A stretch of DNA of 40,823 bases. Origin: a virus. This document shows positions 1-40,823 of this stretch, one piece after another. How positions within the stretch are numbered: the first letter of the stretch is position 1; the number at the start of each line of letters is the position of its first letter. The stretch lies in IMG/VR virus record IMGVR_UViG_3300045988_137387. One strand, 5' to 3'. Below the pieces are notes generated by a model. It did no database searches and was not told the origin of the DNA. It saw only the letters and a list, made by a program, of their open reading frames with translations. The position numbers and the translations under genes were made by a program.

Positions 1-99
1 TTATTTGACAATGAAACAACACGACACAACACATTAAAAGTCCCTTTTATAGCTCGTAATGAGCAGGTCGTCCGTTCGAATCGGATCAGTAGCTCCAAA
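1..99 (+). repeat. Terminal direct repeat, copy 1 (identical to 40725-40823)
   Basis: Base-by-base comparison shows 99/99 identity with the last 99 bp of the window. Confidence 0.95.
53..97 (+). other. attP core: 3' 45 nt of a tRNA-Thr(CGU), anticodon loop through CCA; not a complete tRNA
   Basis: CTCGTAA (loop, anticodon CGT), TGAGC, AGGTC (variable loop), GTCCG-TTCGAAT-CGGAT (T arm), CAGTAGC, T, CCA. The geometry is canonical. The matching 5' stem strand GCTCA and the acceptor strand GCTACTG are absent upstream. Confidence 0.7.
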
Positions 100-100
100 A

Positions 101-147
101 ATCCTACAAATCAGCGTCAAAATTTGACCGATTTGTAGGATTTTTTC
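101..147 (+). terminator. Intrinsic terminator directly after the tRNA fragment
   Basis: ATCCTACAAATC (101-112) pairs with GATTTGTAGGAT (130-141). An inner GTCAAA/TTTGAC pairing lies between them, and TTTTTT follows. Confidence 0.8.
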
Positions 148-171
148 TTGTTTGCGCTGACTTGCATGAAG

Positions 172-194
172 AAAACCGCAACAAAAACCGCAAC
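172..194 (+). repeat. Two tandem AACCGCAAC repeats (candidate integrase arm-type sites, P' arm)
   Basis: AACCGCAAC at 174-182 and 186-194. The 21-nt string CCGCAACAAAAACCGCAACAT (176-196) recurs at 40630-40650. Confidence 0.55.
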
Positions 195-306
195 ATGAGG
201 TGGCTCAAAATCGAGAATTGAGGCTTTTGGGCAAAATTTTCAATGAATTAAGTGATAGAAAATTGTTGTGAAATCGGTTTAAGAAAAAGGGCGGAACGGT
301 GGATAT

Positions 307-489
307 ATGAACTTTCCAGAAGAACAGCTGGGTCGTGTTGGACAAAAATTCTCGGATATAAGGCGAAAAATCGAATATATCAAGACACTTGATTTGGTCA
401 GCTGCGTCGCAGAGGTTGAACAGCTCTGCGGTGAGATTCAAGCCGCAACGGAAGAAATGCGGCTCATACTTGCCATGATGAAAGAATAA
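307..489 (+). CDS. Hypothetical small protein (60 aa), possible moron next to attP
   Basis: Only plausible ORF in this region. It is charged and non-repetitive, with a weak GGTGG before the ATG, and it converges on hairpin 494-531. The overlapping minus ORF 205-516 looks like compositional noise. Confidence 0.35.
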   Translation: MNFPEEQLGRVGQKFSDIRRKIEYIKTLDLVSCVAEVEQLCGEIQAATEEMRLILAMMKE

Positions 490-493
490 ACAA

Positions 494-531
494 AGTGCCC
501 CCGCCTCGGAGATCACCGAAGCGGGGGCACT
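494..531 (-). terminator. Terminator of the late operon (GC hairpin; T-tract only on the minus strand)
   Basis: AGTGCCCCCGC (494-504) pairs with GCGGGGGCACT (521-531). On the minus strand it is followed by TTTGTTTATT. It sits between convergent genes. Confidence 0.7.
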
Positions 532-560
532 GTCATGCTATGCAGTTAGGGGCGCGCAGC

Positions 561-809
561 TTAATGTACGCTCTTCTTCAAGCGTGCCATGAAGTCGTCG
601 GCCTTGATGGCCTCAGATGTGAAGCTGTTGTTCTTCCACCATGCGGCCAGCGCAGCGCCGACGGTAAACCCGGCAGAAATCATCTGTTCGAGCTGGGCAT
701 TGTCGATGGGCAGCAAAGGCTTGCCCGCTGCACTGAGCAGCTGATTTGTCAGGGCGAGGCCCAGCGCTGCGGTACGGGTCAGAGTACCGGCGGAGATTTT
801 CTTTTTCAT
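561..809 (-). CDS. Holin, SPP1-type family
   Basis: 82 aa. The motifs TRTAALGLALTNQLL...PIDNAQLEQMISAGFTVGAALAAWWKNNSFT match the SPP1-type holin pattern. It is the last gene of the lysis cassette. Confidence 0.7.
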   Translation of the reverse strand: MKKKISAGTLTRTAALGLALTNQLLSAAGKPLLPIDNAQLEQMISAGFTVGAALAAWWKNNSFTSEAIKADDFMARLKKSVH

Positions 810-810
810 T

Positions 811-1242
811 TCAATCCTTGCCTTTCTCGGGCGTCTCGGCCCGCTGCTTGAGGATGTCGATGGCCTTGGTGATGGCTGCGGGAATGGGCAGACCCATCAG
901 GCCGGCATTCTCGACGATGGAGATGGCCTCGTTGGCCGAAAAGCCGATGATCGCCGCGTCTCGGACGAAGCTGCCGCCGATGACAGCATCAAGCTGGCAG
1001 GCCACCAGCACGATGAGCAGCGTCTCGCCCTTGCGGATGAGGCCCTTCCAGCCCGCCTTGCTTTCCAGTGCGCCGGTCTTGGTCTTGGGGCTGGCGTGGA
1101 ATACGCCTGCCACCACCAGACCGGTGATGTAGTCGATGGCCATAAAGATGACCAGCGTCTGCAGGGCAGTGTCCCAGCCACCGAACAGCGAGGCAATGAC
1201 ACCGCCGATGATGCCGATCGCGGTGCAAATAGTATCCTTCAT
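811..1242 (-). CDS. Holin family protein (toxin-secretion/phage lysis holin type)
   Basis: Start moved to the ATG at 1242, behind AAAGGAG. 143 aa with multiple TM segments. FGGWD...FMAIDYITG is typical of this holin family. The 222-aa track ORF carries a junk Pro/Arg-rich extension. Confidence 0.7.
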   Translation of the reverse strand: MKDTICTAIGIIGGVIASLFGGWDTALQTLVIFMAIDYITGLVVAGVFHASPKTKTGALESKAGWKGLIRKGETLLIVLVACQLDAVIGGSFVRDAAIIGFSANEAISIVENAGLMGLPIPAAITKAIDILKQRAETPEKGKD

Positions 1243-1255
1243 TTTCTTCACTCCT

Positions 1256-1675
1256 TTACATGGTCCACCGGCTCTTGCCCGCCCGGGTGTCGATGTGTAC
1301 CCAGCCGGTAGAGCGCTTCGGGTGGGCGGCGTCCTTCGGGTACCGCCCGATGCCGCCACGTCCGGGCAGCAGCTTCTCGGCGTAGTCGGCCACGGTGGCC
1401 ACCGGTACGCCCTCCACCCAGAAGTCTGCGGCTTTGCCCAGCAGGTGCTGGCTGGATTTCGCCCCGCCCACGGCGGCATTATGTTCGGCGGTGCGGTAGC
1501 CGCTGGTGATATGTACCGGTTTGCCGAAGTGCTCCCGGATGCACTGCAGCAGCACCACCAGCTCGTCGTCGATGAGGACGGCGTCGCTGCCCTTGCAGGC
1601 GAACTCGCGGACGCGGAAGCTGGGCGAGAGCTGCCGGGTGGAGTCGCGGGTCATGGAATATTCTCTGATGGACAT
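1256..1675 (-). CDS. Endolysin, peptidase M15 (D-Ala-D-Ala carboxypeptidase-like metallopeptidase)
   Basis: Start at 1675 behind AGGAGGAG. Motifs SGYRTAEHN, SQHLLGKAADF and VHIDTR give the H-D-H zinc ligand pattern. Confidence 0.8.
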   Translation of the reverse strand: MSIREYSMTRDSTRQLSPSFRVREFACKGSDAVLIDDELVVLLQCIREHFGKPVHITSGYRTAEHNAAVGGAKSSQHLLGKAADFWVEGVPVATVADYAEKLLPGRGGIGRYPKDAAHPKRSTGWVHIDTRAGKSRWTM

Positions 1676-1738
1676 TTCAAATCCTTTCTCCTCCTGGGCT
1701 CCCCTATTAGGGAAGCTGGCGCGAAGCACCTGAGAGGT

Positions 1739-1870
1739 TTAATACTTCTTCCCGCAGATCTCCTCGAAATCAGCCTTGGTGATAATGCCCTTGCGGACAT
1801 ACACCCGCAGCATCGCCTCAGAGATGCGGCCCTGCGTCCAGCGCTCGGTCAGTTTTTCCTTGTTGCTCAT
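1739..1870 (-). CDS. XkdX-family small protein (43 aa; below the ORF-track cutoff)
   Basis: Manual translation: MSNKEKLTERWTQGRISEAMLRVYVRKGIITKADFEEICGKKY. The W..G.I....V.KG.IT...F.EI.G pattern and the position before the lysis genes match XkdX. Confidence 0.6.
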   Translation of the reverse strand: MSNKEKLTERWTQGRISEAMLRVYVRKGIITKADFEEICGKKY

Positions 1871-1887
1871 AACTTCGTTCTCCTTTC

Positions 1888-2256
1888 TCATTCCTCGGTG
1901 GTGTTGGTGGTATCATCCGGCAGGCTCAGCGCCACCATGTCTTCCAGAGCGTCCGCAATGCGGGTCTGGTCGGAGACGCCAGCGTCTGCCACGGGCGGGT
2001 TATCCTCAAAGGCCTCGATGGCGGCCAGATAGTCCTCGTCGGTGACGCAGGCGCTGAAATCGCAGCCTAGCTTGCGGTAACGCTCCACCGCGTCGTCGAA
2101 GACCAGCGCGACGCTGCCGTTGATGATGCCGCCGCCCACGATCATCTTGGTGTAGCGGCCCCACTGGTAACGGTCCAGCCACTGCTCAGCGGTAAGCTTC
2201 TCGCCCACCGGGGTGATGACGTCAGATTTGTTGTCGTAAATTTTGTATCGTGCCAT
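1888..2256 (-). CDS. Hypothetical tail-associated protein (XkdW-like position)
   Basis: Start moved to the ATG at 2256 behind GGAG (MARYKIYDNKSDV...). 122 aa with an acidic C-terminus. Confidence 0.5.
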   Translation of the reverse strand: MARYKIYDNKSDVITPVGEKLTAEQWLDRYQWGRYTKMIVGGGIINGSVALVFDDAVERYRKLGCDFSACVTDEDYLAAIEAFEDNPPVADAGVSDQTRIADALEDMVALSLPDDTTNTTEE

Positions 2257-2275
2257 TTTGATTTCTCCTTTTCTT

Positions 2276-3424
2276 TTATGCGGTGTAGACGAATACGACG
2301 CTTGAAGGGTCATCGTAATCTCTTCCCCCGCCTGCAAACAGCAGGTAGTCTCCAACTGTCGCCGAGGAAAGCTCCTGTCTTGGATAGTCCAGCGCTGTGA
2401 CCGCAGTCCGCGTGAGAGAGGTGTCACAGGCGTCTACTACATCTGAATAGCCATAGTTTGTATAGCCTCCCGCAAACAATGCGTAGTCTCCGACTGCACC
2501 GGCAGACATATACTGTCGTGCTATGCTCAGGAGTGGGGCGGTCGTTTTTGTGAGCGATGCATTATAAACGTCGCAGGACGTGCTGTCACTATAGCCAGGT
2601 GTAAATATTGCATAATTCCCGACCACTGTGGAAGTATCACAGCCTGGGCCGCCGCCACCGTTGGTGACATTACTCAAATCCGCAGCCGCTGTGCGGGTGA
2701 GTGAAGCGCTGTAGACATCCACAACTTTTGTGGCGCTGTGCGACATACCTCCGGCAAAAAGCACCCGGCTGCCGACTGTCGCGGTCAGTGGCCAATATCT
2801 TGCCACGCTCAGTTTTGTGGCTGCCGTGCGGGTGAGAGTGCCGTTGTACACCTCGACATTTGCGCACCAGTTACTCGAATTCGAATTGGTGGAGGCTCCG
2901 CCTGCAAAGAACGCTCTACCTTCGAGTGACGCAGCACCCATCCATATCCTCTTGCCGCTCAGTGTTGCAGCTGCTGTTCGCGTGAGAGAAGCGCTATACG
3001 CGTCCACTGAATCAACTATACCTGTGGTGTTATTGGCTCCGCCTGCAAAGAGTGCATAGCCCTCAACAGACGCGCCGGCATGTCTCTTTCGCGCTGTACT
3101 CAACACCGTAGGCATCGACTTTGTGAGCGACGCGCTATAAGCATCCACGGCGTCATAAATGACTTCGCTATGGCGCCAGTATCCACGTCCCCCCGCAAAC
3201 AGCGCATAATTGCCAACTGACGCTGCTGCTATCTCACGCCGTTCATCGCTCAAATCCGCAGCCATTCCATACCTGTCCAGCTCTGCACTGTAGCACAGCC
3301 TCGCCTTGCCACCGACACCGATGTACATCTTTTTGACCTTGCGGGCCTTACCGCCGATACCAATGTAGGCTTTTTTCATCTTGTGGGCTTTGCTGTCAAC
3401 GCCCACATAAACTGCTTTTGCCAT
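2276..3424 (-). CDS. Kelch-like 7-blade beta-propeller protein, putative distal tail/receptor-binding protein
   Basis: Seven repeats of about 48 aa: ..YALFAGG..(x)..VDAYSASLTRT.A..LS.AR... The N-terminus carries short KKxYIGxGGKAR repeats. Confidence 0.65.
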   Translation of the reverse strand: MAKAVYVGVDSKAHKMKKAYIGIGGKARKVKKMYIGVGGKARLCYSAELDRYGMAADLSDERREIAAASVGNYALFAGGRGYWRHSEVIYDAVDAYSASLTKSMPTVLSTARKRHAGASVEGYALFAGGANNTTGIVDSVDAYSASLTRTAAATLSGKRIWMGAASLEGRAFFAGGASTNSNSSNWCANVEVYNGTLTRTAATKLSVARYWPLTATVGSRVLFAGGMSHSATKVVDVYSASLTRTAAADLSNVTNGGGGPGCDTSTVVGNYAIFTPGYSDSTSCDVYNASLTKTTAPLLSIARQYMSAGAVGDYALFAGGYTNYGYSDVVDACDTSLTRTAVTALDYPRQELSSATVGDYLLFAGGGRDYDDPSSVVFVYTA

Positions 3425-3441
3425 TTTGAAGTTTCACCTCC

Positions 3442-4071
3442 TTACACATACACGATGAGCACCTTGTTGGTGGCAAGGCTGCTTCCTACCCCGGGGTCGG
3501 TGGTCTGGGCGGCGAAGGTCAGGCCGTTGACCGAGTTGGCCGTGCCGCCCGCAGAGCCGGAACCAGCGTAGTTGTGGGTGTGGGAACTGTTGGCTTTGCC
3601 GTTGAGTTTGGCGTTCATTTCGCTCTCGGTGTAGTACCGGTCGTCATGGGTATGGCTGGACGCCGCCTTGCCGTCCACGAGGCCTTTCAGCACCTTGCCC
3701 TGATTTGCGCTCAGACTCTGGTCGGTGGCCGTGCTGGTCAGGTTGTCCTGCACGCCGCGCCAGGTGTTGGTGTCCGTGAACTTTGCATCCGCAGGCACAC
3801 TCTTGCCCAGCGTGAAGGTCATAGCGACCGGCACACCATCCTTGAAGTATACTCCCTGCGTAGCAGAACCCGCGTTCTTGTTCAGTTTGTTGGCTGAGTT
3901 TGCCGCACCGCCCGCGCTGGACGAACCAGCGTAGTTGTGGGTATGGCTGGCGGCAGCTTTACCCGCCAGCGCGTCGCCGGTGGCTTTGGCGTCGGCCGCC
4001 GCGCCGGAGACTTTGAGGGCGGTGTCCACAGCCAGAGCTTCGCCGCCCGAATTGAAAGAACCATATGCCAT
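3442..4071 (-). CDS. Tail fibre protein with SHTH (HxH) repeats
   Basis: Three S-H-T-H motifs. Duplicated segment SHTHNYAGS(S/G)SAGG(A/T)ANS. Gly/Ala/Ser-rich, fibre-like composition. Confidence 0.6.
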   Translation of the reverse strand: MAYGSFNSGGEALAVDTALKVSGAAADAKATGDALAGKAAASHTHNYAGSSSAGGAANSANKLNKNAGSATQGVYFKDGVPVAMTFTLGKSVPADAKFTDTNTWRGVQDNLTSTATDQSLSANQGKVLKGLVDGKAASSHTHDDRYYTESEMNAKLNGKANSSHTHNYAGSGSAGGTANSVNGLTFAAQTTDPGVGSSLATNKVLIVYV

Positions 4072-4081
4072 AAAATCACTC

Positions 4082-4480
4082 CTAGTTCTTTACTGTGTTG
4101 ATGATGCGATACTGTGCCTTGATGGCCGCAGTCGGAGCTTTCTTGGCCCGCAGCCGCAGCTTCCCGGCCATGCTCTCGGTGGGGATAAAGCCTGCCGTTC
4201 GCGCCACACTGTAGGATTCCGGTGCAGGTGTGACATCCACGATGTCGGTGGCCCGAAGCCCCGCGATGGAGATGTCACAGTAGTAATAGCTGGTGAGGGT
4301 GGAATCCCTCGCCCAGCCGGTCGTCGGAATCGTAAAAGACACCGCCGCCGTGATGTCCTGCTTTTCGTCGAGGCCATCTGCTGTGGCCGAAGCAAGGTCG
4401 CCAAGGGCGGCGGTATACTTTTTCATGTAGCTGCAGAGTTCGGCGAGGCCTTTTGTCAAAAGTGCTTTTACCTTTGCCAT
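4082..4480 (-). CDS. Hypothetical tail fibre-associated protein
   Basis: 132-aa ORF tightly packed inside the fibre cluster. No recognisable motif. Confidence 0.5.
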   Translation of the reverse strand: MAKVKALLTKGLAELCSYMKKYTAALGDLASATADGLDEKQDITAAVSFTIPTTGWARDSTLTSYYYCDISIAGLRATDIVDVTPAPESYSVARTAGFIPTESMAGKLRLRAKKAPTAAIKAQYRIINTVKN

Positions 4481-4498
4481 AGAGCCTCCTTGTGGGCC

Positions 4499-5173
4499 TT
4501 AGTCTGCCAGCATGTCAGCGATGTCCTCGACGCTGAAGTCCTCGACATCCTCAGTGTGCAGGACGTTCGCGGGCTCAGTGTAGACGGTAACTTCCTTGCC
4601 GTTGACCTTAATGTTGCCGTTGGTGTCGGATGCCTCGACCTTGGCGGTGCTGACGTAGAGGCCGTCCTCCTTGAGGGTCAGGGCGTTACCCTCGGCAGTG
4701 GAGACATTGACCTTGACATCCACCTCATAGCCAGCGATGGTGACGGTGGTGGAAGTATCCTTGCCGACGGCCTTAGCCTTGTAGGTATCCACCAGCGCAG
4801 CCATGCTCAGGAAAGAGTAGGTGCAGGAGTCAGGGTTCTCGCCCTTGACGGCCAGCACCATGACGGGCTTGCCGTCCAGCTTGGGGTCGGTCGAGCCGGG
4901 ATAGGTGGCTGCGCTGAACGCGAAGCTGGGGACGAACTCGGTCTTTGTCTGGTCGAGGAACATTTCGGCGGGGAAGTCCACGGTAAAGGCGGCGTCACCG
5001 GTCTTGTCGGTGCTGGTGAAGAAGCTGATGGTGTTGCCGGTCACATCCAGAGACTTGATGGCCTTTTCAGCAGCGGTCTGGATGGGGGCGAACGCTTCCT
5101 TCTTTACAAAGCCCTTCTTGACCTCAGCGGCCAGATTGCGGATGGAGTCAGCGGTGGAGATGTTCTTGGACAT
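4499..5173 (-). CDS. Hypothetical tail fibre-associated protein
   Basis: 224-aa ORF in the fibre cluster. Beta-rich composition with an acidic C-terminus. Confidence 0.5.
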   Translation of the reverse strand: MSKNISTADSIRNLAAEVKKGFVKKEAFAPIQTAAEKAIKSLDVTGNTISFFTSTDKTGDAAFTVDFPAEMFLDQTKTEFVPSFAFSAATYPGSTDPKLDGKPVMVLAVKGENPDSCTYSFLSMAALVDTYKAKAVGKDTSTTVTIAGYEVDVKVNVSTAEGNALTLKEDGLYVSTAKVEASDTNGNIKVNGKEVTVYTEPANVLHTEDVEDFSVEDIADMLAD

Positions 5174-5191
5174 AGTGTTTTTTCCTTTCTT

Positions 5192-6289
5192 TTACTTCAA
5201 AATTTCAGCGATTTCCTGAGATAACTTTTCGTCGTTCACGAGGTCGTCGCTGGTCACAACGGTGTCTTTGCGGACGGTCAGCGCGTCGGTGGCGTCAAAG
5301 GCAAGGCCGTCGCCGATGCTGACGGCGATCGCGCCGCTTTCATCGCGTTTGAGGCCCTGCCCGATGGTCACATTGCCAGATGCATTGGAGCCACCTACTT
5401 TCCCGGAACCGTTCAGGGTAAGCGTCACATGGATGTCGGCCGCCGGAACACGCTGCGAGAAGAAACGGACAGAGCCGTCGCGGGTCTCACAGGCGTTGAG
5501 GACGCCGGCCCTCGCGGTCACGGCGAAGTCATTGACATCTGCGCCGCCGCTGGGGATAAGTGAGCTGTCGCTGTCAGCCAGCGCGGCATCGTAGATGTAC
5601 TGGTAGGGGCCGGTGTCCGGCAGGGGAGTCCAACCATCAGCGCGGAGGACGAGGCTGTACTCGCCGAAATACCCGCTGCCGCTGTGGGTCTGAATGAGCT
5701 TTTTGACCTGTGCTTCGGTCATGATCTGGCCGGACTCCTCGATGCGCTTTACCGCCGCACTGGCGGCAGCCTCGATGACCGAGGCGTGGGCGTTGGGGTC
5801 GGAGTCGTGCTGTTCCAGCTCTTTTTCGACCAGCTGCATGATGGCCTGCACCTGCGGCGATACGGTGACGCTGATGTTGGCGTTGTTGGAGACGGCCAGC
5901 AGGACGGCCAGCTCGATTTTGAAATCGCTGCTCGTGCTGGCGGCGGGGATCTCGACGCCCCGGTCATCCTGCACGACCATGAGCAGCGTTTCGTCCGGGC
6001 CGGTGTCCAGTTTGCCGTATACCCCCACCTGATGGCAGATGTAGGCTGTCTGCCCGGCTGTGATCTGGATGCTGACCCGCCGGGCGGGCTTGCCGTCGTT
6101 CTCCACAGTGTCGATGCCGAGGATGTCCACCTCGTGTGTCTCGCCACTGAGAGTGACGGCTTCTGCGAGGTCAGAGTCACTGGCCTCGGTGGCCGCCAGC
6201 GCACGGGTGATGATGAGTGCGCCGCCGGAGACCGACTCCGACAATAAGGCAGCGCCCGCGCGGGTATACGCGGCTTTTTCCCAGCTCAT
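5192..6289 (-). CDS. Putative tail fibre protein
   Basis: Start moved to the ATG at 6289, which forms an ATGA overlap with the stop of the upstream gene (MSWEKAAYTRAG...). The 571-aa track ORF has an Arg/Pro/His-rich junk extension that overlaps 6286-7005. Confidence 0.6.
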   Translation of the reverse strand: MSWEKAAYTRAGAALLSESVSGGALIITRALAATEASDSDLAEAVTLSGETHEVDILGIDTVENDGKPARRVSIQITAGQTAYICHQVGVYGKLDTGPDETLLMVVQDDRGVEIPAASTSSDFKIELAVLLAVSNNANISVTVSPQVQAIMQLVEKELEQHDSDPNAHASVIEAAASAAVKRIEESGQIMTEAQVKKLIQTHSGSGYFGEYSLVLRADGWTPLPDTGPYQYIYDAALADSDSSLIPSGGADVNDFAVTARAGVLNACETRDGSVRFFSQRVPAADIHVTLTLNGSGKVGGSNASGNVTIGQGLKRDESGAIAVSIGDGLAFDATDALTVRKDTVVTSDDLVNDEKLSQEIAEILK

Positions 6290-7005
6290 ATCGTTATTCC
6301 TCCAATCTTGATGGTGATGGTCTCGCAGGTGTTGGCCAGTCTGCTGCCTGCAAGGGCCGGCGCACTGACCGCTTTCGGGCCGATGACGCCGGGCAGAGCC
6401 ACGGTGGCCTGCACCCGGGTGCTGCTGGCTGCACTGACTGCATATGCCCGACCGGTGACTTCCTTCGGCCCGATGACGCCCGGGATGCGGACGGTGCAGG
6501 TGGTGACTGCGCTGCACGGGGCAGAGGCGGCGTAGGCTGTAAGATGTGCCTCTTCCAGATACGCGATGTACTGCAAAAACAGATTTTGCGGAGACATCGC
6601 GTCTACCAGCTCCATCGTGTCGGCATAGGTGTCCGTATAAGGCATCGTGACCCGAAGGGTATAGCTGTTTTCCGGGACTTCGGCGGCAGAAGAACCTACT
6701 CCGTAGATGTTGTTCAGTACATTCTGCAGCTGAGGCAGAGTATAGGGCAGCTGACGGTTCAGCGCGGTAAGAATGCGGATACGCCGGACATCGAGGCTGT
6801 CCGATGCCTTCGGAACAAGGGCGAGGATGTGCTCCCACCGGGCGAGACCGCGGTCTCCGGTAGTCAGAATGAAGAGGTCGTCCTGAAAAGCAGCGACACT
6901 GTCCCACAAAGCCGAGAATTCCGGCTGCTGCGATGCCATTGCCGCTTTGAATGCCGGAAGGTCACGGAGAATGAAGGGAAGATAGTTTATCAGCTGTCGT
7001 TCCAT
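6286..7005 (-). CDS. Baseplate/tail protein, XkdU/YmfQ-like (DUF2313-like)
   Basis: N-terminus LINYLPFILRDLPAFKAAM...LFILTTGDRGLARWE, and it sits immediately after the baseplate J gene. Confidence 0.6.
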   Translation of the reverse strand: MERQLINYLPFILRDLPAFKAAMASQQPEFSALWDSVAAFQDDLFILTTGDRGLARWEHILALVPKASDSLDVRRIRILTALNRQLPYTLPQLQNVLNNIYGVGSSAAEVPENSYTLRVTMPYTDTYADTMELVDAMSPQNLFLQYIAYLEEAHLTAYAASAPCSAVTTCTVRIPGVIGPKEVTGRAYAVSAASSTRVQATVALPGVIGPKAVSAPALAGSRLANTCETITIKIGGITI

Positions 7006-7016
7006 CCGCAGCCTCC

Positions 7017-8234
7017 TTAACTTATCGCGGCTGCATGAGCCGAGATAGTGCCAAGAACCGGAATATGGTCACTGGTGAGCGTCAGATTCGATTCCCGGCC
7101 ATTGAGAGCCGTGCGGCCCACATCAAGGATTCCGGGAACAGTAAGCAGATGACTCTCGACCTGGGCGACGCGGACAATGAGCGGACCGTCGGTGTCGGCC
7201 CAGCTCTGGGTCAGCTCCCGGAAATAGTCCTTCACGGCGTCGGCTGCTGCGTCGCAGACGTCTTCCCATGCCAGTCCCCGACGGCAGTAGACGGCAAAGT
7301 CGAGGTTTATGACCTCTTCGTCGGCGCCGTATACTTTGACTACATGGCCGATGGGGGCAAGGCCGAGACCTTCGCCGGCATTCTGGGTGGGGTCGATGGT
7401 CGTCTGCACCAGCTCCACGAGGGTGGACGACGGCTTGCTGAGAGTACTGTCCAGAATGACAAGTTTGACGGTGCCGCCGATGGTCAACTTGCTTTGAGAA
7501 GCCGCAAGATACATCGTATCGAGCCAGTTCTTTATTTCTTCCGGTATGCCGGGAAGGGTTTCAAGCCATGCATCCGTACCTTCCGGCGGGATAAGGCTCG
7601 CAGATGTAATGTCCGAGTTCCATGCCCGATATACCTTGACAGCACCCACACCGGGGATAGCGTTGACCTTTTCGATGTAGTCCTGCCGATTTCCACCGAA
7701 AGCCTGCGCATGGAGACTGCTGAAGTAGCGCTGCCGGAATATTTCGGTAGCTTCTTCGTCTTCGCCCGGAATGAGCAGAGCGGTGACTGTGCAGGTCTCA
7801 AGGCCCTTGACGTATTCGATGGGAATACAGGTGTCGCTGTAGTCGTTGCCAGCCTCGCCTGGTGTTTCGCAGGTGATTTCGTATACACCGGCGGCGACGC
7901 GCTTGGTGATGGCATAGTTCAGCGCCCCAATGGAGAATCGAGTCCCCAGCGAAATTTCTATCTCGGCGGGGGTGGTGGTCAGCTCCAGAACTGCGGCAGA
8001 TGCAGCCTGCGGGGAAAGCCCCCGCTCTGCAGCTCGCCGGATGAGGTATTTCCGGCTGGCAGTATCGGCAAATCCGTTGTTGAGGGCTTCTTCTACCGCG
8101 ATGTTCAGGTTGACCAGCTCCACCGCGCCGGGGGCGTTGGCGTACCAGATGAGGGAGCCTTCCCGGGTGTCCAGATCTCCGGGAACGCGGGCCATCTCCC
8201 GTTTGAGGATGGCGTCATAGGTCTGTTCCGACAC
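7017..8234 (-). CDS. Baseplate J-like protein (XkdT-like)
   Basis: 405 aa. Size and position fit, and the N-terminus YDAILKREMARVPGDLDTREGSLIWYANAP is typical of baseplate J. Confidence 0.7.
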   Translation of the reverse strand: MSEQTYDAILKREMARVPGDLDTREGSLIWYANAPGAVELVNLNIAVEEALNNGFADTASRKYLIRRAAERGLSPQAASAAVLELTTTPAEIEISLGTRFSIGALNYAITKRVAAGVYEITCETPGEAGNDYSDTCIPIEYVKGLETCTVTALLIPGEDEEATEIFRQRYFSSLHAQAFGGNRQDYIEKVNAIPGVGAVKVYRAWNSDITSASLIPPEGTDAWLETLPGIPEEIKNWLDTMYLAASQSKLTIGGTVKLVILDSTLSKPSSTLVELVQTTIDPTQNAGEGLGLAPIGHVVKVYGADEEVINLDFAVYCRRGLAWEDVCDAAADAVKDYFRELTQSWADTDGPLIVRVAQVESHLLTVPGILDVGRTALNGRESNLTLTSDHIPVLGTISAHAAAIS

Positions 8235-8627
8235 TCAGATAGTCACCTCCGTTTCGGATTCGATGTCACCATAGATGGTGTGAACGGTAAATGTAGCGGC
8301 GATGGACTTCTTGTGCTTTTCAAAAGAAAAGTCGTCCACTGCCGTGATGCGGTCATCCTGCAGGAGCGCTTCCCGGACGCAGCGTTCGATTTCCGGGATA
8401 CAGAAGTCAGGGTCCTGTCCGATGAGGGAGTGAAGCTCTACGCCGTAGTTCCAGCTGTGGATGAGCCATGCATACCGTTCGGTGTTGAGGATAAGATAGA
8501 TGGCCTGTCGGACGGCTTCTTTGCCGTCTATCATACCGGGACCATTCAGACAAAAGGTCTTCCCGGGACGTGCAGCTATAGTGACAGCACCCCGAAGGTC
8601 GATATTCGTTTTGGGGGTCACAGCCAT
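8235..8627 (-). CDS. Baseplate protein, XkdS-like (DUF2634-like)
   Basis: 130 aa. DGKEAVRQAIYLILNTERYAWLIHSWNYGVELHSLIG matches the family pattern. Confidence 0.6.
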   Translation of the reverse strand: MAVTPKTNIDLRGAVTIAARPGKTFCLNGPGMIDGKEAVRQAIYLILNTERYAWLIHSWNYGVELHSLIGQDPDFCIPEIERCVREALLQDDRITAVDDFSFEKHKKSIAATFTVHTIYGDIESETEVTI

Positions 8628-9052
8628 TCTCCTTTCAGCTCGGGGATGGGACTGATGCGGTCGAGAACAACGTACCGCTTGCCTTTCTGGATACGGGCCA
8701 GAACCACGACATCACCTTCCAGCAGGGCATTGTGGATCTTGACCTTTTTGGTGCCGACATACTTGTGCCGGTGTGAGGTGGGCAGAGCGGTCGCACCGTC
8801 CGAGGTGCTGTGCTGGTGCTCTTTTTCAAATTCCGTCCAGTGACTTACATCGATGTCCATCTCGTAGTCGGTCACATTCCGGGTCAGTACCAGCATCGGT
8901 TCCAGCAGGGTCGCTTTCTGGTCGAGCTGTATCTTGAGCGGAGAGGCTGAGACGACCGTACCAAAGAGCAGCTGCACAGGCTTGTCTGCGGCGATAGCCT
9001 CCGCCGCTGCCCGCTTGATGGTATCAATAGGGTCAGCCACTGATAAATTCAC
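8618..9052 (-). CDS. Baseplate spike-associated protein, XkdR-like (DUF2577-like)
   Basis: 144 aa. KPVQLLFGTVVSASPLKIQLDQK...LTRNVTDYE...VVLARIQKGKRYVVLDRI matches the family pattern. Confidence 0.6.
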   Translation of the reverse strand: MNLSVADPIDTIKRAAAEAIAADKPVQLLFGTVVSASPLKIQLDQKATLLEPMLVLTRNVTDYEMDIDVSHWTEFEKEHQHSTSDGATALPTSHRHKYVGTKKVKIHNALLEGDVVVLARIQKGKRYVVLDRISPIPELKGEWL

Positions 9053-9995
9053 CTCCGATAAGTGTCAGGTCCATGGAATGCCGCTCACCCTGAAAGCTGT
9101 GTGTGACCTTGTGGACCACCATGTAGTTACACAAAGTCATGTCCGGCAGGGTGAGTGAAACGATGATAGAGCAGCCTGCCCGGACTCGTGGGTCGCCAAA
9201 GACACCTTTGAGTCCCAGAGAGCGGGTGCGGTTGTTATAAAGCTTGAGCAGGGCATTGGCCTTGGCCTGCACACCGGTGGTGGTCTTGATCTGCTCACAG
9301 TATTGCAGCACGCCCCATTTGCTGATATTGCTGCTGTCCTGAGCAACATACAGCTCCCGCTTGCCGGTCTTGTCGTTCTCGTAGAAAAGCTTGACCTTGT
9401 CGTAGGTCTGGCTGTCGATGCTGGTCTGGTAGGTGTAGCTCTCGCCGGTCTCGGCATCCACCACGAGATCAAGCTTCAGCTGGTTGATGTTTCGGAGGCA
9501 GAGCCTGCCCACATCATCGTAAAGCACGTAGAGCTTGCCGGTGTTGGTCAGCGTTTCATCCAGCGCATTCTGTATCATGTCGAAGAGGGTCTGGTTCTGC
9601 TCATCGATAATGTCGATAACATGGCCGGTATCTTCGATGGTGCCGGTCTGCAGGCGGAAATCTTCGGCCAGCCGTTTGAGCAGTTCCGAGGCTTTCAGGC
9701 CGGTGCCAATAAAGGTGTCCTTGTTCTTGAGATAGCGCAGCTGGTCATAGGCTGTCACGCTGATAAGGCCGTCGCTGACAGACTTTTTGGCGAAGACATA
9801 GCCATAGAACATATCGATGCCATCCACAGACAAATGGACGCGGTCGCCCTCTTCGAAATCGAGGGTTTCGTCTGCGAGGACTGTGAACTTGAGAGTGCCG
9901 GGCGCGCCCTTCCGCTCCAAAGCAAGCGAAACACCTTCCTGCACGACTGGGTACAGGGGCATCCCTTCATGCTCTAAAAACAAAGAATATGACAT
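9033..9995 (-). CDS. Baseplate hub/late control D-like protein (XkdQ-like)
   Basis: 320 aa, located between the LysM protein and the XkdR-like gene, as in PBSX-like tail modules. Confidence 0.6.
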   Translation of the reverse strand: MSYSLFLEHEGMPLYPVVQEGVSLALERKGAPGTLKFTVLADETLDFEEGDRVHLSVDGIDMFYGYVFAKKSVSDGLISVTAYDQLRYLKNKDTFIGTGLKASELLKRLAEDFRLQTGTIEDTGHVIDIIDEQNQTLFDMIQNALDETLTNTGKLYVLYDDVGRLCLRNINQLKLDLVVDAETGESYTYQTSIDSQTYDKVKLFYENDKTGKRELYVAQDSSNISKWGVLQYCEQIKTTTGVQAKANALLKLYNNRTRSLGLKGVFGDPRVRAGCSIIVSLTLPDMTLCNYMVVHKVTHSFQGERHSMDLTLIGGEFISG

Positions 9996-9999
9996 ACCG

Positions 10000-10653
10000 T
10001 CACTCCCTCAAATCAAGCAGTGTTCCAGCTTCGGGTGTGTTGGTGTTCAGCCCGCTGCGCTTGGCAATGGCCTGCCAGCTGTCTCCGCTGCCGGTCAGCT
10101 GCTTGGCGATATTCCAGACGGTGTCGCCCGCCTTGGTGATGTAAGTGGCCGGAGAGGGGGCGGACGGTGCAGGCCGTGTCGAGGTGACGGACGCGGTCAG
10201 AGTTCCGTCCTCAGCCTGCGTGATGTCAGCCCGTTTCGTGCCGTAGCTTTTCCACTGTTTCAACTCGATCTGGACCGTAGTGTCCAGACCCTCCGAAGCA
10301 TCATCAACGATTTGATAGTCCTCCAGAGCGACGGTCATGTTGGTGTAGTGCAGCATCCCGCCGCCTGGCTTCGTGCGGACGAGTATCCACTGGAAGCCGG
10401 TGTCCCGCTGGGAGAGCCGCTGGAAATAGGCGAGGTAGTAGCTGGGCGGCAGAACGACGGAGGAAGAGAACGGATAAGCCCTGTGGGGAAGCAGCAGCTC
10501 AAACGAAACATCCGACAGGCCCGGCGTCTTGAGCAGGTTGATCTCTTCGCCGTTCAGCAGGTTCATGGTCTTGTTCTGACCATTGACCTTGACCGTCACC
10601 TTGCCCGGGCAGACGGGCATCAGCAGGCCGTTGAGGAACATCTTATAAGCCAT
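10000..10653 (-). CDS. LysM-domain tail protein (XkdP-like)
   Basis: C-terminal LysM signature YITKAGDTVWNIAKQL...WQAIAKRSGL. It lies directly downstream of the tape measure gene. Confidence 0.7.
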   Translation of the reverse strand: MAYKMFLNGLLMPVCPGKVTVKVNGQNKTMNLLNGEEINLLKTPGLSDVSFELLLPHRAYPFSSSVVLPPSYYLAYFQRLSQRDTGFQWILVRTKPGGGMLHYTNMTVALEDYQIVDDASEGLDTTVQIELKQWKSYGTKRADITQAEDGTLTASVTSTRPAPSAPSPATYITKAGDTVWNIAKQLTGSGDSWQAIAKRSGLNTNTPEAGTLLDLRE

Positions 10654-12917
10654 TATCCATGCACCCCCTCATAGCTGACATCCAGCTTTTCGGCGAACCA
10701 GTCCGCCCAGTAGTCCATGATACCGTCCACATCTACATCCTTCGAGATGCTGTTGTGGTTGGTCTGTTCGATGCGGACTTCGGCAGTGGTGAAGCGGTTG
10801 ATGGCCTCCCGCTCGGCGATGTCGCGCAGATATTTCAGCTCTTCGCTGGTAATATCCAGTTTTTTCGAACTTGCGGCCGTGTTGGCTGCGGTGAAGCCGG
10901 AGTTCTGCTCGATGCGCTCGAGGGTATTGCCGAAGTCGAATGCGCCCATCGAGTCCATCGAGAAGCCGTCAAAAAGGCCGCTGACCTTGCTGTCCACGCC
11001 TTGGCCGAAGGAATAACCTGCGTCCCATGCGTCAGAATACTGGATGCGCTGGATACCGCTGTAATCGCCCCGGTCGAGGGTGATGGCTGTGTCGTTCTTG
11101 CCCCACTGGGTCACAGAGCTTTTCAGATCCTCGAGACCTGCCGTCCAGCTGGTGCCAAAGATAGCATCAATAATGGTGGTTACGACCTGGCCGAGAGACA
11201 AGAACCAGCTGATGATCTGGCCGATGAGGTTGGCCACCGCGCCACCGAAAGAATCGAAGCCGCCGTTTGCAGCATTCAGGACCCATTCGATGATGCCGAG
11301 GAAAAAGTTCACGAATGTGCCGATGATAGCGAGAAAGCTGTTGTAAACCCCGATGCCGGTGTTCAGGATGAGCGATGCAGCCACGGCAAAAATGCCGCAG
11401 ATAATGCCCGTCGCAGAAATCGCAGAACCGGTCATGTTGTTGATGGCAGCCACTATCAGATAGATGGCGGCAACTACAGCGATAATGCCAACGATTACCC
11501 ACGTCAGCGGGCAGGACAGCAGGGCGGCATTGAAGCCGTACTGTGCAGCAGTTGCGCTGGCGGTAGACATGGCAGCGGCCTGCTCGGAGGCCGAAAGTGC
11601 AGCGTTTGCCGCTGCTGCCTTGTATGCCTGGACGGCGGCGATGCCTTTCTGGATGTTGCTGATGGCCGTGAGGGCATTATTGGTCAGCAGGTAGCCGTTG
11701 TAGAGCAGCATCGCAGCGGCAATGCCAAAGATGAGAGGTTGGATGATGCCCCAGTTGTCGATGAAGGCCGAAGTGATGGAGAGAAGAACATCCAGCGTCA
11801 CAGTGCCGGCTTTCGCTGCCGCCGCAAGCCCGTCCAGCAGGCCGTTCGTGACGGCAGAAAACTTGTCGGTGTTGGCGATGTCGTTTATCCTCTGCAGGAT
11901 GGGGCTGAAGATTGAGAGGGCTTTGTTCTGCATCGAGGTCCATATCTGGCCCCACGTCATGGGCATGGACTCGAAGGCCGCGTTGGTCTCATCTGCCGCA
12001 CCCAACAGCGCGTCTTTCACGACTTCTGCCGTGACGGCACCTTTTTCTGCATAGGACTTGATGGAGCCTTCTGCGATGCCCATGTACTGCTCGATGATGC
12101 GGGCGATGCCGGGGGCGTTCTCGAGGACGGAGTTCAGCTCTTCGCCGCGAAGGACGCCCATGCCCATGGCCTGCTTGAGCTGGAGCATGGCAGCAGCCTG
12201 GCCCTGTGCGTCTGCGCCGCCGATGACGAACTGCTTGTTGACCTGCTCGATGAAGGAGATGAGCTCGTCATTGCTGCTGAACGCGGCCTTGGCATTGGCA
12301 CCCATACTGGCAACAGCGGAGGCTGTGTCAAAGTAGGCGGCGCGGGAACGCTGGGCCGATGCCATGATCTTGCGCTCCAGCTCTTCGACGGACCCGCCGT
12401 CATCAACCGTTATACCTACGCGGGCGTCTGTATTTGCCAGCTTGTCTGTAAGCTGGCTGTCGTCCACATCAAGCCCTACGTGTACGCTGGCATCGGCCAG
12501 CTGAGGCACTGGTTCCTGCTGGTCCACGATAAGATTCAGGCGCGCTTTGGTGCTTGCCAGTTCGTCCGAGAAGCCGACTACCTTTTTGATGGCAGCCAGA
12601 CCGCCCACAGTGGCGACGAGGCTCTTGAATCTGCCCAGCAGAGTATCCGCCGCCGAAGAACCGCCCCGGATGGAGCTGTTCAGCTCGTTCTGGGCGTCGT
12701 CTGCATTCCGTATCTGCTCTTCGGTGCGGGTAAAGTCAGACATGACTCCGGAAAGCTCTGCCCGGGCCTGCCGGATGCTGGAAACATCAATGGCTCCGCT
12801 GGAAGCGGTATTCAGTGCTTCGAAGCTGTCCATCACGACGTTCATCGCCCGGTGCATGGTGCGCAGCGGGCCGGAGACGCCGTCATAAAGGGAAATCGCT
12901 GTCCGAATGGTCGCCAA
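10653..12917 (-). CDS. Tail tape measure protein
   Basis: 754 aa with a TTG start behind AAAGGAGG. It has long helical regions and hydrophobic Gly/Ala/Ile-rich segments, and it follows the chaperone gene. Confidence 0.85.
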   Translation of the reverse strand: MATIRTAISLYDGVSGPLRTMHRAMNVVMDSFEALNTASSGAIDVSSIRQARAELSGVMSDFTRTEEQIRNADDAQNELNSSIRGGSSAADTLLGRFKSLVATVGGLAAIKKVVGFSDELASTKARLNLIVDQQEPVPQLADASVHVGLDVDDSQLTDKLANTDARVGITVDDGGSVEELERKIMASAQRSRAAYFDTASAVASMGANAKAAFSSNDELISFIEQVNKQFVIGGADAQGQAAAMLQLKQAMGMGVLRGEELNSVLENAPGIARIIEQYMGIAEGSIKSYAEKGAVTAEVVKDALLGAADETNAAFESMPMTWGQIWTSMQNKALSIFSPILQRINDIANTDKFSAVTNGLLDGLAAAAKAGTVTLDVLLSITSAFIDNWGIIQPLIFGIAAAMLLYNGYLLTNNALTAISNIQKGIAAVQAYKAAAANAALSASEQAAAMSTASATAAQYGFNAALLSCPLTWVIVGIIAVVAAIYLIVAAINNMTGSAISATGIICGIFAVAASLILNTGIGVYNSFLAIIGTFVNFFLGIIEWVLNAANGGFDSFGGAVANLIGQIISWFLSLGQVVTTIIDAIFGTSWTAGLEDLKSSVTQWGKNDTAITLDRGDYSGIQRIQYSDAWDAGYSFGQGVDSKVSGLFDGFSMDSMGAFDFGNTLERIEQNSGFTAANTAASSKKLDITSEELKYLRDIAEREAINRFTTAEVRIEQTNHNSISKDVDVDGIMDYWADWFAEKLDVSYEGVHG

Positions 12918-12923
12918 ACGGCG

Positions 12924-13555
12924 TCACCTCCTTTTGCTCTTTCGTTCGGCTTCTTTCTGCCGTTTCTTTTCTTCCTCTCCGCGTACTTCGCAGGAGGCGA
13001 TGATAAAGGCTCTCTCTTTCCGGGACAGGGAGAGAAAGGCGGAGGGGATGAGGTGCAGTTCCTGCAGGCAATAGTGGGCGATATTCGCCTCCTCATCGCC
13101 CTCGGTTATCAGTTTTTTGCGTCGTCCACCTCATCCTGCAGGGGAACATCGAAGCCGCAGACCTCCTGCACCTTCTGCAGGTATTCGGCATACTCGCCGG
13201 AGGTGAGCATGGTCTTGAGCAGGTTTTCTGCGCCCATGACCTTGTAGCTGTCCTGCAGAGCTTTATCGTTCAGATTGGGGTACACGGTGCAGGCAACAGC
13301 CAGCTTACCCAGATACAGGTTGTAATCCGTCTCCTGCTGGTACTGGTTGCGCCGGCCGGGGACCGGCACACGTTTGACACAGCTTTTACGCAGAGATTCA
13401 TCTTCTGCGCCGGTGATGGCTTTGAGCTTCCACTGCAGGGGCTTGCGATTGCCCTTTTTGTCCGTTTCATCAGACAGGAAGCGTTTGGAGACCACAAAAG
13501 CGGCCTCCTCTTCGGGAGGAATGGCGTTTTCGGCCAGAAATGCACTCAAATCCAT
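12924..13555 (-). CDS. Tail assembly chaperone, -1 frameshift fusion product (slip at 13112-13118)
   Basis: The slippery heptamer A_AAA_AAC sits directly before the TGA stop. The -1 frame stays open for 62 further codons (LITEGDEEANIAHYCLQELHLIPSAFLSLSRKERAFIIASCEVRGEEEKKRQKEAERKSKRR) and contains no ATG. It ends at 12924-12926. Confidence 0.7.
13109..13555 (-). CDS. Tail assembly chaperone (XkdN-like), zero-frame product
   Basis: 148 aa with an acidic C-terminus, located between the tube and tape measure genes. Confidence 0.75.
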   Translation of the reverse strand: MDLSAFLAENAIPPEEEAAFVVSKRFLSDETDKKGNRKPLQWKLKAITGAEDESLRKSCVKRVPVPGRRNQYQQETDYNLYLGKLAVACTVYPNLNDKALQDSYKVMGAENLLKTMLTSGEYAEYLQKVQEVCGFDVPLQDEVDDAKN

Positions 13556-13581
13556 ATCAAAAATCCTTTCTTGTTAAAAAA

Positions 13582-14052
13582 TCACTGCATCCCGTCCAGC
13601 AGGGTGAAGTTTTCGGGGATCTCGAAGTCCTCGAAGGTGAAATCCATATCCTCGTCGATGTATTCGGCATCGGCGTCGAATTTGGCCAGGATGCCGCCGT
13701 TCATATTGCAGTCTTTCAGGATGACCGTCTGACGACCCACCGAAGAGGTAGGGTCTTCGTTGGTACACTGGATGTCGAAATAGATGTCCTCGCCGGTGTC
13801 CTTGTAGCGCTTGAGCAGACGGCGGAAGATGGGCATATTGTAGTGAAAAGTGGCAGAGCCGGTGCCTTTCCAGCCGGTGGCTTTGTTGCCCTTGCCGGTC
13901 TTGCCCAGAATGGGGACCTCGGATTTGGTCTTTTCCACCTTGGCCTCCAGCTTGATGGCCTGCATGAGGTTGTAGCGGTTGCCCTCAATGGTGACGTAGC
14001 ACTCGGCCAGAGAGGCCGAGACGGCGTCCTTGGCGTTCATGATGTTTGCCAT
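13582..14052 (-). CDS. Tail tube protein (XkdM-like)
   Basis: 156 aa. ECYVTIEGNRYNLMQAIKLEAKVEKTK...GWKGTGSATFHYN matches the XkdM-type tube pattern. It follows the sheath gene. Confidence 0.8.
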   Translation of the reverse strand: MANIMNAKDAVSASLAECYVTIEGNRYNLMQAIKLEAKVEKTKSEVPILGKTGKGNKATGWKGTGSATFHYNMPIFRRLLKRYKDTGEDIYFDIQCTNEDPTSSVGRQTVILKDCNMNGGILAKFDADAEYIDEDMDFTFEDFEIPENFTLLDGMQ

Positions 14053-14070
14053 AAAATGTCCCTCCTTTCT

Positions 14071-15390
14071 TTAGTTGACGTAGACCGTCATGTACAGCTG
14101 CTCCATCGCGTTCACAGGCTTGACGTGGTCGGAGACGACAACGGACTTTTTGCTCTCGCCCTTCTCCACGGTGATGCCTTCGGGGTCGAAATCCTCCAGC
14201 GCGCGGATGGCCTGTAGCTTCTGGTGGTGGGACACGATGTCGTTCCACAGAGAAATACGGCCTGCGCCGTCGTTGGGGACCTTGCCGAGGTACTTCGTGC
14301 CGAACAGCACCGCGATGTCGTTGGCGATCTGGTCGAGCACCCGGATGGTCTGATTGGAGGAAAAGTCTGCACCCTTTTCATCGGTGATGGACACGAAGGT
14401 GTTGATGTCGGAGAGCACCCGTGTCTCACCGTCCACGTCGTGGAGCATGAAGGAGCCCTCCTGGATGCCGGCTTCCAGCTGAGTCTGGGTATAGCGGGTG
14501 TCCGGGGTATACTCGCCGTCGTAGACCATGTTGGTGGCGCTCTTGTTGACCGCAGTGCCGGCGGCCACGCCCACGACCCACGGGATGAGAGCCGCAGGGT
14601 CTGCGCCTTCGTCAGTGACGGTGTTTTTCAGGGAAATGACGCCTTCGTCATCGGCCAGATAGCGGAAGCCGATGCACTGGAACTTCTTGCCCACATCGTT
14701 GCGCATACGCTCGGTGAAGGCTGCGAAGAGCTTCTTGATAGTATCGTTGGCCGAGGTGCAGCCCAGGGCATTGAAGGTGCGGCTCTCGACGGCATCGAGG
14801 AAGGTCTGGTAGTTGCCATCTTCGACTGTGCCATTGGTGCCGCCGGTCAGCGGCGTGGATGCTGTCAGAGCCAGCACAGCATCATCCTTCCAGACGATGA
14901 AATCATTGTCCGCCAGTTCTGCGGCGGTGGAGATGCCCTCCTGCGTCTCGACCTTCTGGGTGTCGAGGAAAGTCTCCACGTCGTACAGCGGGGTCTGCTC
15001 AGTGCTGCTCTCGCTGGCGGTGATGACTACCCGCAGGGCATTGCCCCGGATGCCGGGATATTTTGCGCTGCCGAAGGCGCAGGACGCCTTGATGCCGCCC
15101 GAGTCCAGACGGAAGAAATGCACGGTCTTTGCGTGACAGAACACCTCCCGCATGGGCTGCAGTGCTGCGGCGGTGTAGGAGTAGCCGAAGAGCTTCTGAC
15201 TGTTCTTGAGGAAATCGCCCTGCTCTACCGTGAAGATCTCGCCCTGCGGACCCCAGTTCATTTCGAGAGGGAGGGCCGCATAGCCGCGGTCGGAGAGGGT
15301 CGCCGAGGCGGCTGCCACGGAGACCGTGTTGATGTACGCGCCCGGCAGGCGCTTGTTCTGCACCAGAAAGGTGCCGCCGCCCAGTGCCAT
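14071..15390 (-). CDS. Tail sheath protein (XkdK-like)
   Basis: 439 aa. The N-terminus MALGGGTFLVQNKRLPGAYIN is typical of phage sheath proteins. Confidence 0.85.
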   Translation of the reverse strand: MALGGGTFLVQNKRLPGAYINTVSVAAASATLSDRGYAALPLEMNWGPQGEIFTVEQGDFLKNSQKLFGYSYTAAALQPMREVFCHAKTVHFFRLDSGGIKASCAFGSAKYPGIRGNALRVVITASESSTEQTPLYDVETFLDTQKVETQEGISTAAELADNDFIVWKDDAVLALTASTPLTGGTNGTVEDGNYQTFLDAVESRTFNALGCTSANDTIKKLFAAFTERMRNDVGKKFQCIGFRYLADDEGVISLKNTVTDEGADPAALIPWVVGVAAGTAVNKSATNMVYDGEYTPDTRYTQTQLEAGIQEGSFMLHDVDGETRVLSDINTFVSITDEKGADFSSNQTIRVLDQIANDIAVLFGTKYLGKVPNDGAGRISLWNDIVSHHQKLQAIRALEDFDPEGITVEKGESKKSVVVSDHVKPVNAMEQLYMTVYVN

Positions 15391-15391
15391 A

Positions 15392-15550
15392 TCAGTTCAC
15401 CTTGCCTTTCATAAACTTGCGGATGGCCTCTTCGGCCTGCGCCAGCGTATATTCCTTGCCATCTTCCAGCAGGACGCTGAGCAGGTCCCGACGGCCGGCA
15501 AACCGCTTGAATGTCAGTATCTTTTCTTTCGGAAATTTCGGTTCAATCAT
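15392..15550 (-). CDS. Hypothetical small protein (52 aa; below the ORF-track cutoff)
   Basis: Manual translation: MIEPKFPKEKILTFKRFAGRRDLLSVLLEDGKEYTLAQAEEAIRKFMKGKVN. The ATG at 15550 forms an ATGA overlap with the upstream stop, and the ORF exactly fills the gap before the sheath gene. Confidence 0.5.
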   Translation of the reverse strand: MIEPKFPKEKILTFKRFAGRRDLLSVLLEDGKEYTLAQAEEAIRKFMKGKVN

Positions 15551-15966
15551 TGGTTGACCTCCATGTGCAGCTCGCCCATCTTCTCGGGGAGGTCGATGCG
15601 GCGGAGCGTCATGTTGAAGCTGACGAAAAAGTGCAGCACACCGTCCTGCACCTCCCAGCTCATGGATGTGCCGTGGAGTTTATCGCCGTCGGGCAGCGTG
15701 ATGAACTCCAGCGCCTGCCACAGCTGCCACGCAATGGCCTGCATGACAGCGTTGTCCTTTTCGTCCTCGGGGAAGAAATGGACGTCGAAGGGGCTTTTCA
15801 GCAGAAAACGGTCCTTGCCCAGCGGGGAAGGCGTGGCCTTCATCGGGAGAATGAAAAAGCAGGGTGTTTGAAAGCCCTGCTCAATATCATTCTGGTAGAT
15901 GCGGTATCCAGGGCCGAAAGTGTCCCGCAGGGCTTTGGCGATGCCCTTCACGATGTCATTTTCCAT
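15547..15966 (-). CDS. Putative tail completion protein
   Basis: 139-aa ORF between the gp10-like gene and the sheath region. Function inferred from position only. Confidence 0.4.
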   Translation of the reverse strand: MENDIVKGIAKALRDTFGPGYRIYQNDIEQGFQTPCFFILPMKATPSPLGKDRFLLKSPFDVHFFPEDEKDNAVMQAIAWQLWQALEFITLPDGDKLHGTSMSWEVQDGVLHFFVSFNMTLRRIDLPEKMGELHMEVNQ

Positions 15967-16561
15967 GGAATGCCTCCTTCAGGGCCTCGTCTACGGCTTT
16001 CTGAACCGCTTTCGGGTACTGCTCAGAAATCTCATCCGCAGAAGTGCGCAGCATGAACTTGCCGTTCACCCAGCTGGCTTTCAGCCGCTTGCCCAGTGCA
16101 GGCACATATCGGCCCGGCGTCTGGCGGTGGCCGTACTCCACATAGGAGGCATATTTCTCCGGGTTCTCAGCGGTGATGATGTGGTCATCTCCGACCTTCT
16201 CGTGAGAAACGCGCCATGCCCGCCGGAGGGTGCCGCCGCTGTATCCAGACCAGTAACGGTCAAAGATGGAGCCACTTTTGCTGCGTAAACGATAGGTTTT
16301 TCCTTTATGCTTGCGGAATACCTGTTCGCCCTTCTTGTTGGTGGTCTGGGTGGTGTAGTCACTGCCGTTCATGGTCACGGTCATCGGCTCGTCGAAATGT
16401 GGCGCTTTGCCGACCGGCGTTCGCTTCTTCAGCTTGCTCAGCAGGGCGGCAGCGGCCTCGCCGCTTTTCTCGTCGATGATGGCGTCCAGCTTACCGCCCA
16501 GCAGTTCCTGAAGCTGTGCGTCCACTTGCGCCAACGCGCTGTAATCGCACCCGCCCTTCAT
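15956..16561 (-). CDS. HK97 gp10-family tail component
   Basis: GGTLRRAW...ENPEKYASYVEYGH matches the gp10-family signature. Confidence 0.6.
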   Translation of the reverse strand: MKGGCDYSALAQVDAQLQELLGGKLDAIIDEKSGEAAAALLSKLKKRTPVGKAPHFDEPMTVTMNGSDYTTQTTNKKGEQVFRKHKGKTYRLRSKSGSIFDRYWSGYSGGTLRRAWRVSHEKVGDDHIITAENPEKYASYVEYGHRQTPGRYVPALGKRLKASWVNGKFMLRTSADEISEQYPKAVQKAVDEALKEAFHGK

Positions 16562-16941
16562 GCATACCTCTCTGCCAGCTCGAGCGGGATCTCCTGATGG
16601 GTCGGGTAGACCGGCGCTGGGCCGGACGACTTATAATGGAATGCGCGCGGAATCTCACCAGGCCGCAGGACGTCGATGCGGCTGCCCGGCGGGATGACCA
16701 GCTCCGGGGAGATGAACAGCTTGACGCTCTGGCTGACCGCCGCCACGATGTCGCCGCTGGCGGTGGTCGAAGAAGAGAAGGACAGCCGGCAGGGCTGGTC
16801 TGCGTAGAGCACATTGCTTTCAAAGCGGGTCAGGCAGTCGTCAGACTCTGATTCCTGCTGGACGTAGACGGTGCAGGTGTCGGAATAAAATCGTTCCAAC
16901 GCCGCACGGGCCGCAGAAAAGGTCTTTCCGAGGTTTACCAT
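16558..16941 (-). CDS. Head closure/head-tail adaptor protein
   Basis: 127 aa. Position and size are typical. No strong motif. Confidence 0.45.
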   Translation of the reverse strand: MVNLGKTFSAARAALERFYSDTCTVYVQQESESDDCLTRFESNVLYADQPCRLSFSSSTTASGDIVAAVSQSVKLFISPELVIPPGSRIDVLRPGEIPRAFHYKSSGPAPVYPTHQEIPLELAERYA

Positions 16942-17315
16942 ACCAGCCTCCGGTGCCGATAGATCTCGGCCATGTCGCAGTGGGTCAGCGCGTTGATGAG
17001 GGCATCGAGGCGCTGTTCCGGCGTGGTGCAGCCGTCCGTGGAGAAGGAAACCGTGGTGTCGCCCAGCTTGATGTCCTTCGCCTCGGCAGAGGCTTCAAAG
17101 CCGTCCAGCTGGCCGCAGCACTTCTTCATCCGAAGATACTCGCCGGCGGTCATCCGCTCGGCCAGCGGAATCAGCGCCTGCGGCAGCTCATCGAGGTTGG
17201 TGAGGTCAAGCAGGGTGCTTTCCGTGGAGCGTTTTACCAGCGACAGCCACGGGTCAGTCTCATCAACGGACTCGAACCCGAGAGCGTAGAGCAGCTTGAT
17301 GACGTTTTCCAGCAT
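16935..17315 (-). CDS. Head-tail connector (gp6-like) protein
   Basis: 126 aa, immediately after the major capsid gene. Confidence 0.5.
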   Translation of the reverse strand: MLENVIKLLYALGFESVDETDPWLSLVKRSTESTLLDLTNLDELPQALIPLAERMTAGEYLRMKKCCGQLDGFEASAEAKDIKLGDTTVSFSTDGCTTPEQRLDALINALTHCDMAEIYRHRRLVW

Positions 17316-17326
17316 GGTGTGCCTCC

Positions 17327-18247
17327 TTATGCCGGGGTGATCTCGAACCAGCCTTGGGTCTTGGGGTTGTCGCCCTCTGCGGGCTCCATCTTGACATAGC
17401 CGACGCCGGACTTGGCATAATAGCTCTTATCCTTGTTCACGGCGGTGTCGGTGGAGGCGACTGCAGTGCCGGTGATGATGCCGACGGCCTTGGTGGCGTC
17501 GGTCATGGCAGCGACGTAGTACTTGCGGCTGTAGATGGTGTTGCGGCGGATGTTCTCCTCGCGCTGCTGCTCCACCTCGGTGCCTTTCTTGTTGAAGAGA
17601 GTGACGGCCTTCTTGGTGGCGATGACCACCTTGCCGCTGGCGGCATCCTTCTTGGTGTAGAGGTTGATGCCGCCCACCGTGCCGATGTAGCCCTGCTTGG
17701 CGAAGGACTCCACATACTTCAGGTCATCCTTGAGGGCCTTGCGCAGCTTTGCCATCTCGGCAGGGTTGACGAAGCCGAAGATGCTCACGCCTTCCAGATC
17801 CTCGAGGTTCAGCATGGCAGCGGCGTCCACGAAGGCGTCGAAGCCCAGCGCAGGGGTCACGAGGGTAAGAGTAGCATCATTGAACGCGGTGTAGATGTCG
17901 GCGTTCTGGGTGTTGAACAGGTCAACGCCTGCATGGCGGGTGCCAGTGGTGACGACCATCGGGTCGGTCATGGCATCCTCGTCGAAATAGGAAAAGCGGT
18001 TCTGCGCCAGCAGGATCTTGTAACTCTTCTCGGTGAAGTCGGCCTCGATGGTCTTGGTGTTGCCCTCGCCCTTGGTCAGCTTCTCGGTGCCGTCGGTGGC
18101 CTTGTAGACGTGGACCTTGTAGTCCATGCCTGCCGTGCCGGTCAGGGAGTTATCGACGGTGCAGAACTGCACAAGGTCGAGGTGGGAGTTGTACTGGTCT
18201 TCGATCTCGTTGGCGAGAAAGAAATTGTCGTAGGTTTTGTTGGGCAT
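17327..18247 (-). CDS. Major capsid protein
   Basis: 306 aa, following the scaffold gene. N-terminus NKTYDNFFLANEIEDQY. The size fits the approximately 300-aa major capsid family found in Bacillota phages. Confidence 0.8.
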   Translation of the reverse strand: MPNKTYDNFFLANEIEDQYNSHLDLVQFCTVDNSLTGTAGMDYKVHVYKATDGTEKLTKGEGNTKTIEADFTEKSYKILLAQNRFSYFDEDAMTDPMVVTTGTRHAGVDLFNTQNADIYTAFNDATLTLVTPALGFDAFVDAAAMLNLEDLEGVSIFGFVNPAEMAKLRKALKDDLKYVESFAKQGYIGTVGGINLYTKKDAASGKVVIATKKAVTLFNKKGTEVEQQREENIRRNTIYSRKYYVAAMTDATKAVGIITGTAVASTDTAVNKDKSYYAKSGVGYVKMEPAEGDNPKTQGWFEITPA

Positions 18248-18882
18248 CAGGTAACACCTCCGTTGTAAAGAGCCCGGTACTCCTCAGGATGGTTGAGGGA
18301 GTAGGTGTGTCGTTCGGTGGCGCTCATGCCGCGCAGACGCTCAAGGGTCATGCCGTTGATGCCGGGAGGGTCACCCTTCTCGGCGGGCTTTGCACCCTTG
18401 AAGCCGCCCGCAGCAGCTTTCTCGAAGAGGAACGCCGTCTCTTCGTTCTCGGCCAGCTTCTTGACCTCGTCCGCAAGGCCCTTCACGGTGCCGTCGTCGG
18501 TCAGCTCTGCCTTGCTGATAAAGTCAGCCAGCAGGGCCTTGGCGGCGGTGTTGTTCTTGGCCTTGGCACCGGTCAGCGCCAGTTCCACGGCGTTGCTGAT
18601 CTTCAGCGCCTTGAGCTGGGCGGCATAGTCGGCGTCTTTCTGCTTGTTGTCGGCCTGAAGCTGGGTGATCTGGGCCTGAAGGGCAGCGGCGTCCACCTTT
18701 TTCAGCTCTTCCAGCTGCTTGTCCCGCTCGGAGAGGGCAGTGCGCGCAGCTTTCAGCTCGGTGTTGACCTCATTGAAACGGCTCTTGGTCACGAAATCGC
18801 CGTTCAGGCCGTCCATGACCTTGTCTGTCTGCTCTTCGGTCAGACCCATTGCCAGCAGGTCTTCTTTCTTCATATCATTCAC
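18247..18882 (-). CDS. Scaffolding protein (GP20-like)
   Basis: 211 aa, helical and charged. FVTKSRFNEVNTELKAAR...LQAQITQLQADNKQKDADYAAQLKALK matches the phage scaffold pattern. Confidence 0.75.
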   Translation of the reverse strand: MNDMKKEDLLAMGLTEEQTDKVMDGLNGDFVTKSRFNEVNTELKAARTALSERDKQLEELKKVDAAALQAQITQLQADNKQKDADYAAQLKALKISNAVELALTGAKAKNNTAAKALLADFISKAELTDDGTVKGLADEVKKLAENEETAFLFEKAAAGGFKGAKPAEKGDPPGINGMTLERLRGMSATERHTYSLNHPEEYRALYNGGVT

Positions 18883-18965
18883 CTCGTTTGTTGAGTCCTG
18901 TGTTTACCGTGGGTAGGAGCCACGACTTGCCCCGCTACGTTTACCGTCTGTGGCGAGAAAGACGA

Positions 18966-19039
18966 TGGTGCCGCTTGCAGGAATCGAACCCGCGTCCGCT
19001 GATTACAAATCAGCAGCTCTGCCATTGAGCGAAAACGGC
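18966..19039 (-). tRNA. tRNA-Thr (anticodon UGU), phage-encoded
   Basis: The reverse complement folds canonically. Acceptor GCCGTTT/AAGCGGC; D arm GCTC-AATGGCA-GAGC; anticodon arm GCTGA-TTTGTAA-TCAGC; T arm GCGGG-TTCGATT-CCTGC; then A and CCA. 74 nt. Confidence 0.85.
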
Positions 19040-19041
19040 AT

Positions 19042-19073
19042 GAAAAAAGCGCCCTCGCCCGGAGGCAAAGACG
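19042..19073 (-). terminator. Possible weak intrinsic terminator upstream of the tRNA
   Basis: Minus strand reads GCGTCTTTGCCTCCGGGCGAGGGCGCTTTTTT. The stem is imperfect (one bulge) and a T6 tract follows. Confidence 0.35.
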
Positions 19074-19083
19074 CTTGCATGAT

Positions 19084-19224
19084 TCAGTTTTTCTTGCGAA
19101 CGAGCGATTTCAGCCACTCTTTCAAGTCAGAGAATGTCTTGAAAAGAATGGAGACCGTAATGACCAGCGCTGCGAAGGTCCAGCAGTACGCAAAGAAATA
19201 GAAAACGACAGGATGCAGCGCCAT
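19084..19224 (-). CDS. Small single-TM peptide (46 aa from the ATG; 54 aa if initiation is at ATA 19248)
   Basis: Manual translation: MALHPVVFYFFAYCWTFAALVITVSILFKTFSDLKEWLKSLVRKKN. A perfect AGGAGG (19254-19259) lies 5 nt before an in-frame ATA and 29 nt before the ATG. Confidence 0.4.
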   Translation of the reverse strand: MALHPVVFYFFAYCWTFAALVITVSILFKTFSDLKEWLKSLVRKKN

Positions 19225-19309
19225 GAGCCAGAATGTGAAAAGTTTTATGTTGTCCTCCTAAAAATGGGCAAAAGAAAACCACGGTGCGGTGTGCATCGTG
19301 GTGAATGAA

Positions 19310-19522
19310 TTATTCAATGCGGGGCGGCAGCTGGCCGATTCTCTTCAACGTGTCATAGTAGTTGCGGGAAAGCGACTGCTGAAGGACTGCAACGTCAAAT
19401 CCATCATATAAAGAGTCGCAAATGTCATCGTATTTGTGATCGATGGGATGCTCCGTCAACCATTTCTGCATTTTGGAGACCTCGGACTCTGAGTATGCCT
19501 CAGCGGTAGAATTTAATGCCAT
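19310..19522 (-). CDS. Hypothetical small acidic protein (70 aa; alternative start at 19471)
   Basis: The ORF overlaps the MuF stop by 23 nt. An alternative ATG at 19471 sits behind GAGG. Composition looks like real protein. Confidence 0.5.
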   Translation of the reverse strand: MALNSTAEAYSESEVSKMQKWLTEHPIDHKYDDICDSLYDGFDVAVLQQSLSRNYYDTLKRIGQLPPRIE

Positions 19523-21116
19523 GTGCTTCCAACTCCTTCAGGCTGCTCTCGACCAGCCCTGCCGCTCTGGTGAGTAAATCGGCGTCTGAGAGCTTTTTGC
19601 GCGGTGTATCAGCCATCACCAAAATCTGCTCATACAGCATTTTGATGATTTTATCAGCAGCGGCAAAATCGTAGGCCGAGGTCTTTTCAATCGCAAAAAT
19701 ATGACCGCTATGCCCAAGGGCGGTCATAAGTTTCAGATTCTCGTTTTTGATAAAACTTTTTAAGTCACCGTGCGAGAAAATGCCACTTGCCGGGTGCGTA
19801 TGTATGACGATATACGGGGTATCAAAGTTGGGCAGCTTAACAGAGTGTCCCTCTGCGTTGCCGGTAATATTACCAGTTAGCGGCTGCATATCCAAATCGA
19901 ACACTCTGCCAACCTCGACGCCGAGGGGCTGCTTGGACGCTTCCATCAGCAGCCGTTTGTGCGCATTTTGGAGCTGGCGCTGTTTGGCAGCGTCCAGAGT
20001 GTCGCAGTTAAAAGCTTTGACTTTTGCTATTGCCTGCATTGTAACAGGTTCCGGCTCGAGATTCAAGCTCTGGAAGGTGGAAACATCGGTTTTCTGTCTA
20101 CCCTTCCACTCCAGCCACTTCGTTCCCGCAGGCACATAATACTTTTCGCCATCCTCCCCGCGTGCAATGCGCAGTCCGTCGGCGAAGTCCTCCGGGATGA
20201 CGGGTGCGGTGGTGCAGCGGCAGCGGGGATGGAAAGGCGGCACGGTGACGCCCGGCTCATACTGGGCAAGAGGTATCTCTTTGCCGTCCAGCTGGCCGCA
20301 GATGCTGCAGGTGCTGCCGTCTAGAGTGCCGATGATCTCCACCTTCTCGACGCCCAAGTCCTTGAAGCCCTGCTTCTCGGCGAGGGCTCTGTAGTAGGCC
20401 GTCTCGGTGTAAACCAACCGCCCTGCCTTGTAGCGGTCAACGTCGAACTGTTTGGCGATAGCGTCGGTGAGCTGGGCCGGGGAGTCGCCCCGCAGCAGAC
20501 CCTGCGTCAGGCCCTTATGGACGGCCTGCACGAGGGCGTTCTTATTCGTCCAGCAGCGGTCGCGGAATGTGCGGTCGTCCGTCGTCCATGCCTTGGAGGT
20601 AAGGGCGTCCAGCTGGGTCTTGTCGAGGGAGACGGTTTTGAACTTCACGTCGAGGCCCTTGGTGGTTTCTCTCAGGGCGCCGGTGTAGGCGTCGGCTGCC
20701 GCCCGGCGTACAGCCTCTGTGAGCTGTGTTTCCTGCCCGGCATACAGTTCCTCTATCTGCTGGCGAATCTGCGTCTCCACGGCTTCCAGCCGGGAAATGT
20801 GGACTCTGGCGGAGGCGTTGCGCAGCTGGCGCTGCCACGTTTCATCCAGTCCGGCCTTCTGGGCTGTCTCTATGTACTTCGCCACGTCCCAGCGGAACTC
20901 TTCAAGCTCCTTCGTGCTCAGCAGACGCCGGGACTCGATGAGAGAAACACCGTTGTCGTCAGCGAAGCGGGCGCACCAGCTGTCCAGCTTTTTGCGGGTC
21001 TGGTACAGAGCCTGCCGGTACAGCGCTTCTATTTCCCGGAGTGCAGCCTGTGCGGTCTTGTAGGTGCTGCGTTCCAGCAGGGAGAAGCGCCCCCGCCAGT
21101 ATTCAGAGTTCTTCAC
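19500..21116 (-). CDS. Head morphogenesis protein (MuF / SPP1 gp7 family) with a C-terminal extension of about 190 aa
   Basis: The MuF hallmark PPFHPRCRCTTAPV is at aa 293-306. An extra domain spans aa 345-538 and contains E401 and H439-T-H-P-x5-S-x2-D451. Confidence 0.8.
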   Translation of the reverse strand: MKNSEYWRGRFSLLERSTYKTAQAALREIEALYRQALYQTRKKLDSWCARFADDNGVSLIESRRLLSTKELEEFRWDVAKYIETAQKAGLDETWQRQLRNASARVHISRLEAVETQIRQQIEELYAGQETQLTEAVRRAAADAYTGALRETTKGLDVKFKTVSLDKTQLDALTSKAWTTDDRTFRDRCWTNKNALVQAVHKGLTQGLLRGDSPAQLTDAIAKQFDVDRYKAGRLVYTETAYYRALAEKQGFKDLGVEKVEIIGTLDGSTCSICGQLDGKEIPLAQYEPGVTVPPFHPRCRCTTAPVIPEDFADGLRIARGEDGEKYYVPAGTKWLEWKGRQKTDVSTFQSLNLEPEPVTMQAIAKVKAFNCDTLDAAKQRQLQNAHKRLLMEASKQPLGVEVGRVFDLDMQPLTGNITGNAEGHSVKLPNFDTPYIVIHTHPASGIFSHGDLKSFIKNENLKLMTALGHSGHIFAIEKTSAYDFAAADKIIKMLYEQILVMADTPRKKLSDADLLTRAAGLVESSLKELEAHGIKFYR

Positions 21117-21134
21117 GGCGGGTCACGCTCCCTG

Positions 21135-22580
21135 TTATGTATTGAAGGTAGTGGGTGTATAGCTGTCCTGAGCCTGTGCGGCCTTTTCTTCCGCCAGACG
21201 GGCAAGCTCGGTCTGGGCGTCCGTTACCCACGGATGCTGCTCAACGATGGTCCGGTTGGAGAGCAGCCCCACCGAGTTGCGGCAGTTGGTGATGCTCTCC
21301 GTCTCGTTGATGAGCATATCGCGGTTGAACACGATGGTGACAGGGACATCCTCGAAATCGCCCTTGCCCCGGTTGACGAGGTCTTTGTTGATGAACCAGA
21401 GCAGGTCTTCGAAGGCGGCCTGAAATTCGGTCTCCATGCCGTTTGCATCGAGGTCGATGTCAGCGTACATACTCTGGATGTTCATCTGGTTGGGATTACC
21501 GGAGAGACGGTCATCCTTGGCGTCGTAGCTCTTGGCGTTCTCGATGAGGGCCTTTTTCAGCAGGTCGAGGATGGCTTTGTAGTTGTCGGAGTTGACCTCG
21601 ACGGTCAGTTTTTCCACGCCGCCATCATCCCGCACCTTGACCGCGCCGTAGGCCGAAAGGTTTTCCCGGAACTTCCCCAGGTCCTCACCGTCGTAGTTGC
21701 GCAGGATGAGGATGGTGTTCCGGGCATCCTCCTGCATATTGTTCGTGAAGTCGGAGAGCAGGGTGTTGATGGCGTCCTGCAGGCACTTGACCCGCTGGAT
21801 GAGCGGGAGCTCCTGCTTGTTGTACTTGAAGGGGATGAGCGGGATGCGCTCCCAGTTATAGCCGGTGTCAGGCCCATCCGGCCCGGGACCGGTAAAATAT
21901 GTTTCGTACTCTCCGGCAACAGTGTCCGGCAGCAGCATATCGTTCTGAAAGATGTAGCGGTGGATGCCGTCCTTTCTGAACAACTCCACCTTTTCGACGG
22001 TCTCTTTTGTGTAGCCGTTCCAGACCTCCTGCGTGTAGAGCCGGGCGGCGCAGTCCAGCCGGGTATGGTCATCGTCAGCCCAGAAGGGCAGCACCTCGTA
22101 TCCGGAAAAGCGCTTGAATGCCAGATGGCCGTCTTCGCCATAGTAGGGGTAAAGCCAGGCCAGACCGTTGTTCAGTGCGTCTTCGGCCAGATATTTCAGC
22201 TGCCGGAAGAAGCCGCGGTTGAAGTATCCCGCCAGCAGGTCGGAATAGGTCTGGTCTTCGCAGCTCACCGTGAAAGGCTTGCCCACAAAGTAATTCACCT
22301 TCTGGTCAACGGCCTTCGCATACTGGTTGTCGATGAGCTTGTTGTTGGGCAGATTCTTCACCGGCACAAGATTGCCGTCCCGCCCGATGGCCATCCGCTG
22401 GCGATTCAGGATCTCATGCCGGCCCTCGTAGTAGTCGGAGCCTTTTATCTGCGTCCTGCGCTTTGGGCTGGCTTTCCATTCTTTGATTTCCGCGGCAAAC
22501 TGATTCTCTGTCATGCAGGTGGCACGCTGGACGATGAGACGGTTGATCTTCTCCATCACGCCGTTCACGATAAGATTCAT
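21135..22580 (-). CDS. Portal protein (SPP1 gp6-like)
   Basis: 481 aa, between terL and MuF. Size and order are canonical. Confidence 0.8.
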   Translation of the reverse strand: MNLIVNGVMEKINRLIVQRATCMTENQFAAEIKEWKASPKRRTQIKGSDYYEGRHEILNRQRMAIGRDGNLVPVKNLPNNKLIDNQYAKAVDQKVNYFVGKPFTVSCEDQTYSDLLAGYFNRGFFRQLKYLAEDALNNGLAWLYPYYGEDGHLAFKRFSGYEVLPFWADDDHTRLDCAARLYTQEVWNGYTKETVEKVELFRKDGIHRYIFQNDMLLPDTVAGEYETYFTGPGPDGPDTGYNWERIPLIPFKYNKQELPLIQRVKCLQDAINTLLSDFTNNMQEDARNTILILRNYDGEDLGKFRENLSAYGAVKVRDDGGVEKLTVEVNSDNYKAILDLLKKALIENAKSYDAKDDRLSGNPNQMNIQSMYADIDLDANGMETEFQAAFEDLLWFINKDLVNRGKGDFEDVPVTIVFNRDMLINETESITNCRNSVGLLSNRTIVEQHPWVTDAQTELARLAEEKAAQAQDSYTPTTFNT

Positions 22581-22591
22581 AGATGTACCTC

Positions 22592-23863
22592 TCAGTCAAA
22601 GCTGTATGTCGGTCCGCACTGGATGTCCTCCATCGCGTATCGCATGGCGTCCATCAGGTGGTTGAAGTCGTCGATGGGTTTTCCGGTCTTGTTGCCGAAC
22701 TTATCCTTGGCCCATGTGTAGTTTGAAATTTCGGTCAGGAAATTCACGCAGCGGGGATGTACCACAATACGGAAGTTCTGGATGTACTGGATGCCGCTGC
22801 GGATGGAGTCTGGGCCTTTGCCCGCCGGGCGGATGCGGCGAAGACCCTCTTCCCGCAGCTCATCGAGGCTCTTCGGCTCGGCGCTGTCGCCCCGGATGCG
22901 CTCCTTGGCGTATCCCATGCCGTAAATGCGCTGGTAGATGGCCCGGTTGGTCAACCCGCGTTCATAAAGCTCATCGAACACCCAAATGGTCATCTCCTTT
23001 TCGCTCACCAGCCCGCAGAAGAATGCGGTCGGGTCGTTGGTGTAACCGAAATCAAGGCCGAATGCACTCTTGACGTCCGGCCTTGCCGCTATGATGGTCT
23101 TGTCGAAGGCTTCCTCCACCCAGTTTTCGAACACCAGACCGTCCACGATGCCCCATTCGCCCAGACCGGCGACGCTGTAGCGGCGGGGGTTCTGAACCTT
23201 CATCCGCTCAAACACCCGGCGGTCGGCATCGTCGAGCCATTCGTTGCAGGTGTAGTTCGTGGTCAGCGCCAGAGTATCGGGGTCGGGGGTGTCAAAAAAG
23301 CGGGCTTTGAGCCAGTGGTGCTCGTTCCACGGGTTGAAGGTCAGTGTGATCTGCTTGAACAGCCCCGTCTCGGGTGGGATAGCGCCACGAACAGACTCGT
23401 CTATCATGTTGAAATCGGCTTCGGAGCTGATTTCATATGCCTCCTCTATCCACGCCCAGCACAGATACCCGTGCTCGGCCGCGATGGACGTGACCTTGAG
23501 CGGGTCATCCAGACCACGGAACAGGATCTTCTGTCTAGTGGGCTTGTAGGTCAGTTCAAGGGGGCTTTCCTTCACGTCCCAGAACGCCTGCACACCGAGG
23601 CGGCTGATAGCCCATTTCAGGTCGGTGAAACAGGAGTCGTGCAGGGTGCGGTACACCTTGCGGATGACCAGCAGGTTCGCCTGCGGGTATCTCATCAGGT
23701 TGACGATGTACCACAGCGCGGTGGTCTTGGACTTCTTCGAGGCACGAGAGCCTTTGCAGACCCGATAGCGGCCTTTGAACCGCCAGAAGGTGCCGTAGCC
23801 CTGGCCGACGATGTCCGGCAGGTGGAGCTGGCTTGCGCGGGGGTCAGTCAACAAGCTGTTCAT
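22592..23863 (-). CDS. terL: Terminase large subunit (PBSX-type)
   Basis: 423 aa. It has a Walker A-like GSRASKKSKTT and a C-terminal nuclease-like region, and it follows terS. Confidence 0.85.
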   Translation of the reverse strand: MNSLLTDPRASQLHLPDIVGQGYGTFWRFKGRYRVCKGSRASKKSKTTALWYIVNLMRYPQANLLVIRKVYRTLHDSCFTDLKWAISRLGVQAFWDVKESPLELTYKPTRQKILFRGLDDPLKVTSIAAEHGYLCWAWIEEAYEISSEADFNMIDESVRGAIPPETGLFKQITLTFNPWNEHHWLKARFFDTPDPDTLALTTNYTCNEWLDDADRRVFERMKVQNPRRYSVAGLGEWGIVDGLVFENWVEEAFDKTIIAARPDVKSAFGLDFGYTNDPTAFFCGLVSEKEMTIWVFDELYERGLTNRAIYQRIYGMGYAKERIRGDSAEPKSLDELREEGLRRIRPAGKGPDSIRSGIQYIQNFRIVVHPRCVNFLTEISNYTWAKDKFGNKTGKPIDDFNHLMDAMRYAMEDIQCGPTYSFD

Positions 23864-24308
23864 CGCCGGAGATCACCACCGGAATCGGCCCGCCCAGTTC
23901 TACGTTGTCCTTGAACATCCCGTAGCGCTTGCCGATGAGCTCGGCAGCTTTCAGGCGATCTCTCGCGGAGACATCGATGTCCTCGATCTCCTGCATCCCG
24001 TCGCCGCACAGCACGAGGGTCTGTTCCTTGTGCTTGCCCCGCATGACCGAGGTGAGATATTCCAGAACCTCCTGTGCGTCGGCGGTCTTTTCGGAGTGGA
24101 GCTGGGCAAGGCGGTCGTCGATGTAGGCTCTCATCTCAGGATTGAATTTGCCTGAGGGTTTTTGAGGGTTTCCTTCATTGAGCCATTTGCAGGCATTTCG
24201 AGCGGTTTTAGGCGAATACCCTGCACGGAGAGCCGCTTTGGTAGCGTCGCTGTCCACAAGGTATTCGTCACAAAAGCGCTTCTGTCGGTCGTTCAAAGTA
24301 TCCACCAC
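23844..24308 (-). CDS. terS: Terminase small subunit
   Basis: 154 aa. RQKRFCDEYLVDSDATKAALRAGYSPKTARNACKWL is the small-terminase HTH signature. The start is GTG, either the first or the second GTG, behind GGAGAG. Confidence 0.85.
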   Translation of the reverse strand: MVDTLNDRQKRFCDEYLVDSDATKAALRAGYSPKTARNACKWLNEGNPQKPSGKFNPEMRAYIDDRLAQLHSEKTADAQEVLEYLTSVMRGKHKEQTLVLCGDGMQEIEDIDVSARDRLKAAELIGKRYGMFKDNVELGGPIPVVISGDEQLVD

Positions 24309-24324
24309 CTCTCCTGCACAAAAA

Positions 24325-24397
24325 TGGAGCAGCCGGGAGGGGGCGGCCCTCCGTCCGTCTGGTCACGCCAGCGCTCTCGCGGCTGAGCTACGGCTGC
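24325..24397 (-). ncRNA. Degenerate tRNA-like cloverleaf (not a decodable tRNA)
   Basis: Reverse complement: GCAGCCG TA GCTC AGCCGCGA GAGC G CTGG-CGTGA-CCAG ACGGAC GGAGG-GCCGCCC-CCTCC CGGCTGC T CCA. The 7-bp acceptor is perfect, the D arm is canonical (TAGCTCAG..GAGC), and the T stem is 5 bp. The anticodon-type loop has only 5 nt, and the T loop lacks TTC. Confidence 0.45.
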
Positions 24398-24399
24398 AT

Positions 24400-24428
24400 A
24401 AAAAATCCCCGCACATTTCTGTGCAGGG
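24400..24428 (-). terminator. Intrinsic terminator between the early and late operons
   Basis: Minus strand: CCCTGCACA-GAAA-TGTGCGGGG (9 bp including one G-U pair, GNRA loop), followed by ATTTTTTAT. Confidence 0.75.
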
Positions 24429-24630
24429 AAGAAAGTCCTTGAAGCAGCCTCAGAAAGCTCAAGAAGGAGAAAAATGCCTGTCAAGCAGCAAAAAGTCCAA
24501 AGGAGCAATTCATCATGATGGAGGAAAAGTTTCGGAGGCTGCGTGTATCGGTGGGCCTTTCCGGCTCTGCCGATGGTATCATTTTACACCGGAAGAGAGT
24601 GAACGCACAATGAACGGATACTGCACAGTT

Positions 24631-25035
24631 TCAGAGTTTCAGGTGTTCAATGGCCCGGCGGCGCAGGGCGAAAATGCCACGGGAAGTGAAATTCATGTCT
24701 GCGGCTACCTGCTCCCATTTCAGGCAGTCCAGATAGTATTTGCGAAGAGCGCAGTATTCGGCGGAGTCCAGCTGCACAAGCACGGCATCGATCTCCGCAA
24801 ACAGAGCATTACAGACGGCCAGCTGTGCGTAGGCACGGCGTTCGGCTTCTTCTTCACGCTCCACTGCCCGGGCGAGGCTCTGCCCATCCTTGCTGCCGCC
24901 CGGCGCAGCGCTGAGGTTCTGGGTGATGTGCCGGGTGGCTTCCTGCGCCTCTGCCAGCCGGTAGGAGAGCCGCTGGTAGAGCTTTTCGGCTTCCCGATAG
25001 CGGGAGAGCCAGCTTATCTTTTCCTCGTAGGTCAT
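24631..25035 (-). CDS. Late-gene transcriptional regulator, sigma-70 region-4-like (ArpU/RinA/DUF1492-like)
   Basis: Start moved to the ATG at 25035, which forms an ATGA overlap with the rusA stop. The C-terminus LDSAEYCALRKYYLDCLKWEQVAADMNFTSRGIFALRRRAIEHLKL resembles sigma region 4. It is the last early gene before terS. Confidence 0.6.
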   Translation of the reverse strand: MTYEEKISWLSRYREAEKLYQRLSYRLAEAQEATRHITQNLSAAPGGSKDGQSLARAVEREEEAERRAYAQLAVCNALFAEIDAVLVQLDSAEYCALRKYYLDCLKWEQVAADMNFTSRGIFALRRRAIEHLKL

Positions 25036-25445
25036 GCCAGCTCCTCCACCTGCACGAACACGCCGCAGATGTCGGCCCAGAACTTCTCGACGATCTCGCT
25101 GCACACCTGGGCGTCGTCGTGCCAGAAGTGCAGGCGGGTCATCTCGTCCTTGAGGGCTTTTTCCAGATTGTCAGTGTCGGGCTTGGAAGTGCGCCAGCTG
25201 CCGTCCGGACGGCCCTCGGCGGGGAACATCCACTTGACCAGCAGACGCACCGGACGGCCCGCCGGGATGGGCTTCTCAGGGGCGTGGGGCGCAAGGTAGG
25301 CGTGGAGCTTGGCACGGGCGGCTTTCAGTTCAGAGCTGTCATGCAGCACGGCGCAGGGCTTGCCGCCCTTCATGTAGGCATGAAGCTCTTTGGCGTTATG
25401 GGTAGTGGTGGGCGGACGCATAGGGATAAAAAACTGTGTGGTCAT
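25032..25445 (-). CDS. rusA: RusA-family Holliday junction resolvase
   Basis: KPDTDNLEKALKDEM...WHDDAQV carries the conserved acidic residues. 137 aa. Confidence 0.8.
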   Translation of the reverse strand: MTTQFFIPMRPPTTTHNAKELHAYMKGGKPCAVLHDSSELKAARAKLHAYLAPHAPEKPIPAGRPVRLLVKWMFPAEGRPDGSWRTSKPDTDNLEKALKDEMTRLHFWHDDAQVCSEIVEKFWADICGVFVQVEELA

Positions 25446-25483
25446 TTCGTACCTCGTTTTCTTTTTTTGTATCAGCGGCCAAC

Positions 25484-25548
25484 GTGATGGGGAGGGTCCC
25501 CGGAGGATGGGGGCTGTGGTCGCCCCATCCTCTGGGATACCCCATCAC
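25484..25548. repeat. Nested GC-rich palindrome containing four GATGGGG/CCCCATC units
   Basis: GTGATGGGG (25484-25492) pairs with CCCCATCAC (25540-25548). GAGGATGGGG (25503-25512) pairs with CCCCATCCTC (25523-25532). Confidence 0.8.
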
Positions 25549-25576
25549 ACATTGCAGTGCAGTCATGCTATTATAT

Positions 25577-25675
25577 ATAGGCTATTTTGCACTGCAAATG
25601 TTGCAGTCATAGCGGCTATTTCTGCAATTTTGCAGTTTTTGCTGTCGTGCAAAATAGCGGCTATTTCTGCATTTT
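25577..25675. repeat. Iteron-like direct repeats (candidate replication origin or regulatory region)
   Basis: ATAGCGGCTATTTCTGCA occurs perfectly at 25609-25626 and 25654-25671. A degenerate copy lies at 25577-25596. TGCAGTCAT motifs repeat, and an AT-rich TTATATATA lies at 25571-25579. Confidence 0.6.
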
Positions 25676-25710
25676 TACAACAAGATGTAATTACAAATAT
25701 AACAGGGCGT

Positions 25711-27945
25711 TTAACCTTTGCTGCCGGGCTCCTTGCGGCCAACCTTCTCGCCGTCGATCCAGAAGCGCCCGTCTTCTTTCAGACGGTTCTTGACGGTGCG
25801 GGGCTTCAGATCCATATACTCGCCGAGGCTGTAGACGGTGACCTCACCGTCCATCATGCAGGCTTCAAAAGCGGTGTCCAGCTCAGCCTTCCTATCCTTG
25901 GACTGCTTGGCCTTGTCACCCCAGCGGCGGCTCGCGCCCTTTGCGCCCAGTGTGCGGAAGTCGCTGTCCGGCTGCAGATCTTCCAGAAGCCCGCTGTCCA
26001 GCTTATGCACCGGATAGTCAAACCAGAGGTTCACCGGGGCAAAGCTTGCAAACTCGCGGAGGGTGCCTTCGATGCGCCAGGCAGTCATGCTGTCGGCTTT
26101 CTTCTGAGCCGCAGCCACTTCGGCGTCGATGGCCCGCAGGTCGGCGAGGCCAAGCTTTTCTTTGGCGATGGTGAGCATCCGGCTCTTGCTGAGGGCGTCA
26201 TCCGGGCCGTAGGCGTCGGCATGGCCGCGCTTATCCAGCATCGCTTTGATGACCCGGCAGGCGGCCTTGTTGTGCAGCTGCTCCCGGATGGCGTCGGTGA
26301 TGGTCAGCTCAGTCATGTCCAGCATGGCATCCGGGTCGCGGGCAAACACGCCGGAGCCGGATGCTCTGTCCATGCTGCGCTTGCCGCCCTGCGCACCCTT
26401 GGAATGATGGTGGCAGTAGATGACGGCGCAGTCCAGCGCGCGGCAGACCACATCGAACTGGTTGCAGAATTTCGCCATCTGGTCGGCGCTGTTCTCGTCG
26501 CCGGTGATGACCTTGTAGATGGGGTCGAGGATGACGGCAGTGTAGCCCTTTTTGCCTGCCCGGCGGATGAGCTTGGGGGCAAGCTTGTCCATCGGGACAG
26601 ATGCGCCGCGCAGGTTCCAGATGTCAATGTTCCGCAGATTGTCCGGCGCAAGGCCCATCGCGGTATAGACGTCCTTGAAGCGGTGCAGGCAGGACGGCCT
26701 ATCAAGTTCCAGATTGATATAAAGTACACGCCCCTGCGCACAGGAGAAGCGGCCCAGCCACGTCTTGCCCTCGGCGATGGCGATGCACAGCTCGATGAGG
26801 GCGAAGCTCTTGCCCGCCTTGGAGGGGCCTGCCAGCAGCATCTTGTGGCCCTGGCGCAGTACGCCGGAGATGAGGGCATCGGCCAGCGGGGGCAGGTCGT
26901 CCCAGTCGTCGGCCAGACATTCGGTGTCGGGCAGGTCATCGGTGCAGGCCTCCACCCAGTCGCACCAGTCCTCCCAGCAGCTTTTGCCGACATTCGTTTC
27001 AAGCAGAGCCTGTTTCTGCCCCGCCCGCAGGATGCCGGGCATCCGGGAGAGGCGGGAAGGGTTGCGGTTCTGCTGGTCGAGGGTCAGACCGTTCTTCTGG
27101 CAGGTGGCGTAGAGGTAATCGACCCGCTTGCGGTACTCAGCATAATCCGGCGCGTTGACCCGGACGATGGCGTGGATGCTCTTGCCGCCGGAGTAGACCA
27201 GCGCGGCGCAGGGCAGCTCCATCTGGTGGATAGCGGCCAGCTGCTTGCCGGGCTCCATGTTGTCGCACTCCACGAGGGCGTAGCGGTAGCTGGTGACATT
27301 GGCATCCTTCCGGCCTGTGCCGTCCACCGGGTTGAAGCAGATCCATGCACCGATTTCCGGGTCGCAGTCGCCCATGACCTTGCCGACGTCGCCGCCGCAG
27401 GCGTCCAGCTCTTCGATGAGCTGCCCGGCAGTTCTGTCCCAGCAGCCTTTCGCCGGGCGTCGGCGGTCGGCGGCCATGAAGCTCTCGGTGACATAGGCCA
27501 CATACTCGTCCGGCTCGAAGAGGGCCTGCAGGTAGCGTTTGAGTTGCTGGGCAGGCTCCCATGTGTCGGGAAGGTGAAGCTCCTGCTCTTCGACCCAGCG
27601 GGGGTCTACCAGTGCGGGCTGCTGCGGGCCGACGGTCAGCTCATCGCCCCAGTCCAGCGCATGGCCTGCAGGGCCGGACCAGCCGTGCTCATAGGCCAGC
27701 TGGAAGATGCTGCTCTGGGTGACGGGCTTCGAGCTGCCGTGGAAACTCTCCCATTTTTTGATGCACTCGCCCTTGTGATACCGCCCGCCGTCCCGGGCGC
27801 TCCACTGCTCCCACACGGCGACGGGCAGACCGGCTTCTTTCAGGCCCATGCCCACCATGAGCCATTCTTCATAGGTCAGGGCGGACGGGGAGACGAAGTC
27901 CAGCGCTTCTTTGATGTCATCTTCATGTTCCATTCGCATTACCAT
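25711..27945 (-). CDS. Primase-helicase (primase C-terminal-2-like N-terminus, primase core, RepA/AAA_25-like P-loop ATPase)
   Basis: Primase-like core YALVECDN...LVYSGGKSIHAIVRV...NPSRLSRMPG. Walker A LLAGPSKAGKSF. 744 aa. Confidence 0.7.
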   Translation of the reverse strand: MVMRMEHEDDIKEALDFVSPSALTYEEWLMVGMGLKEAGLPVAVWEQWSARDGGRYHKGECIKKWESFHGSSKPVTQSSIFQLAYEHGWSGPAGHALDWGDELTVGPQQPALVDPRWVEEQELHLPDTWEPAQQLKRYLQALFEPDEYVAYVTESFMAADRRRPAKGCWDRTAGQLIEELDACGGDVGKVMGDCDPEIGAWICFNPVDGTGRKDANVTSYRYALVECDNMEPGKQLAAIHQMELPCAALVYSGGKSIHAIVRVNAPDYAEYRKRVDYLYATCQKNGLTLDQQNRNPSRLSRMPGILRAGQKQALLETNVGKSCWEDWCDWVEACTDDLPDTECLADDWDDLPPLADALISGVLRQGHKMLLAGPSKAGKSFALIELCIAIAEGKTWLGRFSCAQGRVLYINLELDRPSCLHRFKDVYTAMGLAPDNLRNIDIWNLRGASVPMDKLAPKLIRRAGKKGYTAVILDPIYKVITGDENSADQMAKFCNQFDVVCRALDCAVIYCHHHSKGAQGGKRSMDRASGSGVFARDPDAMLDMTELTITDAIREQLHNKAACRVIKAMLDKRGHADAYGPDDALSKSRMLTIAKEKLGLADLRAIDAEVAAAQKKADSMTAWRIEGTLREFASFAPVNLWFDYPVHKLDSGLLEDLQPDSDFRTLGAKGASRRWGDKAKQSKDRKAELDTAFEACMMDGEVTVYSLGEYMDLKPRTVKNRLKEDGRFWIDGEKVGRKEPGSKG

Positions 27946-29570
27946 ATAAACATATCATCTGCGATGACCGGCTCAGCAGACGGGATATAGTTCTTGGGGT
28001 CAACGCCCTTCGGCGCGCCCCGCCAGCCGCCGGCGGCAATGCGGTCTATCATGTGCCGTGCGGCCTCGAAGCTCCACGTGCCGACGTGCTGGAAGCCGTA
28101 TTTCTCCAGGCAGCGTATCTGCTTTGGGGTGGTCAGGCCCTCGTCCCGGCGCTTGCTGAGACGATCGAGCAGGAGAGACGCTTTGCCCGCAGACTCCACG
28201 GCGTCGGGCAGGATGCCCAGTTTTTCCAGTGCAGCAGTCTGTTCTGCGCTGGGCGGGCCAGCCTCCCAGCCAAAGGCCGGCACATAGCCGGAGAGATCTT
28301 CGGCCTGAATGCTCATCTCGTATTGCAGCGGGTCAACGAGCTTCGCCTTTTTGCGGCGCTGTTCTTCCAGCTGCTTGGCAAGCGCCTCTTCGCGCTGGGC
28401 CACCACATCCTCGCTGGCCTGTGCGGCGGCGTCCTCAATATCCTGCGGCCCGCCGCTCTCGGCCAGATTGTCGGTCATCTGCCGGGCCACGGCACGGTCC
28501 TCACAGACGAGGTCGGCGGGGCGGCACAGCTCGTGCTTGTCGGTCATCCAGAGAAAATCTAGCAAAAGCAGATCGCTCTTGCCCGGGGAGAGGCGAGTGC
28601 CGCGTCCCACCATCTGGCTGTAGAGGCTGCGCACCTTCGTGGGCCGCAGCACGACGACGCAGTCCACCGAGGGGCAGTCCCAACCTTCCGTCAGCAGCAT
28701 GGAGTTGCAGAGCACGTTGTACTTGTCGGCTTCGAAATCCGAAAGCACCTGTCTGCGGTCGGCGCTCCGGCCGTTGACCTCGGCGGCGCGAAAGCCTTTG
28801 GTGTTCAGCAGATCGCGGAATTTCTGGCTCGTCTTGATGAGGGGCAGGAACACCACCGTTTTGCGCCCGGCACAGCGTGCTGCCATTTCGTCAGCAATTT
28901 GGCTCAGGTAAGGGTCAAGAGCAGTGCCAAGCTCGCCTACGGAATAATCGCCGCTGCTCATGCCCACGGCGGAGATGTCCAGCTTGAGGGGGACGGTCTG
29001 GGCCATGATGCGGCAGAGGTAGCCGTCTTTGATGGCATCGGTCAGTTTGTACTCATAGGCCAAGCTGTCGAACACCTCGCCGAGGTTTCGCATATCGCCC
29101 CGGTCGGGGGTAGCGGTCACGCCCAGGACCTTCGCACTGCCGAAGTAGTCGAGGATGCGGCGGTAGCCGTCGGTGATGGAATGGTGGGCCTCGTCGATGA
29201 TGATAGTCCCGAAGTAGTCCCGAGGAAAGCGCTCGAGTCGTGCCGGCCGCTGTAAGGTCTGGACAGAGCCGACCACCACCCGATACCAGCTGTCGAGGCA
29301 GGTGGACTCGGCTTTTTCCACCGCGCTGACGAGGCCGGTGGAGCGCTGAAGCTTGTCTGCCGCCTGTTCCAGCAGCTCGCCCCGGTGGGCGAGGATGAGC
29401 ACCCGGTCGCCCGCCCGCACCTGATCGGCGGCGACGGAGGCGAACACGATGGTCTTGCCGGTGCCGGTGGGCAGCACCAGCAGGGTGCGGAGACGGCCAT
29501 TTTCCCACTCGGTGTGGATGCTCTTCCGGGCGGCTTCCTGATAGGGGCGCAGAGCCTGTTTTTCTCCCAT
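27939..29570 (-). CDS. SF2 DEAD/DEAH-box helicase
   Basis: Motif I LPTGTGKT, motif II IIIDEAHH, motif III TATP. Confidence 0.8.
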   Translation of the reverse strand: MGEKQALRPYQEAARKSIHTEWENGRLRTLLVLPTGTGKTIVFASVAADQVRAGDRVLILAHRGELLEQAADKLQRSTGLVSAVEKAESTCLDSWYRVVVGSVQTLQRPARLERFPRDYFGTIIIDEAHHSITDGYRRILDYFGSAKVLGVTATPDRGDMRNLGEVFDSLAYEYKLTDAIKDGYLCRIMAQTVPLKLDISAVGMSSGDYSVGELGTALDPYLSQIADEMAARCAGRKTVVFLPLIKTSQKFRDLLNTKGFRAAEVNGRSADRRQVLSDFEADKYNVLCNSMLLTEGWDCPSVDCVVVLRPTKVRSLYSQMVGRGTRLSPGKSDLLLLDFLWMTDKHELCRPADLVCEDRAVARQMTDNLAESGGPQDIEDAAAQASEDVVAQREEALAKQLEEQRRKKAKLVDPLQYEMSIQAEDLSGYVPAFGWEAGPPSAEQTAALEKLGILPDAVESAGKASLLLDRLSKRRDEGLTTPKQIRCLEKYGFQHVGTWSFEAARHMIDRIAAGGWRGAPKGVDPKNYIPSAEPVIADDMFIW

Positions 29571-30049
29571 CAGAATGCCCCCTGCGTCCAGCCCTGAGAG
29601 GGCGCGGCTTTCTCTTCAGGCGGCGGCAGGAAGCGGATGACTTCATTGCTCTGGCCGGGGTCGCCGCTCTTCTTGACGTAATCGTGGACGCCCAGCTTGC
29701 AGCGGCCTTTGGCGCCGACGACCTCGTTCCAGCGGGGGCGGAAGGTGTCACCCTTCCTGCACTGGCCGATGCTCTCGAAGAACGCGCCCAGCAGGCCCTG
29801 GGTCTTGGTGTGGAGGTAGAGGCGGTGGGTGACGGTGGTATCGCCCAGAGCGCCGCCGAAGATCTTCAGCGTCAGCTTTGCCATCGAGCAGGGCGGCAGT
29901 TTGGCGCTGCCCTCGAAGCGGGCGCGCTCCATCCCGGTGACTTCAAAATAGTATTCGCCCTCGGGCAGGAGCACGAAGTCCTGCGAGACGTTGGTAAATT
30001 CGTCGTCCCAGCCAAGAGCGCGGTCGGTAGTGGTATTCATGTCAGCCAT
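29570..30049 (-). CDS. DUF669-like protein (putative ssDNA-binding)
   Basis: 159 aa. The position between the AAA_24-like ATPase and the helicase is the canonical module order. The C-terminal tail reads AAPSQGWTQGAF. Confidence 0.55.
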   Translation of the reverse strand: MADMNTTTDRALGWDDEFTNVSQDFVLLPEGEYYFEVTGMERARFEGSAKLPPCSMAKLTLKIFGGALGDTTVTHRLYLHTKTQGLLGAFFESIGQCRKGDTFRPRWNEVVGAKGRCKLGVHDYVKKSGDPGQSNEVIRFLPPPEEKAAPSQGWTQGAF

Positions 30050-30136
30050 AAGTATTCTCCTTTATAATAATGTGTGAACCTCTCAGTCTGCCTGCGGCAG
30101 CCAGCTCCCCTGTCAGGGGAGCCTAAGAGGAAGAAA

Positions 30137-31234
30137 TCAGAAAGGCAGGTCCCGGTTGTCCAGCACCATCTGAAGCACCTGCGGCCATGCGGCCACGAGA
30201 CAGCCCTCCACAAAGTCGGCGGGGTAGTCCCGGATGGGCATATCTTCCGGGAAATAGCCCCGCTTGCCCACAACGAACTGCAATTCTTCGGGGGTGACGT
30301 TGTTGGCACTCATCAGCGCGGCCAGCTTTTCGGGGACGCCCAGCGCCATGAGGTCGGGCGTCAGCAGGGCTTCGGGGACAGTCTCCCGGGGCGATTCCGG
30401 CTGAGGCTTGGGCTGCGGTGCCGGTGCGGCCGGTGCGCTGGGAGGGGGAAGAAGGTCCTTTTCGGCGGGTGCTGCGGGCTTCGGGGCGGCAGGCGGCGCA
30501 GAGGCCGGACCGGTGATGCAGTGGGCGATGCTGGCGTAGTCGAAGGGGACTTCATCGGGCAGGCCGAAGCGGTTCTTGGCGTCCCAGCAGGCGTGGTGGG
30601 TGGTGTAGAGCACCCGTTTGCCGCCGGTGGCTTTGTTCTTGGCGTTGGGGCTGCTGCCGCTCTTTTCTACGATGGTCTGGTAGTTGGCGAAGAGGAGCAT
30701 ATCGCACCACTCCCGTAGGAGGGGTTCAGTCTGCTTGGTGGTCTTCATGGTCCAGCGGTCATAACTGCCCGCCGCGTCCGGCTGCTCGAACTTGGTGATG
30801 GCGGCGTGGGCGAGGATCAGCACATGGTGGCCGCTGTTCAGCACCTCCTCGAGGGCGTCGAGAAGTCGGCCGAACTCCTCCTTTACGTAGGTGTAACCCT
30901 TGCCGTAGCCGAAGCCCTCGAGGCCGTCCACCTTGGCTTTGGCGCAGATGGCGTCGATGGCCAGACGCTCGGCCCAGTCGGCGGTGTCGATGACCAGCGT
31001 ACCGCAGGGGATTTCGCCCCGGGTGACGGCCCGCACCTCGTCCAGCAGCATGGCCCAGCTGGTGGGCTGGGGCAGGCGGGCAACATTGAGCCGTTTGGTG
31101 CCGCCCTCGGTGTCGATGAAAACGGGGTTCGGGAAGTGAGAGGCAAATGTGCTCTTGCCGATGCCCTCGGGGCCGTACAGTACGACCTTGACCGGGGTGT
31201 TCAAAATGCCGGTGGTGATGGAATAGCTGCTCAT
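30137..31234 (-). CDS. AAA_24-family RecA-like ATPase (Sak4-like)
   Basis: Start moved to the ATG at 31234 (ATGA overlap). Walker A YGPEGIGKST. LVIDT and NYQT motifs are present. A Pro/Ala-rich linker leads to an extra C-terminal domain ending in DLPF. Confidence 0.7.
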   Translation of the reverse strand: MSSYSITTGILNTPVKVVLYGPEGIGKSTFASHFPNPVFIDTEGGTKRLNVARLPQPTSWAMLLDEVRAVTRGEIPCGTLVIDTADWAERLAIDAICAKAKVDGLEGFGYGKGYTYVKEEFGRLLDALEEVLNSGHHVLILAHAAITKFEQPDAAGSYDRWTMKTTKQTEPLLREWCDMLLFANYQTIVEKSGSSPNAKNKATGGKRVLYTTHHACWDAKNRFGLPDEVPFDYASIAHCITGPASAPPAAPKPAAPAEKDLLPPPSAPAAPAPQPKPQPESPRETVPEALLTPDLMALGVPEKLAALMSANNVTPEELQFVVGKRGYFPEDMPIRDYPADFVEGCLVAAWPQVLQMVLDNRDLPF

Positions 31235-32559
31235 CAGAAAGCTCCTTTCGTCCATGTTCTGGTCTGCGTGGGTGCGGCGGACAGGACAGGCAGGTCAGCA
31301 CCCTTGACCATGCCGTCCTCAATGATGATCTGGCACTCGCTGCCGGTGGAGACGCGGGTGGCGATGGCCTGCAGGCCCTCCGCTTCGAGCCAGTGTCCGA
31401 ACTCTTCCAGCGTGGTCATGTCCATCTGCTCGAGCTTGTCCAGAAGGACAAAGCCGCAGTCCGGGTTGAGCCGCCGGACGATGGCCGCGGCCACCCGGAG
31501 CTGGTCGCTGCCGGACATATCCCGCCAGCGCTTGCCTTTATAAGTAAGAGCGCCGTCCTCCACACTCAGCTCCGGCAGGGGCAGGTCGGCACCGTTCAGC
31601 AGGGCCAGACGCTCTTTGCGCTTCTGCTCGATGGCATCCGTAAGCTTGTCGTAGTCGCTGGCGTACTTGGCGGCTTCGTCCTCGGCGCGGGCTTTTTCGA
31701 GGTTGACCCGGACTTTCCGGTTCGTCTCCTCAATGCTCTGGATAGAGGCTTCCAGTTCGGCAGTGGATCCGTCCTGAAGCTGGTCAACGGTCTTTTCTGC
31801 ATTTTTTCGCTGGTTGAACAGCTTGGTGTGCTTGGTGTCCAGCTCTTCCCGCAGCTTTTCCAGTTCCTCAATGCGCTCACGGGTGCGTTTCAGTTCGTCC
31901 AGACACTGTTGTTCCTGCCGGGCCAACTCCTGCGCCTGCTGCCGCAGACGCTGATTCTCCCCGTTCCGGGCCAGAATATCCTGCTGCTGGCGGATAAGGT
32001 CAGAGGCGCTGAGAGGCTGTTCGGGAGCATCGGGGTAGGAGATAAGCTCGTCGGCAAAGTTCTTTTTCTGCTGGGCCAGCTGGCCGGTGAAGGTGCGCTT
32101 GTCGTAGATGCTTTTGATCTCCATATCCCGGAGATGCAATTCATTCCCGATGCCGATGATACGCAGCAGGATGTCAGCCTTTTCCTTGTCGCTGGCCTCC
32201 ATGAAGCGGGGCAGATCGAGGGCCAGCGGCTCGACAAAAGCATTCAGCAGCTGCTGGCCGCTGCGGCGGCCGGTGGGGTCGGTGACGGTGAGGCTGCTGT
32301 TCTTGCCCTTGCGCTCCACAACGACCCCGTTGGAGAGAGTGACGCGGAGGTGGGCGGGAGCGACGGCACCATCCCGCTGGGCGGCGTTCGGGCGGAATTT
32401 TTCGCCGCCAAGCGCCCATGCCAGCGCGTCGAGAACGCTGGTCTTGCCCTGATTGTTGTTGCCGCCTACGAGGGTGAGACCGGTGGGCGCAGGAGTGAGC
32501 GCAACGGCCTTGATGCGCTTGACGTTTTCGGCCTCGAGGGCCGTGATCTTTACAGACAT
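31234..32559 (-). CDS. SbcC/Rad50-like AAA ATPase with a coiled-coil insert
   Basis: N-terminus LEAENVKRIKAV...GGNNNQGKTSVLDALAWALGG, a long coiled coil, then a Walker B-like FVLLDKLE. The C-terminal tail reads AAPTQTRTWTKGAF. Confidence 0.7.
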   Translation of the reverse strand: MSVKITALEAENVKRIKAVALTPAPTGLTLVGGNNNQGKTSVLDALAWALGGEKFRPNAAQRDGAVAPAHLRVTLSNGVVVERKGKNSSLTVTDPTGRRSGQQLLNAFVEPLALDLPRFMEASDKEKADILLRIIGIGNELHLRDMEIKSIYDKRTFTGQLAQQKKNFADELISYPDAPEQPLSASDLIRQQQDILARNGENQRLRQQAQELARQEQQCLDELKRTRERIEELEKLREELDTKHTKLFNQRKNAEKTVDQLQDGSTAELEASIQSIEETNRKVRVNLEKARAEDEAAKYASDYDKLTDAIEQKRKERLALLNGADLPLPELSVEDGALTYKGKRWRDMSGSDQLRVAAAIVRRLNPDCGFVLLDKLEQMDMTTLEEFGHWLEAEGLQAIATRVSTGSECQIIIEDGMVKGADLPVLSAAPTQTRTWTKGAF

Positions 32560-34292
32560 CTGGATACCTCCCCTTGAATCTGTCCTAATGTGCGTACGAA
32601 CTGATCGATCGCGTTTTCCCGCTGTTCACCCGGCAGCTTGCCGAACAGCGGCTTTATGGACTGCGCGAGATTTGTGATGGAGCGGCCGGCCAGAAGGATG
32701 CTGTCGTAGGCGTCGCGGGCGTCCTGCTCCTGTGTGGCTTTGTAATCGGCGGTCATGCCGTCGGCCATTTCCTTGGCCTGCCGGACGACTTCGTCCTTGT
32801 CCACCACAGCTACGATGGGCTGCTTCCGGGCGGCTTCGGCCTCGGATCTCCACTTGTCGGCGTGACGCTTGGCCGCTTCGGCTACCTGACGGGAGCCTTC
32901 CAGCTGGCTCTCGGCGGTTTTGGCACGCTGCTCGGCCTTGGTCTGCATCTTCCATGCTTCCTCTTCCCGGGCTTCGGCGGCGTCTAACCGGCTTTTGAGC
33001 TGATCGTTCTGTTCGGTCAGACCTTTAATGTCGGCGTGGGCGGCTTCCAGCTGAGCATTGGCGGTGTTCATTGCGTCCCGCGACTCCTGCTCCTGAATGC
33101 AGGCGCTCTTCAATCTGGCCTGCGTTTCGTTCAGCTTGTACTCTTTGGCCTTGAGCTGGGCTAAAAGCTCCTGCACCCGCTGGCTGTCTCCGGCGGCTTC
33201 GACCAGCTGCCCAGCGCAGCCGCTGCGGGCGATGAGGTTCAAATCTTTGCGGGTCAGCTCGGGCAGCTGTTTTAATTCCGCCAAGTTGGCGGAATTAAAA
33301 GCTTCGCCGTTCTGAATCATCCGCCGGACGCTTCCTTCGCCTAACCCCTTGCTCTCATACCACTTTGTCCATGTACCGCCGCCATACCGGCCGGCCTTGG
33401 CAGTCAGAGCGTGGATCCGGGCGAGGTAGATGCAGGAAATCAGATACTCGTCCTGCGCTGCGCCATAGTGCAGATCAAACTGCTGATCGGCGTCTGCGGC
33501 CTGCTGGGACAAATCGCCCAGAGCGGAGAAGTCAAAGGTGGGGACAGCTGCGGATGCAAAAGAAGTCTCCGCAGGAACAACAGGGGCCGATGCGCTGCTC
33601 TGCGGGGACAGCGCGGGGGTCAAGCCGTTTGCAGCCGCCTCGCTCGCCGAGGTGGTCGGTATTGCCGCCGCCGAACTGCTGGCAGCAGGGCTTGTCATGG
33701 TCGCAGCAGCATCCGCATTCTGGGCAGGTGTACATGAGAAAATCTCCTTTGCTTTTTTGATGTCAGCAAGAATCTTTTCCATTTCCTGCTGCGGTGTCAT
33801 GTCCTTGCGGCTTCCATCCGGATCGAAAAAGCGGGCGAACAAAGCTGCCTTGGCAGCAATGCCCTTTTTGTTGGAAGCGCAGACGAATGTACAGCAGTAG
33901 CGGCCATTGTGGGAGTAATCAGTGGGGCGAATCTCGTCTTGAGAAAAGCCGCCAGTGAGTTCGCCCAGAGGGAAAGTATCTTTGACCCATGCACTGATCT
34001 GTTCCAGGAAGCCGAAATCCAGGCTGACCACAGAGCAGGTGCATTTGTCTTTGGTCGAGCCGATAAAGTGGGAGTCATATGAGAGCGTTCTGCTCGTCCG
34101 ACATTCGTAGCCCTTAATATCCTGCACGAAACGCTTGGCAGCCTCGTCCCACTTGTTGCCGCCCCACGGCATGGCGTAGGGACAGCCATAGCATTCATGG
34201 CCCGGACCATATCCTTCCAGACGATTGCCGGTATTGTCGGCGCTGCCGGATTTCTGCACTCTCTGCCCACACTTGCAGATATAGGTAGTCAC
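32550..34292 (-). CDS. Large early protein: Cys-rich N-terminal domain, low-complexity linker, DUF3102-like region, coiled coil
   Basis: 580 aa. The N-terminus has CxC and CxxC clusters. The central part WTKWYESKGLGEGSVRRMIQNGEAF resembles DUF3102. The C-terminal 200 aa are a heptad-rich coiled coil. Confidence 0.55.
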   Translation of the reverse strand: MTTYICKCGQRVQKSGSADNTGNRLEGYGPGHECYGCPYAMPWGGNKWDEAAKRFVQDIKGYECRTSRTLSYDSHFIGSTKDKCTCSVVSLDFGFLEQISAWVKDTFPLGELTGGFSQDEIRPTDYSHNGRYCCTFVCASNKKGIAAKAALFARFFDPDGSRKDMTPQQEMEKILADIKKAKEIFSCTPAQNADAAATMTSPAASSSAAAIPTTSASEAAANGLTPALSPQSSASAPVVPAETSFASAAVPTFDFSALGDLSQQAADADQQFDLHYGAAQDEYLISCIYLARIHALTAKAGRYGGGTWTKWYESKGLGEGSVRRMIQNGEAFNSANLAELKQLPELTRKDLNLIARSGCAGQLVEAAGDSQRVQELLAQLKAKEYKLNETQARLKSACIQEQESRDAMNTANAQLEAAHADIKGLTEQNDQLKSRLDAAEAREEEAWKMQTKAEQRAKTAESQLEGSRQVAEAAKRHADKWRSEAEAARKQPIVAVVDKDEVVRQAKEMADGMTADYKATQEQDARDAYDSILLAGRSITNLAQSIKPLFGKLPGEQRENAIDQFVRTLGQIQGEVSRCL

Positions 34293-34585
34293 ACTCTCAC
34301 CTCTGTGTCTTTCAGGCGGTCAAGCATCTCGGCCTGCAGGGCTTTGCTCAGGGGCTGGAAGCGGTTATTCCGCCAGCCGTAGCAGAGGATGGTGCCATAG
34401 ATGGGCTGGCCGCGATAAGTACGGTTCAGGCCCTTGCCGTAGATGGCGTACACCAGCACCGCAGGGGTGCGGGGCAGCACGATCATCTCGCAGGGGGTGC
34501 CTAGCCGGTTCTCAATGGCCCACAGGCTGTCGGGAAGGGATGCAATCACCGGGGCCTTGCCCGGTTCGGCTAAAATACCTTTCAT
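34289..34585 (-). CDS. DUF3846-like protein
   Basis: Start moved to the ATG at 34585 (MKGILAEPGKAPVIASLPDSLWAIENRLG...). The pattern resembles DUF3846. The track ORF has a 29-aa extension with no RBS. Confidence 0.5.
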   Translation of the reverse strand: MKGILAEPGKAPVIASLPDSLWAIENRLGTPCEMIVLPRTPAVLVYAIYGKGLNRTYRGQPIYGTILCYGWRNNRFQPLSKALQAEMLDRLKDTEVRV

Positions 34586-34690
34586 TTGCAAAATCCTTTC
34601 TGATGTGCTATCATCGGGGACGATGGGCGTAGACAATCCATCATCCCCGCAGGCTCGCCGGTGTTCCAGCACCGACGGGCTTTTTTGCGT

Positions 34691-34966
34691 TCATGCGTTC
34701 CTCCGGTTCTGCCGGTACTCCGGCGTTTCGGTGCGGGCGTGGCGGCGGTCGATGTACTTGCGGCGCTGAGCCTCGCGCTCTGCGGCATGGTCGCCCAGCC
34801 GGGCAAAGAACAGCGCCAGCAACAGCAGCACCATCGCGGTGATGAAGTCGGTGTCGGAGATGACGCCGAGGGCTTCGATGCTGCCTGCAAAGCCAAGTGC
34901 GTACAGCATCCCGACGGCACCGCTGGCCACCGCCAGCCAGTACCAGACGCCAGATTTGATTCTCAT
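34691..34966 (-). CDS. Small membrane protein (2 predicted TM segments)
   Basis: 91 aa. Two hydrophobic stretches followed by a basic C-terminus. Confidence 0.5.
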   Translation of the reverse strand: MRIKSGVWYWLAVASGAVGMLYALGFAGSIEALGVISDTDFITAMVLLLLALFFARLGDHAAEREAQRRKYIDRRHARTETPEYRQNRRNA

Positions 34967-35178
34967 AAAACCATTCCCTCCAAACTAGCAATCATTCCAA
35001 GAAGCGCTTCGACATGGCTGATTTTGTCGTTGGCCTCCTGAAGCTCTTTTCGGGCATTATCAATGGCCTCGGGCGTCCCACCGTATTTGTTGACGGAATT
35101 AGCCGAACTCACACCATCGGATGCAGAATGCGTCAGCATGACGGCGGTGTGCAAAAGGTATTCGCTTTCAAGTTTCAT
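34963..35178 (-). CDS. Hypothetical protein
   Basis: Start moved to the ATG at 35178 (ATGA overlap with the upstream stop). 71 aa. Confidence 0.45.
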   Translation of the reverse strand: MKLESEYLLHTAVMLTHSASDGVSSANSVNKYGGTPEAIDNARKELQEANDKISHVEALLGMIASLEGMVL

Positions 35179-35450
35179 TCCGCAATCTCCTCTCCAAAAA
35201 TGTTTTCGGCTTCGCAGGTTTTCCACGGCTCGCACAAATCAGATGTAAACGCCTTGACTGGATGCCACTCACCGTCGGCAAAAATTTGTAAGCCTGTGTG
35301 GTTTTCGTCCTTGACCTGTGCGCCCAGCTGGTAGTCGCCAGATGCTCGGCTGTCAGTCCAACGAAACCAATGCATCCAAAACAGCGGCGCGACATATGCG
35401 CACCCAGTGGGTGCTGCAGTTCGCTCAGAGGCGAGGGTATAAGATTTCAT
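35175..35450 (-). CDS. Hypothetical protein
   Basis: 91-aa ORF in the early operon. Trp/Cys-containing, with no recognisable motif. Confidence 0.45.
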   Translation of the reverse strand: MKSYTLASERTAAPTGCAYVAPLFWMHWFRWTDSRASGDYQLGAQVKDENHTGLQIFADGEWHPVKAFTSDLCEPWKTCEAENIFGEEIAE

Positions 35451-35465
35451 GCGGACGCCTCCTTT

Positions 35466-35660
35466 TTATTTCTGCGGCACGCCCAGCTGCACCAGCAGGG
35501 CGGGGACGTTGATCATGATGCACCGGCCACTCTTGATGTGAGGAATGGTGCCTTTATCGAGCTCTTTGCGCAGGTAGTATTCCGAAAGCCCGGTGGCCCG
35601 GGCAGCATCGCGGACATTCATGAACGGGGTAGAGGGGACGGGAGGAGTATGCTTCCTCAT
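35466..35660 (-). CDS. Small HTH DNA-binding protein (excisionase/AlpA-like)
   Basis: The ATG at 35660 lies 8 nt after AAGGAG. FMNVRDAARATGLSEYYLRKELDKGTIPHIK is an HTH_17/MerR-like motif. Confidence 0.6.
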   Translation of the reverse strand: MRKHTPPVPSTPFMNVRDAARATGLSEYYLRKELDKGTIPHIKSGRCIMINVPALLVQLGVPQK

Positions 35661-35665
35661 AGTGG

Positions 35666-35788
35666 TCACTCCTTTTTATGAGTCAAGAGATAATGTTCGA
35701 TTTTTTCGCAGATGGAGCAAATTGCTGTATAAAATTTGACTTTCTGTTCGGCAACGAGTATTTTAATAACCAGAACAAGCTTGCTCAT
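35666..35788 (-). CDS. Hypothetical small protein (40 aa; below the ORF-track cutoff)
   Basis: Manual translation: MSKLVLVIKILVAEQKVKFYTAICSICEKIEHYLLTHKKE. AAGGAG lies 5 nt before the ATG, and the ORF fills the gap between Rha and the HTH gene. Confidence 0.4.
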   Translation of the reverse strand: MSKLVLVIKILVAEQKVKFYTAICSICEKIEHYLLTHKKE

Positions 35789-35790
35789 GT

Positions 35791-36450
35791 TTACTCCTTT
35801 TTCTCAATGGCATCCGAGAGGATGTCGTTCATCAGGGCGAGATAGGCCGGGTAGCCTTTTGCAACGATGGTCAGCTGGTCAACGGCGCTGTTCAGAAAAT
35901 CCTGAGAGCTGCGCACGACGGTTTCCATCGTCCGGACGATGTCACAGGCTTCGCTGTATCCGGCTTTGGTTTGACTGCAAAGTGCTTTGACTCGTAAATA
36001 CAGGGCTTTACTTTTGTCGCGGGCCTCACGGCGCTTGTCCAGGAAAGCGGTCTGCTCGTCCAGACGCTTCCGGGCGGCGATGACCTGGTCAATGGCCCGC
36101 TGGATGTTCTCATCCTGCACGGCCTGCTGGTCCTTGCGCTGGGCGGCAAGCTGCTTCTCCATCTGGTTGAAGGCTTCGATGTACTTGAGCTTCCACGTTA
36201 CGGCCTCTTTGCCCGTGAAGCCCATTGCCAGCAGGGCGAAACCGTCGCGGTTCATGAGGTACATGGGGTACTTCTTACCGCGGTTCTCGAAGGTGGCGGG
36301 ATGGAACATGGATTTGGCGGCTGAATTTTCAGCCACCAGATTTGCAACGGCCTGCATCACATTCTTGTGCTCCTTGCCGAAGCGTTTGGCGACCTCCCGG
36401 CTGGATGCCACCGGTTCGCCGTTCTGGGTGGATAAGATGATGTCGGTCAT
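35791..36450 (-). CDS. Rha-family phage regulatory protein
   Basis: N-terminus NGEPVASSREVAKRFGKEHKNVMQAV...YLMNRDGFALLAMGFTGKEAVTWKLKYIEAFNQME is the Rha signature. Confidence 0.8.
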   Translation of the reverse strand: MTDIILSTQNGEPVASSREVAKRFGKEHKNVMQAVANLVAENSAAKSMFHPATFENRGKKYPMYLMNRDGFALLAMGFTGKEAVTWKLKYIEAFNQMEKQLAAQRKDQQAVQDENIQRAIDQVIAARKRLDEQTAFLDKRREARDKSKALYLRVKALCSQTKAGYSEACDIVRTMETVVRSSQDFLNSAVDQLTIVAKGYPAYLALMNDILSDAIEKKE

Positions 36451-36471
36451 GTGAATCTGTACCTCCTTGTG

Positions 36472-36666
36472 TCAGATGCTGCGCTGGAGCAGATAATCAA
36501 TGGAGCAGTCAAACATTTCTGCCATTTTTTCCAGCTTGGACTGCGGAATGTTGCCGTGGACCATCCAGTTGTAAACGGTCTTGCGGGTGACTCCCAGCGC
36601 CTTTGCAAGCTCCTCAATGGTAAGTTTGCGGCGGCTTCGTTCTGCGTTGATATTCGGATAGAGCAA
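36472..36666 (-). CDS. Cro-like XRE-family HTH regulator
   Basis: 64 aa. LTIEELAKALGVTRKTVYNWMVHGNIPQSKLEKMAEMFDCSIDYLL. TTG start 9 nt after AGGAG. Divergent from the repressor gene. Confidence 0.75.
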   Translation of the reverse strand: MLYPNINAERSRRKLTIEELAKALGVTRKTVYNWMVHGNIPQSKLEKMAEMFDCSIDYLLQRSI

Positions 36667-36692
36667 TTCAAAGAACTCCTTTCGTGTAACTT

Positions 36693-36838
36693 GTTACTCG
36701 GTTTGAGTAACTGTAATTATGATATACCCAAAATGAGTAAATGTAAAGTAAAATAATACCCAAATTGAACAGTGGCTTTTTGTGGATACTGCCCAATTCG
36801 GGTATTTTTGTTGACTATTTACTCAAAACGTGTAATAT
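36693..36838. promoter_or_regulatory. Divergent lysis-lysogeny promoters with two families of operator-like repeats
   Basis: Minus promoter: TTTACA (rc of 36742-36747), 17-nt spacer, TATCAT (rc of 36719-36724). Plus promoter: TTGACT (36811-36816), 16-nt spacer, TAATAT (36833-36838). TGAGTAA half-sites: palindrome 36693-36711, then 36734-36741 and 36819-36825. ATACCCAAA(A/T)TG at 36724-36735 and 36756-36767, and inverted at 36794-36805. Confidence 0.65.
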
Positions 36839-36869
36839 AATATACATAGGGAAGAAGGAGGTAACGATT

Positions 36870-37580
36870 ATGAACCGAATCCCTGAACTCCGAAAAGAAC
36901 GCGGCATCAGCATGAAGCAGGCAGCGGAACAGCTCGGGATGCCTTATACGACGTATGTCAACTACGAGAAAGGTGTCCGGCAACCGAATTCCGAAACACT
37001 GATCGACCTTGCCAATTTTTACAATACATCCATTGACTACATGCTTGGAAAAAGTAACAATCGCATTGATGAGCATACTTTGGATGTGGTGAACGAGATT
37101 GATCAGGACATTCTGGAGAAAGCCGGAAACATCAAAGAAGCATTACGACTGCAGGCCAAAAGGGATGCTGAGACGGTTCCTCCCGGTTTCCAGCCCATGC
37201 CAGCCATGGACGTGGTACCGCTGGTGGGCCGGATCGCCTGCGGTACGCCAATCACGGCAGAAGAGAACATCGAGCAAATGGTGTGCGTCCCCTCCAAGTG
37301 GCGCTCTACGTTTACGTTGACCTGCAAGGGGGACAGCATGGAACCCCGCATCCACGACGGCGATCTGGTGGCCATCCGCAAACAGCCAGAGGTTGAAAAT
37401 GGCGAGATCGCAGCGGTGCGGATCAATGGTGAGGCCACCCTGAAGCACGTCTACCTCCACGACAGCTTCATTGAGCTGCGGCCGGAGAATCCGGCTTTCA
37501 ACAGCATCATCCTCAGCCGGGAGGACATGAACACGGTCGTAATCGAAGGCAAGGCCGTCGGGCTTTGCCGGGACATATAA
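36870..37580 (+). CDS. CI/LexA-like repressor (XRE HTH plus S24 peptidase)
   Basis: Start moved to the ATG at 36870 behind GAAGGAGG. The HTH is ISMKQAAEQLGMPYTTYVNYEKG. VGRIACGTPI is a candidate Cys-Gly cleavage site. GDSMEP supplies the Ser, and ATLKHV the Lys. Confidence 0.85.
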   Translation: MNRIPELRKERGISMKQAAEQLGMPYTTYVNYEKGVRQPNSETLIDLANFYNTSIDYMLGKSNNRIDEHTLDVVNEIDQDILEKAGNIKEALRLQAKRDAETVPPGFQPMPAMDVVPLVGRIACGTPITAEENIEQMVCVPSKWRSTFTLTCKGDSMEPRIHDGDLVAIRKQPEVENGEIAAVRINGEATLKHVYLHDSFIELRPENPAFNSIILSREDMNTVVIEGKAVGLCRDI

Positions 37581-37601
37581 AGCAGAGAGGAATCTTGAAA
37601 G

Positions 37602-39215
37602 ATGGCAAAATGTACCCGGTGCGGGAAAAAGGGTATTTTCCTTAAATTGACAAACGGCCTTTGTGATAATTGCGCTTTGGAGGTTTGGAAGGAAAAGGAA
37701 AGAGCTTCAATGGAAGCTCAGTATGCACAGCAACGAGTGGAGCAGCAAGCTCAGCTGGAAAAAGAGCGGGCAGATATGCAGCTTCAGATGAAGAAGGAGC
37801 AGGCGGCTCTTCAAACTCAGCTCGATGCAATGGCGGCCGAATTGTCAGATCAGAAAGCATTATTTGCACAGATCTCCGCAGAGGCTTACGCCGAGAGTAC
37901 GTCGAGAGCCGAAGCGGAGAACGAAAAACTGAAGGCTCAGAGTCTCCAGCTACAGTCGTGCGTTGATACGACAAAGAAAAATCTTTTGGAACTTCTTACA
38001 AAAGAAGAAAATTATCGACGCAGTGTAGCAAATGCAGAGCAGAAGGTACGTCGCAGCAAAGAGCTGGTCAAGGCTATCCAACACGCAAGCGAGGACTTTG
38101 GGATTAAAGAGGAAGACAAAAATGTTGAACGGCTTTTGAGAACTGCCGATGAACTGATGAGTCCGACCGTAAGTCTGCCTCTCCAGTGCCTCGGTATGAA
38201 AGATCTTCGAAAGCGGTACAAGGAAAACGAAAAGAATATTCAAGCAACATTTGAAAAATATAAAGACCGCTATACAACGAAAGCAAATATTGCAATTTAT
38301 CGCTTGATGGTCATTGCACTGTCGGCGGAGCTTCAAAATGTGCTGCATAACATTGTTTTTGGAAAGCTGGATGATGCGCTGAGCAATATCAAGGCACTTA
38401 CAAATAAATATTATGTTATTGCGGCAGATGGCAACCAGAGCATTGCGCCGACAGTCAAAAAATTCGTTGGTGAGTTGGATTATTATTTTCAAGAAGCCGT
38501 GAAAATAGAATATGAATATTATGTCCAGAGGGAGCGTGCGAAAGAAGAACAGCGTGCCATCCGTGAGCAGATGCGGCAGGAGGCTGAGGAACGCCGCGAG
38601 TTGGAGCGTCAGCAGAAACAGATAGAAAAGGAAGAAAGCAAGTTTCACGACCAGATCAGCCAGTTGTCCCAGCAGATAGAAGTCTCCGCAGACGATGAAA
38701 AAACTGCCCTGCTGAAAGCCCGCATCGAAGAGTTGCAAAAACAGCTTGCCGCGGTGGCTGACCAGAAAGACAAAATCGTTGAGCTGCAAAATGGCAAGGC
38801 TGGCAATGTCTACGTCATCAGCAATATTGGCTCTTTTGGTGAGAATGTGTTCAAAATCGGTATGACACGCCGTCTCGAGCCTATGGAGCGTGTGAATGAA
38901 CTGGGCAGTGCCAGTGTGCCGTTCCCATTTGATGTACATTCCATGATTTTTTCCGATGATGCAGTGGGTCTCGAGACGAAGTTGCACCATCTTCTCAACG
39001 ACCAGCGCGTGAACAAAGTGAATTTGCGCAAGGAATTTTTCCGTATCTCGCTGGATGACCTTGAGAAGTTGGTGGGTGAAATCGCACCCACTGCGGAATT
39101 CAAACGCACTTTTCTGGCTGAGCAGTACCGTCAGAGCCTGTCGATTTCTCATGTATCGGATGAGGCAGAGGAAGCTGTTTCAGATGACGATGAAGAAGAG
39201 GAGCTTGCGGAATAA
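37602..39215 (+). CDS. Zinc-ribbon / coiled-coil / DUF4041-like / T5orf172 (GIY-YIG-superfamily-like) protein; candidate prophage defence gene
   Basis: 537 aa. N-terminal C4-x2-C7-x13-C21-x2-C24, then a coiled coil of about 130 aa. The C-terminus GNVYVISNIGSFGENVFKIGMTRRLEPMERVNELGSASVPFPFDVH...LHHLLNDQRVN...EFFRISL matches the T5orf172 pattern. It ends in an acidic tail. The gene lies 21 nt downstream of the repressor on the same strand and looks AT-richer than its surroundings. Confidence 0.7.
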   Translation: MAKCTRCGKKGIFLKLTNGLCDNCALEVWKEKERASMEAQYAQQRVEQQAQLEKERADMQLQMKKEQAALQTQLDAMAAELSDQKALFAQISAEAYAESTSRAEAENEKLKAQSLQLQSCVDTTKKNLLELLTKEENYRRSVANAEQKVRRSKELVKAIQHASEDFGIKEEDKNVERLLRTADELMSPTVSLPLQCLGMKDLRKRYKENEKNIQATFEKYKDRYTTKANIAIYRLMVIALSAELQNVLHNIVFGKLDDALSNIKALTNKYYVIAADGNQSIAPTVKKFVGELDYYFQEAVKIEYEYYVQRERAKEEQRAIREQMRQEAEERRELERQQKQIEKEESKFHDQISQLSQQIEVSADDEKTALLKARIEELQKQLAAVADQKDKIVELQNGKAGNVYVISNIGSFGENVFKIGMTRRLEPMERVNELGSASVPFPFDVHSMIFSDDAVGLETKLHHLLNDQRVNKVNLRKEFFRISLDDLEKLVGEIAPTAEFKRTFLAEQYRQSLSISHVSDEAEEAVSDDDEEEELAE

Positions 39216-39226
39216 ATGAAAAAAAA

Positions 39227-39255
39227 CTCCCCCGGTGCTACCAACACCGAGGGAG
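39227..39255. terminator. Hairpin between the T5orf172 gene and the integrase (possible terminator)
   Basis: CTCCCCCGGTG, loop CTACCAA, CACCGAGGGAG (11 bp with one mismatch). An A8 run lies upstream, so the T-tract exists only on the minus strand. Confidence 0.35.
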
Positions 39256-39361
39256 TAAGATAAGCGGCTCGCCCTTGCGGGGTCATCGCACACCTAAGCA
39301 CTGCGATTATACCTCTTTTGGGCGGGCTTGTCAAAGTGTACCCATATGGAGGTGTATTTTT

Positions 39362-40552
39362 ATGGCGAGTTTCAAGGAGAAACTTGACAAAAACGGAAAC
39401 CGAATCTACGAGGTGCAGGCCAGCAATGGGCGAGGGCGGCGTGTCTGGCGCACCTTCCGCCCAGAGCCGACATGGAGCAAGCGCACCATTCAGCGGGAGC
39501 TGCAGAAATTCGCCGCTGAATTGGAGCAGCAGCTGGCGGATGGGGAAGTGCTGACCCGTGAAGAGACTGCGCAAAAGGCCGCTGCGGAGGCCGTAGAGAC
39601 TGCCAAAATCAAAACCTTTCGGCAATATGCCGAAGCTGTCTATCTGCCTGAGAAAGCCGCCATGCTGGCAGAGAAGACCCGTGCCAGCTATACACAGCTG
39701 TTAGAACAACACATTTTTCCGGCTCTGGGCCATGTGCTGCTGCCGGAGATCACCCCGGCCATGATAAAGGCGTTACTTTCCAGTCTGTCAGAGGAGCTTG
39801 CCTTCGCCAGCGTGACAAAGGTGTATGCTGTACTACATAACCTGTTAAAGGCTGCCTTGCTGGATGATACGATAGACCGGAATCCAATGGACAAGGTGCC
39901 GCGTCCCCGGAAGTCGAAGGATGCAGCCCTTCCTACAGAGCACAAGGCTTTTACCGCGGAGGAGACGCGGTATATTCTGCGCTGTCTGGATGGTGAGCCG
40001 CTCAAGTGGCGGGCGTTTATCCTGCTGCTTATCGATACGGGCTGCCGCCGGGGCGAGGCCTGCGGGCTGCAATGGCAGTCGGTGGATTTTGATACCAACA
40101 CGATCATCATCGAGAGGAATCTACAGTACACCTCCGAGCGGGGCGTGTACGAGACTCTGCCCAAAAACGGCAAGATCCGCGTTGTAGACATCTCGTCTGA
40201 CGTGGCCGCGCTTTTGCAGGAGCTGCGGCAGAGTCAGCCGGTAACGGTGCGCTGGGTGTTTACGCAGGACGACAGCCCGGAGCCTATGCACCCAGACACT
40301 CCAACTCGTTACTTCCAGCGATTTGGCAAACGGTATGGGATAGAGCACTTCCACCCGCACAAGCTGCGCCACACGTCCGCCAGCCTTGCCATCACCAACG
40401 GTGCCGACGTGGTAAGTGTCGCCGCACGGCTGGGGCATTCTGACAGCAGCACCACGCTGCGGATGTACGCCCATGCCAACGAGGACAGCATCCGCCGGGT
40501 CGGTCAGACCGTAAGAGAGGCCTTGAAGCAGCCAGAAAAGAGAAAAGCTTGA
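39362..40552 (+). CDS. int: Tyrosine integrase (phage integrase family)
   Basis: Start moved to the ATG at 39362 behind GGAGG. The C-terminal catalytic pattern is GCRRGE...HKLRHTSASLAI...LGHSDSSTTLRMYAH (R..HxxR..Y). It lies adjacent to attP. Confidence 0.85.
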   Translation: MASFKEKLDKNGNRIYEVQASNGRGRRVWRTFRPEPTWSKRTIQRELQKFAAELEQQLADGEVLTREETAQKAAAEAVETAKIKTFRQYAEAVYLPEKAAMLAEKTRASYTQLLEQHIFPALGHVLLPEITPAMIKALLSSLSEELAFASVTKVYAVLHNLLKAALLDDTIDRNPMDKVPRPRKSKDAALPTEHKAFTAEETRYILRCLDGEPLKWRAFILLLIDTGCRRGEACGLQWQSVDFDTNTIIIERNLQYTSERGVYETLPKNGKIRVVDISSDVAALLQELRQSQPVTVRWVFTQDDSPEPMHPDTPTRYFQRFGKRYGIEHFHPHKLRHTSASLAITNGADVVSVAARLGHSDSSTTLRMYAHANEDSIRRVGQTVREALKQPEKRKA

Positions 40553-40613
40553 ATTTGATTCTGTTTCGTCATGTCTCTTGATGACTCGTATTCATCCTAT
40601 AAACAGGATACTT

Positions 40614-40648
40614 AAAAACCGCAACTTGACCGCAACAAAAACCGCAAC
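40614..40648 (+). repeat. Three tandem (A/G)ACCGCAAC repeats (candidate integrase arm-type sites, P arm)
   Basis: AACCGCAAC at 40617-40625, GACCGCAAC at 40628-40636, AACCGCAAC at 40640-40648. They have the same orientation as the two copies at 174-194. Confidence 0.55.
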
Positions 40649-40724
40649 ATCCTCGAAAAATCGAAGTAATTAACGAGATTGCACGATACAGCATCGGACA
40701 AACAAAATAATTGCATCACGCAAT

Positions 40725-40823
40725 TTATTTGACAATGAAACAACACGACACAACACATTAAAAGTCCCTTTTATAGCTCGTAATGAGCAGGTCGTCCGTT
40801 CGAATCGGATCAGTAGCTCCAAA
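40725..40823 (+). repeat. Terminal direct repeat, copy 2 (identical to 1-99; includes the tRNA-Thr(CGU) 3' fragment at 40777-40821)
   Basis: 99/99 identity with positions 1-99. Confidence 0.95.

Follow-up and report, generated by a model that had tools for sequence, protein, structure and literature searches.

An exchangeable C-terminal domain, probably a remote relative of JAB/MPN proteins, on the MuF head protein of a temperate Faecalibacterium prausnitzii phage

The head module and its extended MuF protein

The window, the whole stretch of 40,823 nucleotides of viral DNA analysed here (IMG/VR record IMGVR_UViG_3300045988_137387), comes from a temperate prophage, the host of which is Faecalibacterium prausnitzii. 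The late operon runs terminase, portal, MuF, scaffold, capsid, and an integrase and a CI-like repressor are encoded elsewhere in the window. The locus contains the following features:

22592–23863: terminase, in head-module gene order
21135–22580: SPP1-type portal, directly followed by the MuF gene
19500–21116, minus strand: MuF open reading frame (ORF), 538 aa, an SPP1-gp7/MuF minor head protein
20091–21116, minus strand: MuF core, aa 1–342, with a PPFHPRCRC motif and a conserved YYVPAGTKWLEWK tail
19500–20090, minus strand: C-terminal extension, aa 343–538, the proposed catalytic cargo, made up of a short linker (SLNLEPEPVTMQ) and, after it, a divergent RadC/JAB-like domain about 180 aa long
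19914–19916, minus strand: codon for E401, predicted to be catalytic
19764–19802, minus strand: codons for H439-T-H441-P-A-S-G-I-F-S448-H-G-D451, predicted metal-binding motif
19310–19522, minus strand: small partner ORF, 70 aa, or 53 aa from an alternative start at 19471
19254–19302, minus strand: hairpin, U-run and ribosome-binding site, conserved and non-coding, forming the 3' boundary of the cassette
19084–19248, minus strand: basic peptide with a single transmembrane segment, 54 codons, or 46 aa from an internal ATG
19047–19076, minus strand: intrinsic terminator-like hairpin, in a backbone context
18966–19039, minus strand: tRNA-Thr(TGT), after the 19047–19076 hairpin and upstream of the scaffold gene
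18247–18882: scaffold, the next head gene after MuF
17327–18247: capsid, after the scaffold

Phage_Mu_F (PF04233, Pfam) covers aa 198–303 of the MuF protein (E 1.4e-13; 52 bits, the cut-off being 29.6), TIGR01641 (NCBIfam) covers aa 199–307 (75.8 bits against a cut-off of 39.65) and PHROG 115, “minor head protein”, is confined to aa 1–344; PPFHPRCRCTTAP lies at aa 293–305. Given that all three models stop within aa 1–344, the 195 or so C-terminal residues are truly extra, and the initial annotation, which had described a MuF core with a long C-terminal extension, was right in every coordinate and residue. Within the capsid, proteins of the SPP1-gp7/MuF family are packaged at the portal, and they exit with the DNA. 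The G+C content forms a trough over the extension and the small ORFs, at about 0.45–0.49, versus about 0.62–0.645 in the MuF core.

The extension and its JAB-like motif

The extension carries E-V-G at aa 401–403 and HTHPASGIFSHGD at aa 439–451, in the form E401...H439-x-H441-x6-S448-x2-D451. It has no match in Pfam, NCBIfam or PDB sequences, and no annotated PHROG model. A family profile built mainly on the extension domain matched about 1,900 clusters (1,929) at 50% identity, almost all of them metagenomic, and representatives were drawn from the best 150 of these 1,929 matches. Among 124 representatives with 21–63% identity to the window domain, H439, H441 and D451 (H97, H99 and D109 when numbered within the extension) never vary, and at least 90% keep E401, P442 and F447 (E59, P100 and F105). 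The JAMM/MPN-like signature noticed initially, with a spacer one residue short, is a constant of the family: six residues separate H-x-H from [S/T]-x-x-D in every motif-bearing sequence, with Ser in 109 and Thr in 21 of 136, the others being one sequence in which the C-terminal part of the motif is altered and five that are fragments or have no motif. An AF2 model of the extension (pLDDT 89.7) has the element order helix-E-strand-strand-strand(HxH)-helix(SxxD)-hairpin, which fits the JAB core.

There is only remote support for a relationship between the extension and JAB/MPN proteins, with RadC as the nearest detectable clade. An hhalign comparison with a RadC JAB profile (a 10-sequence alignment) gave Prob 92.4, P 5e-7 and a score of 44.8, with only 52 columns aligned, and shuffled controls reached a score of at most 24.1 in 30 shuffles; with the single YicR sequence, 15 columns were aligned. 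Pfam Prok-JAB matched 19 of 40 close members weakly, always below the cut-off (best E 0.0018) and over the motif region only. At E <= 10, neither PF04002 (RadC) nor DUF4329 (Tox-JAB-2) matched the window domain or any of the 40 close members; in the 124 representatives, the 25 families found most often at E <= 0.1 (best 25 of 75) do not include PF04002. The top five Foldseek matches in the PDB were all JAB/MPN proteins (CSN5, BubCD, RadC, CSN6), with non-significant E values of 0.05–0.97 and TM scores of 0.23–0.33, and the first BFVD matches outside the family were JAB-type proteins. BubCD has a JAB peptidase as its N-terminal domain (bioRxiv 10.1101/2024.11.21.623953). The conditions proposed at the outset for refuting the reading of a JAB/MPN-like, exchangeable extension were examined, and none of them refutes it. 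A search of PDB sequences with the family profile returned only designed helical repeats, which matched the C-terminal helices, and these hits were rejected.

In its consensus, the family shares with the RadC clade (E. coli YicR, YkfG and YeeS, phage or plasmid RadC, and the RadC of polyvalent proteins, PMC5512222) the signature E...HNHPSG...[S/T]xxD, and the profile match (Prob 92%) covers strands 2–4 and the motif. Both are associated with mobile elements and with proteins for which delivery alongside incoming DNA is proposed. The present family differs from RadC in that the spacer from HxH to S is shorter by a residue and the RadC helix before the HxH strand is missing, and in adding an N-terminal helical part (with a conserved AHKxLL) and two long C-terminal helices; it is fused to MuF, min_cap2 or portal proteins, whereas RadC is fused to HhH, ArdC or helicase modules. 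Like Tox-JAB-2, an H[ST]H-bearing domain catalogued in caudoviruses, it would be a C-terminal conflict cargo of the JAB superfamily with a dedicated downstream partner gene. However, Tox-JAB-2 rides on RHS, T6SS and T7SS carriers rather than head proteins, and its immunity partners are Imm65 and Imm-NTF2-2, not short all-helical proteins of 53–71 aa. The JAMM/MPN+ isopeptidases (Rpn11, CSN5, AfJAMM, Cap3, BilC, BubC) follow the same motif logic (Glu, HxH, Ser, Asp) and element order and are the best, albeit non-significant, structural neighbours, but their spacer is x7, as opposed to x6 here; no ubiquitin-like, E1 or E2 gene lies nearby, and the 70-aa neighbour is helical, not beta-grasp.

The domain ends no more than 20 residues from the C-terminus in 134 of 136 representatives. 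Its carriers are Phage_min_cap2 (47), Phage_Mu_F (29), VG15 (2), portal (1) and an LPD3 polyvalent protein (1). The families recurring in more than one of the 124 representatives, among the best 25 of 75 families, are Phage_min_cap2, Phage_Mu_F and VG15.

A cassette exchanged together with its small gene

MuF cores with 82–99% identity over aa 1–342 bear different C-termini after ...YYVPAGTKWxEWK. These include the same JAB-like domain, a mosaic JAB-like domain and a far-diverged one, together with a variant sharing only the JAB-type motif (IHNHGTNVPPSGAD) and two HExxH domains. The motif-only variant (P0098) matches the family at the motif alone, with a Prob of 2.8%, and is left unassigned. 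At least five cargo types are found on these cores, and two more, Gln_amidase (papain-like) and PBECR domains, are found on MuF homologues at 56% identity. The breakpoints lie at MuF aa ~334–345 and just past the first small ORF, such that they bracket the extension and the small ORF; blastn matches end at 20117, 20081 or 19876 on the MuF side, and identity resumes at 19348 or 19301 on the far side. The domain and its partner together make up a cassette some 0.8 kb long (~20117–19302) that is exchanged by recombination, the homology arms being the conserved tail of the MuF core on the 5' side and the conserved hairpin element on the 3' side. The initial expectation that the C-terminus is swapped as a cassette with the downstream ORF is borne out.

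There is a 23-nt overlap between the small ORF and the MuF stop. The ORF encodes an acidic protein (pI 4.8, 12 D+E versus 7 K+R), modelled by AF2 as three helices at low confidence (pLDDT 62). Of 80 viral loci, 79 have a homologue directly downstream of the domain and the remaining one is cut by the locus end, such that the ORF is present at all 79 informative loci, and the overlap with the upstream gene is 8–23 nt in most of them. Unrelated ORFs take its place where the cargo type differs. The peptide is constant while its codons vary synonymously, as judged from clear synonymous variants only. The 70-aa protein covaries more tightly with the domain's catalytic half (rho 0.44 versus 0.16), a difference confounded by physical adjacency. 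A word-indexed search with this ORF recovered only nine relatives. The acidic ORF overlapping the MuF stop, already suspected to be a cognate small gene, is thus linked to the domain at every informative locus and changes with the cargo. A promoter-like site at 20066–20038 was considered and dropped, as two such sites were found where 0.9 were expected, which is within chance.

The hairpin at 19254–19302 is present in 68 loci, with 97–100% identity among the best matches listed. All nine stem pairs are kept in 40 unique sequences, with G:C to C:G swaps in both directions, and the folding z-score is −3.2; no Rfam family matches the element. It is the only segment common to the window and locus L006 between 20117 and 19050, and it is terminator- or attenuator-like.

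The hydrophobic transmembrane peptide (GRAVY 0.79) does exist, although its upstream start is ATA in the window instead of ATG, but it cannot be counted as the second cassette gene that it had been taken for. It is nearly identical beside different cargos (L003 and L005) and is found in only 5 of the 80 viral loci bearing the domain, and blastn identity to relatives picks up again upstream of it, at 19348 or 19301. The peptide is a phage backbone gene outside the cassette. A tRNA-Thr(TGT) is found in the same position in locus L002.

Proposed function and alternative readings

Temperate phages are known to encode MuF toxins and effectors (PMC5576092, PMC3482391), and virion-delivered polyvalent effectors include RadC-type JAB domains (PMC5512222). 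The MuF polymorphic toxins resemble the locus described here in having a PF04233 core, a swapped enzymatic C-terminus and a co-varying downstream gene in a temperate Bacillota phage. However, JAB, DUF4329 and RadC are absent from the domains given in the accessible part of Jamet et al. 2017 (PMC5576092), and, in the representatives scanned, the present family was found on phage head proteins only and was not shared with bacterial secretion-system toxins. The cargo family is, thus, new within a known layout of phage-delivered effectors.

We consider it slightly better than an even chance that the MuF protein carries a virion-delivered zinc-hydrolase effector accompanied by a cognate partner. 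The MuF core (aa 1 to ~342) would be packaged at the portal and leave with the DNA, and aa ~360–538, a divergent JAB/MPN domain with an intact metal-site motif, would act as a Zn-dependent hydrolase. This hydrolase would enter the newly infected cell and there act, at an early stage, on a macromolecule of the host. Its target seems somewhat likelier to be a protein or an isopeptide than nucleic acid, because most of the neighbouring cargos are of the peptidase type (two HExxH and one papain-like), but this preference is weak, given that no biochemical activity is established for the RadC clade. In the producing cell, the translationally coupled 70-aa protein may keep the enzyme harmless or foldable; it is a putative inhibitor, immunity protein or chaperone, probably cognate to the domain. 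The position of the small ORF in the late operon fits a chaperone or inhibitor acting in the producer cell better than immunity of the lysogen.

A more specific version of the zinc-hydrolase proposal would have a capsid-delivered isopeptidase, a ready-made anti-defence enzyme in the virion, stripping or processing ubiquitin-like (or other isopeptide or peptide) conjugates produced by host defences of the Bil, Bub or CBASS-Cap2 type, with the 70-aa protein as a reversible inhibitor until packaging. This version seems quite improbable. It has no direct support, since the nearest clade is RadC, the members of which have, to our knowledge, no established role as ubiquitin-like peptidases. A search of the literature on RadC/JAB anti-defence functions or phage-encoded JAMM enzymes yielded nothing relevant.

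The alternative that survives best, although we consider it rather unlikely, is that the domain is a nuclease or another enzyme processing nucleic acids or nucleotides, acting on host or incoming DNA or RNA. Among the remote matches, only that to the RadC clade is significant, and the family has a RadC-like consensus, IHNHPSG; RadC and Tox-JAB domains have been argued to lack the ubiquitin-tail groove and, maybe, to be nucleases (PMC3482391, PMC5512222). PBECR RNase domains also occupy this position in MuF homologues at 56% identity, but the closest prophages carry HExxH domains and the Gln_amidase seen at 56% identity has a papain fold. The nuclease proposal for RadC-type JAB domains itself appears to draw on context, and we know of no nuclease activity shown for them. 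In addition, a helix specific to RadC, lying between strands 3 and 4, is missing from the domain and shows up as a gap in the hhalign alignment.

It is unlikely that the locus encodes a polymorphic toxin–immunity pair, with particles killing non-lysogenic competitors and the 70-aa protein protecting lysogens. Polymorphism of a C-terminal cassette with a co-varying small gene is the hallmark of polymorphic toxins (PMC5576092, PMC3482391), and a copy of the domain and small ORF detached from any head gene (L001) resembles the silent cassettes of such toxin systems. Nevertheless, among the best 25 of 75 families in the 124 representatives, the recurrent Pfam partners include no toxin-export N-terminal domain, and LXG, RHS and CdiA-type toxin-delivery carriers are not among them. 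Being shared with toxin-export systems is one hallmark of true polymorphic toxin domains. The small ORF is coupled to a late structural gene, with no separate promoter evident, and its expression in lysogens is doubtful on account of this translational coupling and the absence of an evident promoter of its own. Of the initial description of “immunity” genes, the co-inheritance of the 70-aa ORF stands, whereas the immunity role is conjectural.

It is very unlikely that the extension is an MPN-like module that binds without catalysing, or that the resemblance of its motif is due to chance. The spacer falls one residue short of the canonical JAMM form, the first motif His is replaced by Tyr in one cluster (P0058) and the fold matches are not significant; but all four positions of the motif vary little or not at all in the 124 representatives, with unchanged spacing, and such constancy at 21–63% identity is what would be expected of an active site rather than of a pseudoenzyme or a chance match. 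The idea that the extension serves head assembly or maturation, as a prohead or scaffold protease or by self-processing, is barely tenable. The label “head maturation protease” is given to MuF homologues by PHROG 595 and in some RefSeq records, and there is no separate prohead protease gene from portal to capsid. However, these labels match the MuF core alone (aa 4–343), and SPP1-type heads do not need a protease. Prophages with 83–97% identical portal, scaffold and capsid DNA have unrelated HExxH C-termini, and Gln_amidase or PBECR cargos are found in relatives that share the gene order but are more distant, such that a capsid of this type must be able to assemble without the JAB-like domain.

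The zinc-hydrolase effector that we favour belongs to a large cargo family as yet without a model, with about 1,900 clusters, a conserved JAB-type site, a partner and clear recombination boundaries, and the cassette constitutes a clean natural case of effector swapping among almost identical prophages. MuF-fused cargos are presumed to enter the cell with the phage DNA, and a catalogue of them would indicate which host processes a phage attacks first; the domain and the 70-aa protein, as a compact pair, could reveal the role of RadC-like JAB domains, a long-standing question. Faecalibacterium, in whose prophages the family is present, is a key commensal of the human gut. A scan of species genomes with strict patterns identified six loci, two of which lie in Bacteroidales bins and may be mis-binned, and the domain also occurs as a shorter, separate ORF.

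The MuF gene and its prophage setting

The window represents a temperate siphovirus-type prophage, the genes of which are read on the minus strand, and Faecalibacterium prausnitzii genomes contain near-identical copies of it. Replication genes are present, and the late genes include a tape measure and a holin gene downstream of the capsid gene.

Main features of the prophage
39275–40552: integrase
36765–37580: CI/LexA-like repressor
22592–23863: terminase, late genes
21135–22580: SPP1-type portal, late genes
19500–21116 (-): MuF gene with extension, between portal and scaffold
18247–18882: scaffold, late genes
17327–18247: capsid, late genes

The 538-aa MuF product matches Phage_Mu_F (aa 198–303, E 1.4e-13, Pfam), TIGR01641 and, over aa 1–344 only, PHROG 115 'minor head protein'. 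SPP1 gp7 and the MuF proteins are packaged at the portal site and are thought to exit with the DNA (PMC5576092; PMC5512222). The initial annotation described a JAMM/MPN-like extension followed by two small ORFs, and its residues are exact, with PPFHPRCRCTTAP at aa 293–305, E401, and H439-T-H-P-A-S-G-I-F-S448-H-G-D451. The 70-aa ORF (19310–19522, -), with an acidic product (pI 4.8), has a 23-nt overlap with the MuF stop, and the hydrophobic peptide exists at 19084–19248 (-). G+C content falls to about 0.45–0.49 over the extension and both small ORFs, versus about 0.62–0.645 in the MuF core (aa 1–342). PHROG 595 and several RefSeq phage records name homologues of this core 'head maturation protease'; the match covers aa 4–343 only and not the extension, so the label is unrelated to the JAB-like part and there is a risk that automatic annotation could mislead.

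A JAB-like domain family carried by head proteins

The extension alone (aa ~343–538) has no match in Pfam, NCBIfam or PDB sequences. A word-indexed search found 59 relatives, and an exhaustive profile search 1,929 clusters (50% identity) at E <= 1e-3, a few of which may stem from the upstream linker and head-protein columns included in the profile; 732 clusters matched at E <= 1e-10. In 134 of 136 diverse representatives, drawn from the best 150 of the 1,929 matches, the domain ends at most 20 residues from the C-terminus. It is preceded by more than 200 residues in 62 of the 136, stands alone in 39 and follows a short N-terminal extension in 35, at least some of these being fragments or frameshifted fusions (e.g. 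in comparison locus L002). On the N-terminal side, the partners that recur are virion head proteins, namely Phage_min_cap2 (47), Phage_Mu_F (29) and VG15 (2); a portal and an LPD3 polyvalent protein are each fused to the domain once. Among the representatives scanned, the domain is associated near-exclusively with virion head proteins. It was matched in a single one of 50,697 deposited phage genome records (tblastn), and 13 structural relatives in BFVD, from uncultured gut phages, either bear the name 'minor capsid proteins' or lack one.

In L002 (4883–6642), the min_cap2 gene (348 aa) and the domain (220 aa) are separate ORFs, the intervening ~50 nt being linker sequence that is in frame in fused homologues; a frameshift or an error of assembly could account for this, as could a genuine split or a programmed one. 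Locus L001 (531–1998) has a copy of the domain and its small ORF away from any head gene, starting inside the linker and preceded by an ORF with an NPPF methyltransferase-like motif. This detached copy, in a protein cluster of 130 member sequences (P0002), might represent a donor cassette that stands by itself or the remnant of a prophage.

Across the family, the consensus reads IHNHPSGxxF[S/T]xxD. H439, H441 and D451 are invariant in 124 representatives that are 21–63% identical to the window, and conservation of E401, P442 and F447 is 90% or higher. The shortened spacer between HxH and [S/T]xxD that had been noticed in the window (six residues, the JAMM canonical value being seven) recurs in every motif-bearing sequence (109 with Ser, 21 with Thr), and is therefore a family trait rather than a local accident. 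Judged from these alignments, motif conservation is of active-site grade.

A 58-sequence alignment of the domain was compared, profile to profile (hhalign), with one that combined E. coli YicR and nine RadC proteins from phages. The match (Prob 92.4%, P 5e-7, score 44.8) spans strands 2–4 and the motif; 30 column-shuffled controls scored at most 24.1 and the reversed control 15.0. Prok-JAB is the commonest weak Pfam match (19 of 40 close members, best E 0.0018, motif region only). The AF2 model of the extension (pLDDT 89.7, pTM 0.86) has a long helix, E401, three strands, the last ending in HTH, a loop, a helix from S448 and a beta hairpin, an order that we take to be that of the JAB core, as in AfJAMM and RadC. 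Foldseek found no significant match to this model in the PDB; the five best matches, non-significant (E 0.05–0.97, TM-scores 0.23–0.33), are all JAB/MPN proteins: CSN5 (twice), BubCD, RadC 2QLC and CSN6. BubCD's N-terminal domain is a JAB peptidase (bioRxiv 10.1101/2024.11.21.623953). The first BFVD matches that are not family members are annotated as a '26S proteasome regulatory subunit' (crAss-like) and a 'deubiquitination hydrolase'. Because these lines of evidence agree, the extension is probably a divergent JAB-superfamily domain with RadC as its nearest relative, a remote but consistent assignment; it lies outside the Pfam RadC, Prok-JAB and DUF4329 families as now modelled. The proposed JAMM/MPN resemblance finds remote support in the profile match; no PDB fold match is significant.

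Exchange of the extension with its partner ORF

MuF proteins that are 82–99% identical over aa 1–342 diverge abruptly after ...YYVPAGTKWxEWK and carry various C-termini.

C-terminal parts on near-identical MuF cores
P0060, P0093: same JAB-like domain
P0063/P0066 (541 aa): mosaic JAB-like version, second half different
P0079: far-diverged homologue, IHSHPTGTSFSLGD, hhalign Prob 97.4 to the family
P0098 (L008 1120–2733): JAB-type motif only, IHNHGTNVPPSGAD, x6 spacer; similarity to the family not significant
P0095 and P0097 (L006 4001–5683): two different HExxH domains (HEFIH, HEMHH), no matching Pfam model

At 56% identity, MuF homologues bear Gln_amidase (papain fold) or PBECR2/3 RNase domains. 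Identity of the DNA of loci L003 and L004 to the window is 96.7% down to 19876, absent over 19875–19349, and 93.9% (L003) and 96.5% (L004) from 19348 onward. With L005, identity ends at 20081 and returns at 19301; with L006, it ends at 20117 and returns at 19050, apart from a 49-nt island (19302–19254). Since these breakpoints flank the extension and the first small ORF, the two together are the unit exchanged.

The downstream ORFs differ in this respect. In 79 of 80 IMG/VR loci, the domain is followed immediately by a homologue of the first, with an overlap of 8–23 nt in most; in the remaining locus, the locus end cuts it off. These homologues (53–71 aa) share the pattern ..TPExIxxMQxxLLxHPIDxxYDxxC...R..Y..LK..G.LPPgIE, and differing DNA encodes the same peptide block, so the protein is under purifying selection. 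Where the cargo is of another type, unrelated small ORFs take its place (53 aa in L005, 60 aa in L006, 72 aa in L009, 40 aa in L008). The JAB-like domain is thus linked obligately to a small helical acidic protein. Its AF2 model, of low confidence, is all-helical, so the protein does not have a ubiquitin-like beta-grasp fold. Divergence of the small ORF correlates with that of the catalytic and C-terminal domain part (rho 0.44) versus 0.16 for the N-terminal part, with adjacency as a confounder. The second ORF, the TM peptide, is a backbone gene rather than a partner, because it hardly changes beside different cargos (L003, L005) and is found with the domain at only 5 of 80 loci. Its start codon (54 codons; 19246–19248, -) is ATA in the window, 7 nt 3' of an AGGAGG RBS, and ATG in L005 and L003; the peptide may be poorly translated, or start at an internal ATG to give 46 aa.

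Directly 3' of the first small ORF lies a conserved element of ~45 nt, in which an interrupted hairpin of 9 bp is accompanied by a U-run, GCCCAUUUUU and the RBS of the following gene.

Boundary element
19302–19254 (-): window copy
L001 2012–2055
L003 5833–5877
L005 5012–5053
L006 5872–5919

It occurs in 68 fetched loci, its best matches being 97–100% identical where neighbouring proteins are only 40–65% identical. All nine pairs are held in 40 unique sequences, with G:C to C:G swaps at two pairs in 16 of the 40, and the fold beats all 200 shuffles (z = -3.2); no Rfam family matches it. In a second hairpin, according to prediction, the U-tract is paired with the RBS. The element coincides with the 3' recombination breakpoints, and we interpret it as a signal of terminator or attenuator type that doubles as the 3' homology arm, with the conserved MuF-core end as the 5' arm.

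Possible function, and other features of the window

MuF polymorphic toxins are a known layout (Jamet 2017, PMC5576092; Zhang 2012, PMC3482391), as are polyvalent effectors delivered by virions, RadC JAB domains among them (Iyer 2017, PMC5512222). Toxin modules made of JAB domains have likewise been described (Tox-JAB-1 and Tox-JAB-2; Zhang 2012, PMC3482391). The layout is common to the MuF toxins (Jamet 2017; Zhang 2012), whereas the cargo family here is JAB-like with an x6 spacer; JAB, RadC and DUF4329 are not mentioned among MuF cargos in the accessible main text and supplements of Jamet 2017 (PMC5576092). What is new is this family, with its x6 spacer, no existing model and head-protein fusions as recurrent carriers, together with its own small partner family and conserved boundary hairpin.

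In the favoured reading, the domain would be brought into the infected cell as a Zn hydrolase, the small protein restraining it or aiding its folding in the producer cell. For such a delivered hydrolase, a protein or isopeptide substrate is tentatively favoured, because most other cargos found at this site are of peptidase type. Action against a ubiquitin-like defence, as suggested initially, would be a more speculative possibility. A nucleic-acid target is less likely, but the affinity to RadC speaks for it, as does the nuclease activity proposed in print for RadC and Tox-JAB domains (PMC3482391; PMC5512222). The reading as a strict killer toxin with lysogen immunity is weakened by the coupling of the small ORF to a late gene and by the lack of a bacterial toxin-export carrier among the recurrent Pfam partners listed. 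The invariant motif makes a pseudoenzyme unlikely, and a role in head assembly is very unlikely, since prophages with 83–97% identical head-gene DNA bear unrelated cargos.

Between the MuF cassette and the scaffold gene, mid late operon, a strong terminator-like hairpin is followed by a tRNA-Thr(TGT) (18966–19076, -); a tRNA lies at the matching position in an unrelated min_cap2-type phage (L002 7338–7425, 75% identical). Two long ORFs, of 580 aa in the replication region (32550–34292, -) and 571 aa in the tail region (5192–6907, -), match no Pfam family at E <= 1e-3. Between the CI-like repressor and integrase genes, a 537-aa gene of low G+C content (0.46–0.52; 37602–39215, +) encodes a C-terminal T5orf172/MUG113 (GIY-YIG-like) domain, and may be a lysogeny-expressed moron or defence gene.

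Follow-up and report, generated by a model that had tools for sequence, protein, structure and literature searches.

To our knowledge, discussion of phage tRNA genes is usually confined to their help with codon usage and their role against tRNA-cleaving defences. The ileZ-argN-argO tRNA cluster of Stx phages lies downstream of the late promoter. In lambda, the late leader comprises the constitutive promoter PR', a promoter-proximal -10-like pause element and the terminator tR', with read-through by Q. tRNA-like processing is exemplified by the C4 RNA of P1 and P7, the CI RNA of P4 and the mascRNA of MALAT1. In the P22-like phages L and Sf6, the late operon has tRNA genes at its 5' end (PMC8022706), and RinA-family proteins have been described as activators (PMC3152322, PMC3753634). 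RNase P cuts mRNAs and phage regulatory RNAs, and non-tRNA substrates and tRNA-like processing signals are known in longer transcripts (PMC4919922, section 5.4). Further, tRNA gene fragments and non-canonical tRNA-like sequences have been linked to prophage integration (PMC9897764). A search of the literature on RinA/ArpU antitermination and on the Stx-phage tRNA cluster yielded nothing directly usable.

The window, the 40,823-nucleotide stretch of viral DNA that was analysed (IMG/VR virus record IMGVR_UViG_3300045988_137387), contains a late-operon start (Table 1) in which a tRNA-like element, as in L and Sf6, lies between the putative late promoter and the first late protein gene, in the orientation of the operon. 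The element differs from the tRNA genes of L, Sf6 and Stx phages in having neither an anticodon nor canonical D and T loops, and supplies no decoding tRNA. The surroundings differ as well: the first late gene is terS and not lysis genes, and the host clade is gut Clostridia, whereas the described phages with late tRNA genes are enterobacterial. This anticodon-less twist on phage tRNA genes at the start of the late operon is new here. All features of the terminator and cloverleaf given in a preliminary description of the locus are present on the minus strand.

Table 1. Features around the start of the late operon, in coordinates of the window.
Feature	Coordinates	Strand	Basis and remarks
Late-regulator gene	24631..25035	-	134 aa, ATG at 25035; phrog_36 'transcriptional regulator', E = 1e-16
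Putative late promoter, two adjacent -10-like hexamers	24573..24590	-	Homology and motif enrichment
Conserved hairpin at leader 5' end, ATCGG-CAGA-GCC-GGAAA-GGC-CCA-CCGAT	24547..24574	-	Present in the window, L282, L284 and L358
Variable pyrimidine-rich leader middle	24430..24546	-	Other inserts in relatives; nucleotide diversity 0.17
Predicted intrinsic terminator t1	24400..24429	-	Terminator scan; 10-pair stem, GAAA loop, U6
Remodelled non-decoding tRNA-Arg(UCU) derivative (very probable), 73 nt	24325..24397	-	Geometry and positional orthologue
T5 run after TCCA	24320..24324	-	In hypervariable spacer; not a conserved terminator tail
terS RBS (GTGCAGGAGAGGTG)	24309..24319	-	GAGAGGTGGTG conserved before at least three unrelated first late genes
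terS, terminase small subunit, first late gene	23844..24308	-	Pfam Terminase_2, E = 6e-26

The likeness to the lambda late leader appears to extend to a strong-looking promoter, a second -10-like hexamer, a short leader, a strong intrinsic terminator and a regulator gene immediately upstream, and the Q-type order of promoter, -10-like element and terminator is found here as a sequence pattern. Unlike in lambda, however, the regulator is a RinA/sigma-region-4-like protein of phrog_36 and not a Q homologue: profile searches returned no Q-family match for the window regulator, and only L056 gave a weak match, to phrog_79. Its similarity to sigma-70 region 4 is weak (TIGR02937, E = 2e-4, below cutoff). 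The program-made list of open reading frames extends the gene to a GTG at 25104; in relatives, the length assigned by gene callers is 134 aa. In 3/3 relatives scanned, terS is preceded by a phrog_36 gene, and at 27 further loci phmmer matches the upstream open reading frames to the window regulator, in agreement with the earlier view that the upstream gene is RinA-like.

The putative promoter consists of GTG-TAAAAT (hexamer at 24586-24581) followed by GA-TACCAT (hexamer at 24578-24573). At this tandem -10 site homology among the closest relatives sets in, the DNA directly before it being divergent. Of the unique terS-upstream regions, 63/136 have the motif TGnTAnnnT-N0-3-TAnnnT, versus 1/132 coding controls, and it is in most cases directly followed by a hairpin and a T-run, and the layout of tandem -10 promoter, terminator and terS is common to many Clostridia phages. 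These patterns point to the conserved site upstream of t1 as a putative late promoter. In the leader that follows, the 5' hairpin keeps both helices while its internal loops vary, and the middle segment carries, in L282, a 64-nt insertion and a tRNA-like gene whose anticodon is TTA and, in L367, L370 and L371, a tRNA-Asn(GTT).

Terminator t1 is formed by the hairpin TCCCTGCACA-GAAA-TGTGCGGGGA (24429-24406) and T6 at 24405-24400, and its stem shows a compensatory A-U to G-C double change in L282, L283 and L358. It thereby has the sequence characters of an intrinsic terminator, namely a GC-rich hairpin, a U-tract and a compensated stem. The earlier account of a strong terminator is borne out by the hairpin energy (-18.2 kcal/mol) and the T6 tract; the stem has 10 pairs including one G.U. 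The same account held that the terminator ends the early operon; since t1 lies ~200 nt past the regulator stop codon and downstream of the putative promoter, it is the predicted leader terminator of the late transcript and not a simple end of the early operon. A promoter scan found no promoter-like site in the interval from t1 to terS, as had been proposed, and with the putative promoter upstream of t1 and none between t1 and terS, late transcription would have to pass t1, which agrees with the earlier suggestion of late expression by read-through. The layout suggests that the RinA-type 'activators' of these phages may act through terminator read-through.

Downstream of t1, the cloverleaf begins after 2 nt ('AT') and ends 16 nt before terS, and it is followed by the T5 run, the RBS AGGAGAGGTGG and the GTG start of terS at 24308. 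The description of TCCA as running straight into TTTTT is correct for the window sequence, but TTTTT is not conserved among relatives: the variants of this spacer include ACTTTTTTGCA, TTTTTGTGCA, TTTTTACACACA and ATTTCACACA, and the T5 run, which begins 4 nt past the acceptor stem, is absent from L282 and L283 (TCCAATTTCACAC). The gene next after terS is terL, with matches to Terminase_3 and Terminase_3C. When GTDB species genomes were scanned with terS, no relative exceeded 63% identity.

The element has the canonical geometry of a tRNA, with a 7-bp acceptor stem, a 2-nt spacer, a 4-bp D stem and a 5-bp T stem abutting the acceptor. The acceptor stem GCAGCCG/CGGCTGC forms seven perfect pairs (24397-24391 with 24335-24329; G1 = 24397) and is followed by the spacer U8 A9, a D arm (24388-24373; stem GCTC/GAGC, loop AGCCGCGA), a truncated anticodon arm (24371-24359; CTGG-CGTGA-CCAG), the variable region ACGGAC (24358-24353), a T arm (24352-24336; stem GGAGG/CCTCC, loop GCCGCCC) and the 3' end U73-CCA (24328-24325). 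There is no canonical 7-nt anticodon loop, the arm having a 4-bp stem and the 5-nt loop CGUGA. The canonical elbow is also missing: D-loop position 19 is a C, positions 16, 19 and 20 are polymorphic, and only C56 and R57 of the T loop fit T54-Psi55-C56-R57-A58. The cloverleaf fold (-33.2 kcal/mol) lies 1.4 kcal/mol from the MFE fold (-34.6 kcal/mol), and the two differ in the D/anticodon region and share the acceptor and T helices.

Standard detectors miss the element. ARAGORN did not call it at default or -ps90 settings and called it only at -ps80, a setting that gives 36 calls in the window, as tRNA-Val(GAC) with a 2-nt variable region. Rfam RF00005 did not match it at the gathering threshold or E <= 10, even when an 85-nt slice was searched, and a profile HMM built from 18 real tRNAs gave no match at E <= 100. 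Rfam searches of the window, of slices and of 16 related loci, under both gathering and E-value thresholds, returned no family for the element or for the slot motif of relatives. Of the checks suggested in the preliminary description, relaxed ARAGORN gave this one call and the Rfam tRNA model none. Weak Rfam sRNA matches proved to be the t1 terminator. As a tRNA-derived phage sequence rejected or misclassified by standard finders, the element resembles the tRNA fragments of prophages, but those are partial and lie at att sites adjoining integrases, whereas here a full-length cloverleaf stands in a late leader. The 99-bp terminal repeat of the window contains a tRNA 3' half, and the element lies far from this att repeat.

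The failure of every standard detector, together with a fold z-score of only -1.6, would fit a chance cloverleaf in GC-rich spacer DNA. A strict geometric filter (all stems paired, fixed spacers, 7-nt loops), however, gave exactly two matches on both strands of the window, a real tRNA-Thr and this cloverleaf. Applied to 3.47 Mb of DNA from other phages and bacteria, the filter gave 14 matches, 13 of them real tRNAs; applied to dinucleotide shuffles of the window (3.67 Mb), it gave three, none with NCCA, a rate that corresponds to ~0.07 expected per window with sequence features not yet counted. Given a false-match rate of ~1 per 1-3.5 Mb and a canonical tRNA with identical stems as positional orthologue, an origin by chance is refuted, and its probability is negligible.

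The orthologue is a canonical tRNA-Arg(tct), called by ARAGORN at default settings directly 3' of t1 in four IMG/VR contigs (L358, L367, L370 and L371). Aligned with it, the element is identical at 32/32 positions of the acceptor, D and T stems and matches at 5/6 positions of the variable region (ACGGAC in the element, AGGGAC in the tRNA). The similarity extends past the pattern-anchored ends, with the T stem and the variable region lying outside the L358 search pattern. Relative to the intact tRNA, the element has a 4-nt deletion of exactly TCTA, which is the anticodon T34-C35-T36 together with A37. The D and T loops are rewritten, the D loop being shortened and without G18-G19 and the T loop GC-rich, the 3' end is U73-CCA instead of A73-CCG, and one pair of the anticodon stem is changed in compensatory fashion from C-G to U-A. 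The 73-nt cloverleaf is thus very probably a remodelled descendant of a tRNA-Arg(UCU) gene between t1 and the terS RBS. It is unable to decode, since the anticodon is deleted and the D and T loops are non-canonical. The tRNA shape and the lack of decoding had both been recognised before, and the positional orthologue now identifies the canonical counterpart as tRNA-Arg(UCU); of the possible drawings of the anticodon arm, homology backs the one given earlier, with a 4-bp stem, a 5-nt loop and a 6-nt variable region.

The relaxed ARAGORN call, an invariant CCA and an acceptor stem and U73-CCA identical to those of a real phage tRNA-Gly(UCC) in L365 would be in keeping with an unusual tRNA that is still active, or with a decoy or sponge of host factors acting on the acceptor end or the anticodon loop of tRNAs. 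That call is accompanied by 35 other spurious calls in the window at -ps80, however, and homology marks its 'GAC' as a by-product of the 4-nt deletion. The T loop lacks T54, Psi55 and A58, the D loop lacks G19, and a decoy for an anticodon nuclease is impossible as no anticodon loop is left, which makes this reading most unlikely.

The interval 3' of t1 is a slot that is occupied in different ways. Four slot states occur among the 74 IMG/VR contigs with t1, namely empty, a plain hairpin, an intact tRNA-Arg and the remodelled tRNA; the last is present as a single form in 29/74 contigs, versus 4 with the intact tRNA. Deletion scars (GCA, GCAGC) are found at the slot in relatives, intact tRNA-Arg, tRNA-Asn and tRNA-Met genes lie at the late-operon start of sister phages, and real tRNAs stand directly upstream of terS in L065, L235 and L242. 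The slot is a tRNA landing pad. The cloverleaf is an accessory, dispensable part, since in sister phages that share this promoter and t1 the slot is empty or holds a different insert. The remodelled element was also found in 44 gut metagenome contigs, a set in which the search pattern fixed positions 26-50. Relatives of intermediate divergence taken from the protein database have ~93% DNA identity overall and added little covariation.

Location at a module boundary adjoining terS, and a block of t1 and element that is common to otherwise unrelated flanks, could indicate a site acting at the level of DNA, such as a pac or terminase recognition site, a binding site of the late regulator or a linker for module exchange. 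A protein-specific site would be expected to co-vary with its protein, whereas the terS or first gene that follows the element is of at least three unrelated types and the regulators before it are 32-100% identical. Cloverleaf geometry, orientation with the operon and tRNA orthology explain the shape without a role in DNA, and a DNA-level site is highly improbable.

In more distant terS relatives, the same slot holds a hairpin motif, R1 ('CUCAUA ... GAACUCCUA'), which is not in Rfam. A covariance model of R1 was built from 14 members, in which 14/17 pairs show compensatory change, and true members score 28-92 bits. Like the element, R1 is an optional cassette between the leader terminator and the terS RBS. 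The element was rejected as a divergent member of R1, which gave no match at 24325-24397 at E <= 10 and differs in both fold and sequence. The loose pattern CTCATA-N-GAACTCCT gave mostly chance matches in IMG/VR.

Placement between a terminator and the first late gene had led to the proposal of an antitermination or attenuation element, and the T5 run that follows in the window, along with a weak 5-pair match of the terminator scan at 24348-24331, could likewise suggest a second terminator made of the acceptor stem and the T run. The element lies 3' of the t1 U-tract and is untranscribed when the decision at t1 is made, so that it has no control of t1, and relatives with the same promoter and t1 do without it, their slot being empty or different; the proposed role at t1 is abandoned. 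A second terminator is at odds with the distance of the T run from the stem and its absence in L282 and L283, and the element has no match to the terminator-like R1 family. Both forms of this explanation are very improbable.

Differences of the element from the intact tRNA fall at 4/42 paired versus 17/34 unpaired positions (Fisher p = 1.9e-4), and at 0/32 positions of the acceptor, D and T stems versus the same unpaired set (p = 1e-6); the loop changes are mostly from AT to GC. Nine recurrent polymorphic sites were found in ~80 copies, of which seven are unpaired and one keeps pairing as G.U, and one recurrent variant, C59A, disrupts a pair of the T stem. Polymorphisms within populations are without exception C-to-T, G-to-A or C-to-A. 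TCCA is invariant across copies, and the spacer immediately 3' of it is hypervariable. Covariation of the stems in relatives, which the preliminary description had proposed as a check, was found in one pair only, in the anticodon stem. Among copies with the same terS type, diversity of the element compared with synonymous 4-fold sites is 0.031 vs 0.049 and 0.020 vs 0.000. An 'island of conservation' due to strong purifying selection was rejected, since conservation of the element per terS type is no higher than that of 4-fold sites, and the diversity within terS types indicates that the island is largely a product of module mosaicism and ascertainment.

These data leave substantial room, at less than even probability, for the main alternative, a dead relic, an anticodon-less pseudogene kept by its welding (2 nt) to t1 and the RBS and spread by recombination of leader cassettes. 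Such a relic would be dispensable, as the empty or otherwise filled slot of many relatives indicates, and the scars GCA and GCAGC show that the slot has been emptied repeatedly. Conservation within terS types does not exceed that of synonymous sites, the polymorphisms are those that mutational bias on exposed loop bases predicts, and the broken T-stem pair fits as well. Neutral decay, however, predicts that stems change as loops do, against the 17/34 unpaired and 0/32 stem positions that differ, and one anticodon-stem pair has changed on both sides. The loop changes from AT to GC run opposite to the observed mutational bias, a single remodelled form is ~7 times commoner than the intact tRNA in IMG/VR contigs, and the 3' end has gone from CCG to an encoded, invariant CCA.

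The overall best explanation, which we consider somewhat probable, is a tRNA-Arg-derived cloverleaf in the late leader that is a candidate RNase P-type processing or 5'-protective module. Judging from layout and comparison, the conserved promoter with two -10-like hexamers would start the late transcript, and passage of RNA polymerase beyond t1, where most transcripts would otherwise end, would depend on the upstream RinA/sigma-like regulator. The cloverleaf would be made only on read-through transcripts and would take no part in the decision at t1. A cut by RNase P at G24397 would part the terminator-bearing leader from the terS message, and the very stable GC-rich cloverleaf would remain on the late mRNA as its base-paired 5' end. 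Such a cut would be expected because the surviving parts are those that RNase P recognises, namely a 12-bp acceptor/T coaxial helix (7 + 5 pairs), a U at -1 and an encoded NCCA, in the substrate layout of a single-stranded 5' leader ending UUUUUUAU and U73-CCA. An encoded CCA blocks RNase Z in the maturation of B. subtilis tRNAs. As in non-tRNA substrates of RNase P, a tRNA-shaped acceptor/T helix with NCCA lies in a longer transcript and its cleavage would set a new 5' end, but the tRNA elbow formed by the T-loop/D-loop interaction is here probably lost; the rewritten loops are those of the elbow contacted by the RNase P specificity domain, which speaks against the role.

Taken by itself, the proposal that the cloverleaf serves the late mRNA in RNase P-type processing or 5' protection is made tentatively. 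The RNase P/RNase Z processing site and the decoy put forward in the preliminary description are both speculative. Exaptation of the tRNA-Arg by selection, which would have removed the anticodon and elbow loops, enriched the loops in GC, preserved all helices and added the encoded CCA, whether as a non-decoding, RNase P-cut and nuclease-resistant 5' end of the late mRNA or as a sponge for a host acceptor-end factor, is rather unlikely. In the MFE fold of the window, the t1 5' arm pairs with the spacer and RBS; masking of the RBS by this arm, relieved by RNase P, was considered and rejected, as the effect is absent or small across 30 variants.

A single remodelled, anticodon-less copy outnumbers the intact tRNA ~7:1 (29 to 4) in contigs of related gut phages, with a pattern of change unlike that predicted by neutral decay, and the four natural alleles of the slot make its function directly testable. 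The read-through reading bears on the open question of how RinA-type late regulators act. Should the cloverleaf serve as a signal for processing or stability, it would reveal a route by which tRNA genes of late leaders are recycled into cis-acting RNA parts, and, if true, would be a clear case in a bacterial virus of the exaptation of a tRNA into an mRNA processing or stability module.

The intergenic region between the stop of the upstream gene (24631) and the start of terS (24308) spans 322 nt on the minus strand and contains an intrinsic terminator, t1, whose hairpin has a folding energy of -18.2 kcal/mol, followed by an element for which a cloverleaf can be drawn, in full agreement with the preliminary description. 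The element is followed in order by T5, a GGAGAGG ribosome-binding site (RBS) and the GTG start of terS, a Terminase_2 gene; terL comes next, and it is followed by a gene called as an SPP1-type portal in relatives. In some relatives of terS (P0001-P0003), gene callers lengthen terS by ~60 codons upstream through the cloverleaf and t1, where a 1-nt spacer indel opens the frame, and the products of 212-213 aa rather than 154 aa are probably an annotation artefact.

Features of the window, with the parts of the cloverleaf element
Feature	Coordinates	Strand	Sequence or remark
Start of homology, tandem -10-like motif	24590-24573	-	GTG(n)TAAAAT-GA-TACCAT
5' hairpin	24547-24574	-	ATCGG...GCC-GGAAA-GGC...CCGAT
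t1 hairpin	24429-24406	-	TCCCTGCACA-GAAA-TGTGCGGGGA; terminator scan, 10 pairs
t1 T6	24405-24400	-	directly 3' of hairpin
Cloverleaf element, 73 nt	24397-24325	-	begins after 'AT' 3' of t1
Acceptor stem			GCAGCCG/CGGCTGC
Acceptor/D spacer			U8 A9
D arm			GCTC-AGCCGCGA-GAGC
Anticodon-type hairpin			CTGG-CGTGA-CCAG
Variable region			ACGGAC
T arm			GGAGG-GCCGCCC-CCTCC
Element 3' end			U73-CCA
tRNA-Thr(UGU)	18966-19039	-	ARAGORN; Rfam, 64 bits
R1 model match	39216-39258	-	hairpin + T8, CTCCCTCGGTG...CACCGGGGGAG TTTTTTTT
99-nt repeat	1-99, 40725-40823		identical copies

Standard tRNA detectors weigh the T loop and D loop heavily. Default ARAGORN called only tRNA-Thr(UGU) in the window, a genuine gene that shares the strand of the packaging genes and lies 3' of them, and the Rfam tRNA model did not match the element even when an 85-nt slice was searched at E <= 10. 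A profile HMM built from 18 real tRNAs matched tRNA-Thr at 7e-11 and left the element unmatched at E <= 100, and the fold z-score of the element was only -1.6. The relaxed search suggested in the preliminary description was positive, but ARAGORN read the element, as 'tRNA-Val(GAC)', only at -ps80, where the window yields 36 calls. Because these tools lean on the T and D loops, a geometric filter was written that requires four fully paired stems, fixed spacers and 7-nt loops. Two matches were found in the window, tRNA-Thr and the element. Other DNA totalling 3.47 Mb gave 14 matches, of which 13 were genuine tRNAs; dinucleotide-shuffled versions of the window, 3.67 Mb in all, gave three, and NCCA was present in none. 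Given this rarity, the cloverleaf shape is not accidental. Elsewhere in the window, the 99-nt repeat at its ends contains an apparent 3' half of a tRNA gene (...GGTCGTCCGTTCGAATCGGATCAGTAGCTCCA) and represents either att-type direct repeats flanking a prophage that integrated into a tRNA gene or a circular-assembly overlap.

Close copies of the element are confined to a single group of phage contigs from the human gut. When t1 plus the element's first 15 nt served as the search anchor, 28 copies were recovered together with one differing sequence, the related contig L358; there, a canonical tRNA-Arg(UCU), called by ARAGORN at default settings, stands 3' of the same t1 (GGGGATTTTTTAT). The same gene is present in three further contigs (L367, L370 and L371), which also carry tRNA-Asn(GUU) within the leader. 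On alignment, the acceptor, D and T stems of the element and tRNA-Arg(UCU) are identical at 32/32 positions, and the variable regions read ACGGAC and AGGGAC, respectively. The element lacks exactly T34-C35-T36-A37, the anticodon and A37; its D loop is 2 nt shorter, its T loop is GCCGCCC rather than TTCGATG, it has G26 and U73 in place of A26 and A73, and it ends in CCA instead of CCG. One anticodon-stem pair is altered on both sides, from C-G to U-A. By this comparison, the element is a remodelled derivative of a leader-embedded tRNA-Arg(UCU). Homology also favours the anticodon arm first proposed, with a 4-bp stem and 5-nt loop, over the 'Val' arm of relaxed ARAGORN, which was rejected.

Across 74 IMG/VR contigs with t1, the slot between t1 and the RBS exists in four states: the remodelled element (29 contigs), intact tRNA-Arg (4), a second plain hairpin (~22), or empty (~17), with the t1 U-run continuing into GCAAGAGAGGTGG. 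Empty and plain-hairpin slots keep the tRNA's initial bases, 'GCA' or 'GCAGC', as apparent scars of deletion. The element is also absent from L284, a relative assembled from a sequencing run, although promoter, 5' hairpin and t1 are all shared. In another relative (L282:1066-1208), the leader holds a tRNA-like gene whose anticodon is UUA, called 'tRNA-Stop(tta)' by ARAGORN with introns allowed. Its T arm is canonical, it ends in TCCA, and 64 nt are inserted 3' of its anticodon loop; it could be a suppressor-like or long-arm tRNA-like gene. A real tRNA-Met or tRNA-Arg(CCU) lies immediately 5' of terS in more distant terS relatives (L065, L235 and L242). The presence of tRNA-type genes in these leaders matches a known habit of lambdoid phages: in L and Sf6, the late operon has tRNA genes at its 5' end (PMC8022706).

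A different structured motif, modelled as covariance model R1, recurs 3' of the leader terminator and 5' of terS in relatives at a greater distance (L006, L018, L023 at 2908-2976, L027, L028, L032, L039, L040, L051, L056, L059, L202, L204 and L288). Its long GC stem encloses 'yCUCAUA', an inner hairpin and 'GAACUCCUA' and leads into a U-run, with compensatory changes in 14/17 pairs and no match in Rfam. The R1 match in the window (22 bits, E = 2e-4) is most likely another intrinsic terminator.

On balance, the element is slightly more likely than not a selected structural RNA. Differences from the intact tRNA fall at 17/34 unpaired but 4/42 paired positions (p = 1.9e-4), and at 0/32 positions of the acceptor, D and T stems (p = 1e-6). 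The loop changes run from AT to GC, opposite to the within-population polymorphisms, which are C-to-T, G-to-A and C-to-A. Only a single remodelled form exists, ~7x commoner than the intact gene (29 to 4), and its TCCA is invariant beside a hypervariable spacer. That the element is instead a hitch-hiking relic is possible but less probable: it is dispensable, its diversity among phages sharing a terS type (0.031 and 0.020 in two comparisons) is no lower than that of four-fold sites (0.049 and 0.000, respectively), and one recurrent variant disrupts a T-stem pair, whereas both the concentration of differences in unpaired positions and the direction of the loop changes count against a relic. Element positions 16, 19, 20 and 55 (window 24382, 24379, 24378 and 24343), in the D and T loops, vary even among phages identical at all 64 four-fold terS sites, always by C-to-T, G-to-A or C-to-A, a pattern that points to hypermutability of exposed loop bases or to diversifying selection.

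Among the closest relatives, homology starts at the tandem -10-like motif, and the DNA just 5' of it diverges along with the regulator allele. The motif TGnTAnnnT-N0-3-TAnnnT is present in 63/136 unique terS-upstream regions and 1/132 coding controls; for the window and the stretches upstream of terS in L001-L290, it is also given as TGnTAnAAT, 0-3 nt, TAnnnT. Directly 3' of it, most relatives have a hairpin and T-run. No promoter-like site was found between t1 and terS in a scan of the window. Transcription of the late genes thus most likely begins 5' of t1 and has to pass it, which supports the read-through proposed in the preliminary description and corrects its view that t1 ends the early operon, so that its interpretation stands in part. 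The layout is like that of lambda PR'-tR', with a promoter 5' of a terminator and the late genes after it, and the tandem motif resembles PR', in which a pause element lies close to the promoter. In the window and the three relatives tested, the upstream gene is a phrog_36 member, upstream ORFs of 27 more loci match the window regulator by phmmer, and the regulator shows weak similarity to sigma-70 region 4 and RinA but is not a homologue of lambda Q. RinA-type proteins have been described as activators (PMC3152322, PMC3753634); the layout hints that phrog_36/RinA-like late regulators may act via terminator read-through. The window, L282, L284 and L358 all conserve the hairpin located at what is predicted to be the late transcript's 5' end; its two helices are preserved, its internal loops vary, and it may be recognised by the regulator or RNA polymerase.

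Being located 3' of the t1 U-tract, the element cannot affect whether transcription ends at t1, and it is missing from relatives with the same t1; the suggested antitermination or attenuation role was thus rejected. A terminator role was rejected as the T run begins 4 nt past the stem and is not conserved. Arguing against a pac or regulator-binding site, the element is found ahead of at least three first late genes that are unrelated to one another, and behind regulators whose identity is 32-100%. A helix masking the RBS occurs in the MFE fold of the window but is not general across variants.

The features retained by the element are those used by bacterial RNase P: an acceptor/T helix of 12 bp, U-1 and an encoded NCCA. 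RNase Z is blocked when the CCA is encoded. For these reasons, the mechanism tentatively preferred is an RNase P cut that leaves the cloverleaf as a protected mRNA 5' end. RNase P, which has many non-tRNA substrates (PMC4919922), is predicted to cut at G24397; this would separate the late mRNA from the terminator-bearing leader and retain the stable, GC-rich cloverleaf at its 5' end. A weak point is that the tRNA elbow, also contacted by RNase P, is rewritten in the element. tRNA genes in phage late leaders are known, and here one is remodelled into a non-decoding cloverleaf, for which the natural slot alleles would provide a clean experiment.
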